Positions 1 to 64,000 of a DNA stretch of 64,000 bases are shown here, in pieces (position 1 is the stretch's first letter; each line of letters begins with the position of its first letter). The stretch is from a virus. Taxonomy: Duplodnaviria > Caudoviricetes. The notes under the pieces are model-generated. The model was not told the origin of the DNA and did no database searches. It was given only the letters and a program-made list of their open reading frames with translations. The DNA is taken from the IMG/VR virus record IMGVR_UViG_3300043786_001086, one strand, 5' to 3'. The position numbers were made by a program, and so were the translations under genes.

Positions 1-321
1 TCCTATTATATTTGCAACTTTAAGTATTAATGTGATTTCAAAATCTTGAAAGTCTGCTCTTTGAAACCATTCTTGATCTGTGTGTATAGAAAGTTTTACA
101 TCATAATGGTCGTGTATTTTTTTTACTTCTAAAACTTTAAGTTTTGTTGTTCCGTTCTTGAACCCTTTACAAAGTGCAAGTTCAAGATTTCTAAATGCAT
201 GTCTTCTAGAACAACCTTCAACATAATCTTCAACCGCCATATCAACAAGATTTTGAACTGAATCAATTTGTTTTGATTCAAGTAATACTTTTTGTTGATC
301 TTCTGAAATGATGATTTTCAT
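1..321 (-). CDS. Hypothetical protein with MKIIISE leader (runs off window)
   Basis: Manual translation MKIIISEDQQKVLLESKQIDSVQNLVD..., open to position 1; paralogous N-terminus to 1207..1593. Confidence 0.8.
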   Translation of the reverse strand, partial: MKIIISEDQQKVLLESKQIDSVQNLVDMAVEDYVEGCSRRHAFRNLELALCKGFKNGTTKLKVLEVKKIHDHYDVKLSIHTDQEWFQRADFQDFEITLILKVANIIG

Positions 322-336
322 ATTAAATAAATAGTT

Positions 337-738
337 CTAAATGTGAGTTACATAACCATGTCTGTCTGTTATAGAAGCATCCCAAACACCAGTTAAGTTA
401 TATTGTGTATTTTTATTAACCTCTGGAAAAAAGTGACCAAAAACATCACCAATTTTATCATAAATTTCATCACCTAATTCTTGACTATAAAATTCATCCT
501 CTGTTAGGGACAAATTTGTTTTTATGTTAAAAAAATAATAAGGTAGTCCTCCCCAATCTCTATCAATACTTACCTGTAATCCATCAAACCAAGAATAATC
601 TTCCAACTCTCTTTGGACATTTTTAGAAACCACTTTTTTTAATTTTATGGCCCTGTCATATAGTTGTTGAAGATCCATATCCACAATGGAATTTTCTTTG
701 AGAAGACTAACTTGTGATTCTGTAATTATTATTTTCAT
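337..738 (-). CDS. Hypothetical protein with MKIIITE leader
   Basis: 133-aa ORF in tightly packed run. Confidence 0.8.
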   Translation of the reverse strand: MKIIITESQVSLLKENSIVDMDLQQLYDRAIKLKKVVSKNVQRELEDYSWFDGLQVSIDRDWGGLPYYFFNIKTNLSLTEDEFYSQELGDEIYDKIGDVFGHFFPEVNKNTQYNLTGVWDASITDRHGYVTHI

Positions 739-749
739 ATTCTATTTTT

Positions 750-839
750 TTAAATTGTAGACACTAGACAACTAACCATGGAGAAGCTTGATAAAACCTT
801 TCGGTTGTGACTCCCCTTAAGTTGTAGACACTAGACAAC
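750..839 (-). CRISPR. CRISPR-like repeat-spacer-partial repeat inside/at end of CDS
   Basis: GTTGTCTAGTGTCTACAACTTAAGGGGAGTCACAAC (804-839, 36 nt), 31-nt spacer (773-803), second copy matching 22 of first 23 nt (750-772). Confidence 0.55.
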
Positions 840-1207
840 CACTCTTTTGTAAGTTCCTTTATGTCAGGATCGAAAAGACCAGTATCAAATAAAGGTTTCC
901 AAATTTCTTCGTAATTAATGAAAACAGTTCTATTTTTTCTATTGTGAACCATCAAATTATGTTTTGGTTTATATCGAAATAAAGTCCAATCAGGGTCCAT
1001 TTCACTTTGAACAACATCCAAGTCATCAAACAAATGTAAAAAATCCATCGGAGAATTTATGTTTAAAATTTCCATTAAATTATCGAAACCATTAACAAGT
1101 TCAGCAGTATCTTTTACTCCAAAATCTTTAATTTCCTGTTTAAGATTTTGTTTCAACTTTGATTCTAAAAGTAAATTATATTGTGATTCTGATATTATTA
1201 TTTTCAT
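764..1207 (-). CDS. Leader-bearing protein, family A (C-terminal CRISPR-like repeat-spacer unit)
   Basis: Clear paralog of 31216..31662 (LFRY..N.M...RKN..V.I.Y..IW..L...WLS..YNLRGVTT). Confidence 0.85.
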   Translation of the reverse strand: MKIIISESQYNLLLESKLKQNLKQEIKDFGVKDTAELVNGFDNLMEILNINSPMDFLHLFDDLDVVQSEMDPDWTLFRYKPKHNLMVHNRKNRTVFINYEEIWKPLFDTGLFDPDIKELTKEWLSSVYNLRGVTTERFYQASPWLVV

Positions 1208-1593
1208 TACCAGTTTAGGTCTTTGTTTGAGTTTATAGTACCTCGGATGGTTATAATAATATTTCTTGATCCGACAATTTCTCTAACTTCCCATTGGATT
1301 TGATAAATAAAATCTTCAAAAGGTGTATATCCTAATGATGAATAATATATGTCAACTTCAATCAACCAAAAATTAGTTTTTTGACCTCTTGTGGTCGCTG
1401 ATCCTTTTTCAGATGCAACAACTTTAATCTCTTCAACGGTTTCCATTTGATCACAAGCATATTGTTCAACCCAATTTTTTTCACAGTTTTCTCTTAATTC
1501 CTCAAATGCCTGATCAATAAGATTTTGTGCCGACTCAAGTTTTTTTGACTCGGTTAATAACTTTTGTTGTCGTTCTGAAATTATTATTTTCAT
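1207..1593 (-). CDS. Hypothetical protein with MKIIISE leader
   Basis: 128-aa ORF, start/stop overlap with neighbours. Confidence 0.8.
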   Translation of the reverse strand: MKIIISERQQKLLTESKKLESAQNLIDQAFEELRENCEKNWVEQYACDQMETVEEIKVVASEKGSATTRGQKTNFWLIEVDIYYSSLGYTPFEDFIYQIQWEVREIVGSRNIIITIRGTINSNKDLNW

Positions 1594-2150
1594 TCTTCTG
1601 CAATATAAATAACCGGAACTTCTACATCATAACCTGTGGCCGGTAAAATTATTTCGTTCATACAGTCCTGAACAACGTTGTTAACTTCCTCTTGAATTTC
1701 CCAACCAATATCTTCGTCTTCTAAAGCTTCCTGTAAAGTCAGATTTCTACCATCCATCATAATTAGACTAACAGTTCCACCTGGTAGTGTTTGACCATAC
1801 AAAAAGAAATCAAAATCTTGATAATTCATTTGAGTAATAATCCATTCAAAATCATAACCACCTACAATTCTATCACTAAAGTCTTTTGTTGAAAATGTTT
1901 TATTTAATAATTTGTTTATGAATTTTTTAGCGAACTCCTCATCTCCAACTAATATCTGAAATGCTAATTGAGCATGTATTTCATCTGAAGTTTTAATAAT
2001 ACCCCAATATTCAAGTTCGTCTTTATTAAATCTAATTTGATTTCCTTTTTTCAATTCACTTTTCCAATACTTTTTGATAGCATCAATATTTCTATTAACA
2101 TCACTTTCGTTAAGAAAATTAAATTGGTGTTCTGATATTATTATTTTCAT
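1590..2150 (-). CDS. Hypothetical protein with MKIIISE leader
   Basis: 186-aa ORF, 4-nt overlaps. Confidence 0.8.
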   Translation of the reverse strand: MKIIISEHQFNFLNESDVNRNIDAIKKYWKSELKKGNQIRFNKDELEYWGIIKTSDEIHAQLAFQILVGDEEFAKKFINKLLNKTFSTKDFSDRIVGGYDFEWIITQMNYQDFDFFLYGQTLPGGTVSLIMMDGRNLTLQEALEDEDIGWEIQEEVNNVVQDCMNEIILPATGYDVEVPVIYIAEE

Positions 2151-3010
2151 AATTCAACAACTTCCTTTGTTTTATTATCATAAATGGTAAAAGGGTTTGA
2201 AATTATAACCCAATCAACGTAAGGATATTCATCAGACTTATTCCAAGCCTTTTCAGAATTTTTTACTTGGATTGTTTTTGTCCCGTATTCCGGTGATGTC
2301 ATGATTAAATCTGTCCCAAAAGACATATCGATTAGATCGCCATTACCTCCAGCGTAATCGGTTGTAAAACCTTTTGTGATTAACTTATCTTCAACTTGTT
2401 TTTCAGCAATTTCACCTATAGATGTTGATCTTTCTATATTTTTTGTATAGTCAATTAACACATTAGGATCCTCAAAATACTTATCAACTAATTCTATTAT
2501 TTTGGGTTGTATTGATGACAAAGCAGCTTTAGGATCTCTAATAATATTTTGAATTATTGGTCTAGCCCTATCTCCACCTTTATAAATCATATCTGTTAAC
2601 ATTTCTGCCAAATCAGAATAGTTTGTGTTTAACTTATTAATTAATTGCCAATCACCGTTTATGTATACCAATTTAGCTGAATTAACTTTATTATCTATAA
2701 AGTAATCCCTTTGTCTTTCATTTATTTTATTTAGTGAATACAATAAGTTTGCCCCTTGAATAAATTGTTGTTTTAAGTTTTGAGGAATGTCGGTTTTTAA
2801 ATCTTCAATTTTATTATTTATAACATTTTTCATTCCAAATCCATCGTCTTTGTGTAACCAACTTTTAAGTGATGCGATTTTTCTACAAACAAGTAATTTC
2901 TGTGGAGAATCTGAAAATCTTGAGCATTCTTTATATTCCGATTCGTTAAGAATTTTTGTATTCATTAACTCATTTATTCTTAGTATTTCTTCTTTAATTA
3001 ACTTGTTCAT
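2147..3010 (-). CDS. Hypothetical protein, possible C-terminal PD-(D/E)XK nuclease-like domain
   Basis: E...GTDLIM...KTIQVK motif; MNKLIKEEILRINELM leader. Confidence 0.5.
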   Translation of the reverse strand: MNKLIKEEILRINELMNTKILNESEYKECSRFSDSPQKLLVCRKIASLKSWLHKDDGFGMKNVINNKIEDLKTDIPQNLKQQFIQGANLLYSLNKINERQRDYFIDNKVNSAKLVYINGDWQLINKLNTNYSDLAEMLTDMIYKGGDRARPIIQNIIRDPKAALSSIQPKIIELVDKYFEDPNVLIDYTKNIERSTSIGEIAEKQVEDKLITKGFTTDYAGGNGDLIDMSFGTDLIMTSPEYGTKTIQVKNSEKAWNKSDEYPYVDWVIISNPFTIYDNKTKEVVEL

Positions 3011-3748
3011 TTAAGCAAAGGAAAAAGATTTATAGAAGTCTTCAGCTTCATCTTCAATATTTTGATAGTGTTCAACAGTAAAAGTTTGATTTTCAAAATT
3101 AAATGTCATTGTCCCGCTTGATCCTTCATTGATTTCCCATCCCGCATGAAACAATTCTAAAGCCTCATACGCAATATCTTCAAGTTGATTAGTTGAAACT
3201 TTACTTCCTTTATCACTATCTACATTATCATCAATCCACCCACTATCACCACTACCATCATATTTCAATTCAACATAAGAACCGTATTCTTCTTTCATTC
3301 TGTTTAAAAAGTCTTCATTTGTAAGTTTGGTTAATTCTCTTTCACCCCTTCTCCATGGATTAGTCGTTTCAGATAATTCTTTGAATGATCTTTCTATTCT
3401 GCTATCCTCTGTGATCATTGTGTAATAATAATATTTCACAATTAACATTTTCTTTTCGGCGTTTACAAATATCTGAAGACCTCCTGTGTAATTGTCGTAG
3501 TAATCATTATAAAAAAGATCAGTATCAAAATTTTCTTTTATTTCATCAAACAAAGGTCCTATTGATCCTGGTAAAAAATCTAATTCACCTTTTACATTTT
3601 TATTTCTATAATAAGGTCCGTCAGGATAATCACTTTCCCAGTCATCATAATGTCTATATACCCATTCTACACCATCTTCCATGTTCAAGGAATTTAGTAT
3701 CAAAGAAAATCTTCTTAAATCATGTTTTTGTTTGTCTGTTAGTTCCAT
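3011..3748 (-). CDS. DUF6878-like protein
   Basis: YDGSGDSG and GWEINEGSSG motifs; adjacent to DUF6915-like gene. Confidence 0.6.
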   Translation of the reverse strand: MELTDKQKHDLRRFSLILNSLNMEDGVEWVYRHYDDWESDYPDGPYYRNKNVKGELDFLPGSIGPLFDEIKENFDTDLFYNDYYDNYTGGLQIFVNAEKKMLIVKYYYYTMITEDSRIERSFKELSETTNPWRRGERELTKLTNEDFLNRMKEEYGSYVELKYDGSGDSGWIDDNVDSDKGSKVSTNQLEDIAYEALELFHAGWEINEGSSGTMTFNFENQTFTVEHYQNIEDEAEDFYKSFSFA

Positions 3749-3771
3749 CTAAACTTTTATTATAAATACTT

Positions 3772-4125
3772 TTAATCTTCAAACTCTAACTTTTTTGATC
3801 TTGTCGCCCAAGTTGGTCTTTCACCTGATATTAGAATTCTCATCCAATCTGATGCCGATGGTATAATTCCATCACAATCTTCTTTGACATGACTTTCCAA
3901 ACAGTATCTTGTATAAACCACTTTCCCGTCAGAATTTGTAAAATAAACCCCAAATTTTGATTCCGCCTCAAATATACCTTCACTGTGGTGTCTCCACATT
4001 CTATGTAATGAATGTCCATACCACGATTTAGTGGAATCCATCCATTCGTGAAGATGTATATAATCTTCCCATTTTCCTCCGAATTTTTTTTGATTTGATT
4101 TTGCGTGAAGCACCGGGTGAGCCAT
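3772..4125 (-). CDS. DUF6915-like His-rich protein
   Basis: MAHP..HA.S..KKFGG..EDY..LH.WMD...HR..RHH..GIF...HV.ED pattern. Confidence 0.7.
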   Translation of the reverse strand: MAHPVLHAKSNQKKFGGKWEDYIHLHEWMDSTKSWYGHSLHRMWRHHSEGIFEAESKFGVYFTNSDGKVVYTRYCLESHVKEDCDGIIPSASDWMRILISGERPTWATRSKKLEFED

Positions 4126-4129
4126 AATT

Positions 4130-4429
4130 TTATAGTTTTTTAATTTTATTTGATTCTTGTAAAAAATACTTAATTGTTTTATTAGTTTTTGAAATATTTT
4201 CTTTTCCCTCTACTAACTCTGGTTTTTCTTGTTCTATTAGATTATAGATCTTTCTTTTCAAATACTTTTTATTATTCTCAATTTGAAAGAACCTATCCTC
4301 TACTACAACATGGGGTTTATTAGAATTAAATAAAGAATTAGGAGGAAAAAACACTTTATTGTGTCTAACCAAATAGAAAAATAAATCTTTATTAATTGAT
4401 GGATATTCGTTCATAACTAAAAAATACAA
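4130..4429 (-). CDS. Hypothetical protein
   Basis: ORF fills gap; start probably at MNEY. Confidence 0.6.
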   Translation of the reverse strand: MYFLVMNEYPSINKDLFFYLVRHNKVFFPPNSLFNSNKPHVVVEDRFFQIENNKKYLKRKIYNLIEQEKPELVEGKENISKTNKTIKYFLQESNKIKKL

Positions 4430-4451
4430 TATTTATTTATAAAACTAAATA

Positions 4452-5270
4452 ATGTCCTTACAACCTTCAAAATATAAAGTATTCACAAAACAAGTTTATA
4501 ATCATTTAGTTGATGAACATGGTGATAATGATATGAATGTTCAACAAATTATGAGTCATATCAATAGTGATGAACTATTGAAACTTCTTTTGAAGAATGT
4601 TAAAAGAATAGAAAAAGTAGAGATCGCGTTTATGGTTTACTTCTTTTCACGAACTAAAGATATTGAATCTTCTTTTTCTAAAGTTCGTGGTAATCTTATA
4701 AACATCGGAATGTATCATTATAGAGATTTGGGTTATCGTGATATAACTTGTCATGAATGTGATGGATCAGGAACTGAATATTGTAGCACATGTGATGGTA
4801 GTGGTGATGTAGATTGTGATAGATGTTCAGGAAATGGAACTGAAGAATGTAGAAACTGTGATGGATCTGGTGAAGTAGATGGTGAACCATGTTCAGATTG
4901 TCAAGGAAATGGTGAAATTGAATGTTCTTGGTGTGATGGTAAAGGTGAATTTGGCTGTGATAGATGTGATGGTTATGGACAAGTTGATTGTGATTATTGT
5001 GATGGAAATGGTGACTATGAATCAAGTGATGAATACTATACAGAAGATGAAATTGATTTTTTTGGTTTGAACCCTGAACTTAAATCATTACCTGTAGATA
5101 CATTCTTGAACGATGATCAAGTTAATATGATATATCATTCAGAACCAATATTACTTGATATCAGTGAGGTTGACGACAAGATTGAAGTCGACCAACTATG
5201 CCGAAATTATGAAGGTGATTGTGAAGGAGATCCTCTGAATGTAATAAATAATATTTACGAAATAGATTAG
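4452..5270 (+). CDS. Protein with eight DnaJ-type CxxCxGxG zinc-finger repeats
   Basis: CHECDGSG...CDYCDGNG counted 8x; no J domain/HPD motif. Confidence 0.85.
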   Translation: MSLQPSKYKVFTKQVYNHLVDEHGDNDMNVQQIMSHINSDELLKLLLKNVKRIEKVEIAFMVYFFSRTKDIESSFSKVRGNLINIGMYHYRDLGYRDITCHECDGSGTEYCSTCDGSGDVDCDRCSGNGTEECRNCDGSGEVDGEPCSDCQGNGEIECSWCDGKGEFGCDRCDGYGQVDCDYCDGNGDYESSDEYYTEDEIDFFGLNPELKSLPVDTFLNDDQVNMIYHSEPILLDISEVDDKIEVDQLCRNYEGDCEGDPLNVINNIYEID

Positions 5271-5779
5271 TTAAGAAATTTCAACTTATACATTGTTGAA
5301 TAAATCAATTCTTGAACCGTATCAATTTGGTTTTGGATGTAAGAGTCCTCAACCGATTCTCTTTTTTCTTCAATCATATTTAATAAACTTGTAAAATATT
5401 TTAATACTTGGTTTTTGTTTTTGTATGATTGATTCTTATATGATTTGTAATTTGTTAAAAGACCATATTTACCCTGATAAGATTCAATTAGACCATCAGT
5501 TAAAGCATCAATACCTTCGTAATAACCCTGTAATGCTTTATGTTCGGCATATGATTTGGTCCCTAAATGGAAAATATGAATTTGTGTTTGTGAGTGTAAT
5601 AACTGACAAACCATTTCACAGAAATCTTCGTTATGATTTTCTGAATCTTCGTCTGAATCTTCGTCATCTTGATTATCATCAGACTCATTATCATCATTAT
5701 CTTCATCATCTTCTTGTTCCCAAAGATTTCTTTTTTTTAATTCTTCTTTCAATTTTTCGGTTAAATCAAACTTATTCAT
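5267..5779 (-). CDS. Ferritin/Dps-like protein (DUF5856-like) with acidic linker
   Basis: HIFHL.TKSYAEHKAL..YYE..D.LIESYQG motif. Confidence 0.7.
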   Translation of the reverse strand: MNKFDLTEKLKEELKKRNLWEQEDDEDNDDNESDDNQDDEDSDEDSENHNEDFCEMVCQLLHSQTQIHIFHLGTKSYAEHKALQGYYEGIDALTDGLIESYQGKYGLLTNYKSYKNQSYKNKNQVLKYFTSLLNMIEEKRESVEDSYIQNQIDTVQELIYSTMYKLKFLN

Positions 5780-5819
5780 AATATATATTTTATTATAAAT
5801 ATATCAAAATGAGATTAAG

Positions 5820-6512
5820 TTATAAAAACTTAACCTCATTTGTAATTGGATCCCAATCTATATTCCAAGGTAAATGAGAATAAAGATATCGTTCATTCAA
5901 TACTGATGCGTTGAAGTAATGAGTATGTCCATCATAATAATGTCCATAACCACTATGGATGTGTCCACAGATATGAATTTTAGGTTTGATTTGTTTAATT
6001 CGTTCTGTTAGTAGTTCACAACCCAAGTGTTGTCCACGACGACCTTCAACATCATCCAAAAACCCCCAAGCTGGACCGTGAGTGATTAGAATATCAATGT
6101 CTTCAGGTATCATATCCCATTTTGACTTTAATTCCTCACCATTTCGTGGGAGATTAAATGCCCAATTATAAAACACAGGTTGCCAAGGACTACCCCAAAT
6201 TTTAACTTCAGGTTCCCCTCCTTCAATTATTCCCATAAAACTATCTTCCAAATAAGTTATATTATTATAGAAACCAACAATCTCTTTTACTTTATCAACA
6301 TTGTTTTGAAATCCCCAATCATGGTTACCAGCAATAAAAACTTTACTGGTGTAATTATCCAACCCATTGTACCACTTAGCGAACTCACGAATCTCGTGTT
6401 CATAACCCATAGAACTAAGGTCTCCTGCATGAATTAACAAGTCACCACCCGGTAAATCACCGGTAACGTGTTTATGTTTGTTGTGAGTATCTGAAATTAT
6501 TGTAAGTTTCAT
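5820..6512 (-). CDS. Calcineurin-like metallophosphoesterase (MPPED-like)
   Basis: DTH, GD, GNHD, THGP, GHIH motifs. Confidence 0.9.
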   Translation of the reverse strand: MKLTIISDTHNKHKHVTGDLPGGDLLIHAGDLSSMGYEHEIREFAKWYNGLDNYTSKVFIAGNHDWGFQNNVDKVKEIVGFYNNITYLEDSFMGIIEGGEPEVKIWGSPWQPVFYNWAFNLPRNGEELKSKWDMIPEDIDILITHGPAWGFLDDVEGRRGQHLGCELLTERIKQIKPKIHICGHIHSGYGHYYDGHTHYFNASVLNERYLYSHLPWNIDWDPITNEVKFL

Positions 6513-6715
6513 ATATTTTTTTTATTTCTTTTTCTTTCTACTTTATATTTGAACATGTAATCTACAAGCTCATAACATTCCATATTTCGTTTCCACTTGT
6601 TTTTGAAATTTTCAAACAGTTTATCTGTAGTTTTAATGTGTTCACGGTTTTCGCTTGAGTTTAATACTCTAAGCACAAATTCAAAATCTTTGTTTGCATT
6701 CATAGTTTTGTCCAT
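6509..6715 (-). CDS. Hypothetical protein
   Basis: ORF in operon-like run. Confidence 0.65.
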   Translation of the reverse strand: MDKTMNANKDFEFVLRVLNSSENREHIKTTDKLFENFKNKWKRNMECYELVDYMFKYKVERKRNKKNI

Positions 6716-7080
6716 TTATTATTATAATTAAATTTAAAAGTCCCAATATATTTTTTATTCCATTCATTTGGTGATATCAAAGATAAGAATATTTTTTCGT
6801 CTGAGGAATAATAAAGGTGATAAACTTTACCAATTACCGGTTCAAAACTAAAATTTGCTTTGTAAACCAATTCATTCCATCTGTATTCTTCAATTAATTT
6901 TTCATACTCCTCTTTGAGTTCCAAAAATTTATCCTCAAATTGTTGATTGACATTTATAATTCTTGGTTCCTTCCAATGTTCCATATTGGTGACCTTTATT
7001 GCCGGAGCACCAACATTACTACCATATGGTAATAAACCAGGGTTATCAGAAACATTATCAGGTTTTTTATCGCTCATCAA
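6700..7080 (-). CDS. DUF2452-like protein
   Basis: FEPVIGKVYHLY...FLSLISP.EW motif. Confidence 0.65.
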   Translation of the reverse strand: MMSDKKPDNVSDNPGLLPYGSNVGAPAIKVTNMEHWKEPRIINVNQQFEDKFLELKEEYEKLIEEYRWNELVYKANFSFEPVIGKVYHLYYSSDEKIFLSLISPNEWNKKYIGTFKFNYNNKWTKL

Positions 7081-7310
7081 CTTATTATTTTAATTTCACT
7101 CTCAGTTTCTATTACGACTCTTGCCCCACAACTTAATAGTGGTTTTTCATCGCCACTTCCACAATAAACAATCCTACTAGGTCCGAGAATTTCAACCTCA
7201 TTACAATATGTGTTTCTTCTACCTTGTTTGATTGTTATAACAGGTAAATCGGTATTCTTTGTTTTATTAGACCTAATGTGATGTTGATTCACATGTATTT
7301 TGGTTTTCAT
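7077..7310 (-). CDS. Hypothetical protein
   Basis: IHVNQH.IR...LSCGARV.IETE; 4-nt overlap. Confidence 0.75.
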   Translation of the reverse strand: MKTKIHVNQHHIRSNKTKNTDLPVITIKQGRRNTYCNEVEILGPSRIVYCGSGDEKPLLSCGARVVIETESEIKIIS

Positions 7311-7633
7311 CAGTATAGATCTATTTGTTTTTTAATTCTATCAAGAATATCTTCATTTGTAATATTTTCATTAATTAGAATTTGTTCCAATAGGTCTTTG
7401 ATTTCGTTCTTGGACTTTTCTTTCGACCTTTGTCTGTTTACCAACTCAACTTGATATAAATGAAATGCAACCTCATCAACTTTTTTTAATTTGTTGAAAT
7501 ATTTTTCAATTCGTTGGTCTAATCTTCTTTTTCTATCAATATTGGTTATTGTTGATAGAGCTTTGAATAGTTCATCTAACCTACCCTTTAAGTATTGTAT
7601 TTCTCCGTATTTAATGATTTCTTGATCTGTCAT
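7310..7633 (-). CDS. Hypothetical protein
   Basis: ORF downstream of TAnnTTTG at 7641-7648. Confidence 0.75.
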   Translation of the reverse strand: MTDQEIIKYGEIQYLKGRLDELFKALSTITNIDRKRRLDQRIEKYFNKLKKVDEVAFHLYQVELVNRQRSKEKSKNEIKDLLEQILINENITNEDILDRIKKQIDLY

Positions 7634-7674
7634 AATAAAACAAAAATAACAAATTTAAATACAAATGTCAAACA

Positions 7675-7700
7675 AAAAACCCCACCTTACAGGATGGGGG
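7675..7700 (-). terminator. Intrinsic terminator
   Basis: CCCCACC/GGATGGGG hairpin plus U-tract on minus strand. Confidence 0.65.
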
Positions 7701-7729
7701 AGAAATAATATCCAAATTGATACATATTA

Positions 7730-7906
7730 TTATTTCTGGTTGTCTAGCACAAGTGTATCTTGTTTTACACTTTGAGTATCAACATTTTTTGTTGAATCTT
7801 CAGATTTTGCTTCTTGTGTGGTTTCGTTTTCTTTTTTTTCACCACAAGAAACAACACCAAGTGTAGTCCCAAGTAACATCAAACTTACAAAAAATACATT
7901 TTTCAT
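7730..7906 (-). CDS. Small lipoprotein (58 aa, absent from ORF track)
   Basis: MKNVFFVSLMLLGTTLGVVS-C-GEKKENE...: signal peptide plus lipobox. Confidence 0.75.
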   Translation of the reverse strand: MKNVFFVSLMLLGTTLGVVSCGEKKENETTQEAKSEDSTKNVDTQSVKQDTLVLDNQK

Positions 7907-7981
7907 GTTTCGACTTTTATTAAGGGTTTATTTGTTAATAAATTTTAACAAAAATAAATATCATAGTCAATAGGTAAAAAC

Positions 7982-8010
7982 AAAAAACCCCACCTGTTGA
8001 GATGGGGTTT
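7982..8010 (-). terminator. Intrinsic terminator after endolysin
   Basis: ACCCCAC/GATGGGGT hairpin with A/T tracts. Confidence 0.7.
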
Positions 8011-8029
8011 AAATAATATTTTTAATACA

Positions 8030-8914
8030 TTACAAAGATAATAACATATCAATAAGTTCTTGTTGGGGGAACATGTCGAACTTATCTTTTCTGGTGTTTG
8101 TGTGAGTCCACATTCCTTTTACTCTACCATAATATGCGTCAGAATTAAATTCAAAACCTAAAGCTCCTTTATTTTTGATTTCTTCAATTAAACCTTTTCG
8201 AATGTCGATGCTGTCTCTATTTGCAATATGTAAAATTAAAGATCTCAATGTCTCAATTTGTTTGTCTGAATATCTATGCCAGAACTTATACCCTCTAAAT
8301 GATTGTTTAAGTTCCACAATTTGTTTTGGGTCAGCTTTTTGTCCTGTATAAGTTAAACCATTTTTAATTTGACCAAAATTACATACCTCAATTCCAACTG
8401 AGTGTGAGTGCATGTGTTGTGATCCATTATCTCCTAAGTGCCAACCATAACAACCTTCAGGAAATGCCTGAACGATTGTCCCATCATAAGTTTCATTTCC
8501 GTTAAAAACAGATTGTCCTCCTAAAACAAACTCAGTTCCAATTCGTCCTCTTGTATCGTTATTCCACATTGTAATAACTTGGTATGGGTTGTTTCCACCT
8601 GCGGTGTGATGTAAAAACAAATATTCTTTTTTTGTTGGTCCTATCAGGTATTCGTCTTTATCTAAAAATTTTTGATCTATAATCAGTTTTTCTGTTGATA
8701 ATGTCGTTTCTTGAAGGTCGGTGGTAATACCAAATCCCATGGCATTCCATGTTTTTTCACCAACAACACCATCGGCGGTTAGTTTATTTTCTTTTTGGAA
8801 TTTTTTAACCGACTCTTCGGTTTTTGGTCCAAAATCACCATCAACCTTAATTTTTAAATATTTTTGTAAATCTTCAACTTCTTTACCTTTAGATCCTAAT
8901 TTTAGAACTTTCAT
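8030..8914 (-). CDS. Endolysin: peptidoglycan-binding domain plus N-acetylmuramoyl-L-alanine amidase (Amidase_2)
   Basis: DGDFGPKTEESVKKFQ...DGVVG.KTW; LHHTAG, SVGIE, WTH..RKDK.D. Confidence 0.9.
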   Translation of the reverse strand: MKVLKLGSKGKEVEDLQKYLKIKVDGDFGPKTEESVKKFQKENKLTADGVVGEKTWNAMGFGITTDLQETTLSTEKLIIDQKFLDKDEYLIGPTKKEYLFLHHTAGGNNPYQVITMWNNDTRGRIGTEFVLGGQSVFNGNETYDGTIVQAFPEGCYGWHLGDNGSQHMHSHSVGIEVCNFGQIKNGLTYTGQKADPKQIVELKQSFRGYKFWHRYSDKQIETLRSLILHIANRDSIDIRKGLIEEIKNKGALGFEFNSDAYYGRVKGMWTHTNTRKDKFDMFPQQELIDMLLSL

Positions 8915-8946
8915 ATCTATTGTTTTAATAATAAATATTGATTGTT

Positions 8947-9126
8947 TTATTTTTTGCCCACCTCATCAAGATTTATATTATATAAATCAAAGTTTAAATT
9001 GTCTTTCCAATTACCAAGATTTAAAGTTGTAAAAACTTGTTTTTCATTGTTATAAAGTTTCACCATCAAATAACCTAACTCAGAAATAAAAATTTCTTTG
9101 ATTGTATATTTTTTTAAATTTTTCAT
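8947..9126 (-). CDS. Hypothetical protein (59 aa, absent from ORF track)
   Basis: Manual translation MKNLKKYTIKEIFISELGYL...; fills gap exactly. Confidence 0.65.
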   Translation of the reverse strand: MKNLKKYTIKEIFISELGYLMVKLYNNEKQVFTTLNLGNWKDNLNFDLYNINLDEVGKK

Positions 9127-9127
9127 T

Positions 9128-9364
9128 TTAGTTGGTGCGTTCTAATTGATCTTCGTTGAAGATGTGAAGAAGTCCGTGTTCATCCATTTCTCCTACGACT
9201 CTAACATTTCCTTCTACGGTTTTAAATACCGATACGATGGTGCAAGGAAACTTATATCCTTTTAATTTTACTGCCTTGTCTCCTACTTGGAATTTTGTTT
9301 TGTTTACTTGTGGAAAATCTCCATCTGATAAAATGGGATCATTCCAATCGTTTTGTTCTTTCAT
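9128..9364 (-). CDS. Hypothetical protein (SH3/KOW-like)
   Basis: KFQVGDKAVK..GYKFP.TIVSVF. Confidence 0.7.
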   Translation of the reverse strand: MKEQNDWNDPILSDGDFPQVNKTKFQVGDKAVKLKGYKFPCTIVSVFKTVEGNVRVVGEMDEHGLLHIFNEDQLERTN

Positions 9365-9367
9365 TTT

Positions 9368-9805
9368 TTAATCTATTACATCTGTTAAGTATTGACCCGG
9401 ACCTAATTTTACCTTATATAAAGTTTGACCTTCAGGTGCTTCCATTTGATCCATCTCGTCCATCCAATTATCCCAATTTTTGTCCAATAAGTCAACAAAC
9501 GAATCGTTATTTCCTCTTTCTTTATATCGTTGAATGTATTCGTCTTTTAGACTTCTGTCAGGATAAACTAATACGAATGGAATACCTTTTTTTAATAGAG
9601 CATCTCTTACATCTTTATGTGATGAAACAAGAATCTTATCAACCTTTGGATCTTCTACGTTTCTTTCGATGTGTTCAATGTAGTTGTCAGGAAAATGTTT
9701 CTTGTCAAACTTTGAACTATCACTATCCAATACATTTCTATCTGTTGTATTGAAGTAAGTTGTTTTCCCTACACCGGGGAAAGCTGAATATACTTTTGTT
9801 TTCAT
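9368..9805 (-). CDS. P-loop NTPase/kinase-like protein
   Basis: AFPGVGKTT Walker A, DSDSS. Confidence 0.8.
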   Translation of the reverse strand: MKTKVYSAFPGVGKTTYFNTTDRNVLDSDSSKFDKKHFPDNYIEHIERNVEDPKVDKILVSSHKDVRDALLKKGIPFVLVYPDRSLKDEYIQRYKERGNNDSFVDLLDKNWDNWMDEMDQMEAPEGQTLYKVKLGPGQYLTDVID

Positions 9806-9809
9806 AATA

Positions 9810-10358
9810 TTAACTTAAATAATTTGACATATTTTTAGCGGCTTCAAATGCTTCTTCCATTGTTTCAATCAATTTTGATCCTCTTAATTTGAATGGTATT
9901 ACATAAGATATTCCGTCTTCATCCATCCATTTTCTACCAAGTTCATCTTCTTCTTGATATAAATCCGCGAACTTTGTTTCGTATTCATTCCATTGTTCTT
10001 CAGGGTAATCTTCTTTAACGGGTTCATAATCCCCATCAAATAATCTATCTCCGATTTTGAAAAGACTACCACCTCTGTGAGTGTATCCATACATCCCTTC
10101 GATAACAGGGTTATCAGTTCCATATGTATCTTCGATAATAACCGCAGCAACTCCGTGGGGATAATTTTCATCAACCATCATTTTATTTTTAACATACCAT
10201 CTTGCTTCATCAATACTACCGATATATGTTCCATCAGGCGATAAGAATGAATTTTCCAATGTGTTTTCGTTGTTTGGTCCAAATGTATGTGTTCCAATTT
10301 TTCCCCCTGTTAATCTTTCAATTTCTTGAATTTCTTCTTGTGAAATTTTTTTTTTCAT
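9810..10358 (-). CDS. Hypothetical protein
   Basis: 182-aa ORF. Confidence 0.75.
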   Translation of the reverse strand: MKKKISQEEIQEIERLTGGKIGTHTFGPNNENTLENSFLSPDGTYIGSIDEARWYVKNKMMVDENYPHGVAAVIIEDTYGTDNPVIEGMYGYTHRGGSLFKIGDRLFDGDYEPVKEDYPEEQWNEYETKFADLYQEEDELGRKWMDEDGISYVIPFKLRGSKLIETMEEAFEAAKNMSNYLS

Positions 10359-10385
10359 AATTTAATAAACTTTAATTGTTGAGTG

Positions 10386-10697
10386 TTATTCTGCGATGTA
10401 AATTTTAGTTGGTCTTACGTATGTATCAAACTTACCATTATCAACCGTCCAATCTTCCACGTCTTCTGTGTATGGTTTTTCCTCACACTTAATAGCGTAA
10501 AATATTTGACATCCCGCAATAGTAATTTCTTTACCATTTTTACCAACCATCGCATACCAGTTGGCACTATTTCTGTTCGTTTTAACTCCGAGAATGGAGT
10601 CTTCTAAAATATTAACATCACCCCAAACTGCGGTATAAGTTTTTCCGTCAGGTGCGACAAAATATCTGTCTGTTGTAATTAGGTATTTTCCTGTCAT
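10386..10697 (-). CDS. Hypothetical protein
   Basis: 103-aa ORF. Confidence 0.75.
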   Translation of the reverse strand: MTGKYLITTDRYFVAPDGKTYTAVWGDVNILEDSILGVKTNRNSANWYAMVGKNGKEITIAGCQIFYAIKCEEKPYTEDVEDWTVDNGKFDTYVRPTKIYIAE

Positions 10698-10713
10698 AAT
10701 TTATTTTTTGTTG

Positions 10714-11397
10714 TTAAAATTTTCTTTCTTTCATCATTCTTTTAAGACATTGTTTAATTGTCTCACCTTTATTAGTGTCGTGTCCCGCACCATAAGTTCC
10801 TCCTTTATATGAATCAACACCTTTCCCAATCGGATTACTGAAATCAACATCAATACTTCGTCTTACTTTTCTAAAAAGTCGTGTCCACCTGAACATTCTT
10901 GGTCTCCATTCTCTTTCCTCTAACTTACAAGTGGCCTCAGTATCTTGGAACAAATCGTCGTGAATGTAATAGTATTTATGTGTTTCTTTATGGATTTTTT
11001 CTTTCCATTCAGGAGTATAAAAATCAATTTTATTTTTTTTGGTTTGGTGTGCCCATGTTCCATCTTTTAGAAATTTGGATGTTCTTACCCAATCATATTG
11101 CCAAGGTAAATCAATACATTTTATTTTTTTTGTTCCTCTATGGATCCATAATGAATCAGGAAACCAACTACCTACCGAATAAAAATAAAATCCATATTTT
11201 GGTCTTTCATCCTTATATTTTGGTGGTTTGTTTGTTTTGAATGTCATATAAAATTGACCCCAAATAAAACAAAAATCTAATTTCCAATTTAATCCATTAC
11301 TTGGTAGGTATCTTAAATTCCATTTATGGAATCCAGGGTAAAACTCCATCCAATCATTTCTCCATCTACCAGGTTCAACCTTTCTTAATCCTAACAT
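10714..11397 (-). CDS. Hypothetical Trp-rich protein
   Basis: 227-aa ORF. Confidence 0.75.
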   Translation of the reverse strand: MLGLRKVEPGRWRNDWMEFYPGFHKWNLRYLPSNGLNWKLDFCFIWGQFYMTFKTNKPPKYKDERPKYGFYFYSVGSWFPDSLWIHRGTKKIKCIDLPWQYDWVRTSKFLKDGTWAHQTKKNKIDFYTPEWKEKIHKETHKYYYIHDDLFQDTEATCKLEEREWRPRMFRWTRLFRKVRRSIDVDFSNPIGKGVDSYKGGTYGAGHDTNKGETIKQCLKRMMKERKF

Positions 11398-11540
11398 AAC
11401 TTTTTATATTTTCTTATTCCATACCCAATCACAGTTTCACCATCAATTAAAGAACATATCTCAACTTTGAATATCTTTCTTAGCGTGGGGTTAAACCATC
11501 TTTTAAACCAAACATTGTGGTGTGTCATATTAATTTAATT

Positions 11541-12374
11541 TTAATCTTTGTATTTGTAATTGTCAAATTTTTTATTTTTACTTAAAACCCTCCATCTTAT
11601 CGTTGCCATAGGTAGATTAAGTATTTTGGATGCCTCACCAGCAGAACGGTATTCAACATCATCAATTATTATTGGTATATTCTGTTCTCCATTATAAGTT
11701 CCTTTTCTGATTTCACTTAACTTATTTTTAGTTTCTTCCGAATGTTGTTTACCAAAAAATGGATTATCGTCATTACTTCTTGGTCTACATTTATTACAAT
11801 GAGTGTGACCGTAACCTATTCTTTTACCACATTCACAATAGACATAAGTTAAACCTCCCTTCCAATTAGGATTTTGTTCTTTATCATAACTTCTTCTATT
11901 ATCTAATGATTTTTTTACAATTTCTTTAGGTATTTTCTTACCTTTCCAAAATCCTTCTTTACCATACATTCCATTTTTTTCGCCAGATACACTTTCACTT
12001 CTTTTTTTTCTTTCATCATCACTGATATTGTCCCAATACTTTTTTGTTGAGAGTCTTTGGTTTTCAACCCAATTCTCATCATACTTAATAAATTCAGATA
12101 AATCTCCACCAGTGCCACCTTCAGTTAAATTATAGCCGTTTGCAATTGTTTTGAGTTTATCAATCCAAAAAATTTCTTTTTCATTCAACTCATCTTTATT
12201 AGAACACTCTTCTAAAATAGTTTTAGAGAAATTTTCTAACCCATATTTTTTTATGGCTAACTTAATCAACTTTCCACTCCCAAAATATTTTTCAAATGAT
12301 AATCCACTATATTGTCCGACATAAGATTTACCATTAATGTTGTTTTTTATTTCATAAACTAAAAATTTCTTCAT
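11541..12374 (-). mobile_element. Free-standing GIY-YIG homing endonuclease (NUMOD3/NUMOD1-type tail)
   Basis: LVYEIKN.INGKSYVGQ...YFGSG...E..WI...GYN; PFFGKQHSEETK. Confidence 0.88.
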
Positions 12375-12429
12375 ATTGATTTACTTTAAGGTTTATCCTT
12401 TAATATAAATATCCTCAAATAATAAAAAG

Positions 12430-13524
12430 TTAGTTAGAAAGTGGCATTTTTATACTTGGGTGTGATTTGTAATTTTTAAGTGTGAAATCGCCAATAGTAT
12501 AAGATTCTATTGATGGTCTTGAACCTTCATAGGTGGGGAACTGATTAAGAGTTGGTAATTCAAATGGTTCTCTTGTTAATTGTTCTTTCACACCATCAAT
12601 TTGATTTAGATATATGTGACAATCTCCCATATTTGAAATCAATTCTTCAGGTACCATATTAACCTCTTTTGCCAATATCATCAAAAGTAACCCATATGAA
12701 GCCAAATTAAATGGAAGCCCGAGCGGAACATCATTGCTTCTCATATTGAACATTAAAGAGATTGCCCTGGTTGGTATACTACAATCATTGAATAAACTAT
12801 TCCATCCATTTTCATCTGTCGGAAAAATATCTTTAACATAAGACGATTTATCATATATGTCTTTTCTTTCCTGTAAACTGAACTCTCTTGTATAAATTTG
12901 AAATCCATAATGACAAGGTGGAAGAGTCATCTGGTCCAATTCCGATGGGTTCCAAGCTGTAACCATCAATCTTCGGCTATCAGGATTTGTTTTAAGGTCG
13001 TGAATAAGATTTTTTATCTGGTCAAGTTTAGGCACTTCAGAAAAATGAGTAACAGCCCCATGATTCCATCCTGAAGGTTTTTTATCAAAGCCACCCCACG
13101 CTCTCCATTGTCTACCATACACAGGACCTAAATCTCCCCACTTCTTAGCAAACTCATCATCTGTTTTGATTTTGTTGATGAACTCTTCTTGTGTACTAGG
13201 CCATCCTATTGCAACTAAATTTTGGTAACCTCCAGAGATAATCTTTTGACCGTAGTTCTTATAAGCATCACCGTCCCAAATATGACAATCATTATCTATA
13301 AGGTATTTAATGTTCGTATCACCACGTAGGAACCAAATCAATTCAGTTACAATTCCTTTCCAAAACATTTTCTTGGTTGTGAGTAAAGGAAATCCTTCAC
13401 TCATGTTGTGTCTGATCTGACGACCAAAAACACTGATGGTTCCTCCATTTCTTGTTTCTTTTTTTACCCCATTATCCAAAATATCTTGAAGTAAATCTTG
13501 GTATTGTTTGTCTAAATTATTCAT
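12430..13524 (-). CDS. thyA: Thymidylate synthase ThyA
   Basis: FPLLTTKK, ELIWFLRG, DLGPVYG.QWR, DSRR, PPCH, LGLPFN, GDCHIY; uninterrupted. Confidence 0.95.
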   Translation of the reverse strand: MNNLDKQYQDLLQDILDNGVKKETRNGGTISVFGRQIRHNMSEGFPLLTTKKMFWKGIVTELIWFLRGDTNIKYLIDNDCHIWDGDAYKNYGQKIISGGYQNLVAIGWPSTQEEFINKIKTDDEFAKKWGDLGPVYGRQWRAWGGFDKKPSGWNHGAVTHFSEVPKLDQIKNLIHDLKTNPDSRRLMVTAWNPSELDQMTLPPCHYGFQIYTREFSLQERKDIYDKSSYVKDIFPTDENGWNSLFNDCSIPTRAISLMFNMRSNDVPLGLPFNLASYGLLLMILAKEVNMVPEELISNMGDCHIYLNQIDGVKEQLTREPFELPTLNQFPTYEGSRPSIESYTIGDFTLKNYKSHPSIKMPLSN

Positions 13525-13529
13525 TTTCG

Positions 13530-14378
13530 TTATTTTTTATATTCCCATTTATAACCACCAGCGGTTTCTTGTTTTCCTTTACATACCGCAGATATATTGA
13601 ATATTTTTAATTGTTTTTCAACTTCTGTTATACTATCCCAAGTATAAAGTAAATTACCATTTAAATCAAATTGTAAAACCTGTAATCTTTTTTTTGATGA
13701 TCCTGTTGACACACCTTTTTTCAATTTTGATAGTTTTTCTGAAAACCCTTTTGGTTTAGGTTTTCTCATTTTATTTTTTGTTTCTTCAGATAGTTTCCTA
13801 CCTTTACCCGCCTTTGATATTTTTTCTTTGGCTTCGTCAGTATGCTTCCACCCATTCTCTAATTTATATTGCTGATGTTGTGATATTTTTAATCTCCATT
13901 CAAAATGTCTTCTATCGGCCTCTTCTTTACCATATTTTTCTAACCATAAACTATAACGACCTTTTTTAGTTAGTTCTGTGCCGTTTTCCTTGTTATGTTT
14001 TATGATTTTTTCAATTTGTTGTTTTTTTCTAATATCAGCTTCTTCCTGACCGTGTTTTTCAACCCAATAATTATAAATTCCGTTTTTAGTAATGTCTTGA
14101 CCTATTTGTCTGTCACCCTCTTTACCACCATTACTTATATTATAACCAATTTTTCTATCTTGACTATTATATTTTAATATCCAGTAAACTTCTCTTTCAT
14201 TCATATGATTTTCATCAACACACTCTTCTAAAATTTCTTTTACAAAATTTTCTTTACCATATTTTTTTATGGCTCTTTGTATTTTTTTACCACTTCCGAA
14301 GTAAGATGGGTTATTATTTCTATCTTGACCGATATAGATTTTATTATTAAGATTGTTAGTTATTTTATAGATAATCAT
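13530..14378 (-). mobile_element. Free-standing GIY-YIG homing endonuclease
   Basis: IIYKITN..N.KIYIGQ..YFGSG; HTDEAKEKIS; QFDLNG..W.S...TAGGYKW. Confidence 0.88.
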
Positions 14379-14420
14379 TTTACTTGTTTATTATAAATAT
14401 CTACTATCTTATTTTTATAT

Positions 14421-14705
14421 TCAATTACTATCTTTTTTGATAACTAAATTATTCATCATTACTTTTCTATTTTTTTTAAATCTAAAAATTGGTTGTTCTT
14501 TACCTCCGTAGTTTTGAGTATCGACTTGATCATTCCACTCGGAAAATGGTCTTGCATATTGTGATCCAAAAGAAAGTGATTTGTAAATGACTAGCGGTTC
14601 GTCAGTATCTGTGTGATTACACATGCAAATAACTTCGTATTGACCACCTTTATAGTGTTGGTATTTTTCACCCGGCTTTGGGTAATTTTTAATTAGATTA
14701 CTCAT
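14421..14705 (-). CDS. DUF1653-like protein
   Basis: YQHYKGGQYEV...VIYKSL...YARP. Confidence 0.75.
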   Translation of the reverse strand: MSNLIKNYPKPGEKYQHYKGGQYEVICMCNHTDTDEPLVIYKSLSFGSQYARPFSEWNDQVDTQNYGGKEQPIFRFKKNRKVMMNNLVIKKDSN

Positions 14706-14950
14706 TTTACTATTGCAGAAGTCAATAAATTAATAAGACCTTGTAGTTGTCCAAACTCAGTAAATCTAATTGATGGTTCTGTGTTGAAGACCTCAACATA
14801 CCACATATGGTCTTCAACATCTTCACTTGAACAAGAAATAAGTGATAGACCACTGGCAATTTCGTAGTAGTAATAATAAGTTTCGTCTCCTTCGTATTCG
14901 TCGATAAATTCTTTATCGAATCCTAATAAATGTAATTCTTTTTCTGTCAT
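14702..14950 (-). CDS. Hypothetical protein
   Basis: ORF in run. Confidence 0.7.
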   Translation of the reverse strand: MTEKELHLLGFDKEFIDEYEGDETYYYYYEIASGLSLISCSSEDVEDHMWYVEVFNTEPSIRFTEFGQLQGLINLLTSAIVK

Positions 14951-14965
14951 GGTTTAAAAATAAAA

Positions 14966-15253
14966 CTATTTTTCTAACGAATCAAGGTAATCATTAAAAT
15001 CTTTTCTTGAAGGTGGTCTTCCGTCAATATTATGATGACCATTATAATAGTTTCTTATTTTTTGAATGGTTTCATAAACTTCAAACTCCTGTAATCCATC
15101 TCGAAGGGTATTATCCCAAATTGACATATCCTCGTCGTCGTGGTAATATCCTTCTGAACCAATACAAGTTGATTTTACATTTTTATCTTTAAATGCACCA
15201 TCAGGACCTCCTTGAGAGTCGTCTAACGGGTAAGGTATTCTATCTTCGCTCAT
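14966..15253 (-). CDS. Hypothetical protein
   Basis: ORF in run. Confidence 0.7.
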   Translation of the reverse strand: MSEDRIPYPLDDSQGGPDGAFKDKNVKSTCIGSEGYYHDDEDMSIWDNTLRDGLQEFEVYETIQKIRNYYNGHHNIDGRPPSRKDFNDYLDSLEK

Positions 15254-15555
15254 ATTAATTTTAAATCTTTTCTGTATTTATTTATTTTTTCCCTTGTTTT
15301 CGAAAATTCATCATTATCACATGGTTTGTGCCCATTCCTAACCGCCTCAATAATCTTTAATTCATTTTCAATAATAAAACTTGTTTTTTCTTGTTCTGTT
15401 AGCTCATAAGGAACAACCTCAAGTCTAATAAACTCACGAATCATCGTTTTTATTTTATCAATTTGTTTATTTGGGTCTTGTTTGGACTCATGACACATAA
15501 CCGAAGTTTGATATATCGTTTTACTAAGATCTAAAATTCTTTTATCAAATTTCAT
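15250..15555 (-). CDS. Hypothetical protein
   Basis: 4-nt overlaps. Confidence 0.7.
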   Translation of the reverse strand: MKFDKRILDLSKTIYQTSVMCHESKQDPNKQIDKIKTMIREFIRLEVVPYELTEQEKTSFIIENELKIIEAVRNGHKPCDNDEFSKTREKINKYRKDLKLI

Positions 15556-15803
15556 AAACTTTCAAAATAAATTGCCTTAATTTTAGCAAAATCAGTTTTA
15601 ATAATTTGTTGTTTTTCTTCACTATATTCACCAGAAGTTATGATGTCAAATACAACCTCAACACCATCTTTAAGTATTTTTTTTGTTGATGGTTTATTGA
15701 TCCATTCTTGGTTTTCTTCCCATATTGGATAAACTTTATTATCATTTTGGGATAAATTTTTTACCACCCATTGATTTTCGAAAAATATCAAATATCCATC
15801 CAT
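15552..15803 (-). CDS. Hypothetical protein
   Basis: 4-nt overlap. Confidence 0.7.
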   Translation of the reverse strand: MDGYLIFFENQWVVKNLSQNDNKVYPIWEENQEWINKPSTKKILKDGVEVVFDIITSGEYSEEKQQIIKTDFAKIKAIYFESL

Positions 15804-15806
15804 AAA

Positions 15807-16007
15807 CTATAGGTATAGTGTATATAACTTTTGAGCAATTACTTTTAATTTAATTTCAAGTTCAGAGATTCTTTGTTTTTGTTCTTTAGTTAATTCAAAA
15901 CTTGATGCTTTGATATCGGCAATCTCGTTTGATATCAAACGATGCTCATTCATTAACTGTCCTTGAATCATTCTTTTATCCATAATTTTATTTTTTAATC
16001 CCACCAA
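15807..16007 (-). CDS. Small coiled-coil protein
   Basis: ORF in run; start may be MDKRM. Confidence 0.65.
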   Translation of the reverse strand: MVGLKNKIMDKRMIQGQLMNEHRLISNEIADIKASSFELTKEQKQRISELEIKLKVIAQKLYTLYL

Positions 16008-16582
16008 AATGCAAGTCTTTCCTCAAGCACTCTGAATAGTAGTTTATTTGCTTTATTATGATTATAATGGGAAACCAATAAACATAAACGCTTTTTGTCA
16101 TCTTGTTCTCCATGTTCTTTAACAACCGCACGAACTGAAGAAGGATATTTAGAAAGGTATTCATCATATTTTTCCCACTTTTCCTCAAAATCAATTGATT
16201 TAAATCCAGGTTTATCAGGAACATCGTCGAATATCATATCGTTATCCCAATAATCCATACACTCCAATTGGTAGTATTCTTCATTTACTCTTTCAAGTAA
16301 ATTAAGAGCTAAAGTCATATCACGATTATCAAGTTCAATTCTCATGTGTCGGTTGGAATTAACAAGTTCTTTTCTTTGAAATTCAATTTTCTTTTGTAGA
16401 ATCTTTAAGATAAAACTATCATCCCAATCTCTATCGTTCCAAATAGTTGGAAACCACTTGATTAAGTTATGACAACTGGTTATAAAATCTCTAATTCTCC
16501 AATGTAATCTCCCGTATAATGTTGATCTATCCCAAGCCGTGTCTTCAGGGATCGGTAGTTGTTTATATGTTTTCATCTCCAA
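15995..16582 (-). CDS. Hypothetical protein
   Basis: WFPTIWNDRDWD...; 195 aa. Confidence 0.75.
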   Translation of the reverse strand: MEMKTYKQLPIPEDTAWDRSTLYGRLHWRIRDFITSCHNLIKWFPTIWNDRDWDDSFILKILQKKIEFQRKELVNSNRHMRIELDNRDMTLALNLLERVNEEYYQLECMDYWDNDMIFDDVPDKPGFKSIDFEEKWEKYDEYLSKYPSSVRAVVKEHGEQDDKKRLCLLVSHYNHNKANKLLFRVLEERLAFWWD

Positions 16583-16844
16583 ATTCTGTTATGTATTCGT
16601 CTTTTAATTCGTTATATTCTTTCATACTCTTTTTAAACTTTCTATCCATGTGAACCCAACCAACCATACAAACCAACCAAATAGTAAAATATAAAGTTAT
16701 ATTGAGATTGTTATCCCAAAAAATTAAGTATATGAATTCAAATAACCACAAGAATGTCAAGACACCTGAAATTAGATTATAAGTTCTGGCTTCATCAATT
16801 TTGGTAACCATTTCAATCAAAAGTTCTTGTTGTCTTTCTGTCAT
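16563..16844 (-). CDS. Two-TM membrane protein
   Basis: Two hydrophobic stretches. Confidence 0.7.
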   Translation of the reverse strand: MTERQQELLIEMVTKIDEARTYNLISGVLTFLWLFEFIYLIFWDNNLNITLYFTIWLVCMVGWVHMDRKFKKSMKEYNELKDEYITEFGDENI

Positions 16845-16873
16845 TTTATATGTTTTTTACAAATATAATAAAA

Positions 16874-18610
16874 TTATGGTAATTCATCCCAAAAATCATT
16901 CACAGGAACTTGTTGCATATCTAAAATTTCGTTTTGCCATGAATTGAACTCAAGTGTTTCATAATTCCATCTTGGTGTCATAGGAATAACTCTTGTTCCA
17001 TTATCAAAGTCAATTTCAAAAGTCGAGAACTGTTCCGTTATTTTACCATTACGATATCTTTTAGTCAACTTTGGAAGTTTAAGTGTCCCAAGTTTATATT
17101 CTAAATTAATATTTGCCAACTGAATTTTTGCAACATGAGAAAATGTTTCATTTGGTAACTCATTAAACCTTGCTCTTTCTTGAACATTAAGAATTTCATT
17201 TTTTCTAAATTGGTATTCAACAGTAATCCTTTCTTGACCATTTATAGAACCTTTTCGAATTGAGAAGATTATTGAATCGGGTCTTTCACAATATGTTCTT
17301 ACACAATTATGTTGGTGTTGTGATTCTTTCTCGTAATCTAGTGTTTTTCTCAATAGTACAGGATAATATGTTTCACCCTCGTGTTCAATAGGTGTTTCTA
17401 AAGTATCAATTTCACCATAATATCTTTCAACCTCACCTCTTGTGTATGAAGTAAGTAATCTACTAAACTCTTCGTGTTCTAAATTGAAGGTACTTCTATT
17501 TTGAAATTTCAACTTAACATCTTCACCAAGTTCATTTAGTTTCTTTTTGAACTCTAAATGTTCAATAAGTGTATGAAATACCGCATCATCAAGATGTTCA
17601 CCAAGGGTTAGGATTCTATCTTTTTCTTTATTAGTTAACTCAGGAAACTTTCTTTTAAAATCTTTAAAATAGTCCTGATGGGTACAATACCAATATTGTC
17701 CTCCCGCAGGATTTTCTTCAATGGGGTTACCATATCTATCATTTGAGAATTGATAATCGAATATTTTATCAGGTAGTTTATTGAATCTATCAATTCCTAA
17801 CAAATAGTAGAGACCTGTAAGTCTATCAAAATTGACATTTGGGATTTCATTAAGAATTCTTTTAATTTTTGACCCTTTTAATTTTAACATTTTCATAACC
17901 CCATCAACTAAGTTCATATCACAACTTCTAAGAGTTTTGATTGGGACAAATGTGTCGGTGTATTGAATCCAATTGTTTGGTATTTTTACACCTTTGATCA
18001 AATACTTTGTTAAACTATAATGGGTAAAAGGATTTTTTGTCTCAAAGTTTTGTGTGTTTTCAAGTCCAAGTCTATCCCATATTTTTTCTAAAAAAAAATA
18101 AAAATAACTTTCAGGTCTAACAGAATTATGAATTTTCAAAGTGTATTCTAAATCTCTAATAGCTCTAAAACTTGGATCAACCTTCATGGAGTTTCCAATC
18201 TTTGTTTTATTCTTTCCTTTGAATGTACCTGTGTAGAACATTTTGGTTTTGAAATTGAAGGATAGGTAGTTTGTGTGTTTTCTTACCACAAAGAATCTTT
18301 TTCCTACTATTCTCCATTTATGGTAATACTGAGCCTTTATTGAAATTGAGTCTTCCCCTTCTTCAATAAAAACTCGTTGTCTTGTAAAGTCTACTTGAGC
18401 CCATATGTTTCCAAAATTTTTAACATAGTCTTCTTCAGACAAAAAGAGTTCGTCGTAATAAAATCTACCTGTTTTTTTTATAATACATTCATTATTCCCG
18501 TTACGATATACAGGTCCATACTCTATAGGACAGGAGTTTTTGAAAGTCTGCGTTTTATAAGACTTTAACTCAATAAACTTATGAAATGTTTTACCTTCTA
18601 CTTGCAACAT
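16874..18610 (-). CDS. PcfJ-domain protein
   Basis: C-terminal EHE...ES..QHNCV.TY...SIFSIR...T.E..Q..ARFN. Confidence 0.8.
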   Translation of the reverse strand: MLQVEGKTFHKFIELKSYKTQTFKNSCPIEYGPVYRNGNNECIIKKTGRFYYDELFLSEEDYVKNFGNIWAQVDFTRQRVFIEEGEDSISIKAQYYHKWRIVGKRFFVVRKHTNYLSFNFKTKMFYTGTFKGKNKTKIGNSMKVDPSFRAIRDLEYTLKIHNSVRPESYFYFFLEKIWDRLGLENTQNFETKNPFTHYSLTKYLIKGVKIPNNWIQYTDTFVPIKTLRSCDMNLVDGVMKMLKLKGSKIKRILNEIPNVNFDRLTGLYYLLGIDRFNKLPDKIFDYQFSNDRYGNPIEENPAGGQYWYCTHQDYFKDFKRKFPELTNKEKDRILTLGEHLDDAVFHTLIEHLEFKKKLNELGEDVKLKFQNRSTFNLEHEEFSRLLTSYTRGEVERYYGEIDTLETPIEHEGETYYPVLLRKTLDYEKESQHQHNCVRTYCERPDSIIFSIRKGSINGQERITVEYQFRKNEILNVQERARFNELPNETFSHVAKIQLANINLEYKLGTLKLPKLTKRYRNGKITEQFSTFEIDFDNGTRVIPMTPRWNYETLEFNSWQNEILDMQQVPVNDFWDELP

Positions 18611-18614
18611 AACA

Positions 18615-18622
18615 CAAAGATA
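18615..18622 (-). promoter_or_regulatory. Bacteroidota sigma-A -7 element TATCTTTG, 4 nt before ATG
   Basis: Matches TAnnTTTG; same motif at >=12 other gene starts in window. Confidence 0.75.
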
Positions 18623-18669
18623 GAAAAAACCCCCGACTTATTCAACCGGGGGATCACACTTTTTTTTCA

Positions 18670-18891
18670 CTAAACTAAACTTACTATCAACTTACCAGGG
18701 TTGTTCCACGCTTCGTTATAGGTGAACTCATAATCTTTTAGATTTTTGATGACCACATCTTTCATCGTTTGGCTTATGCCGGTGATGATTTCAATCTCCT
18801 TAGATTTTTTATTCATCTGTTCCCAAATAAATTGATCCATTAACTTGGCAACGTCAGCGTGTTTAACTCCATGTAAATCAAGTGTTTTCAT
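18670..18891 (-). CDS. Smr-domain-like small protein
   Basis: LDLHG...IITG...N.G motifs. Confidence 0.7.
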   Translation of the reverse strand: MKTLDLHGVKHADVAKLMDQFIWEQMNKKSKEIEIITGISQTMKDVVIKNLKDYEFTYNEAWNNPGKLIVSLV

Positions 18892-18941
18892 AATAAATGA
18901 ATTTGTGTATTATGGCGTTGATCGCCCAATGAGATATGTTA

Positions 18942-19574
18942 TTATTCGTTATCATAAAACATTCTCTCACTGTCTTCTGTGTGCCATTTTTCATGGTCTT
19001 CCACATTATAAAATTCATTACAAACGAGGTAATCTGGTTTTTCAGGAAAGGGTTTGGTCACAAAACTTGGTTCGGACCATTTAATTCTATTATTAGGTTG
19101 TAAGGCAATTTGTCCGTTATCTAATAATATTATGTGATGGGATTTATGTTCCATTGGATCTTCGGACAATGTGATATCAGTATTAATATCATTTGAACCC
19201 CAATTTATAGTGGCAAAATATTTACCCGAATAAAATTTTCTATCTTTCATATAAACTTCAACAGGTCCACCTGAAACAAAATTTAATTTAAGAAGTGTGA
19301 AATTATATGAAAAACAATTCCATAATTGTAAATAATGAAATGGAAGATCTGGATTTGGTAATTCAGGTTTTGTTAGTAGTGCATGTGACGGGAGTTTATC
19401 TCTCATAACCCCATTATCTAATAGAACTTGAAATAAGGCCGCTTGACCTGGCATACATCTCACAGAAATAATAATCCCTTGAGTGAAATTACCCTTTCCA
19501 TTTTTACCCTGATAAAAGTATTCGTCTCTAACCCAAACTTTTAAAGGATAAAAATTATGTTCAATGTAAGCCAT
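18942..19574 (-). CDS. Hypothetical protein (full copy of MAYIEHNF family)
   Basis: 210 aa; truncated paralog at 28461..28676. Confidence 0.8.
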   Translation of the reverse strand: MAYIEHNFYPLKVWVRDEYFYQGKNGKGNFTQGIIISVRCMPGQAALFQVLLDNGVMRDKLPSHALLTKPELPNPDLPFHYLQLWNCFSYNFTLLKLNFVSGGPVEVYMKDRKFYSGKYFATINWGSNDINTDITLSEDPMEHKSHHIILLDNGQIALQPNNRIKWSEPSFVTKPFPEKPDYLVCNEFYNVEDHEKWHTEDSERMFYDNE

Positions 19575-19681
19575 TATTTTTTCTTTCTTTTCTTAAAGTA
19601 TCTGTATGTAAGATATCCTCCCAATAATATTATTGTTAAAGAAATCCCAAACACATGTACATATGTTTCAAGTAACGTCAT
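19574..19681 (-). CDS. Single-TM peptide (35 aa)
   Basis: MTLLETYVHVFGISLTIILLGGYLTYRYFKKRKKK; paralog at 28676..28786. Confidence 0.7.
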   Translation of the reverse strand: MTLLETYVHVFGISLTIILLGGYLTYRYFKKRKKK

Positions 19682-19795
19682 AGACTATATTTGTAAACCC
19701 CATTATCTAATTCAACATCCAACAACCCATCATTTTCTAATATTTTTTTATCAAATCCCATCTTTAACTCCATTTTCAATTGTTTCTAATTTCAT
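19678..19795 (-). pseudogene. Chimeric remnant: DTIQNGVK-type repeat joined to 3' end of a 28783..29100 paralog
   Basis: MKLETIENGVKDGI* (19751-19795) overlapping ...KILENDGLLDVELDNGVYKYSL*. Confidence 0.6.
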
Positions 19796-19901
19796 ATTAT
19801 TTATTTTTAAATTTTTCAAATTTATTTTGTCCAACCCACAAAAAAGAAAAGAAAAAGGTTCAGTTCTCCGAATGAGCATTTGTGGTTAATTACCGTACTA
19901 C

Positions 19902-19956
19902 TGCTAACAGCGTGTATAAAACATTAAAACGATTTTATACACGCAAAACGTTAGCG
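19902..19956 (+). other. attC-like site 1 (backbone site, 55 bp)
   Basis: TGCTAAC A GCGTGTATAAAA...TTTTATACACGC AAAAC GTTAGCG. Confidence 0.85.
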
Positions 19957-19960
19957 GTAA

Positions 19961-20197
19961 TTATAGAACCGCCCAATGTGTAACTTTCTCCATAGTCATA
20001 AAACCGAAGATATTTTTCTTTGGTCTAATCCTAAAAGGTTTTTCATCTTCAATGCCGTTTTCAAATCTAACTGCATAGTAATCTTCGGTTTCAGGTAGTC
20101 GCTCCGTTACAGGAATCCATAAATAACTACCGCTAACATCAGATATATCCAATTTGGGGTTCTCTGCGTTATTCAAATTTTGTTCTTCTTTGTTCAT
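19961..20197 (-). CDS. Cassette 1: DUF551-like protein; starts inside attC2
   Basis: WIPVTERLPE...VTHW; N-terminal DISDVSGS encoded by attC arm/R''. Confidence 0.75.
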   Translation of the reverse strand: MNKEEQNLNNAENPKLDISDVSGSYLWIPVTERLPETEDYYAVRFENGIEDEKPFRIRPKKNIFGFMTMEKVTHWAVL

Positions 20198-20260
20198 TTT
20201 ATATTAATTTAAAGTTTATACTATTTAATCCCAAACTGGGCATATCTGCGACCGTTATAT
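20131..20260 (+). other. attC-like site 2 (130 bp)
   Basis: CGCTAAC..AGATATATCCAATTTGGG / CCCAAACTGGGCATATCT..GTTATAT. Confidence 0.85.
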
Positions 20261-20593
20261 TCAATTATTTTTATTTTTACGGGGATATATTCTAATACTA
20301 GTTAAATCATAATTATATTCAAATATATTCAAATTATCTGATAATTTATTTAAATGTTTTTCTATAAATTCCTCATAATCCCACCAATCTTCCATAGTCT
20401 CTGGCATCTCCCAGTCAATTTCATATTTAATGTAGATACTATTATCTCCTCTTTTAAGTATTTCTGTAAATTTAATAGGTGAATTCATAAATTCTTTCTC
20501 TATTTTACTTAAAATATTGTCCAATATATTTTCTTTAGAGAAATCATCTTCCAAAAGAGATTCAAATGTTTTTAAAAATTTTAATTTTCTCAT
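20261..20593 (-). CDS. Cassette 2: hypothetical with phage-type MRKLKFLKTFES leader
   Basis: ORF bounded by attC2 and attC3. Confidence 0.75.
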   Translation of the reverse strand: MRKLKFLKTFESLLEDDFSKENILDNILSKIEKEFMNSPIKFTEILKRGDNSIYIKYEIDWEMPETMEDWWDYEEFIEKHLNKLSDNLNIFEYNYDLTSIRIYPRKNKNN

Positions 20594-20669
20594 AGTTTTA
20601 ATTTTTTTTTATAATCTATATATTAATAAAAAAAAAACGGTTTTTTGAAATAATTGAAAAAATAACTGA

Positions 20670-20723
20670 ATATAACAAATGATAAACAACATTAAAACGA
20701 TTGTTTATCATCAGACGTTATAG
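20670..20723 (+). other. attC-like site 3 (54 bp)
   Basis: ATATAAC AAATGATAAACAACATTAAAACGATTGTTTATCATCAGAC GTTATAG. Confidence 0.85.
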
Positions 20724-20753
20724 GCAATATTTAAAAGTTTTTTTGCCATTGCA

Positions 20754-21311
20754 CTATTTAGAGTTTTCAAGTTGCTCAAGTTCTTTTTTCATCTTTTCAA
20801 TTCTCCTTTGTTTCGCATCTTCTTTATTAAGTTCGTAGTACTTTTTTAAAAGCAAATCAAACGAGTTAAAAACATCTTTTGCGTTTTCTAATTTCCAATA
20901 TAATCCGAGATTTACTTCGTCTATGTAATCAGGCGTAAATGATTTTAATTCAAGCCAAAACTTTTGAAAGAAATTTACGGCATAATCTTCTCCAAAAATG
21001 TATGCACCAGTTGGAAAGCATATTTGTAATAACATTTCATCTTCGGGCTGTATTCCATCAACGCTCCAAATTATAGTTCTTCTGTGTTTTTCGCCCCACA
21101 TCCCAATCGCCCTATATTCTCCAAACCTAACCCAATCCATATTTTTAATTTGTTTAGAGTCAATATTTAGCCCGTAAACTTCTTTCAGTTCAAGTCCAAA
21201 TAAATGTGTTTTGGCTTTTCTTTCCAATTCACTTACATCAAAAACGCAAATTTCTCTGTGTTTATGTAATGCTTTTAAAATTTCATCGTATGCTTCTTTT
21301 ACTTTTTTCAT
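20754..21311 (-). CDS. Cassette 3: hypothetical protein
   Basis: 185-aa ORF between attC3 and attC4. Confidence 0.8.
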   Translation of the reverse strand: MKKVKEAYDEILKALHKHREICVFDVSELERKAKTHLFGLELKEVYGLNIDSKQIKNMDWVRFGEYRAIGMWGEKHRRTIIWSVDGIQPEDEMLLQICFPTGAYIFGEDYAVNFFQKFWLELKSFTPDYIDEVNLGLYWKLENAKDVFNSFDLLLKKYYELNKEDAKQRRIEKMKKELEQLENSK

Positions 21312-21363
21312 TTTATGTTTATTTTAATTGTTAATTCCTTCGCTAAAAACTTTTAAATACAGC

Positions 21364-21437
21364 CTATAACAGCACATACACGCTATTTCCCTGCCCTCAA
21401 TACAACGCTCACAGCGTGTATGTGCAAAACGTTATAA
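21364..21437 (+). other. attC-like site 4 (74 bp)
   Basis: CTATAAC A GCACATACACGCT...AGCGTGTATGTGC AAAAC GTTATAA. Confidence 0.88.
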
Positions 21438-21444
21438 GTTATTT

Positions 21445-21861
21445 TCATAATATCTCATAATCTTTTAATATTTGAATATGGTGTTCTCTCCATTTATTTT
21501 TTGAAACTCCAATTGAGTTAGATTTTATGAATTTCCACCCATGATAATACGCACCTAATTCTCGTTTTAATACATTTCTACCATATTCGTAAGGACAAAC
21601 ATTATATACATAGATATAATCTCTAAAAGTTAGAAAATGTCCATATTCATGTAGAAGTGTTAGAAACATATTCTCATTAGATTGTTCTGAATTTACATAT
21701 ATTATCTGTTTCAAAAAATTAAATCTCCCACCTATATCCCCAAATTTTGAACTATCTATAATCTCAACTTTTATGTTTTTTTGAACTTCTTCTTTTAAAA
21801 GATTGAATTCATTCATATAAAAGTCATCAATTTCCTTTACTATTAAATCTACCATATTCAA
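21445..21861 (-). CDS. Cassette 4: putative zinc metallopeptidase (ImmA/IrrE-like)
   Basis: TLLHEYGH (HExxH) plus downstream E..A. Confidence 0.65.
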   Translation of the reverse strand: MNMVDLIVKEIDDFYMNEFNLLKEEVQKNIKVEIIDSSKFGDIGGRFNFLKQIIYVNSEQSNENMFLTLLHEYGHFLTFRDYIYVYNVCPYEYGRNVLKRELGAYYHGWKFIKSNSIGVSKNKWREHHIQILKDYEIL

Positions 21862-21878
21862 ATATAATAAAAAACAAC

Positions 21879-21932
21879 TTATAACAAATGATAAACAACA
21901 TTAAAACGATTGTTTATCATCGGACGTTAGCG
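21879..21932 (+). other. attC-like site 5 (54 bp)
   Basis: Interior near-identical to sites 3 and 7. Confidence 0.85.
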
Positions 21933-21939
21933 GCAAGTG

Positions 21940-22221
21940 CTACTCCTCCACCACTCTATCAGTTTTACCGCCATACAAACGAAACCACCCTGAACCTTCT
22001 GCCGAAACCAAAACATGTGTTTTGCTTGGTGAATGACTGCCATCGGAATGGTCAATAGCAGGAGTCGTTTCTGTGCGTACATGCTTTATTTTAAAACGGT
22101 GCATTACGGAATCATCAAGATTTAACATTTCGTAAAACTTTCCGATTAAATCCGCACCAGCCGCTAACAAGCGGTTAGCGTCATTGCCGTTTTCGTGGTT
22201 AATTGAAGTGTTGTTTTCCAT
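21940..22221 (-). CDS. Cassette 5: hypothetical; probable start MENNTS inside attC6
   Basis: ORF track extends to 22314 only by reading through the attC arm. Confidence 0.65.
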   Translation of the reverse strand: MENNTSINHENGNDANRLLAAGADLIGKFYEMLNLDDSVMHRFKIKHVRTETTPAIDHSDGSHSPSKTHVLVSAEGSGWFRLYGGKTDRVVEE

Positions 22222-22295
22222 ATCAAATTTTGTTTTTAAATTAAAGTTTCGTGTTCCAAAGTCGGCAACGAACGCCAACCGCCCAACCGTTATGT
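22162..22295 (+). other. attC-like site 6 (134 bp)
   Basis: CGCTAAC..GCGGTTAGCGTCATTGCCG / CGGCAACGAACGCCAACCGC..GTTATGT. Confidence 0.85.
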
Positions 22296-22317
22296 GTAAT
22301 AATTTTTTACCCACCTA

Positions 22318-22590
22318 CTAATAAATTTTATAAACTTCTAAATTTCTATGACTTTTCTTCAATACTCCTTTTTCTGTTTCTATACTAAACAAAGTGTCTC
22401 CGTTTTGAAGTTCTTCTTTATCTGTTATAACACCGTCCATTAAAGATTTATTAAAGTGAAAAGTTATTTTATCACCTATATTTAGTTGTTTGATTTCCAT
22501 CGGTGAAAATCCTCTTTCACCAGAACCATCTAAATATGATTTTCCTTCTTTTAAGAAGTTTTTAAATCTCTTAATTCTATTCTCTTTCAT
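22318..22590 (-). CDS. Cassette 6: hypothetical (KOW/SH3-like) with MKENRIKRFKNFLKE leader
   Basis: LNIGDKITF...GVI; own TATTTAT motif at 22657-22663. Confidence 0.75.
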   Translation of the reverse strand: MKENRIKRFKNFLKEGKSYLDGSGERGFSPMEIKQLNIGDKITFHFNKSLMDGVITDKEELQNGDTLFSIETEKGVLKKSHRNLEVYKIY

Positions 22591-22699
22591 AGTTCTGTCT
22601 TTTATTTTAAGTTTATATATAAAATCTCAGAACTGAATATATCTGAGATTTTATATATAAATAGTTCAAATTAAGAATTTCCACCCACAAAATTACTAC

Positions 22700-22753
22700 A
22701 CATAACAAATGATAAACAACATTAAAACGATTGTTTATCATCGGACGTTATAC
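22700..22753 (+). other. attC-like site 7 (54 bp)
   Basis: ACATAAC...GTTATAC; interior identical to site 5. Confidence 0.85.
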
Positions 22754-23125
22754 GCAAGCACTACCATTCTGCTCCGTATTGACAATTTCATCTACCGAAA
22801 GTAAATCGGATATATCTGCAAGATGAGTTTCTAAATCCATTCCTACCTGTTCGTAATCACAAAATCTGTGAAAACAATCTCCTTGTTCTCTATCTTGAAC
22901 ACAATCTCTTTCTTCTCCATTTTCCAAGAAAACACCACAACCAGTGCATTTATCACATACACTTTCTTCGGGGTGTTCTCCATCTCTCAAAACCCTACTT
23001 TGCCATCCTTTTGAATAAGCATTGTAGATTTTTTCTAAAACAGATTTTGTTTTTTCAACGAACTCTTTTTGGCTCATCTTGTATGGCTCTTGTGGTTCGA
23101 TTTTAAATAAGTCATCTATATTCAT
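22748..23125 (-). CDS. Cassette 7: Cys-containing hypothetical protein
   Basis: CDKCTGC...C...C; stop codon is the TAA of the GTTA core. Confidence 0.75.
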   Translation of the reverse strand: MNIDDLFKIEPQEPYKMSQKEFVEKTKSVLEKIYNAYSKGWQSRVLRDGEHPEESVCDKCTGCGVFLENGEERDCVQDREQGDCFHRFCDYEQVGMDLETHLADISDLLSVDEIVNTEQNGSACV

Positions 23126-23161
23126 TTCAATTAAATTTTGTTGTTAATTAACCGTGCCAGC

Positions 23162-23244
23162 GTATAACAGCGGTTTTGTGCAAGCTGCCCGACCGCTCAA
23201 TGCCAACGCTTCGCAGCCTGACACAAAGCCGCAAAACGTTAGCG
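23162..23244 (+). other. attC-like site 8 (83 bp)
   Basis: GTATAAC A GCGGTTTTGTG / CACAAAGCCGC AAAAC GTTAGCG. Confidence 0.88.
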
Positions 23245-23257
23245 GTAATAAAATTTA

Positions 23258-23443
23258 CTACAACCGTTCCGCAACCTTAGTACCTAATTTGTTATACTCT
23301 CTACCTTCTTCTTCTGCCATCAATCTTACAGCATCTTGTATCTGTTTAGGTAAATCATCACCAAATTTACCTAATAATTGGTATAACAAATTTTGCTTAG
23401 ATAAAGCATTTTCTCTTCTGATTAACAATTCTATTTCTTTCAT
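23258..23443 (-). CDS. Cassette 8: small hypothetical protein
   Basis: 61-aa ORF between attC8 and attC9. Confidence 0.65.
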   Translation of the reverse strand: MKEIELLIRRENALSKQNLLYQLLGKFGDDLPKQIQDAVRLMAEEEGREYNKLGTKVAERL

Positions 23444-23463
23444 AATACGTAAATTTTACATAC

Positions 23464-23595
23464 CGCTAACAAAGTATAACCAAAAGTGGGGCGGTAGTTC
23501 CCAAAATCAGTTATTGTGCTTCTAATTTACTTTTGTAGGTAAGTCTGGGTTTAGCACTTTTAATCCCCACCTTCGGTTATACTCAACCGTTATAA
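23464..23595 (+). other. attC-like site 9 (132 bp)
   Basis: CGCTAAC..AGTATAACC....GTGGGG / CCCCAC....GGTTATACT..GTTATAA. Confidence 0.85.
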
Positions 23596-23599
23596 AACA

Positions 23600-23800
23600 T
23601 TATAAACGACCACCCCACTCAAATTTTATTTCATCAACATTGTAGTCAATATTATAATCTCTTTTGAGTATTTCAATTGCTTCCAGTTTTGCTTCATCTT
23701 CGTTTGAAACAACTCCACCTAATCTAATCTCTTTTTTATTTATAGTCATACTGTGATTAGTACCAGCAAAACTTCCGTTCCAATAAAATTTTATTTCCAT
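23600..23800 (-). CDS. Cassette 9: small hypothetical protein
   Basis: 66-aa ORF. Confidence 0.7.
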   Translation of the reverse strand: MEIKFYWNGSFAGTNHSMTINKKEIRLGGVVSNEDEAKLEAIEILKRDYNIDYNVDEIKFEWGGRL

Positions 23801-23812
23801 ATAAATAACGTT

Positions 23813-23933
23813 TTATAACAACAAATATAAGCAATTATTTCATTACTTCCAAATAAATGTTGTTGGTTAATATTTAATTTTGTTCTTTTAATTAAGTTTC
23901 GTTAATAACTGCTTATATTTGCAACCGTTATAA
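23813..23933 (+). other. attC-like site 10 (121 bp)
   Basis: TTATAAC..CAAATATAAGCA / TGCTTATATTTG..GTTATAA. Confidence 0.85.
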
Positions 23934-23939
23934 GTAATA

Positions 23940-24215
23940 TTATTTTTGTTTTGTGATTTTTATATGATATTTTAACTTAACACTTTCTTCATTTGTTTCT
24001 AATATACCGAATACAATATCTAAAGTTTCTGGGTCAACCATCATTGGTGTGACTTTCAAATTAGAATCTAAATTTTTTAATGTATCTTCTATTTTTGATA
24101 CAATTACTTTAGGTATTCCACTATCAACATCTTTAAATGTACCTAAGAACTTATAATCTGATACATCTTCTTTATTAAACTCTATTTCAGGGGTTTTAAT
24201 AATATAATTTTCCAT
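23940..24215 (-). CDS. Cassette 10: hypothetical protein (probable start MENYII)
   Basis: ORF between attC10 and attC11. Confidence 0.7.
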   Translation of the reverse strand: MENYIIKTPEIEFNKEDVSDYKFLGTFKDVDSGIPKVIVSKIEDTLKNLDSNLKVTPMMVDPETLDIVFGILETNEESVKLKYHIKITKQK

Positions 24216-24255
24216 ATTTAATTTTTTTATAAGGTAAAACAAAAATAATACATAC

Positions 24256-24340
24256 TTATAACAACAAATATAAGAAATAAATTTTGATTTTCCAAATTTT
24301 TATAGGTAAAATTTACTTCTCATATTTGAAACCGTTAGCA
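24256..24340 (+). other. attC-like site 11 (85 bp)
   Basis: TTATAAC..CAAATATAAGAAATAAATTTT / AAAATTTACTTCTCATATTTG..GTTAGCA. Confidence 0.85.
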
Positions 24341-24349
24341 GTAATGCCA

Positions 24350-24583
24350 TCAAAACGTAATCAATGGTACTGTAAATGTCGTAACCTTGCCACAAGAAGG
24401 GCAGGTATATTCATAAGTTCCTGCTGTTAAATAAATGTGCATCGGTGGGTTATGGTCAGGATGTAGGCAAGGTTGCTCTGCATCTTTAATTTTACGAAGT
24501 CCACCTTTGGCACTACTGCTAACATTGTGTAAATTCAATGCCTGTGCAGTGCTTTGTTGATAATTTTCTACTTGATTTTTCAT
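24350..24583 (-). CDS. Cassette 11: zinc-ribbon-like protein; starts inside attC12
   Basis: CLHPDH...YTCPSCG; N-terminal LHNVSSS encoded by attC. Confidence 0.7.
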   Translation of the reverse strand: MKNQVENYQQSTAQALNLHNVSSSAKGGLRKIKDAEQPCLHPDHNPPMHIYLTAGTYEYTCPSCGKVTTFTVPLITF

Positions 24584-24648
24584 TTTATTTTTAATTTAAA
24601 GTTTATACTAATTTTACGGCACTGAAATTTACACAAGTACCGTTACCT
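24517..24648 (+). other. attC-like site 12 (132 bp)
   Basis: TGCTAAC..TTGTGTAAATTCAATGCC / GGCACTGAAATTTACACAA..GTTACCT. Confidence 0.85.
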
Positions 24649-24667
24649 GCCATTTTAAGACAGACCG

Positions 24668-25027
24668 CTAATCGTTCCATTCTTGACATTCAGTAATATC
24701 ATATTGCTTGAATACACCACGACCATCAGTATTAGTTATAATCAAAGCAAGATTTGATGAATAGTAGCCGTTGTTTGAGCCATAACCAGGTATTCTAACA
24801 GGATGTCCATTTTTAGGCTTTAAGGCTATTCCATAATCTTCTATTCTTTCAAAGAAATCATCATTTGACAAATCAAATTCCAATCCTTTAAAATCATCCA
24901 ATGTCAAATCTGACAAAGACAAATAGTGATGCTCACAGCATTGTTGGTCGTGGTCTGAAAATAAAATCATTCCATTATCAAATTCTAATGAATCTGAATC
25001 AATTTTTACTACTTTTAAATTTTCCAT
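24668..25027 (-). CDS. Cassette 12: hypothetical protein
   Basis: HDQQCCE...GYGSNNGYYS motifs. Confidence 0.8.
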   Translation of the reverse strand: MENLKVVKIDSDSLEFDNGMILFSDHDQQCCEHHYLSLSDLTLDDFKGLEFDLSNDDFFERIEDYGIALKPKNGHPVRIPGYGSNNGYYSSNLALIITNTDGRGVFKQYDITECQEWND

Positions 25028-25084
25028 TTTACTTTATTTTAATTGTTTATAAATCAAATCTGTGAGTTACCGACAAAAAACGGC

Positions 25085-25215
25085 AGGTAACATCGGTTTT
25101 GTGCAAGTGGGGCTGAATTGCTAAATTAAACAGCAGTAATTCTAATAGGCTTTTGTACTGATTTGAAACTTTCGTGTTCCAAATCCCCACCTGCACAAAG
25201 CCTTTTTCGTTAGCT
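25085..25215 (+). other. attC-like site 13 (131 bp)
   Basis: AGGTAAC..GGTTTTGTGCAAGTGGGG / CCCCACCTGCACAAAGCC..GTTAGCT. Confidence 0.85.
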
Positions 25216-25416
25216 GCCATTTACGACAGACTTCGCCATAGTAGCATTTTGCAAAATTGATATTGCTTGGTTCAACTCAATAATCATTTCCAAATCCGAC
25301 TTTGTATCGGGTATTGGACTGTCCAAACTTGCCCTGTGGACAATGATAGAGTTTTCAATAAAAGACCTTTCAGCCTTTTCACGCATTTCTTTTAATGTTC
25401 TAATTGTTCTTTCCAT
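25210..25416 (-). CDS. Cassette 13: hypothetical protein (probable start MERTIR)
   Basis: Stop is the TAA of the GTTA core; ORF track extends into attC14. Confidence 0.65.
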   Translation of the reverse strand: MERTIRTLKEMREKAERSFIENSIIVHRASLDSPIPDTKSDLEMIIELNQAISILQNATMAKSVVNGS

Positions 25417-25427
25417 AATTAAACGGC

Positions 25428-25521
25428 AGCTAACACTGCATTTGTGCAAGCGGGCGGACAGCTTGCGGTTAATATTAAGTTGCATCTATGCCCGCCTGAC
25501 ACAAATGCTTCAACGTTAGCA
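25428..25521 (+). other. attC-like site 14 (94 bp)
   Basis: AGCTAAC..GCATTTGTGCAAGCGGGC / GCCCGCCTGACACAAATGC..GTTAGCA. Confidence 0.88.
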
Positions 25522-25533
25522 GTAATACTACAT

Positions 25534-26184
25534 TTAGTCTTCGATTGAAGGTTCGTCTGTAATATCTTTTTCTTTTCTTTTTTCTCCCCCACCATTAAAT
25601 AATTCTTGAATTTTGTTAATTTCATCTTGTTTCCAAGTTCTATTTGTTTTACCGTCTTCTGAAATTGTCAAATATTGATAATCATACCTTAATGGTCTTT
25701 CAATTAACCAAGGTGTTGGTTCAGGTTTAACTGCAATCCAACCATCTTTCGTTTTACCAATAGGTTCAGTTCCCTCTATAATTTTTTCCGAGCCATCCAA
25801 TGGTAATAAATCTCTTGTTTCATTATAAATTATTCTTGTATCTTTGAATAGTTCATATACTAATCCAACATCTTCACCAGTCCATTCAGCATCTTCTGTT
25901 TGATGTTCGTATTTTTTTGCAAGAAAATAACCATCACATTCTGTTCTTAAAACATATTTTTGATGTAATATTTTTCTACATTCTCTATTATAATGGTCAA
26001 TAGTGTTTTGAATATCTTCTTGTCCTTTCCAATAGTTGTCTTCGCCTACCGAAAGCGAATCACCATTTTGTGGCTGTTCACCAACAAATTTTTGATTGTC
26101 TAAACAAGCCAGTATCATTTCAAAGGAATCTTCCGATATTACAATGTTTCCTTTACCGTCTTTTTTTGCTTCAATTTTCATCAT
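25534..26184 (-). CDS. Hypothetical protein
   Basis: 216-aa ORF. Confidence 0.75.
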   Translation of the reverse strand: MMKIEAKKDGKGNIVISEDSFEMILACLDNQKFVGEQPQNGDSLSVGEDNYWKGQEDIQNTIDHYNRECRKILHQKYVLRTECDGYFLAKKYEHQTEDAEWTGEDVGLVYELFKDTRIIYNETRDLLPLDGSEKIIEGTEPIGKTKDGWIAVKPEPTPWLIERPLRYDYQYLTISEDGKTNRTWKQDEINKIQELFNGGGEKRKEKDITDEPSIED

Positions 26185-26188
26185 AGTT

Positions 26189-27379
26189 TTAAATTTTAGT
26201 TTTTAACATTTCTTTATAAGCATTACCTGTATCAAATTGTTGTTCAAATGTTGGATTTGGATAATGTTCGTTTTTAATCCAATTATCGTGATGTTCAAAT
26301 GTTCTCCATTCATTATCACGTAATTCTTTTACCATATTCATCAATCCAGTTCCAACTTTCATATCAGAAGGAATTTCAACTCCACCATCTGGTGTAACTT
26401 TTTCAATTGTTTCTTCAATAAACATTTGGTTCAAGAATGTTACCTCTCTAGTTTCTTTAACACCATTTTCAATGGCATCATCAATACTTGATCCAAATGT
26501 GAATGGTCTATCAGATACGTCTTTAATACCACTTTGAATGGTGTCTTCAATACCGACTAATCTATCCGTTTTTGCTAACACAGTGTCCTTTACTCCATTT
26601 TGAATGGCGTCCTTAACCCCACTCCTTATCCTCATCCCATCTACTTCGGTGTGTCTTACCCCATTTTGAATGGTGTCTTCAACCTCATTATTTTGTTTTG
26701 GAGATTCAATTTGATGAACTATTTTCCCTTTCATCTCCATTGAACCCAAATAACCACTAGGTGTTGTTTCTTTCACCCCATTTTGAATGGTGTCTTCAAT
26801 GTATTTAATTGGTGGTGAATTGAATGTTCGTGTTTCTTTTACACCATTTTGAATTGCGATTTCAATACCACCTTTTCGGTAACCAATTTTGTAATTGGTT
26901 TCTTTCACCCCCTCTTGAATGGTATCTTCAACTAAGGTATTATTAGTATATTCAAAATAATCGGTGTGTCTTACCCCATTTTGAATGGTGTCTTTAACTG
27001 CAGAAATTTCATCCGCATTTAAATCCCAAGTGTGTTTCACCCCATTTTGAATGGTATCTTTAACCTTCAATGGTTTTCCAGCAGTGCTTAAACTTTCCTC
27101 AACCACATCAATACCCAAAAATCTTGATTCAAACCAGTTCTTGATCAAATCTCTTTCTTGAGTGCAGTCCTTACTGACTAGATCTAACTCATTTTGAAAT
27201 AGGTTATAGTTGAACCACAAAGTTTTATCTTTTGTGAATTCAACCACCCATCTTTTGTCTTCGGTAAAGATCAACCAAGTTGAACCTTGTTCTGTAATAT
27301 ACTTGTCTGCACCTTCAATCATTTGGTCAAACAACCCAAAGACAAGTTTCTCTAATTTTTTTCCTGATGGATTATTCAT
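26189..27379 (-). CDS. Family B protein (NPSGKKL domain plus 9 DTIQNGVK repeats)
   Basis: Probable start MNNPSG by homology with 27501..28070 and 38555..39106. Confidence 0.85.
   Translation of the reverse strand: MNNPSGKKLEKLVFGLFDQMIEGADKYITEQGSTWLIFTEDKRWVVEFTKDKTLWFNYNLFQNELDLVSKDCTQERDLIKNWFESRFLGIDVVEESLSTAGKPLKVKDTIQNGVKHTWDLNADEISAVKDTIQNGVRHTDYFEYTNNTLVEDTIQEGVKETNYKIGYRKGGIEIAIQNGVKETRTFNSPPIKYIEDTIQNGVKETTPSGYLGSMEMKGKIVHQIESPKQNNEVEDTIQNGVRHTEVDGMRIRSGVKDAIQNGVKDTVLAKTDRLVGIEDTIQSGIKDVSDRPFTFGSSIDDAIENGVKETREVTFLNQMFIEETIEKVTPDGGVEIPSDMKVGTGLMNMVKELRDNEWRTFEHHDNWIKNEHYPNPTFEQQFDTGNAYKEMLKTKI
26450..27064. CRISPR. In-frame CRISPR-like array 1: nine 36-nt repeats, 30-nt unique spacers (one 81 nt)
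   Basis: Consensus GGTGTKTCTTACCCCATTTTGAATGGTGTCTTYAAC, 66-nt period counted by hand; third-codon-position variation also present. Confidence 0.55.
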
Positions 27380-27500
27380 TTTATTTAATTTTTTCTCCGT
27401 TTTGAATGGTATATTCAACCCTTTTATATCGTAAGTCAGTTGATGTTCCTGTAGTGTGTTTCACCCCATTTTCAACGACATATTTCGTTCTCTGTTTTCT

Positions 27501-28070
27501 TTAACCATCATAACTTCGTTTTGTTTGTTTCACTCCATTTTCAATTGTGTCTATAATATAATGAGTCGCATCCAAACGCCACTCTTGGGTCTCCTTTACC
27601 CCGTTTTGAATGGTGTCTTCAACCAGGTCGGCCAGCGAAGCCAATTTTCCGCCGGTGTGTTTCACCCCATTTTGAATGGTATCTTCAACTGATATCCTGC
27701 GCAATGCGGACCTAACCTTGGTGTTCTTCACCCCATTTTGAATGGTGTCTTCAATTTGATACCACACATCTACCGGATTGTCCCAAGTTTTATCAACCTT
27801 TGGTTTATTCAAAAATCTATATTCAAACCATCTGGTTATGTATTCTTTATTTTCAACGCAATCCATACCAACCAATTCCATTTCATTTTTGAATAGTTTG
27901 TAGTTATACCATAGAGTTCCTCCTTCGGTATATTCAACAACCCATTGTCGTTCATTGGTAAAGATGATCCATAAACTACCACTATGATTGTATTGGTCAA
28001 CACCTTCAATCATTTGGTCAAATAGTTTGAACAAAATCTTATCTAATTTTTTTCCTGATGGATTTTTCAT
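27501..28070 (-). CDS. Family B protein (4 repeats; premature TAA in a spacer)
   Basis: Paralog; two further degenerate repeats continue in frame to ~27381. Confidence 0.85.
   Translation of the reverse strand: MKNPSGKKLDKILFKLFDQMIEGVDQYNHSGSLWIIFTNERQWVVEYTEGGTLWYNYKLFKNEMELVGMDCVENKEYITRWFEYRFLNKPKVDKTWDNPVDVWYQIEDTIQNGVKNTKVRSALRRISVEDTIQNGVKHTGGKLASLADLVEDTIQNGVKETQEWRLDATHYIIDTIENGVKQTKRSYDG
27522..27755. CRISPR. In-frame CRISPR-like array 2: four 36-nt repeats, 30-nt spacers
   Basis: Repeats at 27522, 27588, 27654, 27720. Confidence 0.55.
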
Positions 28071-28071
28071 T

Positions 28072-28389
28072 TTAATATCCTATTCCTGTATCGTTAGTAA
28101 ATTCAACACCATTTTCTTTTGCGAACTCTGAAACAAGTTCTTCCACGATCTCTTTATCCATATAACCATAATCAATTGATCGTCCATATACTCTAATTCC
28201 AAGATCAGACCATCTAACTCTTCCACCACCAAGAATTCTCCAATCCTTTAATTCTGGTTCAAGTTCTTTGGATCTATTTGCAACATCTTCGTGGAACTCT
28301 CCATGTCCTGAACGAAATACATATTCACCATCTTTTTCCAAGATCACACATTTGCGTAATTTATCTTTTTCAATAATAACTTTTTCCAT
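28072..28389 (-). CDS. Hypothetical protein
   Basis: FHEDV...ILGGGR...YGRS..YG; TAnnTTTG 4 nt upstream. Confidence 0.75.
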   Translation of the reverse strand: MEKVIIEKDKLRKCVILEKDGEYVFRSGHGEFHEDVANRSKELEPELKDWRILGGGRVRWSDLGIRVYGRSIDYGYMDKEIVEELVSEFAKENGVEFTNDTGIGY

Positions 28390-28460
28390 AATACAAATAT
28401 AAGATTTTTTTAAAGTTCAGACAATAGGTATTTATACTAAACTTTTCGTTCAAAATAAAT

Positions 28461-28676
28461 TTATCTTGATCTTAACCATAAAGCATGACTTGGGAGTTTG
28501 TCTCTTAAAACACCATTTTCCAATAACACCTGAAATAGTGCCGCTTGACCTGGCATGCATCTAACAGAGATTATAACTCCTGGTGTCAATTCACCAAGTC
28601 CTTTTTTATGTTGATACATGTATTCATTTCTAACCCAAACTTTTAAGGGAAAGAAGTTGTGTTCAATATAAGCCAT
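28461..28676 (-). pseudogene. 3'-truncated copy of 18942..19574
   Basis: Aligns for 66 aa to DKLPSHAL then diverges and stops. Confidence 0.8.
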
Positions 28677-28786
28677 TATTTCTTTTTTCTTTTCTTAAAA
28701 TATCTATAGAGTAAATAAAACCCGATTATGTTGATTACAAATAATATTCCATATAGATGAACATAAGTTTCTAAAACGTTTGTCAT
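28676..28786 (-). CDS. Single-TM peptide (36 aa)
   Basis: MTNVLETYVHLYGILFVINIIGFYLLYRYFKKRKKE; paralog of 19574..19681. Confidence 0.7.
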   Translation of the reverse strand: MTNVLETYVHLYGILFVINIIGFYLLYRYFKKRKKK

Positions 28787-29100
28787 ATGCTGTATTTATA
28801 TACTCCATTCTCAAACTCAACGTCCATTAACCCATCATTTTCCAAGATCTTTTCAATTTGATCTGCTTGAAATTTAATGTTTTCTGGTTCCATGAAGACC
28901 TTATACGCCTGATTTGAAGAAAGTTTATTTTGTGTGACCAAATTATAAATTGTCTCGTTTTCACATTTTATAAGTGATCCGTGTTGACCTGCAACTGTAA
29001 CTATAACATTATCACCGATTTCGATTTTCTCTAACGATACGATATATGGTTTTTCTTGGACCATAATCATTTTTACTTTTTGTTTTGTTGTTTCACTCAT
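28783..29100 (-). CDS. Hypothetical protein
   Basis: C-terminus duplicated at 19678-19750. Confidence 0.75.
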   Translation of the reverse strand: MSETTKQKVKMIMVQEKPYIVSLEKIEIGDNVIVTVAGQHGSLIKCENETIYNLVTQNKLSSNQAYKVFMEPENIKFQADQIEKILENDGLMDVEFENGVYKYSI

Positions 29101-29441
29101 AATCTAATACCGTATAATTCTGATACGGCCTCCATGTATTTTTTTAAATTTATTACAGATTGTTTAAAATCTGTTTTTGGTAGTTCTTCAAATGTTTGAG
29201 CCAACTCATCATCGGTCAAAGTATTGATACAACTATCATAGATGTCTTTTAGTATCTGTAAATAAATTTCTTCTTTACTATAAGTATCATCTATTTTTTT
29301 TTCAAGCACCTGACCTTCCAACTCAACACAATAGTCGATTAACTCCTCAATAGGTGCCAAATCCATTAAATGTTCATTACCTTTGAATATTTGATTTATG
29401 TTCTTCATAATGTTTATCGCATAATGTGGTATGCCAACCAA
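29097..29441 (-). CDS. Hypothetical protein
   Basis: Paralog of 41403..41729. Confidence 0.75.
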   Translation of the reverse strand: MVGIPHYAINIMKNINQIFKGNEHLMDLAPIEELIDYCVELEGQVLEKKIDDTYSKEEIYLQILKDIYDSCINTLTDDELAQTFEELPKTDFKQSVINLKKYMEAVSELYGIRL

Positions 29442-29763
29442 TATTTGTTCTTAATTCTCCTTTTTCGCCACATTTCTCACAAGTTTCATAACTTAGATTT
29501 TCCGCCCGACTTATTCTTTTATGAACCTCGTTTGATGCCCCGTTAATATAAAATCTTAATCCACCAAACTTTTCCTTCACCTGACAAGTTTGTTTATCCC
29601 ATCCTAACTCAATAAGATCAATTATAAGATCCTTAATTAGTGAATACCAACCAGAACCAACATCAAAGAATCCGGAGTCTTTAATTGGTGGTCTATCATT
29701 GTAAAATCCATTTTCTAATCCTCCAATGGATTCCAAAAACTCATTCATTTCTTTATCTGTCAT
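29377..29763 (-). CDS. Hypothetical protein with C-terminal zinc finger
   Basis: QVKEKFGGLRFY...CEKCG..G...LC..H; paralog of 41689..42072. Confidence 0.8.
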   Translation of the reverse strand: MTDKEMNEFLESIGGLENGFYNDRPPIKDSGFFDVGSGWYSLIKDLIIDLIELGWDKQTCQVKEKFGGLRFYINGASNEVHKRISRAENLSYETCEKCGEKGELRTNIGWHTTLCDKHYEEHKSNIQR

Positions 29764-29853
29764 ATAATATAATTTAAAGATTCCAAATTGATTTTCGTTT
29801 TTTCTTTGGAAATCTAAACGACCACCAAAGAAGAATCTTTTGAATTGTTCTTT

Positions 29854-30441
29854 TCATTTTAAAAAATTAATAACCTTTTCTTTAATCCCACTTTGTTTAA
29901 TACCTTCTCTTGATCTTGGTGTTAAAACAAAATTAGTTAGACCAGGGTTTTTATCCTCACTATCCAAGAAGTATTTTGATAAAAACTCAAGACTCATATT
30001 AAGATCATCAATCGCAACCCAATGTGTGACTTCAGGATGATTCTTTAACCAATGTCCGATCTCCATACTTCGTTCTAATTCCAACTCAGCACGAAATCTA
30101 AACGCATTCCATTCTTTTGGAAAAAGGTCTCTAAATATGTCAGTCACCGCAATTGGTCGTTTAATAATACCTTGACTAATATAGTAATCACCAAGTTCAT
30201 CAAGTGTTGCATGTAATCTCCAATCAGAACTTACCACTATTTCACATCCAGTTTCTTCAATGATCTCATTTAGAACTTTAATTGTCCCTTTATCAAAGTC
30301 ATCAAAACGATATTGCACCGGAATTTCTCTTGGGGTCATGGATAATTTTCTTCCTCCCCATTTGTGTTGTTTTTTGTAACGACTACCCCAATTATTAGAG
30401 AGACAAATTACACTATCATGATCTAAGAATATAACTTTCAT
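29854..30441 (-). CDS. HAD-family protein (Swiss-Army-knife RNA-repair type)
   Basis: IFLDHD.V, IVVSSDWR, WVAIDD. Confidence 0.8.
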   Translation of the reverse strand: MKVIFLDHDSVICLSNNWGSRYKKQHKWGGRKLSMTPREIPVQYRFDDFDKGTIKVLNEIIEETGCEIVVSSDWRLHATLDELGDYYISQGIIKRPIAVTDIFRDLFPKEWNAFRFRAELELERSMEIGHWLKNHPEVTHWVAIDDLNMSLEFLSKYFLDSEDKNPGLTNFVLTPRSREGIKQSGIKEKVINFLK

Positions 30442-31076
30442 TATCTTATTGTTTGTGTTAATCTTTCGTAATTACTTTTGTTTTCAAATTGTCTTCCAAT
30501 TCTATACAAGTGGTTTGGGGATAAACCAAACCAAGTGTCACAGTGATGGAACTTTGAAAATTGTTCTGTCAACATATCTGAATCATCGTCTAATATTGCG
30601 TAATCATCAACTTCAGGGTGTTGATCCAACCACTCTTTAATTTCTTCACCTCGTAAAGTTCTTCTATTACCAGTGATTCCTACATAAGTTCCTGGTTTAA
30701 ATCCAAGTTTAACAAATGCGTCTTCCCATCTATAAGGTGTTGATATATGATCCTCAATACGAAAGTGATGTTTCCAACTCGAAGAAACACAAATTTTTGT
30801 GTTAGTTTTATTACACCATTCGCTCAACCATTTCCACTTTTGATCACAAGTTTCTTCTCGTAAATCCTTGAATTGATATTCAAAAGTGAAAGACTTTTTA
30901 GGTGGTTTATAATCCGCCAAAGAAACTCCTTTTGATTTAATTCTAAACAATTTTCTAACCAATCGCTTTAATTCATACCACCATGTGATAGGTTTTCTCC
31001 ATCGTCTTCTATGTCTTTCTTTATAAAAAACATTAGAGTTCATAACTCCATCAATATCCAAGAATATAACTTTCAT
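30441..31076 (-). CDS. HAD-family protein (Swiss-Army-knife RNA-repair type)
   Basis: IFLDIDGV, VSSSWK, RG.EI..WL, YAILDDDSD. Confidence 0.85.
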   Translation of the reverse strand: MKVIFLDIDGVMNSNVFYKERHRRRWRKPITWWYELKRLVRKLFRIKSKGVSLADYKPPKKSFTFEYQFKDLREETCDQKWKWLSEWCNKTNTKICVSSSWKHHFRIEDHISTPYRWEDAFVKLGFKPGTYVGITGNRRTLRGEEIKEWLDQHPEVDDYAILDDDSDMLTEQFSKFHHCDTWFGLSPNHLYRIGRQFENKSNYERLTQTIR

Positions 31077-31205
31077 TTTAAAAATTTTCTGTGTTTTCCT
31101 AAAACACCAATTACTAATACTGCAAATGTAAATAAAATACCAACCATAATCAAATTATAGTGGTTTATATAAAATAGAAAAGAAAGTATAACTATTTCAT
31201 TATAG

Positions 31206-31291
31206 ATTGTAAGCCTCAGACAACTAATGAGTGCCGACCCATTATAGATGGATAAGTTGTTACTCCCCTCAAATTGTAAGCCTCAGACAAC
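31206..31291 (-). CRISPR. CRISPR-like repeat-spacer-partial repeat inside/at end of CDS
   Basis: GTTGTCTGAGGCTTACAATTTGAGGGGAGTAACAAC (31256-31291), 31-nt spacer, 19-nt second copy. Confidence 0.55.
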
Positions 31292-31662
31292 CACTCTTCT
31301 GTAAGTTGTTGTATTTCAGAGTTTTTAAGATCAAAACCTTCTTCTAAAAATGGCCAAATAACATCATAATATATATAAACATTGTTATTTTTTCTATCGT
31401 AAATCATTACATTATTTTTTTTTTCATACCTAAATAAAGTCCAATTAGGTTCTTCTTCACTCTGAACAACATCCAAATCAGTAAAAATATTTAAAAAATC
31501 TATAGGAGTTTCAATTCCTGTCAATTTTTTAAGATTCTCAATACCTCCAACTAATTCAGCGGCAGATTCCCAACCTTCTTCTTTAATAATATCAATTAAA
31601 GATTGATTTTTTTTATTTTCAAATAAAAGATTATACTGACTTTCTGTTATTATTATTTTCAT
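31216..31662 (-). CDS. Leader-bearing protein, family A
   Basis: Paralog of 764..1207. Confidence 0.85.
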   Translation of the reverse strand: MKIIITESQYNLLFENKKNQSLIDIIKEEGWESAAELVGGIENLKKLTGIETPIDFLNIFTDLDVVQSEEEPNWTLFRYEKKNNVMIYDRKNNNVYIYYDVIWPFLEEGFDLKNSEIQQLTEEWLSEAYNLRGVTTYPSIMGRHSLVV

Positions 31663-31685
31663 ATAAGATAAATACTTTGTTAAAT

Positions 31686-31903
31686 AAAAAAAGGGGGAGT
31701 AGCGAATTCCCCCTTTTAATTGTTACCCTAACGGATAACGGTCCTAAAAGCCCACCACTAAGGATGGGGTCTCTTAAAATAAAATCCCCACCATTAAGAT
31801 GGGGATAATTTTACCTAGGGGTGGGATTTTCAACCTGTGTCGGATTACGCCAGACACCCTACGATTGGTATTTTTTAATGATTGAACCAATAACAATCAA
31901 TTC
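31686..31903 (-). ncRNA. Candidate structured ncRNA (~215 nt)
   Basis: TATCTTTG promoter at 31909-31916, no usable ORF, GC-rich hairpins, ends in GGGGAA/CTCCCC terminator plus U-tract. Confidence 0.5.
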
Positions 31904-31924
31904 TTAAACAAAGATAGTGATTTT

Positions 31925-32443
31925 TTACAACTGCACAACTATTTCACCACTTTTACATGAATTTTCTTTTAAATTTTCTTTTTTACTTCTTGGTTTTACT
32001 CCAAAATATAAAAAGTTACCGTCCTCCGAAAATGCCGAACTTATAATTTTTAACTCATTATCATCTTTTTGAATCACAAATTCAACAAAATCAAAATATT
32101 CTTCATCTTGATTATCGTTTCTTACTTTAGTAAAAATAATTCTTTTATTACATGGATTGTGAATTTTAAAACTCTCAATAATTTTTTCTATTTTATTCTG
32201 TATTATAGGAACCAATATTTCATCAGGAACACCAACTCTGTAACCATCATCTGAGAGATTTTTTTCAAAAAACAAATCATAATTCTCATCATAAGTATTG
32301 TCACCATGTCTATCAAACCATTGATGATATGTTGATATTATTTTATACATCATATCATTGTAAACCTTAGTTCCTTTTTGTTTTGGGAATTTTCTGATTT
32401 CAAACAAATATTGTTTAATAACTCTTTCTATTAGTCTTTTCAT
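31925..32443 (-). CDS. Hypothetical protein
   Basis: 172 aa; TATTTAT motif upstream. Confidence 0.75.
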   Translation of the reverse strand: MKRLIERVIKQYLFEIRKFPKQKGTKVYNDMMYKIISTYHQWFDRHGDNTYDENYDLFFEKNLSDDGYRVGVPDEILVPIIQNKIEKIIESFKIHNPCNKRIIFTKVRNDNQDEEYFDFVEFVIQKDDNELKIISSAFSEDGNFLYFGVKPRSKKENLKENSCKSGEIVVQL

Positions 32444-32484
32444 ATGATATAAATATAAAACCCCACATTAAAGTGGGGATTTAA

Positions 32485-33213
32485 TTATAAAATTTCAAGT
32501 AAGAAGTTGGTGTCACCTTCCCAGTTCTTAAGTTGTGACTTAGGAACCCAAAATTCCATCACACCGATCTCTTCTACTCGTTTTAGGTAGTCCTCACGGA
32601 AACGATCCGCCTGACTCTTGTCTTTGATGTATTCAACACCCATGTGTTTAGCACATGTCTTACCCATCGTAGTCAACATTGAAAACTCGTCAGTCAAAGT
32701 CTTTGCACAACACACACAAACTTTTGCTCTCTTCACAGTCATCTTACCTGCGAACTTAACGGCTTTAGGTGAAATTCCTAAAACTTTAGTGATATCCAAA
32801 ATTGTAGGATTAAACTGAAGACCATAAGTCTCTTTCATTTGTTGACCGATTTTTCGACCAACTTGAATTGTATCTCCCTCAGCGGGGATATTCATTTTCT
32901 TGGTAGCCGCTTTATTTTCCTCTTTTTGAATTTGGTTCAAAGCCGCTGACACTTGTTTATCAGACAACTTACCATATTTCTCAAGTTTAGACTGGATATC
33001 TTTCACGAAAGAATTCTCACCAGTGTAGGCTTGAATTTTTTTCATGTCCTCAGTCAACTCAACCTGTTTTGCTTCAACAGGAGCATTTAAGATCTTTTCA
33101 ACAGTAGCCGCTTGACTTACAGTTAGTTTGCCATATTTAGAAATTACATCTTTCATTTTAAGGACGAAAGAGTTAGAACCTTGATAATTTTGGACGAGAG
33201 TTAAAGTTGACAT
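32485..33213 (-). CDS. Hypothetical protein with duplicated KYGKL(S/T)..Q repeat and CxC/CxxH zinc motif
   Basis: CVCCAKTLTD..S...GKTCAKH. Confidence 0.75.
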   Translation of the reverse strand: MSTLTLVQNYQGSNSFVLKMKDVISKYGKLTVSQAATVEKILNAPVEAKQVELTEDMKKIQAYTGENSFVKDIQSKLEKYGKLSDKQVSAALNQIQKEENKAATKKMNIPAEGDTIQVGRKIGQQMKETYGLQFNPTILDITKVLGISPKAVKFAGKMTVKRAKVCVCCAKTLTDEFSMLTTMGKTCAKHMGVEYIKDKSQADRFREDYLKRVEEIGVMEFWVPKSQLKNWEGDTNFLLEIL

Positions 33214-33289
33214 AGTGATGGTGTGTTTAAATGATTACACTACAAAGATAGTGATAAAAATTAATTCACCAAACTTTTTGAAAAAAAAA

Positions 33290-33943
33290 TTATCCAACAA
33301 CTCCAACTAAATCATCCAAATGGTGATCAACATCTAATTCAGAACTAATTGATCTTCGATCCATCATATGCACAATCTCACTTAAACTATATGGGTGATA
33401 ATTATTTCCATCAACACCAACATCAAGTCGTTTACCTCGACCCCACTTATCTTTATTAGACAAATGAACGTGTCCGTGTAAGTGAATTGATCCTTTATTT
33501 AATTCGTTCCAACTTGAGAAGGGATAGTGACACATCACAAAGTTTTGTCCGTAGATTTTAACTTGTAAGTAATCAGATACACTACTGAAACTTTCTCGAA
33601 TATTTTCTCGATTGTTTCGTATGTGGTGATCGTGATTTCCTAAAACAAGATGAATATTTTCACAAACTAAACGATCTAAAAACTTCCTAACATTTTCAAA
33701 TCCACCAAAAACAATATCTCCCAACATTATTAATGTATCATCTTGTCCGACTTTTGAATTGATGTTATTTACCAACACGTCATTCATTTCGTCTATTGTT
33801 TGAAAATCCCTCGTAGAATTGATTGGGATTTGTCCGTCTTGAGTTCTCCAATTTGTTACACCTCGACAAATATTTTTGTGGCTGTAGTGAATATCTGAGG
33901 TAACCCAAACTTTACCTGTTACTAATATATCATCAAACTTCAT
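33290..33943 (-). CDS. Calcineurin-like phosphoesterase
   Basis: SDIH, LGD, GNHD, CHYP, HGHVH, DVGVD. Confidence 0.88.
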   Translation of the reverse strand: MKFDDILVTGKVWVTSDIHYSHKNICRGVTNWRTQDGQIPINSTRDFQTIDEMNDVLVNNINSKVGQDDTLIMLGDIVFGGFENVRKFLDRLVCENIHLVLGNHDHHIRNNRENIRESFSSVSDYLQVKIYGQNFVMCHYPFSSWNELNKGSIHLHGHVHLSNKDKWGRGKRLDVGVDGNNYHPYSLSEIVHMMDRRSISSELDVDHHLDDLVGVVG

Positions 33944-34332
33944 ACTAATTTAATTTGGAATCGATTTTTCATTTGTTCTATTTTATCATCAGGAACTCCG
34001 TGTTGGTTGGTATTTCCGTGACGATTTTCTACTATAATACTGAAGACCATATATCCATGTTCTTTTGCAAGTTCAAAGTATGGTTTCATTTCCCACTCTT
34101 GTGTGAAGGTATTGGACACCGCAATTTTTTTAATACCCGATGTCATCGCATGTTTAACAAACTCTTGACATTCTTTATGAGCCTCTTTTATTTCTGAAGG
34201 AACAAAATTATAATTACCATCATTATCATAAAAATAATGATCGGCTTCGAATACGTTTGCCGTCAATTGTTTTGCCAAAGTCGATTTGCCAGAATTTGGG
34301 CATCCTCTAATTATGTATAGTATTTTTTCCAT
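33940..34332 (-). CDS. AAA_33/polynucleotide-kinase-like P-loop kinase
   Basis: RGCPNSGKST, VSNTF, HGVP...I..M. Confidence 0.85.
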   Translation of the reverse strand: MEKILYIIRGCPNSGKSTLAKQLTANVFEADHYFYDNDGNYNFVPSEIKEAHKECQEFVKHAMTSGIKKIAVSNTFTQEWEMKPYFELAKEHGYMVFSIIVENRHGNTNQHGVPDDKIEQMKNRFQIKLV

Positions 34333-34375
34333 GATACAAAAGTAATCATTAAAAGTGAGATAAAAAAGTCTTGTA

Positions 34376-34606
34376 TTACTTTTTTAGATAAATTGTATCG
34401 GTTGTGTAATAACAATAATTTTCCTTTGGAATATGACAATGTTGGAATTTAACGATTGTTGAATCGGTTTTTAGTTCGTAGTTTGTTCCATAAGCATCAC
34501 ATCCTGATTTACTTGATTTACAACTTGTTAGAGTTACATAAACCATAATCAAAATTAATTTGATGGTTAAATAAATGGTTCGATTTTTATTCATCTGTAG
34601 TTTCAT
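34376..34606 (-). CDS. Small putative lipoprotein
   Basis: Hydrophobic stretch then LTSC.S...CDAY. Confidence 0.6.
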   Translation of the reverse strand: MKLQMNKNRTIYLTIKLILIMVYVTLTSCKSSKSGCDAYGTNYELKTDSTIVKFQHCHIPKENYCYYTTDTIYLKK

Positions 34607-34911
34607 GTTCTTTTATTATTTCCATTTTTAGTGACCATGGATCAAAACAAATGTAGGTTTTACATTTTTTGACTTCATGGGTCATACAATCGTAATAGTA
34701 ATCACCTTCCAAAATTGGTTTAGTTATTACCGTTTCATAAATATCTCCGTCGTGTTCTATTTTCATTTGTTTGTGTTTTTTGTATAAAAAAAGTAAAAAA
34801 ATACTATTAGTATTATTGATATTAAAAAAGATGTTAAATTTTTGGAGTATAAACTTGCAAAAACATTAAATAACATCATAATGATTAAAGGTGAATACAA
34901 AATTAATCTTT

Positions 34912-35919
34912 TCATCGCCCAAAACCTACTTTACCTGATCCTTTAATTGTTGGAGCTTTTTTCAACCCTTCCAAATTATCCATAACTTCTTCAAATTCTC
35001 TACCCATAACAATAGTTGAAATTACGACTTCCTTCAAGTGTGAAAGAGACATTCCTTCAGTTCTTTTTACCCACTCAGAGACGTTTACATTTTTCAAATC
35101 CTCATCTTTTAATTTGTGACGAATATATGCTTCTCTAATTTCTTCATTTGGAAGTTCAACTTTATATCTCCGATCAAAACGAGATGGTCGATTTGTAATA
35201 CGTTCTTGTAGTTTCTCAGGATAGTTGGTTGTTGCAATATATACAACATCTTCGATCTGTTTAACACCGTCTAATATATTCAACAACTTACTTGTTGAGT
35301 GATTACTTTCCCCTGCGATTGAGTCAATGTCTTCCAATAATACAATTAATGGTCTATTTGGTTCAATCTTTCTAAAAGTCGCAATAAAGTCAATAAAGTA
35401 TTCTACATCGTCATGATCTTTAATGTTTAGAATAATCCCGTCGTTTTCAATTAGTTGTTTTGATATTAATTGGATGATACCTGACTTACCACAACCAGGT
35501 TCACCATACATTAGAATCCCACGCTTATGAACAAAGTTATACTCTCTATATTTGTCTCTACGATCCCAAAAATTTTGGATGTCTTTAAGGATGTCTTGAA
35601 TTTCGTAAGAAGGTAACTGATATAATTCATCTGTTTTAAAAGGTTGTTTTTTTATTGTGTGTTGAGATACTTGTCTATTCCATACTATCTCATAAATACC
35701 AGAAGGAACTTTATCTACAGACTTAAATGCAGGAACAAATTCTTCGTCTTGTAATGTTCCCCAACATGTTGGAGTTGCCGAGTTAGTGTTTATAGAAGAT
35801 TCTTCTTGATTATAATCAAATGAAGGTTCATCTGAATACTTAGTCATAATACTTATGGGTTCATTAATTTCTAAGTTGTCTAATTCTTCAATTAGTTTTT
35901 CAAATTCTTTATCCATCAT
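34912..35919 (-). CDS. AAA+ ATPase
   Basis: GEPGCGKS, LLEDID, TTNYPE.L..R...RPSRFD. Confidence 0.9.
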   Translation of the reverse strand: MMDKEFEKLIEELDNLEINEPISIMTKYSDEPSFDYNQEESSINTNSATPTCWGTLQDEEFVPAFKSVDKVPSGIYEIVWNRQVSQHTIKKQPFKTDELYQLPSYEIQDILKDIQNFWDRRDKYREYNFVHKRGILMYGEPGCGKSGIIQLISKQLIENDGIILNIKDHDDVEYFIDFIATFRKIEPNRPLIVLLEDIDSIAGESNHSTSKLLNILDGVKQIEDVVYIATTNYPEKLQERITNRPSRFDRRYKVELPNEEIREAYIRHKLKDEDLKNVNVSEWVKRTEGMSLSHLKEVVISTIVMGREFEEVMDNLEGLKKAPTIKGSGKVGFGR

Positions 35920-36113
35920 ATTTTATTTTTAACTTCTTTATTTATTATCTTTTTCCAATCTTCTTTTTTCACCGACATTCTTACATCATCGATAGTAAAA
36001 AATACCTCTTCTCTTAATTCGAGAGGGTCTTTAACTTTGGATGAATCAATTTTTAATCTTGTTTGATAATAACTTTCATTTGCGAATCGAACCAAATATT
36101 CATTTTCCATCAC
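35916..36113 (-). CDS. Hypothetical protein
   Basis: 4-nt overlaps. Confidence 0.7.
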   Translation of the reverse strand: MMENEYLVRFANESYYQTRLKIDSSKVKDPLELREEVFFTIDDVRMSVKKEDWKKIINKEVKNKI

Positions 36114-36376
36114 AATTTGTTTGCAATTTTTTTAATAATTTCTTCGTCTTCATTGGAAAGTCTAAAATGTCCGTTCCATAGTTTGGTGAGATTGTCTCGA
36201 AGTTCTGCTTCTCCGTGTGTTTCTTCTTCACCCCTTATAAGTCTTCTAATATCAGGATTGGGGTGTTTTCCCAATGTCCCATCATCATATAACCATTCGG
36301 CCATTTGTCTTTTGTCACTTCTATCCATGTCGTCGTAGATCTCGTCAATATCTACATGTAATCTTAAGTAAGGCAT
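36110..36376 (-). CDS. Hypothetical protein
   Basis: ORF in run. Confidence 0.7.
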   Translation of the reverse strand: MPYLRLHVDIDEIYDDMDRSDKRQMAEWLYDDGTLGKHPNPDIRRLIRGEEETHGEAELRDNLTKLWNGHFRLSNEDEEIIKKIANKL

Positions 36377-36425
36377 AATTTATTTGTTTTTTTAAATGAT
36401 AAGTAAAAAAGGTGATCCCATCAAG

Positions 36426-37553
36426 TTAATGGGAGTCACCAACATTATTTTTTTCTCCGTAGATCAAATAGTCAGGATTGATAACTTTTGCCACTTTGTG
36501 ACGATCACCGGTAATTGACTTTACAACAACACCTTCATGAGGAACTTTAGATCCTTCAATAAAGTTGTTGAAGACGTATTTGTCTTGTTCTTCTTTATTC
36601 CAATTACCATGATATAACACATCAACTTGTGGTAAATCCATTACCTCGAAGTGTGTTTTTTCTCTCATATATGGTTCGTATTCTCCATCAACCTCAACAT
36701 CAAATCCTGCAAATTTTATATCAGATAAACCATAGTCATAGTTTTTTTGTATGCCAGCACCATATATTTCACCATATATAATAAAACCCTGTTCCAAATC
36801 TTCAGGATTGTAAGTATCTTTTAGGTGATTCCAAAGTTTTGATCGGATATTGTATTTTTTTGCAACCTCATCCCAAACATCTGTAGAATAAAACCCTTGT
36901 GAGTCAGATCCTTTCTCAACATTATGAGACCCATAGATGTAATCAAAGGCCTTCCATTTATCACCGAAGAATATTTTAACTCGGTCCCACAAAGAAAGTT
37001 TTTTCTTCCTAACTATCGCATAACGAGCATTAGTTCCGTGAAGTTTTCTTGTTATAACCACTTCGTCCTCTTCATTGAACATATCGGGCACATTCTTTTG
37101 ATTTGGAAACTTATAGTAAACATGGAAGTTTGGATTTTGGTAGTATTTGATTTTTCTTCCACCAACACTCATTTCAACCATCTTAACAGGAGGTTCGTAT
37201 TTGAATATACCCAACCTTTCCATCATATCCATACCCTCGTAATATTGATCTCCATATCCGGGTATGTATTTAGTTGGTATTATTAAACATTCAGAGTAAA
37301 CTCCACGAAGTTTCACGGTTCTAACTCGTTGACCTTTACGAAGGTAACCAGTTACTCCCATACTATCAGATAATTCTTGTGGTATTACAGCGTCAGTAGT
37401 TGCAACAACAACCAAGTCTCCTTCTTTATATTCACCTTTTTTGGTTATGGCCATCCAACCATTAACCGTAACAAGTTCTATATTATCAGCACCTGGTATT
37501 TGAGTTGGAACACCAACTTTACCTACATATGCAACACTATTTAAATTTTCCAT
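36426..37553 (-). CDS. RNA ligase, DRB0094/Rnl2-like family
   Basis: N-terminal OB (GADNIE...RVRTVKLRG..SE), KLHGTN, YGEIYG.GIQ, HEGVV, K.INPDYL. Confidence 0.88.
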   Translation of the reverse strand: MENLNSVAYVGKVGVPTQIPGADNIELVTVNGWMAITKKGEYKEGDLVVVATTDAVIPQELSDSMGVTGYLRKGQRVRTVKLRGVYSECLIIPTKYIPGYGDQYYEGMDMMERLGIFKYEPPVKMVEMSVGGRKIKYYQNPNFHVYYKFPNQKNVPDMFNEEDEVVITRKLHGTNARYAIVRKKKLSLWDRVKIFFGDKWKAFDYIYGSHNVEKGSDSQGFYSTDVWDEVAKKYNIRSKLWNHLKDTYNPEDLEQGFIIYGEIYGAGIQKNYDYGLSDIKFAGFDVEVDGEYEPYMREKTHFEVMDLPQVDVLYHGNWNKEEQDKYVFNNFIEGSKVPHEGVVVKSITGDRHKVAKVINPDYLIYGEKNNVGDSH

Positions 37554-37577
37554 TTTACAAAAATAATAATATTTTTT

Positions 37578-38102
37578 TTATTCGTCACTATCTTCTTCAG
37601 AATATTCTTTCTTCATAGATCTTGGTTCAACAAAATCCCACTTGGTATTTTCAAACTCTTTAATCCATTCACTAACATCTTCTCTTGTCCATATTGGTTT
37701 GGAAGATGGTCGGTATTGAAATGGTTTATCTTTACTTTTGTCCCACTCATCAAGTCGTTCAGTTACATCTTCAATAAGATTTTTAGCCTTAGTGTGTTTA
37801 ATCCACTCCCTGTAATCATATTCTGAATTGATATACATAACATCACCATAATTATAAAACTCCATTTCAGGAAATTCCAAATTTGGATTATTGGTATAAA
37901 CATCAACAATTCCATTGTCGCCGTAATAAGAATCACACAATTCCCTTAATGAATACAGACTGGTTGGTCTTTCTTCCCAAACACTACCGAACTGACGAAC
38001 AGAACATATGTAGATATAACCGTCCTCATATGAATGAATAAGTCCTTCAATTTTATTTCTTAAAGAAATAAGTTCGTCCATTGTTAGTTTAGTTAAATCC
38101 AT
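37578..38102 (-). CDS. Hypothetical protein
   Basis: 174-aa ORF. Confidence 0.75.
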   Translation of the reverse strand: MDLTKLTMDELISLRNKIEGLIHSYEDGYIYICSVRQFGSVWEERPTSLYSLRELCDSYYGDNGIVDVYTNNPNLEFPEMEFYNYGDVMYINSEYDYREWIKHTKAKNLIEDVTERLDEWDKSKDKPFQYRPSSKPIWTREDVSEWIKEFENTKWDFVEPRSMKKEYSEEDSDE

Positions 38103-38105
38103 TTC

Positions 38106-38519
38106 TTATATTTTTTCTATTGTATAATCCCACTCAAGTCTAATGCAATTTTGTTTTAAACGATTGATGTGTCTGTAGTTGTTGATATAACCACACATAT
38201 TACCACTTCCAATTGCGTTGTGTGAATGAACCACAACATCAACAACAGGTTTACCATTCATCCATTCATTAACCAACCATTTAACACAATCCATACCGGT
38301 CTTTTCGGTAATGTTATCGTAATTAATTGTGTAGTTTGTATAAACATTTCTTTTCCACTCATCAATTGCGGTATCACCCAAATCGTGATCTAACGAAATG
38401 AGTTGGATATTATTCAAACCAATCTCATTTATTTTTTCAACGAACTCATCGTAAGAACGAACAACAATCCATTCTTTATCAACAGGCGTTCTAACATCGT
38501 CTAAATAAATCTTCTTCAT
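38106..38519 (-). CDS. Cyclic-phosphate-processing receiver-domain protein
   Basis: IYLDDVR, ISLDHDLG, TG.D..KW, HS.N..G. Confidence 0.8.
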   Translation of the reverse strand: MKKIYLDDVRTPVDKEWIVVRSYDEFVEKINEIGLNNIQLISLDHDLGDTAIDEWKRNVYTNYTINYDNITEKTGMDCVKWLVNEWMNGKPVVDVVVHSHNAIGSGNMCGYINNYRHINRLKQNCIRLEWDYTIEKI

Positions 38520-38554
38520 AATAACACAAATATATAAATAATTTTTTTGTAAAT

Positions 38555-39106
38555 CTATTTTTCTTTCACCCCATTTTGAATGGTGTCTTTAACTAACTCA
38601 TATAACGAATGGTAAGGGGCTTGGGTGTTTTTTACCCCATTTTGAATGGTGTCTTTAACCAACGAATCAATCTGTTTTACATATCCACGGGTGTTTTTTA
38701 CCCCATTTTGAATGGTGTCTTTAACTCGGGTGTTTTTGCTTCCACGATTCCAGCAGGTGTTTTTTACACCATTTTGAATGGTGTCTTTAACACACAAACG
38801 ATAATTGGAATTAGATTTGTCAGTTTCTTTAACCTCATTCTTATTCAAAAATCTTGACTCAAACCATTTTTGAATAAGGTCTTTATTATCAACACAATCC
38901 AAGTTTATCATTTCCATTTCGTTTTTGAAGAAATAGTAATTATACCATAGTGTTTGTTCTTTAGTGTATTCCACAACCCATTTCATTTCATCAGTAAAGA
39001 TCAACCACATACTACCATTATGGTTATATGTATCAACACCTTGTATGGCGTCGTCAAACATTCCAAATAAAAGTTTCTCTAATTTTTTTCCTGTTGGGTT
39101 AATCAT
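38555..39106 (-). CDS. Family B protein (4 DTIQNGVK repeats)
   Basis: Paralog of 26189 and 27501 genes. Confidence 0.85.
   Translation of the reverse strand: MINPTGKKLEKLLFGMFDDAIQGVDTYNHNGSMWLIFTDEMKWVVEYTKEQTLWYNYYFFKNEMEMINLDCVDNKDLIQKWFESRFLNKNEVKETDKSNSNYRLCVKDTIQNGVKNTCWNRGSKNTRVKDTIQNGVKNTRGYVKQIDSLVKDTIQNGVKNTQAPYHSLYELVKDTIQNGVKEK
38558..38791. CRISPR. In-frame CRISPR-like array 3: four near-identical 36-nt repeats, 30-nt spacers
   Basis: GGTGTTTTTTACCCCATTTTGAATGGTGTCTTTAAC at 38624 and 38690 identical, 38756 one mismatch, 38558 5'-divergent. Confidence 0.65.
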
Positions 39107-39127
39107 TTTATTTTAGCATTTCAGAAA

Positions 39128-40375
39128 CTAAACTATCCATGAATTGATTTCTGATATTGAATTTAGACATATTTTTTTAAAAACTGACTTTATGTTATCA
39201 ATATTATTTGGGTCTATCCCCCCAATAGACATTCTAAACCAACCTTCATTTTCTTTTGATCCAAAATATTCAAACGGAACCATTCCGACGCCACAACTTT
39301 TGATTAAAAATTCGACAAAATTTTCAACACTACCGAAATATGAAACGTGTTCAAAATAAATTGATATGTATATCCCACCTTCTGGTTTTTGATAATCAAT
39401 ATTAAATCTTGATTTTTTCAAATCATCCAAAGATTCACAAATCTGATTGGAAATAAAAGAATATTGATTTATTTTTGAAGAAATAAAATCATTAATTTCT
39501 TGGTAGTCATTCAAAAATTTTCCAACGGCAATCTGTTCTGGTTTTGGTGCCCAAGCCCCGATGTGAGAAAAAATTTCAGTCATTTTTGATATTACACTTT
39601 TTGGACCAAATGTCCAACCCACCCTAACTCCTGTGGCACACAAGGATTTTGAGATTCCGTCAACACAAATTAAATATTCTCTAATTTCAGGACAAACATC
39701 CAAAGGATGTGTAAATAATCCTTCAGGAACTAAATCAGAATAAATCTGATCAAAAAACAAAAAAGTTTTTTTACTCTTTTCTTTGTTAATTTTAACTATT
39801 TCATCACATATTTGCTTAAGTGTATCCTTATCGATAACTCGTCCTGTGGGATTTTGAGGTGAACATAAACAAAGTAATCTTGTGTTTACTAACTTATCTT
39901 TAACATCGTCAAAAGTTGGAAAGAAAGAATTCTCGGGTTTACATTCTATTGGGATTTTAATTGCGTTATGTAAAAAAGAATAATGGTTGTTGTTCCAAGA
40001 CGGAACAGGATACATAACGACATCTCCAGGATCGACAATACTTTTGAATATGGTATAAATTAAAGGTCTAACACCGCAACCAACAAGAATTTCATCTTCA
40101 CCATAAGATATTTTTCTTTTTTTTCTTAAGTAATTACTTATTGATGTTCTAAGATCCAATTCACCTGAAGACATTGGATAATTAGTCAAATCATTTTCAT
40201 ATGATTCAACTATATAATTTTTGAGTTTTTTGGGTATCGGATTTACTACAGGATTGAAATCCCCGATACTAAAATTTTCAACAGGTTTTGATTTGGAAAC
40301 TTCTTTGATCTGTTGTGAAATTTTTATAATCTCAGATCCTACAATATTGTTTCCTAAAAATGATAGTTTTTGCAT
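39128..40375 (-). CDS. PLP-dependent aminotransferase class I/II (aspartate aminotransferase-like)
   Basis: SPQNPTG, DQIY, DGISKS.CATGVRVGW. Confidence 0.88.
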   Translation of the reverse strand: MQKLSFLGNNIVGSEIIKISQQIKEVSKSKPVENFSIGDFNPVVNPIPKKLKNYIVESYENDLTNYPMSSGELDLRTSISNYLRKKRKISYGEDEILVGCGVRPLIYTIFKSIVDPGDVVMYPVPSWNNNHYSFLHNAIKIPIECKPENSFFPTFDDVKDKLVNTRLLCLCSPQNPTGRVIDKDTLKQICDEIVKINKEKSKKTFLFFDQIYSDLVPEGLFTHPLDVCPEIREYLICVDGISKSLCATGVRVGWTFGPKSVISKMTEIFSHIGAWAPKPEQIAVGKFLNDYQEINDFISSKINQYSFISNQICESLDDLKKSRFNIDYQKPEGGIYISIYFEHVSYFGSVENFVEFLIKSCGVGMVPFEYFGSKENEGWFRMSIGGIDPNNIDNIKSVFKKICLNSISEINSWIV

Positions 40376-40507
40376 CTTAAAATCTTTTTAATATTTCAAA
40401 AAATATAATAGTAATCACCGAATCAATCAATTATCCGAGACCATATAATTTTAAAAAATTTCAATTTTTTGATTCAAAAATGAAAATTACAAAAATGTAT
40501 TCTCTCA

Positions 40508-40729
40508 TCACCTCAACATATACTGGTGAATAACTATTACTAACTTACCTTCAACCAAAGCTCGGTCTGATTTGATTTCAATATCCATCATACCCAAATC
40601 TTCTTTGAGTTGTTTTGCTTGTATCTCAACTTCGTGTTCAGCATCCTCCTTGGTCTTAAAAAAACCAAAGTAAGAATCACAAGATCCTGTCTTATCGCAC
40701 ACTCCGTAAATTATCTCTCTTTCTTTCAT
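40508..40729 (-). CDS. Hypothetical protein
   Basis: ORF in run. Confidence 0.7.
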   Translation of the reverse strand: MKEREIIYGVCDKTGSCDSYFGFFKTKEDAEHEVEIQAKQLKEDLGMMDIEIKSDRALVEGKLVIVIHQYMLR

Positions 40730-40913
40730 CTTTTAATCTTTTTTTTGATTCTTCTTTTAAACCTATTAACAATCCTTTTTTATATGCAATATAATCTTCC
40801 TCGTATTTTGATGGCCAAGCAACCAAATAAGTATCTCTTTCACTTTTTGGATAAGTGTAGAAATCTTTTTTTAATCTCTTTTTAGTCTTCCTTGGTAATC
40901 TGAACTTTTTCAT
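40692..40913 (-). CDS. Basic hypothetical protein
   Basis: KFRLPRK.KK N-terminus. Confidence 0.65.
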   Translation of the reverse strand: MKKFRLPRKTKKRLKKDFYTYPKSERDTYLVAWPSKYEEDYIAYKKGLLIGLKEESKKRLKDERKRDNLRSVR

Positions 40914-41217
40914 TTTTATATTTTCTAATTAACTTGAATATCTTTGTGATGTCTGTGAATTCTGAAGGTGGTGAGTCGGTTCTTGCCGGTAAGAATATTA
41001 GAGTAAATCCCCAATTTCCTTCAAACTTTTCTTTTACCTTAACACCACAAATTTCGTCAATATAAACCCAAGGGTAGTTACCCACAAGTTTAACTTCAAT
41101 GCCAATCTTTTTTAATCTCTCTACGAATACCTTAATCTTGTCGCTAGTTTTCTTTGTGTTTGTTTCAGTTTCCACATAATAAGTTCCAAATTTAGTTTCT
41201 ATCTTTTCTTGAGCCAT
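40882..41217 (-). CDS. Hypothetical protein
   Basis: RLKKIGI.V.L.GNYPW.Y. Confidence 0.7.
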   Translation of the reverse strand: MAQEKIETKFGTYYVETETNTKKTSDKIKVFVERLKKIGIEVKLVGNYPWVYIDEICGVKVKEKFEGNWGFTLIFLPARTDSPPSEFTDITKIFKLIRKYKNEKVQITKED

Positions 41218-41374
41218 AACATTCTAATTTTTTATTTTTAACATTCCATAAATCCTTCACACCTTCAGTCATATGACAATTGTGACTTTTCCCGGTTCTT
41301 TTACCAAACTCCACAATCATATCATTATGACGATTACGAATAAAATGAGGACATTCTTTACAGGGTTTTTTCAT
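41192..41374 (-). CDS. Small Cys/His metal-binding protein
   Basis: PC..CP...H.CH...C.G; TAnnTTTG 4 nt upstream. Confidence 0.7.
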   Translation of the reverse strand: MKKPCKECPHFIRNRHNDMIVEFGKRTGKSHNCHMTEGVKDLWNVKNKKLECYGSRKDRN

Positions 41375-41402
41375 AAAACAAAGATAATAAAGTTTTTTTA
41401 CT

Positions 41403-41729
41403 TTACAAATCTAATTTATATAATCTACACATTTCGAGCATATAATTTTTCAAATTGAATATTGTTTCTTTGAAATCAACTTTTGGTGTTTCCTTAAATC
41501 TTTCTGACAACTCATCATCTTTTAGAGTTTCACAACAACTTTGGTATATTTCTTTGAAGACTTGTTTATAGTGTTGTTCTTTGTTGTATTCGTCTTCAAT
41601 TTTTCTTTCAAGTATTACACCTTCAAGTTCCCGACAATATTCAATTAGTTCTTGAACTTCAACATTATCTAAAAGTGATGGATTTGTTTTAAATAAGTGG
41701 TGTATGTTTTTTTTCATAATGTTCATCAC
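41403..41729 (-). CDS. Hypothetical protein
   Basis: Paralog of 29097..29441. Confidence 0.75.
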   Translation of the reverse strand: MMNIMKKNIHHLFKTNPSLLDNVEVQELIEYCRELEGVILERKIEDEYNKEQHYKQVFKEIYQSCCETLKDDELSERFKETPKVDFKETIFNLKNYMLEMCRLYKLDL

Positions 41730-42072
41730 ATAAAGTTGTAAACCAACGTATTTTTGTCCTTAATTCTCCTTTTTTACCGCAAAGTTCACATATTTCATAA
41801 CTTAACTTTTCCGCTTCGGTAATTTTGTTATATATTTCATCGGACCCACCATTAATGTAGAATCTCAATCCTCCAAATTTTTCTTTTACTTGTATCACTT
41901 GTTTATCCCAACCCAATGTTATGAGTTCATCAATCAAATTTTTAATTAATGGATACCAACCAACCTGAACATCAAAAAAATCACAACTGGTTATTTTTGG
42001 TTTGTTCGAATACATACCATTCTCAAGTCCTCCAATTGACTCAAGGTAATCATTCATTTCTTCTATAGTCAT
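41689..42072 (-). CDS. Hypothetical protein with zinc finger
   Basis: Paralog of 29377..29763. Confidence 0.8.
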   Translation of the reverse strand: MTIEEMNDYLESIGGLENGMYSNKPKITSCDFFDVQVGWYPLIKNLIDELITLGWDKQVIQVKEKFGGLRFYINGGSDEIYNKITEAEKLSYEICELCGKKGELRTKIRWFTTLCDEHYEKKHTPLI

Positions 42073-42234
42073 ATCAATTCTAATTCAGTTTCATAAAAAT
42101 AAGGGCAATACCACTTTAGATCATCACATTTTAATTTAACCATAGTCCCGTTATAACAACCAACTTCAATTACGGTTGCCATTCCTGATAATTTAGTTTT
42201 TATTCTATCTCCTACTTTAAGATTTTTAAACTTG

Positions 42235-42837
42235 TCACTCATCTTTCAAATATTTAATTATTTTTTCTTTAATTCCAGATTGTTTAATACCTTCACTTGA
42301 TCTTGGTGTTAACACAAAATTAGATAACCCAGGATTTTTATCAGATTCGCCATCTGAAAAGTATTTTGATAAAAACTCTAAACTCATGTTTAAATCATCA
42401 ACAGCAACCCAATGAGTTATTTCAGGGTGGTTATCTAACCAATGATTAATTTCCATACTTCTTTCTAGTTCTAGATCAGCACGAAATCTAAAAGCGTTCC
42501 ATTCTTTAGGAAAGATGTCTTTGAATATATCAGTAAAGGCAATTGGTCGTTTAATAATACCTTGACTGATGTAGTAATCTCCAAGTTCTTCTAAATTTGC
42601 ATGAAGTCTCCAATCAGAACTCACAACAATCTCACATCCTGTCTCTTCAATAATCTCATTAAGGATTTTAATTGCCTTTTTATCAAAGTCGTCAAATCGA
42701 ACAAATACAGGGGCGTCTTTCTTTTCCCTACTACTGTCAGGATTTGCTGAACGGTATTTTGCCCATTTCTTTGATCGTCCAGCCCAGTTATTAGAGAGAC
42801 AAATTACACCATCATGATCCAAGAATATCGCTTTCAT
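42235..42837 (-). CDS. HAD-family protein (Swiss-Army-knife type)
   Basis: Close paralog of 29854..30441; DHDGV. Confidence 0.85.
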   Translation of the reverse strand: MKAIFLDHDGVICLSNNWAGRSKKWAKYRSANPDSSREKKDAPVFVRFDDFDKKAIKILNEIIEETGCEIVVSSDWRLHANLEELGDYYISQGIIKRPIAFTDIFKDIFPKEWNAFRFRADLELERSMEINHWLDNHPEITHWVAVDDLNMSLEFLSKYFSDGESDKNPGLSNFVLTPRSSEGIKQSGIKEKIIKYLKDE

Positions 42838-42861
42838 AGTGGTAAATATATGAAAAAAATA

Positions 42862-43065
42862 TTACCCCGGAAAGTATGTTGAAATAAAATTCTTGATTTG
42901 TATAATGTGATCAAACAAAAAACAAGTTAGAAGAAATAAAATAAACCAAATAATTGCGGTCGATGTTAAAGGAAAATTTTTTATAGAATATTTTACAAAA
43001 TCTATAATGTCTGATATCATAAATAATAAAATTATGATTGTTAAAAAAATAAAAGTTAAAATCAT
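42862..43065 (-). CDS. Small membrane protein
   Basis: Two hydrophobic segments. Confidence 0.6.
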   Translation of the reverse strand: MILTFIFLTIIILLFMISDIIDFVKYSIKNFPLTSTAIIWFILFLLTCFLFDHIIQIKNFISTYFPG

Positions 43066-46000
43066 TTTATTATTTGTTTTATAGTTTCAGAAGTTATTCC
43101 ATTAGAAGTTATGCTAACATAATAAACCCCCGGACTTAAATTTAAACCAGAAATATTATACAAATTTATTCCGGTTGAAACTTTTATGTCTTGGTTATAA
43201 ACTTCAGACCCTTTAGTATCCTTAACTATAAATAGTCCTTCACCAATCATTTTTTTATTATTTAATATAACTTGAAAATCTCCTGAACTTGGATTTGGAA
43301 ATATTGAAAAATATCCTTTTGTGTTTCCATTACAAATCACATTGATTGGTCCATATTCTTTGAATTGTCCGTCAATATCATATTGAATTAATTTGTAATA
43401 ATTGTTTCCGTCGATTGCATTTTCATCTTTTGTGGTATATGACAATTCTTGAGTTGAGTTACCGGCAGATCCCAAAGTTGTTAGTGAAGACCAATTTTCA
43501 CCATCCCTTGATTTTTGTATTTCGAAATAATGTGAATTATGTTCAGTTGCTGTTTTCCAGTCCAATGTGATGACATTATCATTACAAGATCCATCAAATG
43601 ATAATAACTCAACAGGAAGAATTTGTGAATTAGACGACCCAATATTAAACCAACTAAACCCTTGTGTATTATTGCTTGTAATTAAAAATGCCATTGGATT
43701 AGCATTTGCAGGTATTGCAACATGACTTCCGCATGGTTGCCAACTTGTATGAACTGAACCAGGAGATTTAATAATTCTGCATATTTGTGGAGTTGTCATT
43801 CCGTTAAGGTTATTTGCAAATAAAGTTAGATTATACGGTGTTTGACAAATTGAAGACGAATAGTTATTTGATGTCGGTATAACTTCCCAATATCCGTCAA
43901 TTGAATAATTTTGAATAAGTGCGTTTGAGGCCATAAATGGAAGTCCATTATATAAAGGTGTGCCATTAACAATTGGAGCTCCATTCTTATATTGAACAGT
44001 TAAAGACTGATTCACCCCAGGAGAAGTTGTGAACTGAAAACTTGCATATCTGTTGTAGTTTGAAGTTCCAACGGGAAATAGTCCCTCGTTACCGTTTGTT
44101 GATAAATTATTAAAAAATCTTTTGAACGGTCCAACGATTGTTCCTGTATTATATGTTAATGAACCTATATTTGAACTACTTGAACCTAGTGTTAATAAGG
44201 AGTTGTTTGAGGTAAAAATATTTCCTTGAATCATATTTAAGTTACCAGTAACATTCACATGGTTACCAAGTGTTAGTGTTGCCCCTTGTGATTTATTAAC
44301 TTTCATGTTAAATAATTGTGATGTTCCGTTTCCATTGAAAGATGAGTTTTGATTTCCAACAAAATTTATAGTTCCAGTATTTGCGATCAATGTCCCATTA
44401 TTTACGATATCATGTGATATTTTCAAACTGTCGTTTGTTAAATTAAGAGTAATTCCTGAATTTATAAAAACGTCATAAGCATCTCCATTCACACTTAAAG
44501 TTGGTGTTGTGTTTCCAATACAAATTCCGCCATTTACTTGGTCCAAAGTAAAAACCTGACTTGCTATTGTTGGAAGTGAAACTCCTGACATTCTAATGAA
44601 ATGTCCTGCAGCTTGTTTTTGATACCAGTTTGTTGAAGTTGACCAATCAACAGAAGTGAGCCCTCCCCATAAAAAGTCGTTTGTTCCAATTGCACCTCCT
44701 AAAGACGAAGCATTTGGTTGATTGAATGTAACTAACATATTATTGGGTGTAGAACAATTTCCGTTTGAGACAGTCCATTGAAGAGTATATGTTGAGCCAT
44801 AGTTTCCAATAAACGTAGATGTGGGTGAATTTATATTTGAAAAACTTCCTCCAACACCACTTACAACTGACCATGTTCCTGTTTCACCCGCTTGTGGTGT
44901 GTTAGCCCCCAAAGTTACTTGATTTATACCACAAGTTGATGTTCCATTATTAGACCCTCCTGCGCTTGCCAAAGGATTGGATAGAACAGTGACGGTAGTG
45001 CTTGAGGTATTAGAACATCCATTTGCGTTTGTGCCTGTAACCGTATAAGTTTGCGTTGATGTTGGTGTAAAAGCCACTCCATTAGTCACACTGTTATTCC
45101 AAGAGTATGTTGATGCTCCAGAACCATTAAGTGTTACTTGAGTTCCTGAACAAACAGTTTGATTAGACCCTGCACTTACATTCGGTAATGGATTTACGGT
45201 TATTGTTCTACTTGAAGTTCCACTACAACCATTAGAAGTTGCAGTAACAGTATAGGTTGTTGTAGTTGATGGGTTTGCTATCGGATTTTGTATATTTGGG
45301 TTTGACAACCCTGTTGATGGTGACCAAATATAATTTACAACCGGAGCTGTTGTGCAACTTGATACCCAATAGTTATTTTGTGAACCCCCTCCAATTGAGC
45401 CTGAAAGTATTGTAGACCCATTACAAGTTATAGTAAAGGTTGGGACATTATCATTCCAGCTTCCCATAGTTTCAATATAAAAAACATAAGGACCATTAGC
45501 AGAAGAAGCAATATTTGTGACGTTAGGTGATGTGAAATAAGGACCTCCTGAACCAATTATAACTCCAAGATTATTTGTTAGAGTCCAACTTGTTTCATCT
45601 AATAATCCCCCTGTTATTGTAACTGCAAGAGAACCTGGAGATGACACTCCCGTAACAGATGAATTTAGTTGTGTTGATGAACCCTGACAAATTGTGCTTA
45701 AACTTGCAGAAGTTGATACGACCGGATTGTTATTTACCGTTACTGTTGTAGACACACAATTGTTACTAAACTGAACTCCATTGTAGTTTCTTGCGTAATA
45801 TGTTGTGGTTGTCGATGGGGTTACACTTATTGAGTTCCCTGTTGCAATCTGACCTACACCACATCCTCCTGTAAACCAATATACAGTTCCACTTGCCCCG
45901 TTTGCCGTTAATGTAGTTGATTGACCAACACATATTGTATTTGAAGTTGCTGTAATTGAGGTTGGGTTTGGTGGTGGTGGAGTTGAACATGTTAATCCTA

Positions 46001-47102
46001 ATTGAAATGCACTTGATGAACTATATCCATGAACAAGAATATAATAGTTAAGTCCAACAACTGATGTCCATTGATATGATGCTGAAGTTCCAACACATAA
46101 TGGTCCGTTATCATCATTCCCACCTACACAAGTTAATGCGGAACAACTAGTTCCACTAAAAACAGATATTTTACTATCCCAAGCAGTATTACATAAATGA
46201 GCGGTCATTATTTGACCATTACCTGTAACTCTATACCAAACACCTGGCATTGTTTGTGAAATACCACAAATACCATTTTCTCCCGTTCCACTGTTAGTTG
46301 CATTTACTGTTGTTCCTGATATCATCTGACCACAGACAATTGGTGTTGCGTTACAAACTAAATCATTTGCAGGGGCCGCTGGAGCGGAACAAGTAACACA
46401 AGTCACAGTAGATGTTCCACATGAAGATGTCGTTCCACAACTTGAATTTGTATTGTAGTGGACATAAACGGTTCCAGTATAACTTGATGCCCAATTTAAT
46501 GGTGCATTTCCATAAGCAACGATAGGTCCGTTATATGTTCCTGTATGAACCGTAATATAACCTCCAAGACTATAACCAAATTGATATGTTTGACCAGCAA
46601 CAATACCTGAAACCGTGCTGTATTCACTTTGAAAATTACAAGAGCTAATTGTAACAGTAGTTGGTGTAGATGGAGCAACTGCAGACCCATATGAAGAAAC
46701 GTTAGTGCAACCTGGAGTTACAATAAAACAAATAGCATTACATGTATAACCACCCGTCGTTGCTGTTCCCGTAACAGGTTGTATGGTATTTAAAAGAATT
46801 GTTCCTGTGTTGTTTACTATTTGAACCCTCATTTCACTTGGCCAACTTCCCGCTAAAGTTCTCCAAACTCTAATTGTAGCACCAGTTGCTGCCGTAAAAT
46901 TGAAATTGACAGGGCCAAATCCTGAAGTAAATGTTATATTACTCAATACAGTCACTCCGTTTACCGATACAGAAACCGCACCTCCATTCCAACCATCACC
47001 AAATGTATCAGTCAGTCTGATCGTATGTGTGCAAGATTGTGAAAAAACAAAACTTGTAATAAAAACAAAAATCGATAATAATAAATTCTTCATTGCGTAC
47101 AA
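43062..47102 (-). CDS. Large Ser/Thr/Asn-rich secreted-type protein with Ig/PKD-like repeats and T9SS type-A C-terminal domain
   Basis: Signal peptide; LPVELLSF...W.TATE.N..YFEIQKS.DG...YY.L.Q.D.DG; IFPNPSSG...L.PGVY.V. Confidence 0.85.
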   Translation of the reverse strand: MYAMKNLLLSIFVFITSFVFSQSCTHTIRLTDTFGDGWNGGAVSVSVNGVTVLSNITFTSGFGPVNFNFTAATGATIRVWRTLAGSWPSEMRVQIVNNTGTILLNTIQPVTGTATTGGYTCNAICFIVTPGCTNVSSYGSAVAPSTPTTVTISSCNFQSEYSTVSGIVAGQTYQFGYSLGGYITVHTGTYNGPIVAYGNAPLNWASSYTGTVYVHYNTNSSCGTTSSCGTSTVTCVTCSAPAAPANDLVCNATPIVCGQMISGTTVNATNSGTGENGICGISQTMPGVWYRVTGNGQIMTAHLCNTAWDSKISVFSGTSCSALTCVGGNDDNGPLCVGTSASYQWTSVVGLNYYILVHGYSSSSAFQLGLTCSTPPPPNPTSITATSNTICVGQSTTLTANGASGTVYWFTGGCGVGQIATGNSISVTPSTTTTYYARNYNGVQFSNNCVSTTVTVNNNPVVSTSASLSTICQGSSTQLNSSVTGVSSPGSLAVTITGGLLDETSWTLTNNLGVIIGSGGPYFTSPNVTNIASSANGPYVFYIETMGSWNDNVPTFTITCNGSTILSGSIGGGSQNNYWVSSCTTAPVVNYIWSPSTGLSNPNIQNPIANPSTTTTYTVTATSNGCSGTSSRTITVNPLPNVSAGSNQTVCSGTQVTLNGSGASTYSWNNSVTNGVAFTPTSTQTYTVTGTNANGCSNTSSTTVTVLSNPLASAGGSNNGTSTCGINQVTLGANTPQAGETGTWSVVSGVGGSFSNINSPTSTFIGNYGSTYTLQWTVSNGNCSTPNNMLVTFNQPNASSLGGAIGTNDFLWGGLTSVDWSTSTNWYQKQAAGHFIRMSGVSLPTIASQVFTLDQVNGGICIGNTTPTLSVNGDAYDVFINSGITLNLTNDSLKISHDIVNNGTLIANTGTINFVGNQNSSFNGNGTSQLFNMKVNKSQGATLTLGNHVNVTGNLNMIQGNIFTSNNSLLTLGSSSSNIGSLTYNTGTIVGPFKRFFNNLSTNGNEGLFPVGTSNYNRYASFQFTTSPGVNQSLTVQYKNGAPIVNGTPLYNGLPFMASNALIQNYSIDGYWEVIPTSNNYSSSICQTPYNLTLFANNLNGMTTPQICRIIKSPGSVHTSWQPCGSHVAIPANANPMAFLITSNNTQGFSWFNIGSSNSQILPVELLSFDGSCNDNVITLDWKTATEHNSHYFEIQKSRDGENWSSLTTLGSAGNSTQELSYTTKDENAIDGNNYYKLIQYDIDGQFKEYGPINVICNGNTKGYFSIFPNPSSGDFQVILNNKKMIGEGLFIVKDTKGSEVYNQDIKVSTGINLYNISGLNLSPGVYYVSITSNGITSETIKQIIK

Positions 47103-47253
47103 ACTTGTTTAAGTAAATTTAACGCTCACTTGAAGAATCCTATTGGAAACCCCCATCTACCATGGGCCGGTCGAGACTACTAATAAATACGAAGAAATAC
47201 GTAATAAGAATATATTACTTTAACTCTATTGAGCAAAACCAACTTTTGACTTA

Positions 47254-47676
47254 TTATTTTTTCACTTTAACGATTAAAACCGTGTCAACGGGTTCCAGTG
47301 TTACGTAAATAACACCTATTTTTAAAAAATTAAGTTGTTTTGCGGTTCCATAACTAAGATCAATAAGAAATGATGATGATTTTGGAAGTCTATCATTAAC
47401 CTTAACATAACACACAGAGTCATTATTCAAATTAGTCACTTTTAGTATTGTTCCAAACTTAAAGTATTTGTGTGCTGCGGTTAAACTATCGGCGTAAAAT
47501 CTTTCACCTGACGCTGTAAGTCTTCCTGTCCAATGTTGTCCGTAGTATGTTGCTTTTCCTTTGTATTTGGTTGGATCTGAAGGTGTAAATGATAATAAAA
47601 TACCCGATATAAAAAAGATTATTAATTTATTTAAAATTTTTGTATTTGTAAGTTGTTGAAATTTTTCTTTTACCAT
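47254..47676 (-). CDS. rlpA: RlpA-family lytic transglycosylase (DPBB)
   Basis: GKATYYG...TASGE.F...TAAH...FGT.LKVTN.N....V.VNDR.P...IDLS. Confidence 0.9.
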   Translation of the reverse strand: MVKEKFQQLTNTKILNKLIIFFISGILLSFTPSDPTKYKGKATYYGQHWTGRLTASGERFYADSLTAAHKYFKFGTILKVTNLNNDSVCYVKVNDRLPKSSSFLIDLSYGTAKQLNFLKIGVIYVTLEPVDTVLIVKVKK

Positions 47677-48874
47677 ATTTTTTTTCCATTAATTTTTGAT
47701 GTAAGTCCCAATTTTGTATAGATTCATTCATATTTTCGTCATCCTTGGCCATCGCATAAAGTTTTCCAATTTTTTTTAAGTATTTTGTTGCAACAAAGTT
47801 GAAGTTTTCTATCTCATCTTCAAAAAATTTTATAGGATTTTTTTGATATTTTACTGCTTGATTCAAAAATTTTTGTCTAACCTTATTTGTTTCTTCGAGT
47901 CCCTTAACCTTTGATTGCAACATTGAAGGAACATTTCCAAATAATTTTGACATCTCAATTAATTCATCAAAACTTTCACTTGTCATATTTACGAAAATAT
48001 CCATTCTTTTATTTACACTATCCATATACACTAACTCTAATGCTTCTTTAATTTTTTCATCATCAGTCATATTTGAATAATCTGTACCAATATGATCAAG
48101 TAATGCATCTACTCTGAACATTTGTTCGTGCAACTCTTCGATGAATTTATCAAAAGTATAGTTTTTTATTTCGAGTAATTCTTTATAAACTCTTTCATTT
48201 TCAATAAAATCTCTAAATTTTGATTTTGATACGTTTGCCGATCTCATTTGTGATGCAACTTCAACTGGTCTAACTAAGTTTTCGGACATTGAAATGAAAT
48301 AAGCATATCTAAAAAATTTACGGTCGATTGCTGGAATACCAAATGTGCTTGTTTGTTGGATTGCTTGATAGTCTGCACTTTTTCCAACTAATGATAATTC
48401 TTTTGCTTGTTTATCATATTGATGTTTTAATTCGTGAGCTAAAGATGCTGTTTGGTAATTTTGATCTTCAACCATCTTTTCAACCAACTCATGTGGTTCC
48501 CAATTTGGATTTACAACAAAGGTTATGAAAAGATCTAAATCTTCTTTTATTTGATTTCTTTGAAGTAAAACATTTCTATCAAACATAAACCCTGATTGGA
48601 CTCCCATAGAAGAAATGTCAGGTTTTTCTTTATAATCGTCTATCTCTTCAACTGTAATTGTTAAATTATAGTGTTTAATTTTGATTTTCTTTTTTTTCCC
48701 AATTTCAACATTTAAAGAGCCAGAAAAATTATACTCGTCTTCTTTATCTTGTATTGTTTTCAAATTTTCTAAAATTACCTGATAAAGTTTTTCTGAGGCA
48801 TCCAAGATTTCATCAGGAACTCCTAACGCTTCGGTTAAAATTTGTAATTGTTGTTCTGTTAAAATTATTTTCAA
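47627..48874 (-). CDS. Hypothetical protein with MKIILTE leader (TTG start); HELKH possible metallopeptidase motif
   Basis: SLAHELKH...E. Confidence 0.75.
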   Translation of the reverse strand: MKIILTEQQLQILTEALGVPDEILDASEKLYQVILENLKTIQDKEDEYNFSGSLNVEIGKKKKIKIKHYNLTITVEEIDDYKEKPDISSMGVQSGFMFDRNVLLQRNQIKEDLDLFITFVVNPNWEPHELVEKMVEDQNYQTASLAHELKHQYDKQAKELSLVGKSADYQAIQQTSTFGIPAIDRKFFRYAYFISMSENLVRPVEVASQMRSANVSKSKFRDFIENERVYKELLEIKNYTFDKFIEELHEQMFRVDALLDHIGTDYSNMTDDEKIKEALELVYMDSVNKRMDIFVNMTSESFDELIEMSKLFGNVPSMLQSKVKGLEETNKVRQKFLNQAVKYQKNPIKFFEDEIENFNFVATKYLKKIGKLYAMAKDDENMNESIQNWDLHQKLMEKKYGKRKISTTYKYKNFK

Positions 48875-48878
48875 AATA

Positions 48879-49706
48879 TTAGTCTAAATAATCTGAGGCT
48901 TTAGATGTTGTTTTAGGTTTACTATATGTTTTTTGTGATGTTGATTTACCTCCGGTTGGTTTATTACCCACAACAATTTTATTATTTGTATCACAATAAT
49001 AATTCACCATTGTTCCATCACTTTTTTTCATTCTTCCATTGTTATAGTATTTTTCAGTTCCAATTGTATATACTGTGCTTCCATTAGACATTTGAGCCGA
49101 TTTAGCACCTGAGTTACTCGGGACACATGGAAAATTATACCATAATTTATCACTTGTTGCTTTATTTGCAGATTTTGCTACCAATTCAGTCCCTTGACTG
49201 ATAGCCCCTTTACTTAAACTTTCGGTTTTTCTTTTTGCTTTAAGTAAAGGAAGATATACGTATTCGTTCCACTCATCATCATCGTCAATTTGTGTATTTA
49301 TATCATCGAATAAATCATCACCTGGATAATTTTCCGAATACCTTTGAACAACGGCACATAAATCAGGAATTGTTTGAATTTGACTCAAAGCACTTTTTAA
49401 TAAATCTTCATCTGTGTTATAACCATAAGCCCCTTGCATGTCTCTAAGGTCAGAGGTTATACTATCTAAAGTAGTATCATTCATAGTTGATTTACCCATA
49501 CCTGATTTACTACAAGAATCAAAAATTTTTTTTACACCATCCATAGATCCACTACTGCCCTGAAGCAGTTGTAAAGCAACACCACCTACACCTCCCAGAA
49601 CAAGAGCAGTAGTGAGCTTTCCTGTGTCATATGACTCTACCATATTATTTATTAATCTTTTTTTAAGTCTTTCGTATTGACCTTCGGTTAACTGTATTTT
49701 TCCCAT
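48879..49706 (-). CDS. Hypothetical protein with KIQLTE leader
   Basis: 275 aa. Confidence 0.75.
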   Translation of the reverse strand: MGKIQLTEGQYERLKKRLINNMVESYDTGKLTTALVLGGVGGVALQLLQGSSGSMDGVKKIFDSCSKSGMGKSTMNDTTLDSITSDLRDMQGAYGYNTDEDLLKSALSQIQTIPDLCAVVQRYSENYPGDDLFDDINTQIDDDDEWNEYVYLPLLKAKRKTESLSKGAISQGTELVAKSANKATSDKLWYNFPCVPSNSGAKSAQMSNGSTVYTIGTEKYYNNGRMKKSDGTMVNYYCDTNNKIVVGNKPTGGKSTSQKTYSKPKTTSKASDYLD

Positions 49707-49717
49707 GATTTTATTTT

Positions 49718-50221
49718 TTAACTTGTTAATGTTGCAATATCATTTGCGGTTAATGGTTCACCTAATTTTGGCCCTGCAACTGTAGTTCCTTGACCCGAGG
49801 CTTGTGCCGAAGCGGTCTGAGATTTTCCAAAATGAGGTTTACATGCTTTAGCCGCGGCTTCGGTTCCTGGTCCAAATGTTGAATCCTCTTTCAATTTATA
49901 GTTTGGATATGATCCCGTTCTTGCTTTAGGATAGTTTTCTAAAACAGTCTGAAGGACCAAATTAGGACAAGTATCATTGATTCTTGCTTGTAATGCCAAA
50001 TCCATTTTGCCCTCCTTTTTTAGTTTTTCCCACCTTTGTTCCGCTTGTGATGGAGCGGAAGCTACCGTTACACCACCCTTTGATGCGTCTGTTGGTGTTG
50101 TTGTGGTATTTATTGACGCCGGATTTGTTGTTTCTTCTTCATTTAACCAACCGAATTTTGATTTGTGTTGATATAAGATCGATCTTTTTTCGTCTTCCGA
50201 AATAATAAACTTGTTTCTCAT
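49718..50221 (-). CDS. Hypothetical protein with FIISEDEK leader; possible PG-binding motif
   Basis: LKEDSTFGPGT. Confidence 0.7.
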   Translation of the reverse strand: MRNKFIISEDEKRSILYQHKSKFGWLNEEETTNPASINTTTTPTDASKGGVTVASAPSQAEQRWEKLKKEGKMDLALQARINDTCPNLVLQTVLENYPKARTGSYPNYKLKEDSTFGPGTEAAAKACKPHFGKSQTASAQASGQGTTVAGPKLGEPLTANDIATLTS

Positions 50222-50340
50222 TTTATTTTTTTAAATAAATATATCAAAACAAAAAAAAAGGTGAATTTCATCACCTTTTATTTTAGGTCGACATTGAATG
50301 TCGATTCTCCACCACCTTATTTTTTATTAGAACAAGGAAA

Positions 50341-50775
50341 CTATTGTTTTACCATCCAAATTTTCACACTATTTTGATTTGTAAAATAATTTTTAAATTG
50401 GCAATTTTCAATTAAACCTTGAGTTAAATTATATTCATACACAGTTCCACTTATATGTCCCCATGGTGTGTTATTTAAAGTCAAAGTAAATCCTACATTA
50501 CTTGGATATAAACTATAGGTTGACTGAAATCCGTTAAAACTATAAGTATTATTTGTTAGAAAAACAAGTGTGTCAGATCGAACTTCTTGATTGAAACTAG
50601 TATTCAATACTTTAAAAATAACCCACGTTGAGTTTTTCAATGTCACGGTGCTATCAACAAAAGTTGTATCTGTGATTATTGGTTGTGGCCCCAAAGGTTG
50701 TTGTGGTTTGATATCTTCTTTGACACAAGAAGTTATCAATAAAAAAAGGACAATAAGTAATGAGAAATATTTCAT
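50341..50775 (-). CDS. Lipoprotein
   Basis: MKYFSLLIVLFLLITS-C-VKEDI lipobox. Confidence 0.8.
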   Translation of the reverse strand: MKYFSLLIVLFLLITSCVKEDIKPQQPLGPQPIITDTTFVDSTVTLKNSTWVIFKVLNTSFNQEVRSDTLVFLTNNTYSFNGFQSTYSLYPSNVGFTLTLNNTPWGHISGTVYEYNLTQGLIENCQFKNYFTNQNSVKIWMVKQ

Positions 50776-50776
50776 A

Positions 50777-51052
50777 TTATACTAAGGTTTCAATTTTGTT
50801 TCTAACTTGTTCAACTAAGGACACTTCTTTTACATTTGTGATTACCAATGACTCTTTTAAGATCTTATGTGGTATATGAACCAAAAATGTGTTTCCATCA
50901 AAATACGACAAATCTTCTTTCAGATTCAAAGCACCATCAACCATCTTTAAAAAAATCTTAAACTGAATTGGATCCATAAAGGACTCAGTAAGTATATTTC
51001 CGAATTTTTCGGACATGATTGTTATTGTGTGTTGAAATGTTGGTTTGATCAT
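50777..51052 (-). CDS. Hypothetical protein
   Basis: TAnnTTTG at 51071-51078. Confidence 0.75.
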   Translation of the reverse strand: MIKPTFQHTITIMSEKFGNILTESFMDPIQFKIFLKMVDGALNLKEDLSYFDGNTFLVHIPHKILKESLVITNVKEVSLVEQVRNKIETLV

Positions 51053-51102
51053 ATTGATTTGTTATTTCTACAAATATAATAGAAATACTTTTATAAAACA
51101 AA

Positions 51103-51519
51103 TTACTTAAGAATTTTTCTTATCAAAGTCATCAATTCTTCATTTTCTTCTTCTTTTGGTAAATCGTCTTTTTTGAAGTATTGACATTCGGTGTGTTCAA
51201 ATCCGTCTTGAGCTTTAGTTAAATCAGGAATACGTTTCTTTTCAGTTTTTTTGTAAAAAACAAACATATGTCCTTTTTTTGTCCCATCTTGTTTGAACTT
51301 ATCAATAAAACCGACAAAATCTAATTCATTATCTAATTCAATATTTGTTTCTTCATAGAATTCTCTAATTGCCGCTTGACCAGGATTTTCTCCACTTTCA
51401 ATTTTACCTGAAGGTATTGACCAAACGTTAGGCATTGATTTATCAGGTGATCTTTTACAAAGAAGTATTTCATCTTCGTTTTGTAAAATTATGCCAGAAT
51501 ATTTTTTAAACTTTTTCAT
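51103..51519 (-). CDS. NUDIX hydrolase
   Basis: PSGKIESGENPGQAAIREFYEETNI Nudix box. Confidence 0.9.
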   Translation of the reverse strand: MKKFKKYSGIILQNEDEILLCKRSPDKSMPNVWSIPSGKIESGENPGQAAIREFYEETNIELDNELDFVGFIDKFKQDGTKKGHMFVFYKKTEKKRIPDLTKAQDGFEHTECQYFKKDDLPKEEENEELMTLIRKILK

Positions 51520-51521
51520 TT

Positions 51522-51535
51522 ATATTTATAAATAT
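51522..51535. promoter_or_regulatory. Palindromic bidirectional late-type promoter ATATTTATAAATAT
   Basis: Perfect palindrome filling the gap between divergent genes; TATTTAT on both strands. Confidence 0.6.
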
Positions 51536-51878
51536 GGAAATAAAAATAAAAGACAACCTTTTTAATGTCATTCCCCTTATAACATCAAAAGATATACAAA
51601 AAGGAATGATGAATAAAAAATTCGATTCAAGTTTTGATGGTATGTTATTTTTTATGGAAAAGGGTCCTCAAGGTTTTTGGATGAAAAATTGTATCGTTCC
51701 ATTAGACATTATTTTTATTGATGGTGAAAAAATAAATAATATCCAACATTATTGTCCTCCATGTAAAACCAAAGATTGTAAAACATACGATGGGTATGGT
51801 GATCTTGTTTTGGAGTTACCTGGAGGAACTTGTAAAAAATACAATATCAACGATGGAGATCAAGTAGAAATATTTTAA
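51534..51878 (+). CDS. DUF192-family protein
   Basis: GMM...GMLF...FWMKN..VPLDIIFI...VLEL.GG. Confidence 0.88.
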   Translation: MEIKIKDNLFNVIPLITSKDIQKGMMNKKFDSSFDGMLFFMEKGPQGFWMKNCIVPLDIIFIDGEKINNIQHYCPPCKTKDCKTYDGYGDLVLELPGGTCKKYNINDGDQVEIF

Positions 51879-52726
51879 AATATTTGAACCGTTATTTTTG
51901 TTTTTTCCTCAATAAATGGTTTAACTCTTGATTTTGCAATTTCAACATAATTTGGTGAAAGTTCAATTCCTAACCATTTACGATCTAATATTTCCGCCGC
52001 CACCAATGTAGTCCCTGAACCAGCAAATGGATCCAAAATTACATCGTTCTTGTATGACAAGATCTTGATCGCCTTGGTTGGGATGTCCATCGAGAAGGTC
52101 GCTTTAGTGAGAGATTTAGTGTCAGCAAAATAATTCCACTGACCAAAGACAAGTTCCATAAACTCTTTTTTATCATTCTCACTATAAACCATTTTGTTTC
52201 TTTTACTCCCATCCTCATTTTCAATTTCCGTTAATTCACCAGTCCACTCAGGTTGTCCTTTTACTTTTTTGATATGTTTGTTTTTGTAGGCCAATATTAC
52301 ACATTCTTTCGGGTTATAAATGTACGGGGACGATGGACTCATCCATGATCCCCAAGCTGTGGTCTTACTTCTATGTGGTGATTGTTCCTCTAAATCGACA
52401 ATACCAAAAAAACCATAACCGATCTCTTTCATAATTTGCCACATCTCTGAAACAAAGAAAATACGACCACCTTTTTTTTGTCTGTTTATTTCATAAGGAA
52501 TGTTAAGGGCAATTCTTCCATCATCCTTTAATAACCTATAAGCTTCACTCAACCATGATTTTGCAAACTCAACGTAGTCGTTGAACTCCATATCGTCCTC
52601 GTGAACATCGTAATCAATACCTACGCCATAGGGAGGTGATGTTACAATTAGATCGACAGATCCCTCAGGTAGTGTTTTCATCACCTCAACACAATCACCA
52701 TTTATTATTTTTCTTGTTTCAATCAT
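51875..52726 (-). CDS. DNA methyltransferase (beta class, probably N4-cytosine)
   Basis: DLIVTSPPY; LDPFAGSGTT. Confidence 0.9.
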   Translation of the reverse strand: MIETRKIINGDCVEVMKTLPEGSVDLIVTSPPYGVGIDYDVHEDDMEFNDYVEFAKSWLSEAYRLLKDDGRIALNIPYEINRQKKGGRIFFVSEMWQIMKEIGYGFFGIVDLEEQSPHRSKTTAWGSWMSPSSPYIYNPKECVILAYKNKHIKKVKGQPEWTGELTEIENEDGSKRNKMVYSENDKKEFMELVFGQWNYFADTKSLTKATFSMDIPTKAIKILSYKNDVILDPFAGSGTTLVAAEILDRKWLGIELSPNYVEIAKSRVKPFIEEKTKITVQIF

Positions 52727-52824
52727 TTTTTAAAATATTATTTTTATTAATTTACATAGTAATTTCCAAGTAAAACTTAACCAAAAAATGGTTAGTGTAA
52801 TTGCTAACATTCTATAGAAATACT

Positions 52825-53220
52825 TCATACCATATTTACTAAAAGTTGAGCCACTTTATATCCTGTAAAAGCCCCTGCGGCCGCCGAACCAGGTAACACA
52901 ATAAACTTTCCAAGTATCGTATCATATTTCTTTCTATTCACAATATACGAAATTAGTATGTAATAGACAATATAGTTGAGTAATACTAATAAGTCCAGTT
53001 CTTTTGAAACAAAAACTACAATTGAATTCCCTAAAAATCCCCACGAAAAATTTATAAGAGTTTCCCTTAACAATTCGTTTGGTGTTGTGATTGCATCCAA
53101 CACATTTATTTCTTTATTTATTCCGGTTTTTTTCTTCAAGTGTTTTGATGTGGTGTTCGAGATACCATAAGGCCTTTCTGAGGTCCTCGAGTTCTTTATC
53201 TTTTCCTTTTTTTCCTGCAC
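52825..53220 (-). CDS. Membrane protein (true start probably ~53137)
   Basis: Three hydrophobic segments; N-terminal extension overlaps next gene. Confidence 0.6.
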   Translation of the reverse strand: MQEKKEKIKNSRTSERPYGISNTTSKHLKKKTGINKEINVLDAITTPNELLRETLINFSWGFLGNSIVVFVSKELDLLVLLNYIVYYILISYIVNRKKYDTILGKFIVLPGSAAAGAFTGYKVAQLLVNMV

Positions 53221-53344
53221 GACTAATATATTTTACTGTGTTTCCTAAACTAAATCCTAGATCCCAAGCATCAATCACTTTGATGGCCTCATATTCATTA
53301 TTTTTTCCTCCATAATGATTCGGGTGATTTACATGTTCCATCAT
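53114..53344 (-). CDS. DUF3310-family protein
   Basis: VNHP.HY...E.I.VI...F.LGN.VKYI.RAGKK...EDL.KA.WYL. Confidence 0.88.
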   Translation of the reverse strand: MMEHVNHPNHYGGKNNEYEAIKVIDAWDLGFSLGNTVKYISRAGKKGKDKELEDLRKALWYLEHHIKTLEEKNRNK

Positions 53345-54459
53345 TCTTCTCTATATTCTTTTAATAACTCATCATTAGATTTTGTCCCGTATTTTCCTTC
53401 CAATGTTTTTGCGTCAATATACGAATTCATCATATTTTTCATTTCATAAATTTGATGAGTGGTGTCTAACGATCTAACAATCTCACGAATGATTTTGTAT
53501 GGATCGGCATTTGAACCTGGTCTTCTGTCTTCAACATAACCCTTCCAATTTTCGGCCGTGTCTTTTGGAACCCTAATTGATGCTCCTCGATCAGACACAC
53601 CCCAACTAAACTTATCAATCGCCTGAGTTTCATATTCACCAGTAAGTCTTAAATGATTTTGTGATCCGTATGCTTTGATGTGATCTTCATGTCTTGATTC
53701 AAATGCATTGAATAGTGCCATAAAATATTCTTCATTCCCTTCATGTCTCATCATGTCAGTCGAAAAGTTTGTATGAAGACCTGATCCATTCCATTCACCG
53801 TGTGTTAATGGTTTTGGGTGTAGTTCAATGTGGTATCCATATTTTTCTGAAGTTTTAAACAAGAAATAACGAGTCATCCAAAGATCATCACCACCTTTAT
53901 GTTTTCCTTGTGAGAACACTTGATATTCCCATTGACCTAAAGCAACCTCAGCGTTTGTTCCTGTAATATCAATTCCATAATTTAAACACATGTTCAAATG
54001 TTCGTCAACAAATGGACGACCCACCACATTATGTCCAACTCCACAGTAATATTCGCCCTGTCCTTTAAGAATATTTCTCTTGTGTCCTAAAATGTTTCCA
54101 TTGATTTCTTCACGAATGAAATACTCTTGTTCAAACCCAAACCAAAGGTCTTCATAACCTTCACCAATTTTTGATCTTTTATTCGATTCATGGGGTGTCC
54201 CATCTGGGTTTAATACCTCACATAAAACATAAACGGTAGATTGCATGTCTTGAACATAGTGTCTTACAGGTTTTAATAAAAGATCTGATTTTTCAGTGTT
54301 TGCCTGTCCTGTTGATGATCCATCAAAGTTCCATATTGGAAATTTTCCATCTAAAAAGGCATTTTTAACTTTTTCGTATTCAACAATTTTAACTTTACTT
54401 CTTAAGTTTGGTTCTGGTTTATATCCGTCTAACCAAACATACTCCAATTTAATTTTCAT
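53341..54459 (-). CDS. glnII: Glutamine synthetase type II
   Basis: EYVWLDG, WNFDGSST, WFGFEQEY, NAEV..GQWEYQ, WNGSG.HTNFST, RLTG..ET, RGASIR, EDRRP.SNADPY. Confidence 0.92.
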   Translation of the reverse strand: MKIKLEYVWLDGYKPEPNLRSKVKIVEYEKVKNAFLDGKFPIWNFDGSSTGQANTEKSDLLLKPVRHYVQDMQSTVYVLCEVLNPDGTPHESNKRSKIGEGYEDLWFGFEQEYFIREEINGNILGHKRNILKGQGEYYCGVGHNVVGRPFVDEHLNMCLNYGIDITGTNAEVALGQWEYQVFSQGKHKGGDDLWMTRYFLFKTSEKYGYHIELHPKPLTHGEWNGSGLHTNFSTDMMRHEGNEEYFMALFNAFESRHEDHIKAYGSQNHLRLTGEYETQAIDKFSWGVSDRGASIRVPKDTAENWKGYVEDRRPGSNADPYKIIREIVRSLDTTHQIYEMKNMMNSYIDAKTLEGKYGTKSNDELLKEYREE

Positions 54460-54460
54460 T

Positions 54461-55225
54461 TTATTTTTCTTTTGTTATTTGTTCATATTTTTTTGTTTGA
54501 GAAATGATTCCGGCAATTCTTCTTTTAAACATCGGAAGTAAAGTTTCGTTGATTGGAAAAATATCTTTTGATGTCATTAAAAATATTGGTCCGGTTTTTT
54601 TATCAATACTCTCAAACGTAGAAAATGTATTTATAATTTTTGGTATTGTCAATTCGTTAATTTGATCTTGATAAATCAACTTAACTTTTGTCATTTGTTG
54701 GGGATTATATCTTGTTTCTTGTTTAATGGTGTATTCCCAAACATAGTGTTTTTTTTCATGGTCTATGAAATAAAAAAAACCTTTCGGGTGTAAGATATTT
54801 TTTTTATTTCTTTTTATTTTCATATCTAAAGAATCAAAAACTATTGTCCAAACTGATTTAGCTATGTTAAAATATTCCATTATTCTTGGAGCAGAATACA
54901 TAAGGATTTTTTTAAACTCTTGTGATTCTTGTTCGGACATTTTTGGGATTTCTTTGAACTTAAGATCTTTAACCATTATCTCATCGTCAATATTGGTGAG
55001 TTTTTTGTCGGTGTAAATTATTTTATGATCTCTCATAAGTGCTTGGACATTCATCAAGTGTAATGAAAGTTCAATAAAACCTGGATATAACTCTAATTTG
55101 TCGAGTTTATCTCCCATTTTTTGAAAGTAGGAAAGTAGTTTGTATTCTTTGTATTCTCGATCAATTGGTTTTTCAAACATCCAATCGGTCTCCATTAAAA
55201 ACTCTATTTTTTTTCTTCTTGTCAT
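54461..55225 (-). CDS. Hypothetical protein
   Basis: 254 aa. Confidence 0.75.
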   Translation of the reverse strand: MTRRKKIEFLMETDWMFEKPIDREYKEYKLLSYFQKMGDKLDKLELYPGFIELSLHLMNVQALMRDHKIIYTDKKLTNIDDEIMVKDLKFKEIPKMSEQESQEFKKILMYSAPRIMEYFNIAKSVWTIVFDSLDMKIKRNKKNILHPKGFFYFIDHEKKHYVWEYTIKQETRYNPQQMTKVKLIYQDQINELTIPKIINTFSTFESIDKKTGPIFLMTSKDIFPINETLLPMFKRRIAGIISQTKKYEQITKEK

Positions 55226-55265
55226 CGAATAAAAACATAAAAGAAAAATATAAATAAATAAAGTC

Positions 55266-56480
55266 CTAAGAGACCCTCATTACATAATACTCGGTTCCAT
55301 TTATATCAAAAGTTTCATAGTCTCCATCGTATGAGTTTAATAAAGATCCATAACCATCTGAACTAATTACCGTGTTTACAATACTATCAGTATCAATAAA
55401 ATCCATTATGAAGGTCTTATCATAACCGTAGTGATTAATAAAACCTTTTATGTCGTCTTCCCATTCTCTAACTCTATCATTTACTTCATTTTCAATAGTA
55501 CTTTCATCATAACCACCTTGTGGATCTTCTTTAATTTCTTCTATTGTTTCCTCTAAACCATCAATTTTTTCTCTAAGTTGTTCATATTCTTCATTACTTA
55601 TACCTTCTCTTTCAATTTTTTGATTCAATGAATCTAAAGTTATTTGGAGTTGATTAATTTGTCTCGTTTGTTGTTGTGATAACTCTAAAGGAATGTCCCA
55701 ATCCCCAGGGTCTTGTCTTATATAGTCATCATAGAAGTCATATAACCAACTTGTCCAACTTTGTTTGTCTAATGCATCATCAAAGACCCAATCTGAAAAA
55801 GAATCCATTCCCATATCATCTAACAAACTTTCAACCGCATGTTTTGCCGCTGAATCAATTTCATCTTCTGCATAAACATCATAGGTATTTGGATTAAATC
55901 CATTATCACCACCTAACCATTCATAATTTTTTCCATAACCATAGGTTGCTCTTCCACTTGGGTATATGTAATATTTGTCTTCAGGAATCTCATTTCCCTC
56001 TTCATCTTCAACCGTGTCAACATCACCATTTTGTTCTAAGTATTCATATAGAGCTTCAGTTCTTTCAGATTCGTCGTCACCATTTTCAACATCCCATTCA
56101 CTTTCTTGTCTTTTCTCGTCTAACTCAGCAAGTTTTTGATCCAATTTTGCTTGTTCCTTTATTTTCCACATAGAAGATCCGTAGTCAGATACATAACCAT
56201 CTACGGTAATTCCGTCTATATTTGGGACATTAGTGTGAGAAATATCTAATTTACCCATTACTCTTACAACACCGGTAAGCGGTCCAACATTTTTATACTT
56301 ACTAACATCTAACGGACCAGTAATAACAATACCTTTACCTCTATACGGTTTAAGTCTTGATATTCTTTCTGCAATACCTCCAACATCGTCTAATAACTCC
56401 AAATAATCATCAGGTGAAATCGAAACAAGGTTCTCATCTTGTTCTAAAATGTAATTTTTAAAAAACTTTTTTAATGACAT
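55266..56480 (-). CDS. Acidic hypothetical protein with short LRR-like segment
   Basis: GPLDVS...V.GKLDISHT. Confidence 0.7.
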   Translation of the reverse strand: MSLKKFFKNYILEQDENLVSISPDDYLELLDDVGGIAERISRLKPYRGKGIVITGPLDVSKYKNVGPLTGVVRVMGKLDISHTNVPNIDGITVDGYVSDYGSSMWKIKEQAKLDQKLAELDEKRQESEWDVENGDDESERTEALYEYLEQNGDVDTVEDEEGNEIPEDKYYIYPSGRATYGYGKNYEWLGGDNGFNPNTYDVYAEDEIDSAAKHAVESLLDDMGMDSFSDWVFDDALDKQSWTSWLYDFYDDYIRQDPGDWDIPLELSQQQTRQINQLQITLDSLNQKIEREGISNEEYEQLREKIDGLEETIEEIKEDPQGGYDESTIENEVNDRVREWEDDIKGFINHYGYDKTFIMDFIDTDSIVNTVISSDGYGSLLNSYDGDYETFDINGTEYYVMRVS

Positions 56481-56585
56481 ATGTTATAAATATCAAAAGA
56501 AAATATAATTGATTTTTTTTATTTAGTAATTAAAGTTTAGTTAGTTGATATTTATAGACAAATAAACCACTTAAAAATAATTACC

Positions 56586-56729
56586 ATGAGTTGCGGATGT
56601 AAGCAAAAACAACAAGCTCAACAAGCACAAACACAAACTCAACAACAATCGTCTCAGGCTCAAGCTCAGACCCAAACGAATGTTCAAGAGAGCGTTAAAA
56701 AAGTTATCTCAAAATATTACAGAAGATAA
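56586..56729 (+). CDS. Small Gln-rich peptide (47 aa, absent from ORF track)
   Basis: MSCGCKQKQQAQQAQTQTQQQ...KKVISKYYRR; TATTTAT at 56549. Confidence 0.7.
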   Translation: MSCGCKQKQQAQQAQTQTQQQSSQAQAQTQTNVQESVKKVISKYYRR

Positions 56730-56799
56730 TATTTGTTGTGTTAAAAAATTACAGGTGTTCGTATTGGACACCTTTTTTTTTGTTTGATATTTATAACAT

Positions 56800-57924
56800 A
56801 TGAGTTTAGAAAGAGCAAGAAATTTAATTCAGTCATTTAACGATGGTGAATACGAGTATGATATTGAACCGTATTTCAGTACCTTGATGAATTTTTTGAA
56901 GTTTATCAAAAAATATGGTTTATTAGATGAACTCGATTTAAATGAAATGCCAATTGGAGATTTTGATGATAAACTTTTTGAGTTCTTTGAAGAAAATGGT
57001 GTTGTGTCAAACATGACATACGATGGAACCCCACAACAATTCAAAAATCACTTTTTACTTTATGGTTTAGAAAACAACTATGAAGACACGATGGTTTTTA
57101 TTACAAATAATCTTATTACGGATGTAGTTATTAGACCAGACGGTTTTTATCTTCATTTAAGAGATAGAGAAGAATTGGAGATTTTATTTTGTGGTTCAAG
57201 TCGTGGTGGTGGTGCAAGATATGTTGCAAAACTTATTTTAAGTGAAGATGGTTTAGGACATGAATGGTATTATGACAATACCGTAGAACCGCACCAAGTT
57301 GTTGATATACTGGATGATGCAAACATCACAACACTCAAAGATATTATTTTTAAAGAGATTGGAGATAAAGAATTGTCGTTAGAGGATTATGACTCTGATT
57401 TTTTTTCTGAACTTTCTGAAGAACAAGGAACTGAAGATTATTTTAGAATAAGAGCTGAAGATTTGAATGGTTTAGTAAGTGATGAAAGTGCGTTTAACGA
57501 GTTATGTAAAAATGATTTGGATGATTTAGGAAGTAGCCTGAGAAGTTTATATTGGCACTCTGAAAATAGTGCATATGAAGATGAGGTATATGAACTTGTC
57601 TATGGTGGTTTAAATGAATACTTTGAAGGAAGAATAAGTGAAGTTCCAAGAGAGGTCACAATGAGTGATGGGACAAAAAAAACAAGATATGACCAATATA
57701 TTAAAGTAAGAGATTTTAAAAACATTATTGATACTTTTTTAGAATCTAACAAGGGTAATTATTGGGGTGATTCTCATTTAGAATACCATGGTGGTTTAGT
57801 TACTTTAATGGTTGCTATGATGAATGACGATCAAATTGATTGTATTGATTTTAGAGTTCCTGACTATCCTGATTGGGATAGAACAAGAAGAAACATCAAC
57901 GAAAACTTCCCTGAATACCTCTAA
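56800..57924 (+). CDS. Acidic hypothetical protein
   Basis: 374 aa; TATTTAT at 56788. Confidence 0.75.
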   Translation: MSLERARNLIQSFNDGEYEYDIEPYFSTLMNFLKFIKKYGLLDELDLNEMPIGDFDDKLFEFFEENGVVSNMTYDGTPQQFKNHFLLYGLENNYEDTMVFITNNLITDVVIRPDGFYLHLRDREELEILFCGSSRGGGARYVAKLILSEDGLGHEWYYDNTVEPHQVVDILDDANITTLKDIIFKEIGDKELSLEDYDSDFFSELSEEQGTEDYFRIRAEDLNGLVSDESAFNELCKNDLDDLGSSLRSLYWHSENSAYEDEVYELVYGGLNEYFEGRISEVPREVTMSDGTKKTRYDQYIKVRDFKNIIDTFLESNKGNYWGDSHLEYHGGLVTLMVAMMNDDQIDCIDFRVPDYPDWDRTRRNINENFPEYL

Positions 57925-57973
57925 CTATTTATAGTTTAATTTATTTCTCATATACATTTTAAAAACCAAAAAT

Positions 57974-58669
57974 ATGAGAAAATTAGAAAAAAACACAAGA
58001 CGGTATTTTGTAAATCTATTTGCCGACTACATCCTATCTAAATTCGACAAATCAGAAAACACAATTATTCAAGTAACAGACTTTGAGAACTTTGTTGTTG
58101 TAAATGGTCAAACAACAAGTTCAAATGTTTTAGAAATGCTTAAACTAAAATCTGAGTTTATTGAGTCGAATAAAGAGTTATTTAACTCTTTGGATAAAGA
58201 GGATCTGAATGTAATTGATATTATCAAATACAATCAAGAAATAACAGATCTAAAACGAGGATGGATCAACGTGAACAAATCTTTATATGTTGATCAATAC
58301 GATCCAATTTCAGAGATAAACATTTCATCAGAATTTCCATATGGACATAGTTTAGGGTGTGGTAGAGGAATGTTCTACTACTCACACTATATCTTTAACC
58401 ACATGTATTCTTTATTGGGTGTAGACAAGTTATATTTTCGTTATTCAAGTGATCTTGATGAGAATGAAGACTACAAAATTAAAATAGTGTCTGATTCAAG
58501 ATATTCAAAAGATCAGATTACTAATCTTGTATTGGATGTGTTTGATATGGATTTAACCGAATTTAACCAAAAGTTATCAAACCACAATTTTACAGAAGAC
58601 ATTACAAATCAGTCCTTAGACAAACCATATTTGGTTCAAGATAGATTAAAAGATGTAATATTGGTATAA
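57974..58669 (+). CDS. Hypothetical protein, weak MetK (SAM synthetase)-like N-terminus
   Basis: NLFADYIL...VVVNGQTT resembles D.ISDAIL...V.V.GEIT; catalytic motifs absent. Confidence 0.4.
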   Translation: MRKLEKNTRRYFVNLFADYILSKFDKSENTIIQVTDFENFVVVNGQTTSSNVLEMLKLKSEFIESNKELFNSLDKEDLNVIDIIKYNQEITDLKRGWINVNKSLYVDQYDPISEINISSEFPYGHSLGCGRGMFYYSHYIFNHMYSLLGVDKLYFRYSSDLDENEDYKIKIVSDSRYSKDQITNLVLDVFDMDLTEFNQKLSNHNFTEDITNQSLDKPYLVQDRLKDVILV

Positions 58670-58719
58670 AAAAGAAACCCCACTTTAAAGGTGGGGGTAG
58701 TTTTAAATAATTTATTTTC

Positions 58720-59031
58720 TTATAGAAAATCCAAATCGATAATTGCCTTTAACATTTTTCTATCGCCATCACTACCTATAGAAACCGAGGCTTTTGATTT
58801 ACAAGCAACATCAGGGTTATATGGATAGGATCCGATTTGATTCTTAGACCAAGACATATATTGTTTTTTAGATTTCTCTGACATTCTTGACCAAGAAAGA
58901 CATGCAGTTGATAACAACTCAACATCCTCAAAATCCCCCATTTTTGTTTTTGTTGGTTGTTCATTTAGAACTCTTTTAACAATACGAACCAAATCTGATT
59001 CTGTAAGTCTTACTATTCTTTTCATTTTCAA
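58720..59031 (-). CDS. Hypothetical protein with RIVRLTESDL leader
   Basis: TATTTAT at 59040. Confidence 0.75.
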   Translation of the reverse strand: MKMKRIVRLTESDLVRIVKRVLNEQPTKTKMGDFEDVELLSTACLSWSRMSEKSKKQYMSWSKNQIGSYPYNPDVACKSKASVSIGSDGDRKMLKAIIDLDFL

Positions 59032-59088
59032 TTTTATTTATAAATACAATCAAAAAAAAAAAAGAATCAAAAATTATAAAAAAAAAAA

Positions 59089-59376
59089 TTATCTTTCGTA
59101 AAATTCTTTAATGATGTTTACCCCATTTTCAATATTATCAAAATCTTGATCTGGTGCGTATAATGAAGTAATTGGTTTTTCACTTTCAAAATCTTCAATT
59201 AACATAAATGCAGGAACATAATCGTTTCCTGTCGCATTTACAAACAAATCGTATTCTTCTTCGTATTCAAAAATATCTCTATCCACATAATCAATATCTG
59301 CTTCATCAAGTTTTTCTTTGAAGTCCACGCAGTGCGGACAGGTTTTCATCGTGTATATAACTACTAACTTATCCAT
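59089..59376 (-). CDS. Glutaredoxin-like protein
   Basis: CPHC...VPAF. Confidence 0.85.
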   Translation of the reverse strand: MDKLVVIYTMKTCPHCVDFKEKLDEADIDYVDRDIFEYEEEYDLFVNATGNDYVPAFMLIEDFESEKPITSLYAPDQDFDNIENGVNIIKEFYER

Positions 59377-59683
59377 TGATTAATTCTGTTACTAAATCTT
59401 TTATTTGTCCTTCAGAAAGAACACCAACTTTTGTTTCAACAACTTCTCCCCCATTAAATACTTTAATAGTAGGGACGCTTCTAATTCCAAGGCTAATGGC
59501 AATCTCTCTATTAAGATCAACATCCATTGTATACATTTGAACTTCCGAGGTATTCTCGGTAGTTAATTTTTCAAATGTAGGTTTCATCATCTTACACGGG
59601 CCACACCATTGGGCGTGGAAGTCCACTATAACCTTTTCTCCATTATTAATTTTTTGTTGTAATTCAACACTACTAATTTCCAT
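59369..59683 (-). CDS. trxA: Thioredoxin
   Basis: DFHAQWCGPCK...IRSVPT. Confidence 0.92.
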   Translation of the reverse strand: MEISSVELQQKINNGEKVIVDFHAQWCGPCKMMKPTFEKLTTENTSEVQMYTMDVDLNREIAISLGIRSVPTIKVFNGGEVVETKVGVLSEGQIKDLVTELING

Positions 59684-60017
59684 CTTTTTTTATTTTTTTT
59701 AAGTTTAATATGAAAAACTCAACGTCTTTCTTTTTTCTAATAGGATAGTATATCTTACAAGAAAAAGAAGAGATCATGGGTTCTACTTTTGATAAATATA
59801 TATAAATGTCATTGTCAAAAACAAAAATCGAATCTAAATAATGCGTTCCGTCACTATAATTTGTCCCCTCTAAAAAGTAAGGTGTGAACTTAGGTTTATT
59901 TGTCAAACTGGTAGTAGTCAACCCATGTCCATCTGTTAATTCGGTAATTGAATAGAACTCACCCGTTTTTTCTGTGATAAGATCTAAAAATCGTTCTTCG
60001 TGTTTAAATTTTTCCAT
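59673..60017 (-). CDS. Hypothetical protein
   Basis: ORF in run. Confidence 0.7.
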   Translation of the reverse strand: MEKFKHEERFLDLITEKTGEFYSITELTDGHGLTTTSLTNKPKFTPYFLEGTNYSDGTHYLDSIFVFDNDIYIYLSKVEPMISSFSCKIYYPIRKKKDVEFFILNLKKIKKDGN

Positions 60018-60055
60018 AAGTAGAAATGGGGGTCAGTGACCCCCGTTTTTTAGTT

Positions 60056-60817
60056 TTATACCAATACCAACTCTTCAGCCGCTTCCCAAAGTTTGGTGTT
60101 TAGGTTGTGTGATGCTTGAATACTTTTGATTCCACGAAGTTTGGTTGTTCGTCCTCGTGGTGTTTGGTAAGAAAATCCACCTCTCATCATTTTCTCTTGG
60201 ATCACATTAAATACGGTCCAAAGATCACTACCCTCATCCTCAGGTCGAAATGGTGTTAGAAGGTCGCTTACGTCGATTGATGCTGGGGCGTTTCCAACAG
60301 CCCATCGGATCTCAACCGCTCGTTTGATTAAACGAAGTTTTTCTTTTTCGGTTAGTTCCTTTTCCATCATCTTGGAAACCGACTCTTCAATTTTTGGAAG
60401 TTTTTTTGAAAAGTCCTCGGCCAAACCTTTAACCTCATCTAAAGAGAAGTGGTTGTGACGAAGTGAAAATCTTTCTGCAACTGAGGTGGGAACCGTAAGT
60501 CCGTTGGAACAAACTAGTCTAAATAGTCCCGCTCCCATAGAAAAAGTTGCAGATCCATCGTGAGAGTTACGAATAATTGCCTCAACAACAGTGTCTCCAA
60601 CTTTGGGGAGTTGTCCGTTTCGGTATTTCAACTCGTGAACAGAATGAATTCCACGACCTGTTTGTTTTACTGATGAAAGTTGCCAACCTTCACGATCAAA
60701 CATCTCCATTACTTCGTTGGTTGGGACAAACTCATATTTGTTTGTCATTTTTGAAGATGGTGATGTGGCGAATACTGCCGGAGCAATTGATTTGATTAAT
60801 TCTGGAGTGTATATCAT
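60056..60817 (-). CDS. DUF932 (DUF945) family protein
   Basis: NSHDGS..F...GLFRLVCSNGL; DLWT.FN..QE...GG; LN..LW. Confidence 0.88.
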   Translation of the reverse strand: MIYTPELIKSIAPAVFATSPSSKMTNKYEFVPTNEVMEMFDREGWQLSSVKQTGRGIHSVHELKYRNGQLPKVGDTVVEAIIRNSHDGSATFSMGAGLFRLVCSNGLTVPTSVAERFSLRHNHFSLDEVKGLAEDFSKKLPKIEESVSKMMEKELTEKEKLRLIKRAVEIRWAVGNAPASIDVSDLLTPFRPEDEGSDLWTVFNVIQEKMMRGGFSYQTPRGRTTKLRGIKSIQASHNLNTKLWEAAEELVLV

Positions 60818-60824
60818 AGTTTAA

Positions 60825-60938
60825 TTATTTTTCTTTGTTTTTGTGTTTTGTTTTACGAGTATAGGTTTTTTTACTTTTTTGAACACAGGGTCTAGTCGCC
60901 TGCCATATTTCCTTCATTGTAAGTTCTATTGTTTTCAT
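60825..60938 (-). CDS. Small basic peptide (37 aa), ArfA-like tail
   Basis: ...KSKKTYTRKTKHKNK; TAnnTTTG at 60962. Confidence 0.55.
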   Translation of the reverse strand: MKTIELTMKEIWQATRPCVQKSKKTYTRKTKHKNKEK

Positions 60939-61053
60939 TTTGTTTCTCGTTAATCACACTACAAAGATAATAAACTTTTTATAAATACCAAAAGTTTTAA
61001 TAAAAAAAAACCACGGTATTCTGACCGTGGTTAAATTAATTGTATTCTGACAA

Positions 61054-61350
61054 TTAGTTTAAGATTATATCACCCCATTTCGTTTTTTGAATGAATCCTT
61101 GGATTTTTTCAATAGACTCCTCAGCACTTAATAACTCAGGCATTTTTAAATCTATTATAATATCAACTATTTGTTGTTTTGAAATTATGTGGTCTCCATT
61201 GTTTTTTGAATTTTTTTCACATTGTTCTTTTAACTTAGAATAGAATTCTTCTTTTTGTAAATCACCAATTAACGTTAATAAATCGTTTGGGTTATTTTCA
61301 AAAAAAGTAATAAGTTGTCTTATATATATTTCACAATCCACATTTCCCAT
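61054..61350 (-). CDS. Hypothetical protein
   Basis: 98 aa. Confidence 0.7.
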   Translation of the reverse strand: MGNVDCEIYIRQLITFFENNPNDLLTLIGDLQKEEFYSKLKEQCEKNSKNNGDHIISKQQIVDIIIDLKMPELLSAEESIEKIQGFIQKTKWGDIILN

Positions 61351-61389
61351 AAAAACAATTATAACTTTTTATTATTTTAAAGTCAAAAA

Positions 61390-62631
61390 TTAAAGACCCA
61401 AATCACTTAAATCAACGTCATCATATCCCTCTTCCTCATCATCGTCATATCCCATCGCCTCTTTGTAATCTTGTTCTTTAAGTTCTTTAACAATATCATT
61501 AACCATTCCTTGAATAAATTTTTCTCCTTGTGGGTCACCTTTTAAAATTAATTTAGCAACTCTCATAAACTCCTCGGCGTTTAACGCTGAGAAACGCATA
61601 AACAAATAGTGCTGAATGTGTTTTTTATCGTCATCGAATAATTCCAATGGGTAGGTTGCCAAAAACTTTTCCCAAAATACCGGCCCTAAACGGGAGTCCC
61701 AAATCTCTGCGGGTAATGTGTCTTCGGCACTTAATATCATTTCTTGTTGTCTTGGGTCATCAGGTAGTCCGTGGGTTCCAAAAATTTCATAAACCCCTTT
61801 TACTAACTCATGAACAAGAAGTGGGAAAGTTACGGCTCTTGCTTTAACGGTTGGTGGATCTGTTTCTTCATCAACTTCAGATTGACCCATTTGACCTCCG
61901 CCACTTCCGGCCATTCCTTCCATGTCAGGAAAGATCCAATAAGCGTGTTCCATAAGTGCTTGTGTGACGGCATATAAGTTCATTAATTGGGGATTGATTG
62001 CATTGATCTCATCTCTAACAAGATTATACATGTGTCCTCCTTTAAAAGCGGCTCCTTGAATAAGTGAATTGATAAATCTTCTTTTAGCTCTTTCTAAGTT
62101 AAAGTTTTCCATGTCTCCCATTAACTCTTCAACTTCCTCTTCACTTGGCATTTCAGGTTCGCTTTGCATTCCTTCTGCAGCACCCATTGGTTGCGTTACA
62201 AGTTCAGCGTCAAATAACATGGCTCCATCAGGAATACCCAATTCGTTTTTAACAAGTTCTACGGCCAAGGCTTCTAATTCTTCTTTGTTCTGTGATTGAA
62301 TCATAACAAGTCTTTGCATTGCTTGTCCAACTGTCATCATGAGTTGCATAAGAGCATTTCCTCCTTGGATAATTCTTGTGTCTCCCATCGCCATTCTAAC
62401 TTTCTCAACGGAGTCCTTAAATCTTTTAGAAGATATCAACTCAACAAAGTCTCTATCCATTTTTGGCATTGCGGGAAAATTTGAATATGGGGTTTGTTTA
62501 GAAAGAATTTTTCTTTCCACATCTCCAGCCATTCTTTCGGGACCCTCATAATCAATTGGGGCCTCCATAAGTTTTACAAACTCTTTTTTGGAAATCCCCT
62601 CGGTGTATAACCTTTTTTTAATGTTTCTCAT
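61390..62631 (-). CDS. Hypothetical protein (Met/Glu-rich)
   Basis: 413 aa; HELVKG. Confidence 0.8.
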   Translation of the reverse strand: MRNIKKRLYTEGISKKEFVKLMEAPIDYEGPERMAGDVERKILSKQTPYSNFPAMPKMDRDFVELISSKRFKDSVEKVRMAMGDTRIIQGGNALMQLMMTVGQAMQRLVMIQSQNKEELEALAVELVKNELGIPDGAMLFDAELVTQPMGAAEGMQSEPEMPSEEEVEELMGDMENFNLERAKRRFINSLIQGAAFKGGHMYNLVRDEINAINPQLMNLYAVTQALMEHAYWIFPDMEGMAGSGGGQMGQSEVDEETDPPTVKARAVTFPLLVHELVKGVYEIFGTHGLPDDPRQQEMILSAEDTLPAEIWDSRLGPVFWEKFLATYPLELFDDDKKHIQHYLFMRFSALNAEEFMRVAKLILKGDPQGEKFIQGMVNDIVKELKEQDYKEAMGYDDDEEEGYDDVDLSDLGL

Positions 62632-62632
62632 A

Positions 62633-62971
62633 TTATTTTAATTTAATTCCAATTTTATTAAAAGTTAACCAAGTGGGCATTTCTTTATCTTCGGCTTTTG
62701 GATTCTTCTTAGGTCCGGGTTTTGGTCTATATGGTGTTCCAGGTTTTGTTCCAGGTTTAATTCCCGGTGTCGTAATTGTTCTTTCTTTTTCTTTTGTTCC
62801 GGGAAGCATTACAGGAACATCCATCTCTTCATCAAGTTCATCAACTTCTAAACCCATTTCATATAGGTCTGACATTTCTTCAACTTCAGGTTGTTCGGAT
62901 ATAATTCTACCTCTGTCGTAATTAAAAAGATATTTGATGTCTTTAATTTCCTCAATAATTTGTTTTTTCAT
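62633..62971 (-). CDS. Hypothetical protein with leader and KPG/Pro-rich repeats
   Basis: PGIKPGTKPGTPYRPKPGPK. Confidence 0.75.
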   Translation of the reverse strand: MKKQIIEEIKDIKYLFNYDRGRIISEQPEVEEMSDLYEMGLEVDELDEEMDVPVMLPGTKEKERTITTPGIKPGTKPGTPYRPKPGPKKNPKAEDKEMPTWLTFNKIGIKLK

Positions 62972-63002
62972 ATCAGTTTTATTTAATAAATATCAAGGTT
63001 TT

Positions 63003-63287
63003 TTATTCTGTCACCATAAAATATTGATGTCCCAAAGAATAATACATAAATTGCCCCTTTTGTTTCAATACTCGGTTAATTTCTTCGGTTTTATTGACAC
63101 TAACACCAACTATTTTTTTCCCTTTTGGGAGTTTTCTTCCAGGATGAGTGTTCAATACGTCCTCAACAGGATCTAAATAGTATTTAAGTTTTTTGATTAA
63201 TGATTTTTTATCGCCAACAGGACTGATATCATGTTGTTTACAAAGATTTTTGATTTCAGGTAATTCAAGTTTATTTAAGTCTTCCAT
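63003..63287 (-). CDS. Hypothetical protein with SAP/HeH-like N-terminus
   Basis: L..L.LPEIK.LCK...IS..GDK..LIKKL; start at MEDL, 4 nt after TAnnTTTG. Confidence 0.7.
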   Translation of the reverse strand: MEDLNKLELPEIKNLCKQHDISPVGDKKSLIKKLKYYLDPVEDVLNTHPGRKLPKGKKIVGVSVNKTEEINRVLKQKGQFMYYSLGHQYFMVTE

Positions 63288-63339
63288 ATCACAAAGATAC
63301 AAAAAATTTGAATTCTAAACAAATTTAATTTTTGGTGTG

Positions 63340-63549
63340 CTATCTTTTTGAAAACTTCTTTTGATAATAATTCCAATTCAAACCTTTGTTTCTTTCTTTG
63401 TCGGTATATCCTTGGAAATAAGCTTCGTTGGCGAGTTTTTTTTCAACTTCTCGAATTTCTTCTTTTAAATTAAAAAGAATTTCTAATGTTTCTAAGTTAT
63501 TTGTTTGTTCTTTGATTAAAGAATCTATTTTCTTCTCAATTGGTCCCAT
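63340..63549 (-). CDS. Hypothetical protein
   Basis: 69 aa. Confidence 0.65.
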   Translation of the reverse strand: MGPIEKKIDSLIKEQTNNLETLEILFNLKEEIREVEKKLANEAYFQGYTDKERNKGLNWNYYQKKFSKR

Positions 63550-63562
63550 GTTGTTAAATATA

Positions 63563-64000
63563 CTAATCTAAATTTTCTAATTCAACCTCCACATCAATAG
63601 GAATTCCATATTTTTCTAATAATTTGTAGAAAAAATCATAACATTGGTAATTTAGTGCACCAAAAAAGTCTCCCGTCTCATAAGCTTCTTGAGCTTCGAA
63701 AAGAGCGTCCCAAAGACTTCCATTAACTAAACTTTGTTCTTCGGTTTCAGGATCAAGAAAATCATAACTTACTGTTCCGTTACCGTCAATGTCTATTTGT
63801 AAATCAGCAACATCATACTTATAACCGTGGCCTGATGTGAGGTTTATGTCAATAACTTTAACTGAAGTTTCTAAATCTAATTCAGGAACAACAAGATTAA
63901 AAGTATTTCCTAAAACTTCTTCTTTCAGTTTTCCATATAGATTATTAAATCCACCATTATATCTATACCAAATAGGTCTGATTGTTGTAAAATCTTCGGT
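63563..64000 (-). CDS. Hypothetical protein (5' end outside window)
   Basis: Open frame of 146 codons ending ...VELENLD*. Confidence 0.75.
   Translation of the reverse strand, partial: TEDFTTIRPIWYRYNGGFNNLYGKLKEEVLGNTFNLVVPELDLETSVKVIDINLTSGHGYKYDVADLQIDIDGNGTVSYDFLDPETEEQSLVNGSLWDALFEAQEAYETGDFFGALNYQCYDFFYKLLEKYGIPIDVEVELENLD

Follow-up and report, generated by a model that had tools for sequence, protein, structure and literature searches.

The window, that is, the whole 64,000-nt stretch of DNA analysed, comes from a lake jumbo phage and contains three paralogous ORFs on the minus strand, each of which carries a repeat region at its end (Table 1). The true start of P0001 is probably an ATG 13 codons inside the called ORF. 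The three arrays hold 17 repeats of 36 nt (9 + 4 + 4), which recur with a period of 66 nt where the insert between them is 30 nt long; our recount agrees with the first-pass annotation, which had placed 17 repeats in three paralogs (at 26189, 27501 and 38555). The same annotation listed 16 exact 30-nt spacers. The length of 30 nt is right, but the count is slightly too high, because there are 13 internal inserts of exactly 30 nt and a 14th after the last good repeat of paralog 1, plus one insert of 81 nt (26684-26764). All inserts of the window are in frame and free of stop codons, as had been claimed. The repeats of paralog 1 have their low coordinates at 27029, 26963, 26897, 26831, 26765, 26648, 26582, 26516 and 26450, and their degeneracy grows toward 26450. 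In paralog 3, the stop codon directly follows the last repeat. P0002 is shortened relative to its 232-aa orthologs by a 69-nt module with an in-frame TAA, and the degenerate repeats of the remnant past its stop codon are the only repeat units that we detected outside an intact family ORF. The repeat does have the palindromic core that had been described, but it is not a perfect palindrome, since the commonest variant (GGG) produces an A.G mismatch. The repeats within these arrays are less uniform than those in real CRISPR arrays.

Table 1. Genes, repeat arrays and spacers with bacterial counterparts in the window
Feature	Position	Strand	Description
Paralog 1 (P0001)	26189..27418	-	409 aa; N-domain, 9 repeat modules and ~85-aa C-terminal extension
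Paralog 1 array	26450..27064	-	9 repeats of 36 nt; 30-nt inserts except one of 81 nt
Paralog 2 array remnant	27381..27500	-	2 degenerate repeats past the stop codon of paralog 2
Paralog 2 (P0002)	27501..28070	-	189 aa
Paralog 2 array	27522..27755	-	4 repeats and 3 inserts of 30 nt
Spacer GGKLASLADL	27624..27653	-	60% GC; 30/30 to bacterial gmhA, sense strand, in frame
Spacer KVRSALRRIS	27690..27719	-	28/30, same genus, antisense to a 370-aa gene; weaker, 46 bits
Paralog 3 (P0003)	38555..39106	-	183 aa
Paralog 3 array	38558..38791	-	4 near-identical repeats and 3 inserts of 30 nt
Spacer RGYVKQIDSL	38660..38689	-	25/30 to a 329-aa host gene; peptide identical
Spacer CWNRGSKNTR	38726..38755	-	29/30, host-like genus (30-nt exact BLAST match shifted by one base)

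The family of these three proteins comprises at least 1820 metagenomic relatives with the same architecture and a preserved reading frame, and a chance origin is excluded because this architecture recurs so widely. No name for the family was found in Pfam or PHROG. Its members consist of a confidently folded N-domain of ~90 aa, followed by modules that each combine the motif VEDTIQNGVKxT with ~10 variable residues. In the AlphaFold model of P0003, residues 1-90 have a pLDDT of ~95, and the repeat part is predicted to be disordered. AlphaFold yields no structure for the repeat tail, and no recognisable fold was identified for the N-domain. Across the family, the variable segments are exactly 10 aa long in 56% of cases, and lengths of 8-13 aa are also present. 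C-terminal cassettes such as EDGDWLDGDER are conserved and recur across distant members.

At the DNA level, we detected 788 repeat units, all of which lie in frame in family ORFs except for the remnant of paralog 2. The spacing of neighbouring units is a multiple of three in 185 of 185 cases family-wide, with a period of 66 nt in 147 of them. Frame 0 is open in each of the 93 distinct 30-nt inserts, compared with 43-73% of them for the other frames, whereas real CRISPR arrays examined for comparison have spacers of 29-31 nt and stops in every frame. The variation of the repeat, expressed as entropy, follows the order 3 > 1 > 2 of codon positions, and the amino-acid swaps are conservative. These patterns clearly point to arrays that are translated and kept in frame by selection. 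Spurious ORFs over CRISPR arrays are well known, and repeat-protein screens discard such “translated CRISPRs” as artefacts (PMC10392669); the ORFs of the window might likewise be gene-caller artefacts lying over genuine non-coding phage-borne arrays. However, the spacing, the open frame 0 and the codon-position pattern all contradict this reading, and every array continues in frame from the conserved, confidently folded N-domain. We regard it as very improbable.

The consensus of the repeat, read on the plus strand, is identical at 30 of 36 positions to the repeat of a real Bacteroidota array (locus L051). Leaving aside the 12 nt with which this array was fished out, 19 of 24 positions match, a value reached by 0 of 20000 shuffles. 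Of 40 distinct real repeats, the 12 nearest to the phage repeat show 23-30/36 identity to it. Synonymous recodings of the repeat peptide lie farther from the real repeats than the actual phage codons do (P = 0.0015). Rare codons are retained across the family, with ACC used for 95% of Thr (14% in the genome) and GGG for 80% of Gly in the repeats (11% in the genome). Cas13b adjoins arrays of this repeat class in six of the eight loci tested (700-910 bits), and locus L089 of the same class has a Cas13b-like gene together with Csx27. The likeness to type VI-B repeats, which had initially been proposed, is borne out by these measurements. They establish that the 36-nt repeat is homologous, as DNA, to the class-2 repeat that accompanies Cas13b in Bacteroidota; in the phage genes, it is read from the opposite strand as VEDTIQNGVKxT. 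The phage arrays share with the type VI-B (Cas13b) arrays of Bacteroidota the 36-nt repeat (up to 30/36 identical) with its GTTG/CAAC-like ends and ATTTTGAAnGGT centre, the 30-nt spacer, the uniqueness of the spacers and the presence of degenerate repeats at one end. In contrast to those arrays, they lie inside an ORF and are read as protein, their spacer lengths are only multiples of three, their repeats vary within one array, and with respect to the young end, the repeat has the opposite orientation. Furthermore, no cas13b, csx27 or csx28 adjoins the arrays in the window.

The inserts are mutually unrelated, as the first-pass annotation stated, and they do not align with one another as diverged paralogs. 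Pairs of cassettes fall into two classes, being either identical at 8-9 of 10 positions (the same cassette) or at the level of the shuffled control. The composition of the inserts is random-like, with a GC content of 40% that is flat across the codon positions and a richness in L, S and R. A protospacer search with the inserts gave exact or near-exact 30-nt matches in chromosomal genes of two genera. At least five spacers of the window's phage lineage reproduce, at 29-30 of 30 positions, genes scattered over the chromosome of a single Bacteroidota genus that has small genomes. The strong protospacers (at least 50 bits) come from five genes of a single genus, gmhA and rpoB among them, and an array-free control query returned nothing at this threshold. 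Four weaker protospacers in the same genus, which bring the number to nine, sit exactly on the spacer bounds; matches of 46 bits are at the noise level of the control. A distant homolog of the family (L014) has six protospacers in a second bacterial genus. The protospacer of CWNRGSKNTR is on the sense strand of a 190-aa gene and out of frame. For RGYVKQIDSL, which is missing from a 94%-identical relative (P0004), all five differences are synonymous in the 329-aa gene.

Nine protospacers are in the sense and six in the antisense orientation, a bias that is no greater than the open-frame filter predicts. In the 3' flank, a purine is found at position +2 in 15 of 15 sites and at position +3 in 12 of 15, only 8 of the 15 sites being strong; as judged from these flanks, the purine at +2 appears PAM-like. 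The matches establish the ~30-nt inserts as spacers copied from chromosomal genes of one genus, from either strand and in any frame, and the donor Bacteroidota genus is probably the host of the phage. This origin from bacterial chromosomal genes is another difference from type VI-B arrays, and because the spacers come from either strand, they are not designed against RNA. It also bears on an alternative explanation, an ordinary 22-residue tandem-repeat protein with a coincidental likeness to CRISPR, with which the synonymous variation and the loose module length would agree. Identity to real CRISPR repeats far above chance and cassettes that are not diverged copies of one another stand against such a protein, and the protospacers, as copies of unrelated bacterial genes, rule it out. 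We interpret the repeat regions of the three phage genes as CRISPR-type arrays that became and stay protein-coding, and estimate the probability of this interpretation, together with the origin of new modules proposed below, at roughly 75%.

The repeats had been noted to decay toward one end, and this end is the C-terminal one. In 23 family genes, the number of mismatches increases from 3.1 at the N-domain end to 9.0 at the C-terminus (Wilcoxon p = 2.7e-5), and decay is correlated with position along the array (rho 0.56, p = 3e-25). The spacers are likewise polar in the window's lineage, where the host-matching cassettes are N-proximal (p = 5e-4), whereas those of L014 are scattered along the array with no such bias. 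The modules also turn over rapidly. Near-identical phages have N-domains with 99.0-99.3% identity and shared cassettes only 0-2 nt apart, yet many of their modules differ, and the frame-keeping insertion of 66 nt seen earlier has its counterpart in 66-nt indels that preserve the frame and separate near-identical relatives. Repeats are chimeric at the points where cassettes are swapped, and cassettes common to different proteins occur in different orders. From these footprints, it can be established that homologous recombination swaps cassettes between arrays and that the crossovers lie in the invariant 17-nt core ACCATTCAAAATGGGGT. The gain of the recent module GGKLASLADL could be dissected: the repeats flanking it are non-identical and the corresponding repeat of the relative is a chimera. 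Because the flanking repeats are not identical copies, this module arrived by recombination and not by in-situ integration.

This one dissectable gain and the differing cassette orders would also fit a CRISPR array that was captured once and fused to a gene, the cassettes of which are now only shuffled, duplicated and lost, with new spacers entering through canonical arrays elsewhere, in the phage or a host strain, that share the repeat. The search for an integrase gave a compatible result: neither the window, which gave no strong Cas hit (PADLOC, among the best 25 families listed; Pfam, 10 large ORFs), nor seven partial phage records yielded cas1, cas9, cas13b or another integrase candidate. 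Of the 61 donor-genus genomes searched, 2 contain Cas1. However, no look-alike arrays were found in these 61 genomes, and in the phage DNA examined, the repeat units are confined to family ORFs apart from the remnant of paralog 2. Agreement with present-day genomes at 29-30 of 30 positions favours a recent capture, and the stop-bearing 69-nt module of paralog 2 is what would be expected of an unfiltered fresh event. We consider such a fossil array improbable.

New modules probably arise when fragments of host DNA are integrated during infection in a Cas1-Cas2-like manner, with their length measured by a ruler and their choice guided by a PAM. In the window's lineage, integration would favour the end beside the N-domain, which would act as a leader, and selection would then purge those modules that shift the frame or carry a stop. 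Points against this origin are the lack of an integrase candidate in the sequences searched, the rarity of Cas1 and the lack of look-alike arrays in the 61 donor-genus genomes, the inverted orientation of the repeat, the non-identical repeats around GGKLASLADL and the scattered host-matching spacers of L014. The product is a phage protein with a folded N-domain and a disordered tail, in which a 12-residue constant motif of variable copy number alternates with effectively random, host-derived decapeptides. The constant motif may be the working unit, putatively in multivalent binding, and spacer integration may be the engine that alters copy number and linker content. We tentatively propose that in a widespread lineage of lake jumbo phages, a running CRISPR-type integration of 30-bp pieces of host DNA between repeats that also serve as codons diversifies a multivalent disordered protein and equips every phage strain with random decapeptides of its own, the variability of the decapeptides itself being selected, e.g., for escaping or saturating a host sensor; we rate this extended proposal somewhat below even odds.

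A function at the RNA or DNA level offers a different explanation, in which the transcript from the leader-like N-domain end serves as a pre-crRNA for a PAM-dependent effector against the host chromosome, or the repeats act as a decoy by tying up a host CRISPR complex, translation being secondary, e.g., as a protection against Rho termination or decay. Protospacers in host genes with a consistent 3' flank are what functional targeting needs, and the presence of sites on both strands fits targeting of DNA. The invariant 17-nt core and the retained rare codons indicate a constraint on the nucleotides themselves. Two further VI-B-like repeat-spacer-repeat units exist in the window, one of them with a host-matching spacer, and arrays of huge phages aimed at host genes have been reported (PMC7162821). 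Nevertheless, repeats within one array differ at many positions in a pattern typical of protein (3 > 1 > 2; V/I, E/K, T/A and K/R) and not of an RNA handle, and the recurrence of C-terminal cassettes such as EDGDWLDGDER in distant members also disagrees with this explanation. Rfam gives no match, the RNA sequencing runs surveyed contain only small shares of the window, and no effector gene was found in the window, in the seven partial phage records or, for Cas13b, in five genomes of the donor genus. Such a function appears unlikely to us.

CRISPR arrays are defined as non-coding memory banks. The arrays of these phages combine the DNA hallmarks of CRISPR (homology to Cas13b-associated repeats, ruler-length spacers from another genome, a flank motif, polarity and rapid module turnover) with clear selection for translation, in a family that numbers in the thousands. 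If the diversification reading is true, they would represent the first CRISPR array with a protein product and the second phage system of targeted protein hypervariation, mechanistically unrelated to diversity-generating retroelements (DGRs). If integration is still active, a virus can turn the CRISPR adaptation machinery into a generator of protein diversity, and the identity of the spacer-integrating enzyme becomes testable in a host genus that is mostly without Cas1. Since each such phage carries host fragments, the arrays would then also provide a new and direct host assignment for jumbo phages that are uncultured. Even a fossil array would document how a CRISPR array gave rise to a protein-coding repeat.

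DGRs, exemplified by Mtd of Bordetella phage BPP-1, rely on a reverse transcriptase and on adenine mutagenesis in a template repeat. The outcome is similar, in that a dedicated mechanism acting on DNA renders a phage-encoded protein hypervariable, but here whole 10-residue cassettes of foreign DNA are put between constant repeats, and no reverse transcriptase was noticed in the window. RNA anti-CRISPRs, the solitary repeat units in phages that Camara-Wilpert et al. reportedly described in 2023, are also phage sequences mimicking host CRISPR repeats, although they are non-coding, usually have no spacer or one, and act as RNA. Phage-borne orphan and mini CRISPR arrays (PMC7162821, PMC6858448, PMC11656645) similarly place repeat-spacer units in a virus that lacks a full cas set, and some of their spacers match host genes. 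They differ in being non-coding and are thought to produce guide RNAs mostly against rival viruses, whereas the array of the window is translated and under protein-level selection. The words protein-coding, translated and open reading frame do not occur in a review of such arrays (PMC11656645), and we found no description in the literature of protein variation through an in-frame translated CRISPR array. TALE repeats and lamprey VLRs (PMC10392669) resemble the phage proteins in having constant units with localised hypervariation and extensive rearrangement between variants; however, the source of their variable parts is paralogous repeats or germline cassettes, whereas those of the phage proteins are taken from the genome of another organism.

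Repeat likeness, protospacers and frame maintenance support the core interpretation of the first-pass annotation, that these are CRISPR-type arrays that are translated, and the sequence evidence supports reading the arrays of the three paralogs as carrying genuine spacers that derive from the host and are translated. We found no description of such translated arrays with host-derived spacers in the literature searched. An N-terminal domain of approximately 90–105 aa, common to all three paralogs, is followed by modules consisting of a 36-nt repeat, which codes for [V/I][E/K]DTIQNGVKxT, and an insert, named here by its decapeptide. Thirteen of the internal inserts have a length of exactly 30 nt, the remaining one of 81 nt; thus, the architecture first described stands, and the count of 16 exact 30-nt spacers does not.

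Features of the window and their coordinates
Feature	Position	Strand	Content
Family A unit 1	750-839		Repeat–spacer unit at a gene 3′ end
Tandem repeat	4770-4896	+	66-nt unit, 1.9 copies, inside ORF 4452-5270
Paralog 1	26189-27418	-	N-terminal domain + 9 modules
Paralog 2	27501-28070	-	N-terminal domain + 4 modules
Spacer GGKLASLADL	27624-27653		60% GC
Control match	29067-29096		Within the array-free control
Family A unit 2	31206-31291		Repeat–spacer–repeat unit
Paralog 3	38555-39106	-	N-terminal domain + 4 modules
Aminotransferase	39128-40375	-	Class I/II; auxiliary metabolic gene
T9SS-type protein	43062-47102	-	1346 aa
Glutamine-synthetase-like protein	53341-54459	-	Auxiliary metabolic gene

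Repeats were searched for in the phage DNA at the nucleotide level, independently of gene calls. All of the 788 units lie in frame within family ORFs save two degenerate ones, which sit right after the stop codon of paralog 2, and the distance between neighboring units was a multiple of three in 185/185 distinct cases. As had been claimed, the spacers are stop-free: the reading frame runs open through 93/93 distinct 30-nt inserts, whereas the other five frames are open in 43–73%. Variation in the repeat follows the codon-position order 3 > 1 > 2, and the amino acid substitutions are conservative. Genuine arrays with a related repeat have spacers of 29–31 nt with stops in all frames. A spurious ORF over a CRISPR is an artefact that published screens remove (PMC10392669), but the in-frame units, their spacing, the open inserts, the codon-position pattern and the contrast with real arrays make that explanation inapplicable here.

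Codons seldom used in the genome predominate in the repeat (Thr ACC, 95% vs 14%; Gly GGG, 80% vs 11%; Val GTG, 62% vs 10%). This usage is kept in all lineages, even where the N-domains are only 40–50% identical, which indicates that conservation acts on more than the peptide. Selection for a hairpin was ruled out because the commonest codon, GGG, disrupts a stem that would close with GGT. When 185,579 species genomes were scanned for ATTTTGAAnGGT occurring three times with 66-nt spacing, 79 true arrays emerged; their repeats are either Firmicutes type II-A-like or of a Bacteroidota class with the form GTTG...ATTTTGAAGGGT...CAAC. The phage consensus (plus strand, GGTGTGTTTCACCCCATTTTGAATGGTATCTTCAAC) is identical at 30/36 positions to the array repeat of Parapedobacter soli, whose antisense translation is VAHTFQNGVTHT. 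Beyond the fished core the identity is 19/24, which was reached by 0/20000 shuffles, and synonymous recodings of the repeat peptide attained 30/36 in only 0.15% of trials. Six of eight large ORFs adjoining arrays of this Bacteroidota repeat class are Cas13b (700–910 bits), a seventh locus carries a divergent Cas13b and Csx27, and the Flavobacterium columnare array also adjoins Cas13b. The resemblance to VI-B repeats that was noted at first is confirmed by the Parapedobacter match and by these neighbors. The arrays nearest to the phage repeat, in P. soli and Sphingobacterium gobiense, are small orphans of 4–5 repeats. Cas13b was not found in these two genomes; the only Cas9 found is 110 kb off, and one array is near a TnpB-like gene.

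The inserts have 40% GC in a genome of 31.6% GC, with a composition almost flat over codon positions, and their peptides are rich in L, S and R, like random DNA. In a set of 481 distinct decapeptide cassettes, each nearest neighbor is either 8–9/10 identical or at the level of the shuffled control. This bimodal similarity contradicts the alternative that the spacers are diverged paralogous copies of one another, and agrees with the original view that they are mutually unrelated. When 104 spacers were compared with 377 kb of phage flanks plus the window, only chance matches of 12–14 nt appeared; the spacers are therefore not self-derived. Three spacer scans of IMG/VR returned homologous arrays only.

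JGI metagenome contigs were scanned with 22 nt of the spacer GGKLASLADL, and three non-array contigs matched. The full 30 nt lies within gmhA on a bacterial chromosomal contig, for which a stepwise search gave Bacteroidota genomes of 2.5–2.7 Mb as the nearest species (91–96% nucleotide identity). We then designated as the donor genus, and probable host, the small-genome Bacteroidota genus whose chromosomal genes match the spacers, and searched 61 of its genomes with the arrays of the window and four sister phages. RYAVPRRWNA (30/30, in rpoB) and CWNRGSKNTR, KTLNLKIEES and QVSWNITTDE (29/30 each) have protospacers whose match falls exactly on the spacer. Weaker protospacers were found for KVRSALRRIS and YPKELSPTCR (28/30 each), LHAPSMASFT (27/30, in aroE) and RGYVKQIDSL (25/30, peptide identical). 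As a control, 1.8 kb of array-free DNA from this phage was run against the same genomes and reached 46 bits at best, with no match of at least 50 bits; judged by score alone, the four weaker protospacers are therefore no better than noise, although they coincide exactly with the spacer bounds. That best control match (28/30, one donor-genus genome) is probably chance. For L014, a distant family member with 24 modules, six further protospacers lie in a second genus, which belongs to the same order; the external matches asked of real spacers thus exist in two genera.

Nine of 15 protospacers are in host sense and six in antisense, and four are in frame, about as an open-frame filter predicts. 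An RNA-targeting design was ruled out by the mixed strands. In the 3′ flank (mRNA orientation), a purine occupies position +2 in 15/15 and +3 in 12/15 protospacers, eight of the 15 being strong matches; this motif is suggestive of a PAM and is not established as one.

The N-domains of the window and four IMG/VR contigs are 99.0–99.3% identical and their common cassettes are 0–2 nt apart, with arrays differing by at least 10 whole modules. In the swaps that could be dissected, the moved piece includes the adjoining ends of both repeats with the crossover within the invariant core, and a repeat in one relative combines parts of two window repeats, indicating that cassettes are moved by homologous recombination, which may also be the cause of the frozen 17-nt repeat core. 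Paralog 2 contains a 69-nt module whose in-frame TAA shortens the product to 189 residues instead of 232. The repeats left beyond it are decaying, as after an event that is yet to be purged. The same sequence as the window is present in lake-water metagenomes of 2016–2024. In four lake runs, Logan contigs are interrupted at the 36-nt repeats; they reveal additional 30-nt inserts between repeats in the population. The arrays are polar: repeats are nearest to the consensus beside the N-domain and decay toward the C-terminus, and host-matching cassettes occupy the N-domain end in the window's lineage (p = 5e-4), but those of L014 are scattered along the array. Read in the repeat sense, canonical Cas13b loci carry their degenerate repeats at the 3′ end; accordingly, the phage repeat is inverted relative to the young end.

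The family comprises at least 1820 matching proteins at 90% clustering and 448 clusters at 50%, unnamed throughout, with lengths that increase in 22-residue steps. Across 272 members, 56% of the variable segments have exactly 10 residues; lengths of 8, 9, 11, 12 and 13 were also seen. AlphaFold (64-sequence alignment) gave a pLDDT near 95 for residues 1–90, folded as a helix, four strands and two helices, and below 40 for the repeat part. Pfam and PHROGs returned sub-threshold noise only for the three proteins, and ESM Atlas no usable match. For the N-domain, Foldseek found nothing in the PDB at E ≤ 0.001 and weak unnamed rows only in AFDB clusters, and VIA-align wide (best Z 4.7) found no fold relative.

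Neither the window nor seven partial phage records showed a cas gene or another candidate integrase, Cas1 was likewise not found in those records, and PADLOC on 85 window ORFs listed no Cas among the best 25 of 85 matched families. The closest donor genomes yielded no Cas13b, Cas1 or look-alike arrays; of 61 genomes of the genus, none has a look-alike array and only 2 have Cas1. The agent of integration acting on the arrays is thus putative, as are a partner of the protein and an RNA-level role; in RNA runs, just 4–13% of the window's words are present.

Syntenic metagenome contigs of up to 283–291 kb indicate an uncultured jumbo phage as the source; GenBank phages (50,697 records; megablast and tblastn) gave no match to the window. 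GC is 30–32%, nearly all genes are on the minus strand, Rfam and tRNA scans gave zero matches, and phage-type genes include an RNA ligase, an AAA ATPase, a phosphoesterase, a thymidylate synthase, a DNA methyltransferase and homing endonucleases. The T9SS-type protein combines an Ig-like CHU_C-associated domain with a C-terminal sorting domain (Por_Secre_tail); this Bacteroidota-specific signal, here phage-borne, points to a Bacteroidota host. The aminotransferase gene is immediately upstream of paralog 3.

Two VI-B-like units lie apart from the translated arrays. Unit 2 has its own repeat variant and a 31-nt spacer that matched none of the 61 donor-genus genomes. Unit 1 consists of a 36-nt repeat, a 31-nt spacer and a second, partial copy of the repeat. 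The repeat has GTTG...CAAC ends and, counted by eye, agrees with the canonical Cas13b repeat at approximately 25/36 positions; the spacer has a 51.8-bit match in the donor genus (94% over 33 nt). The 22-residue unit encoded by the tandem repeat is Cys-rich and has a CxxCxGxG-like pattern; its sequence is not related to that of the translated arrays.
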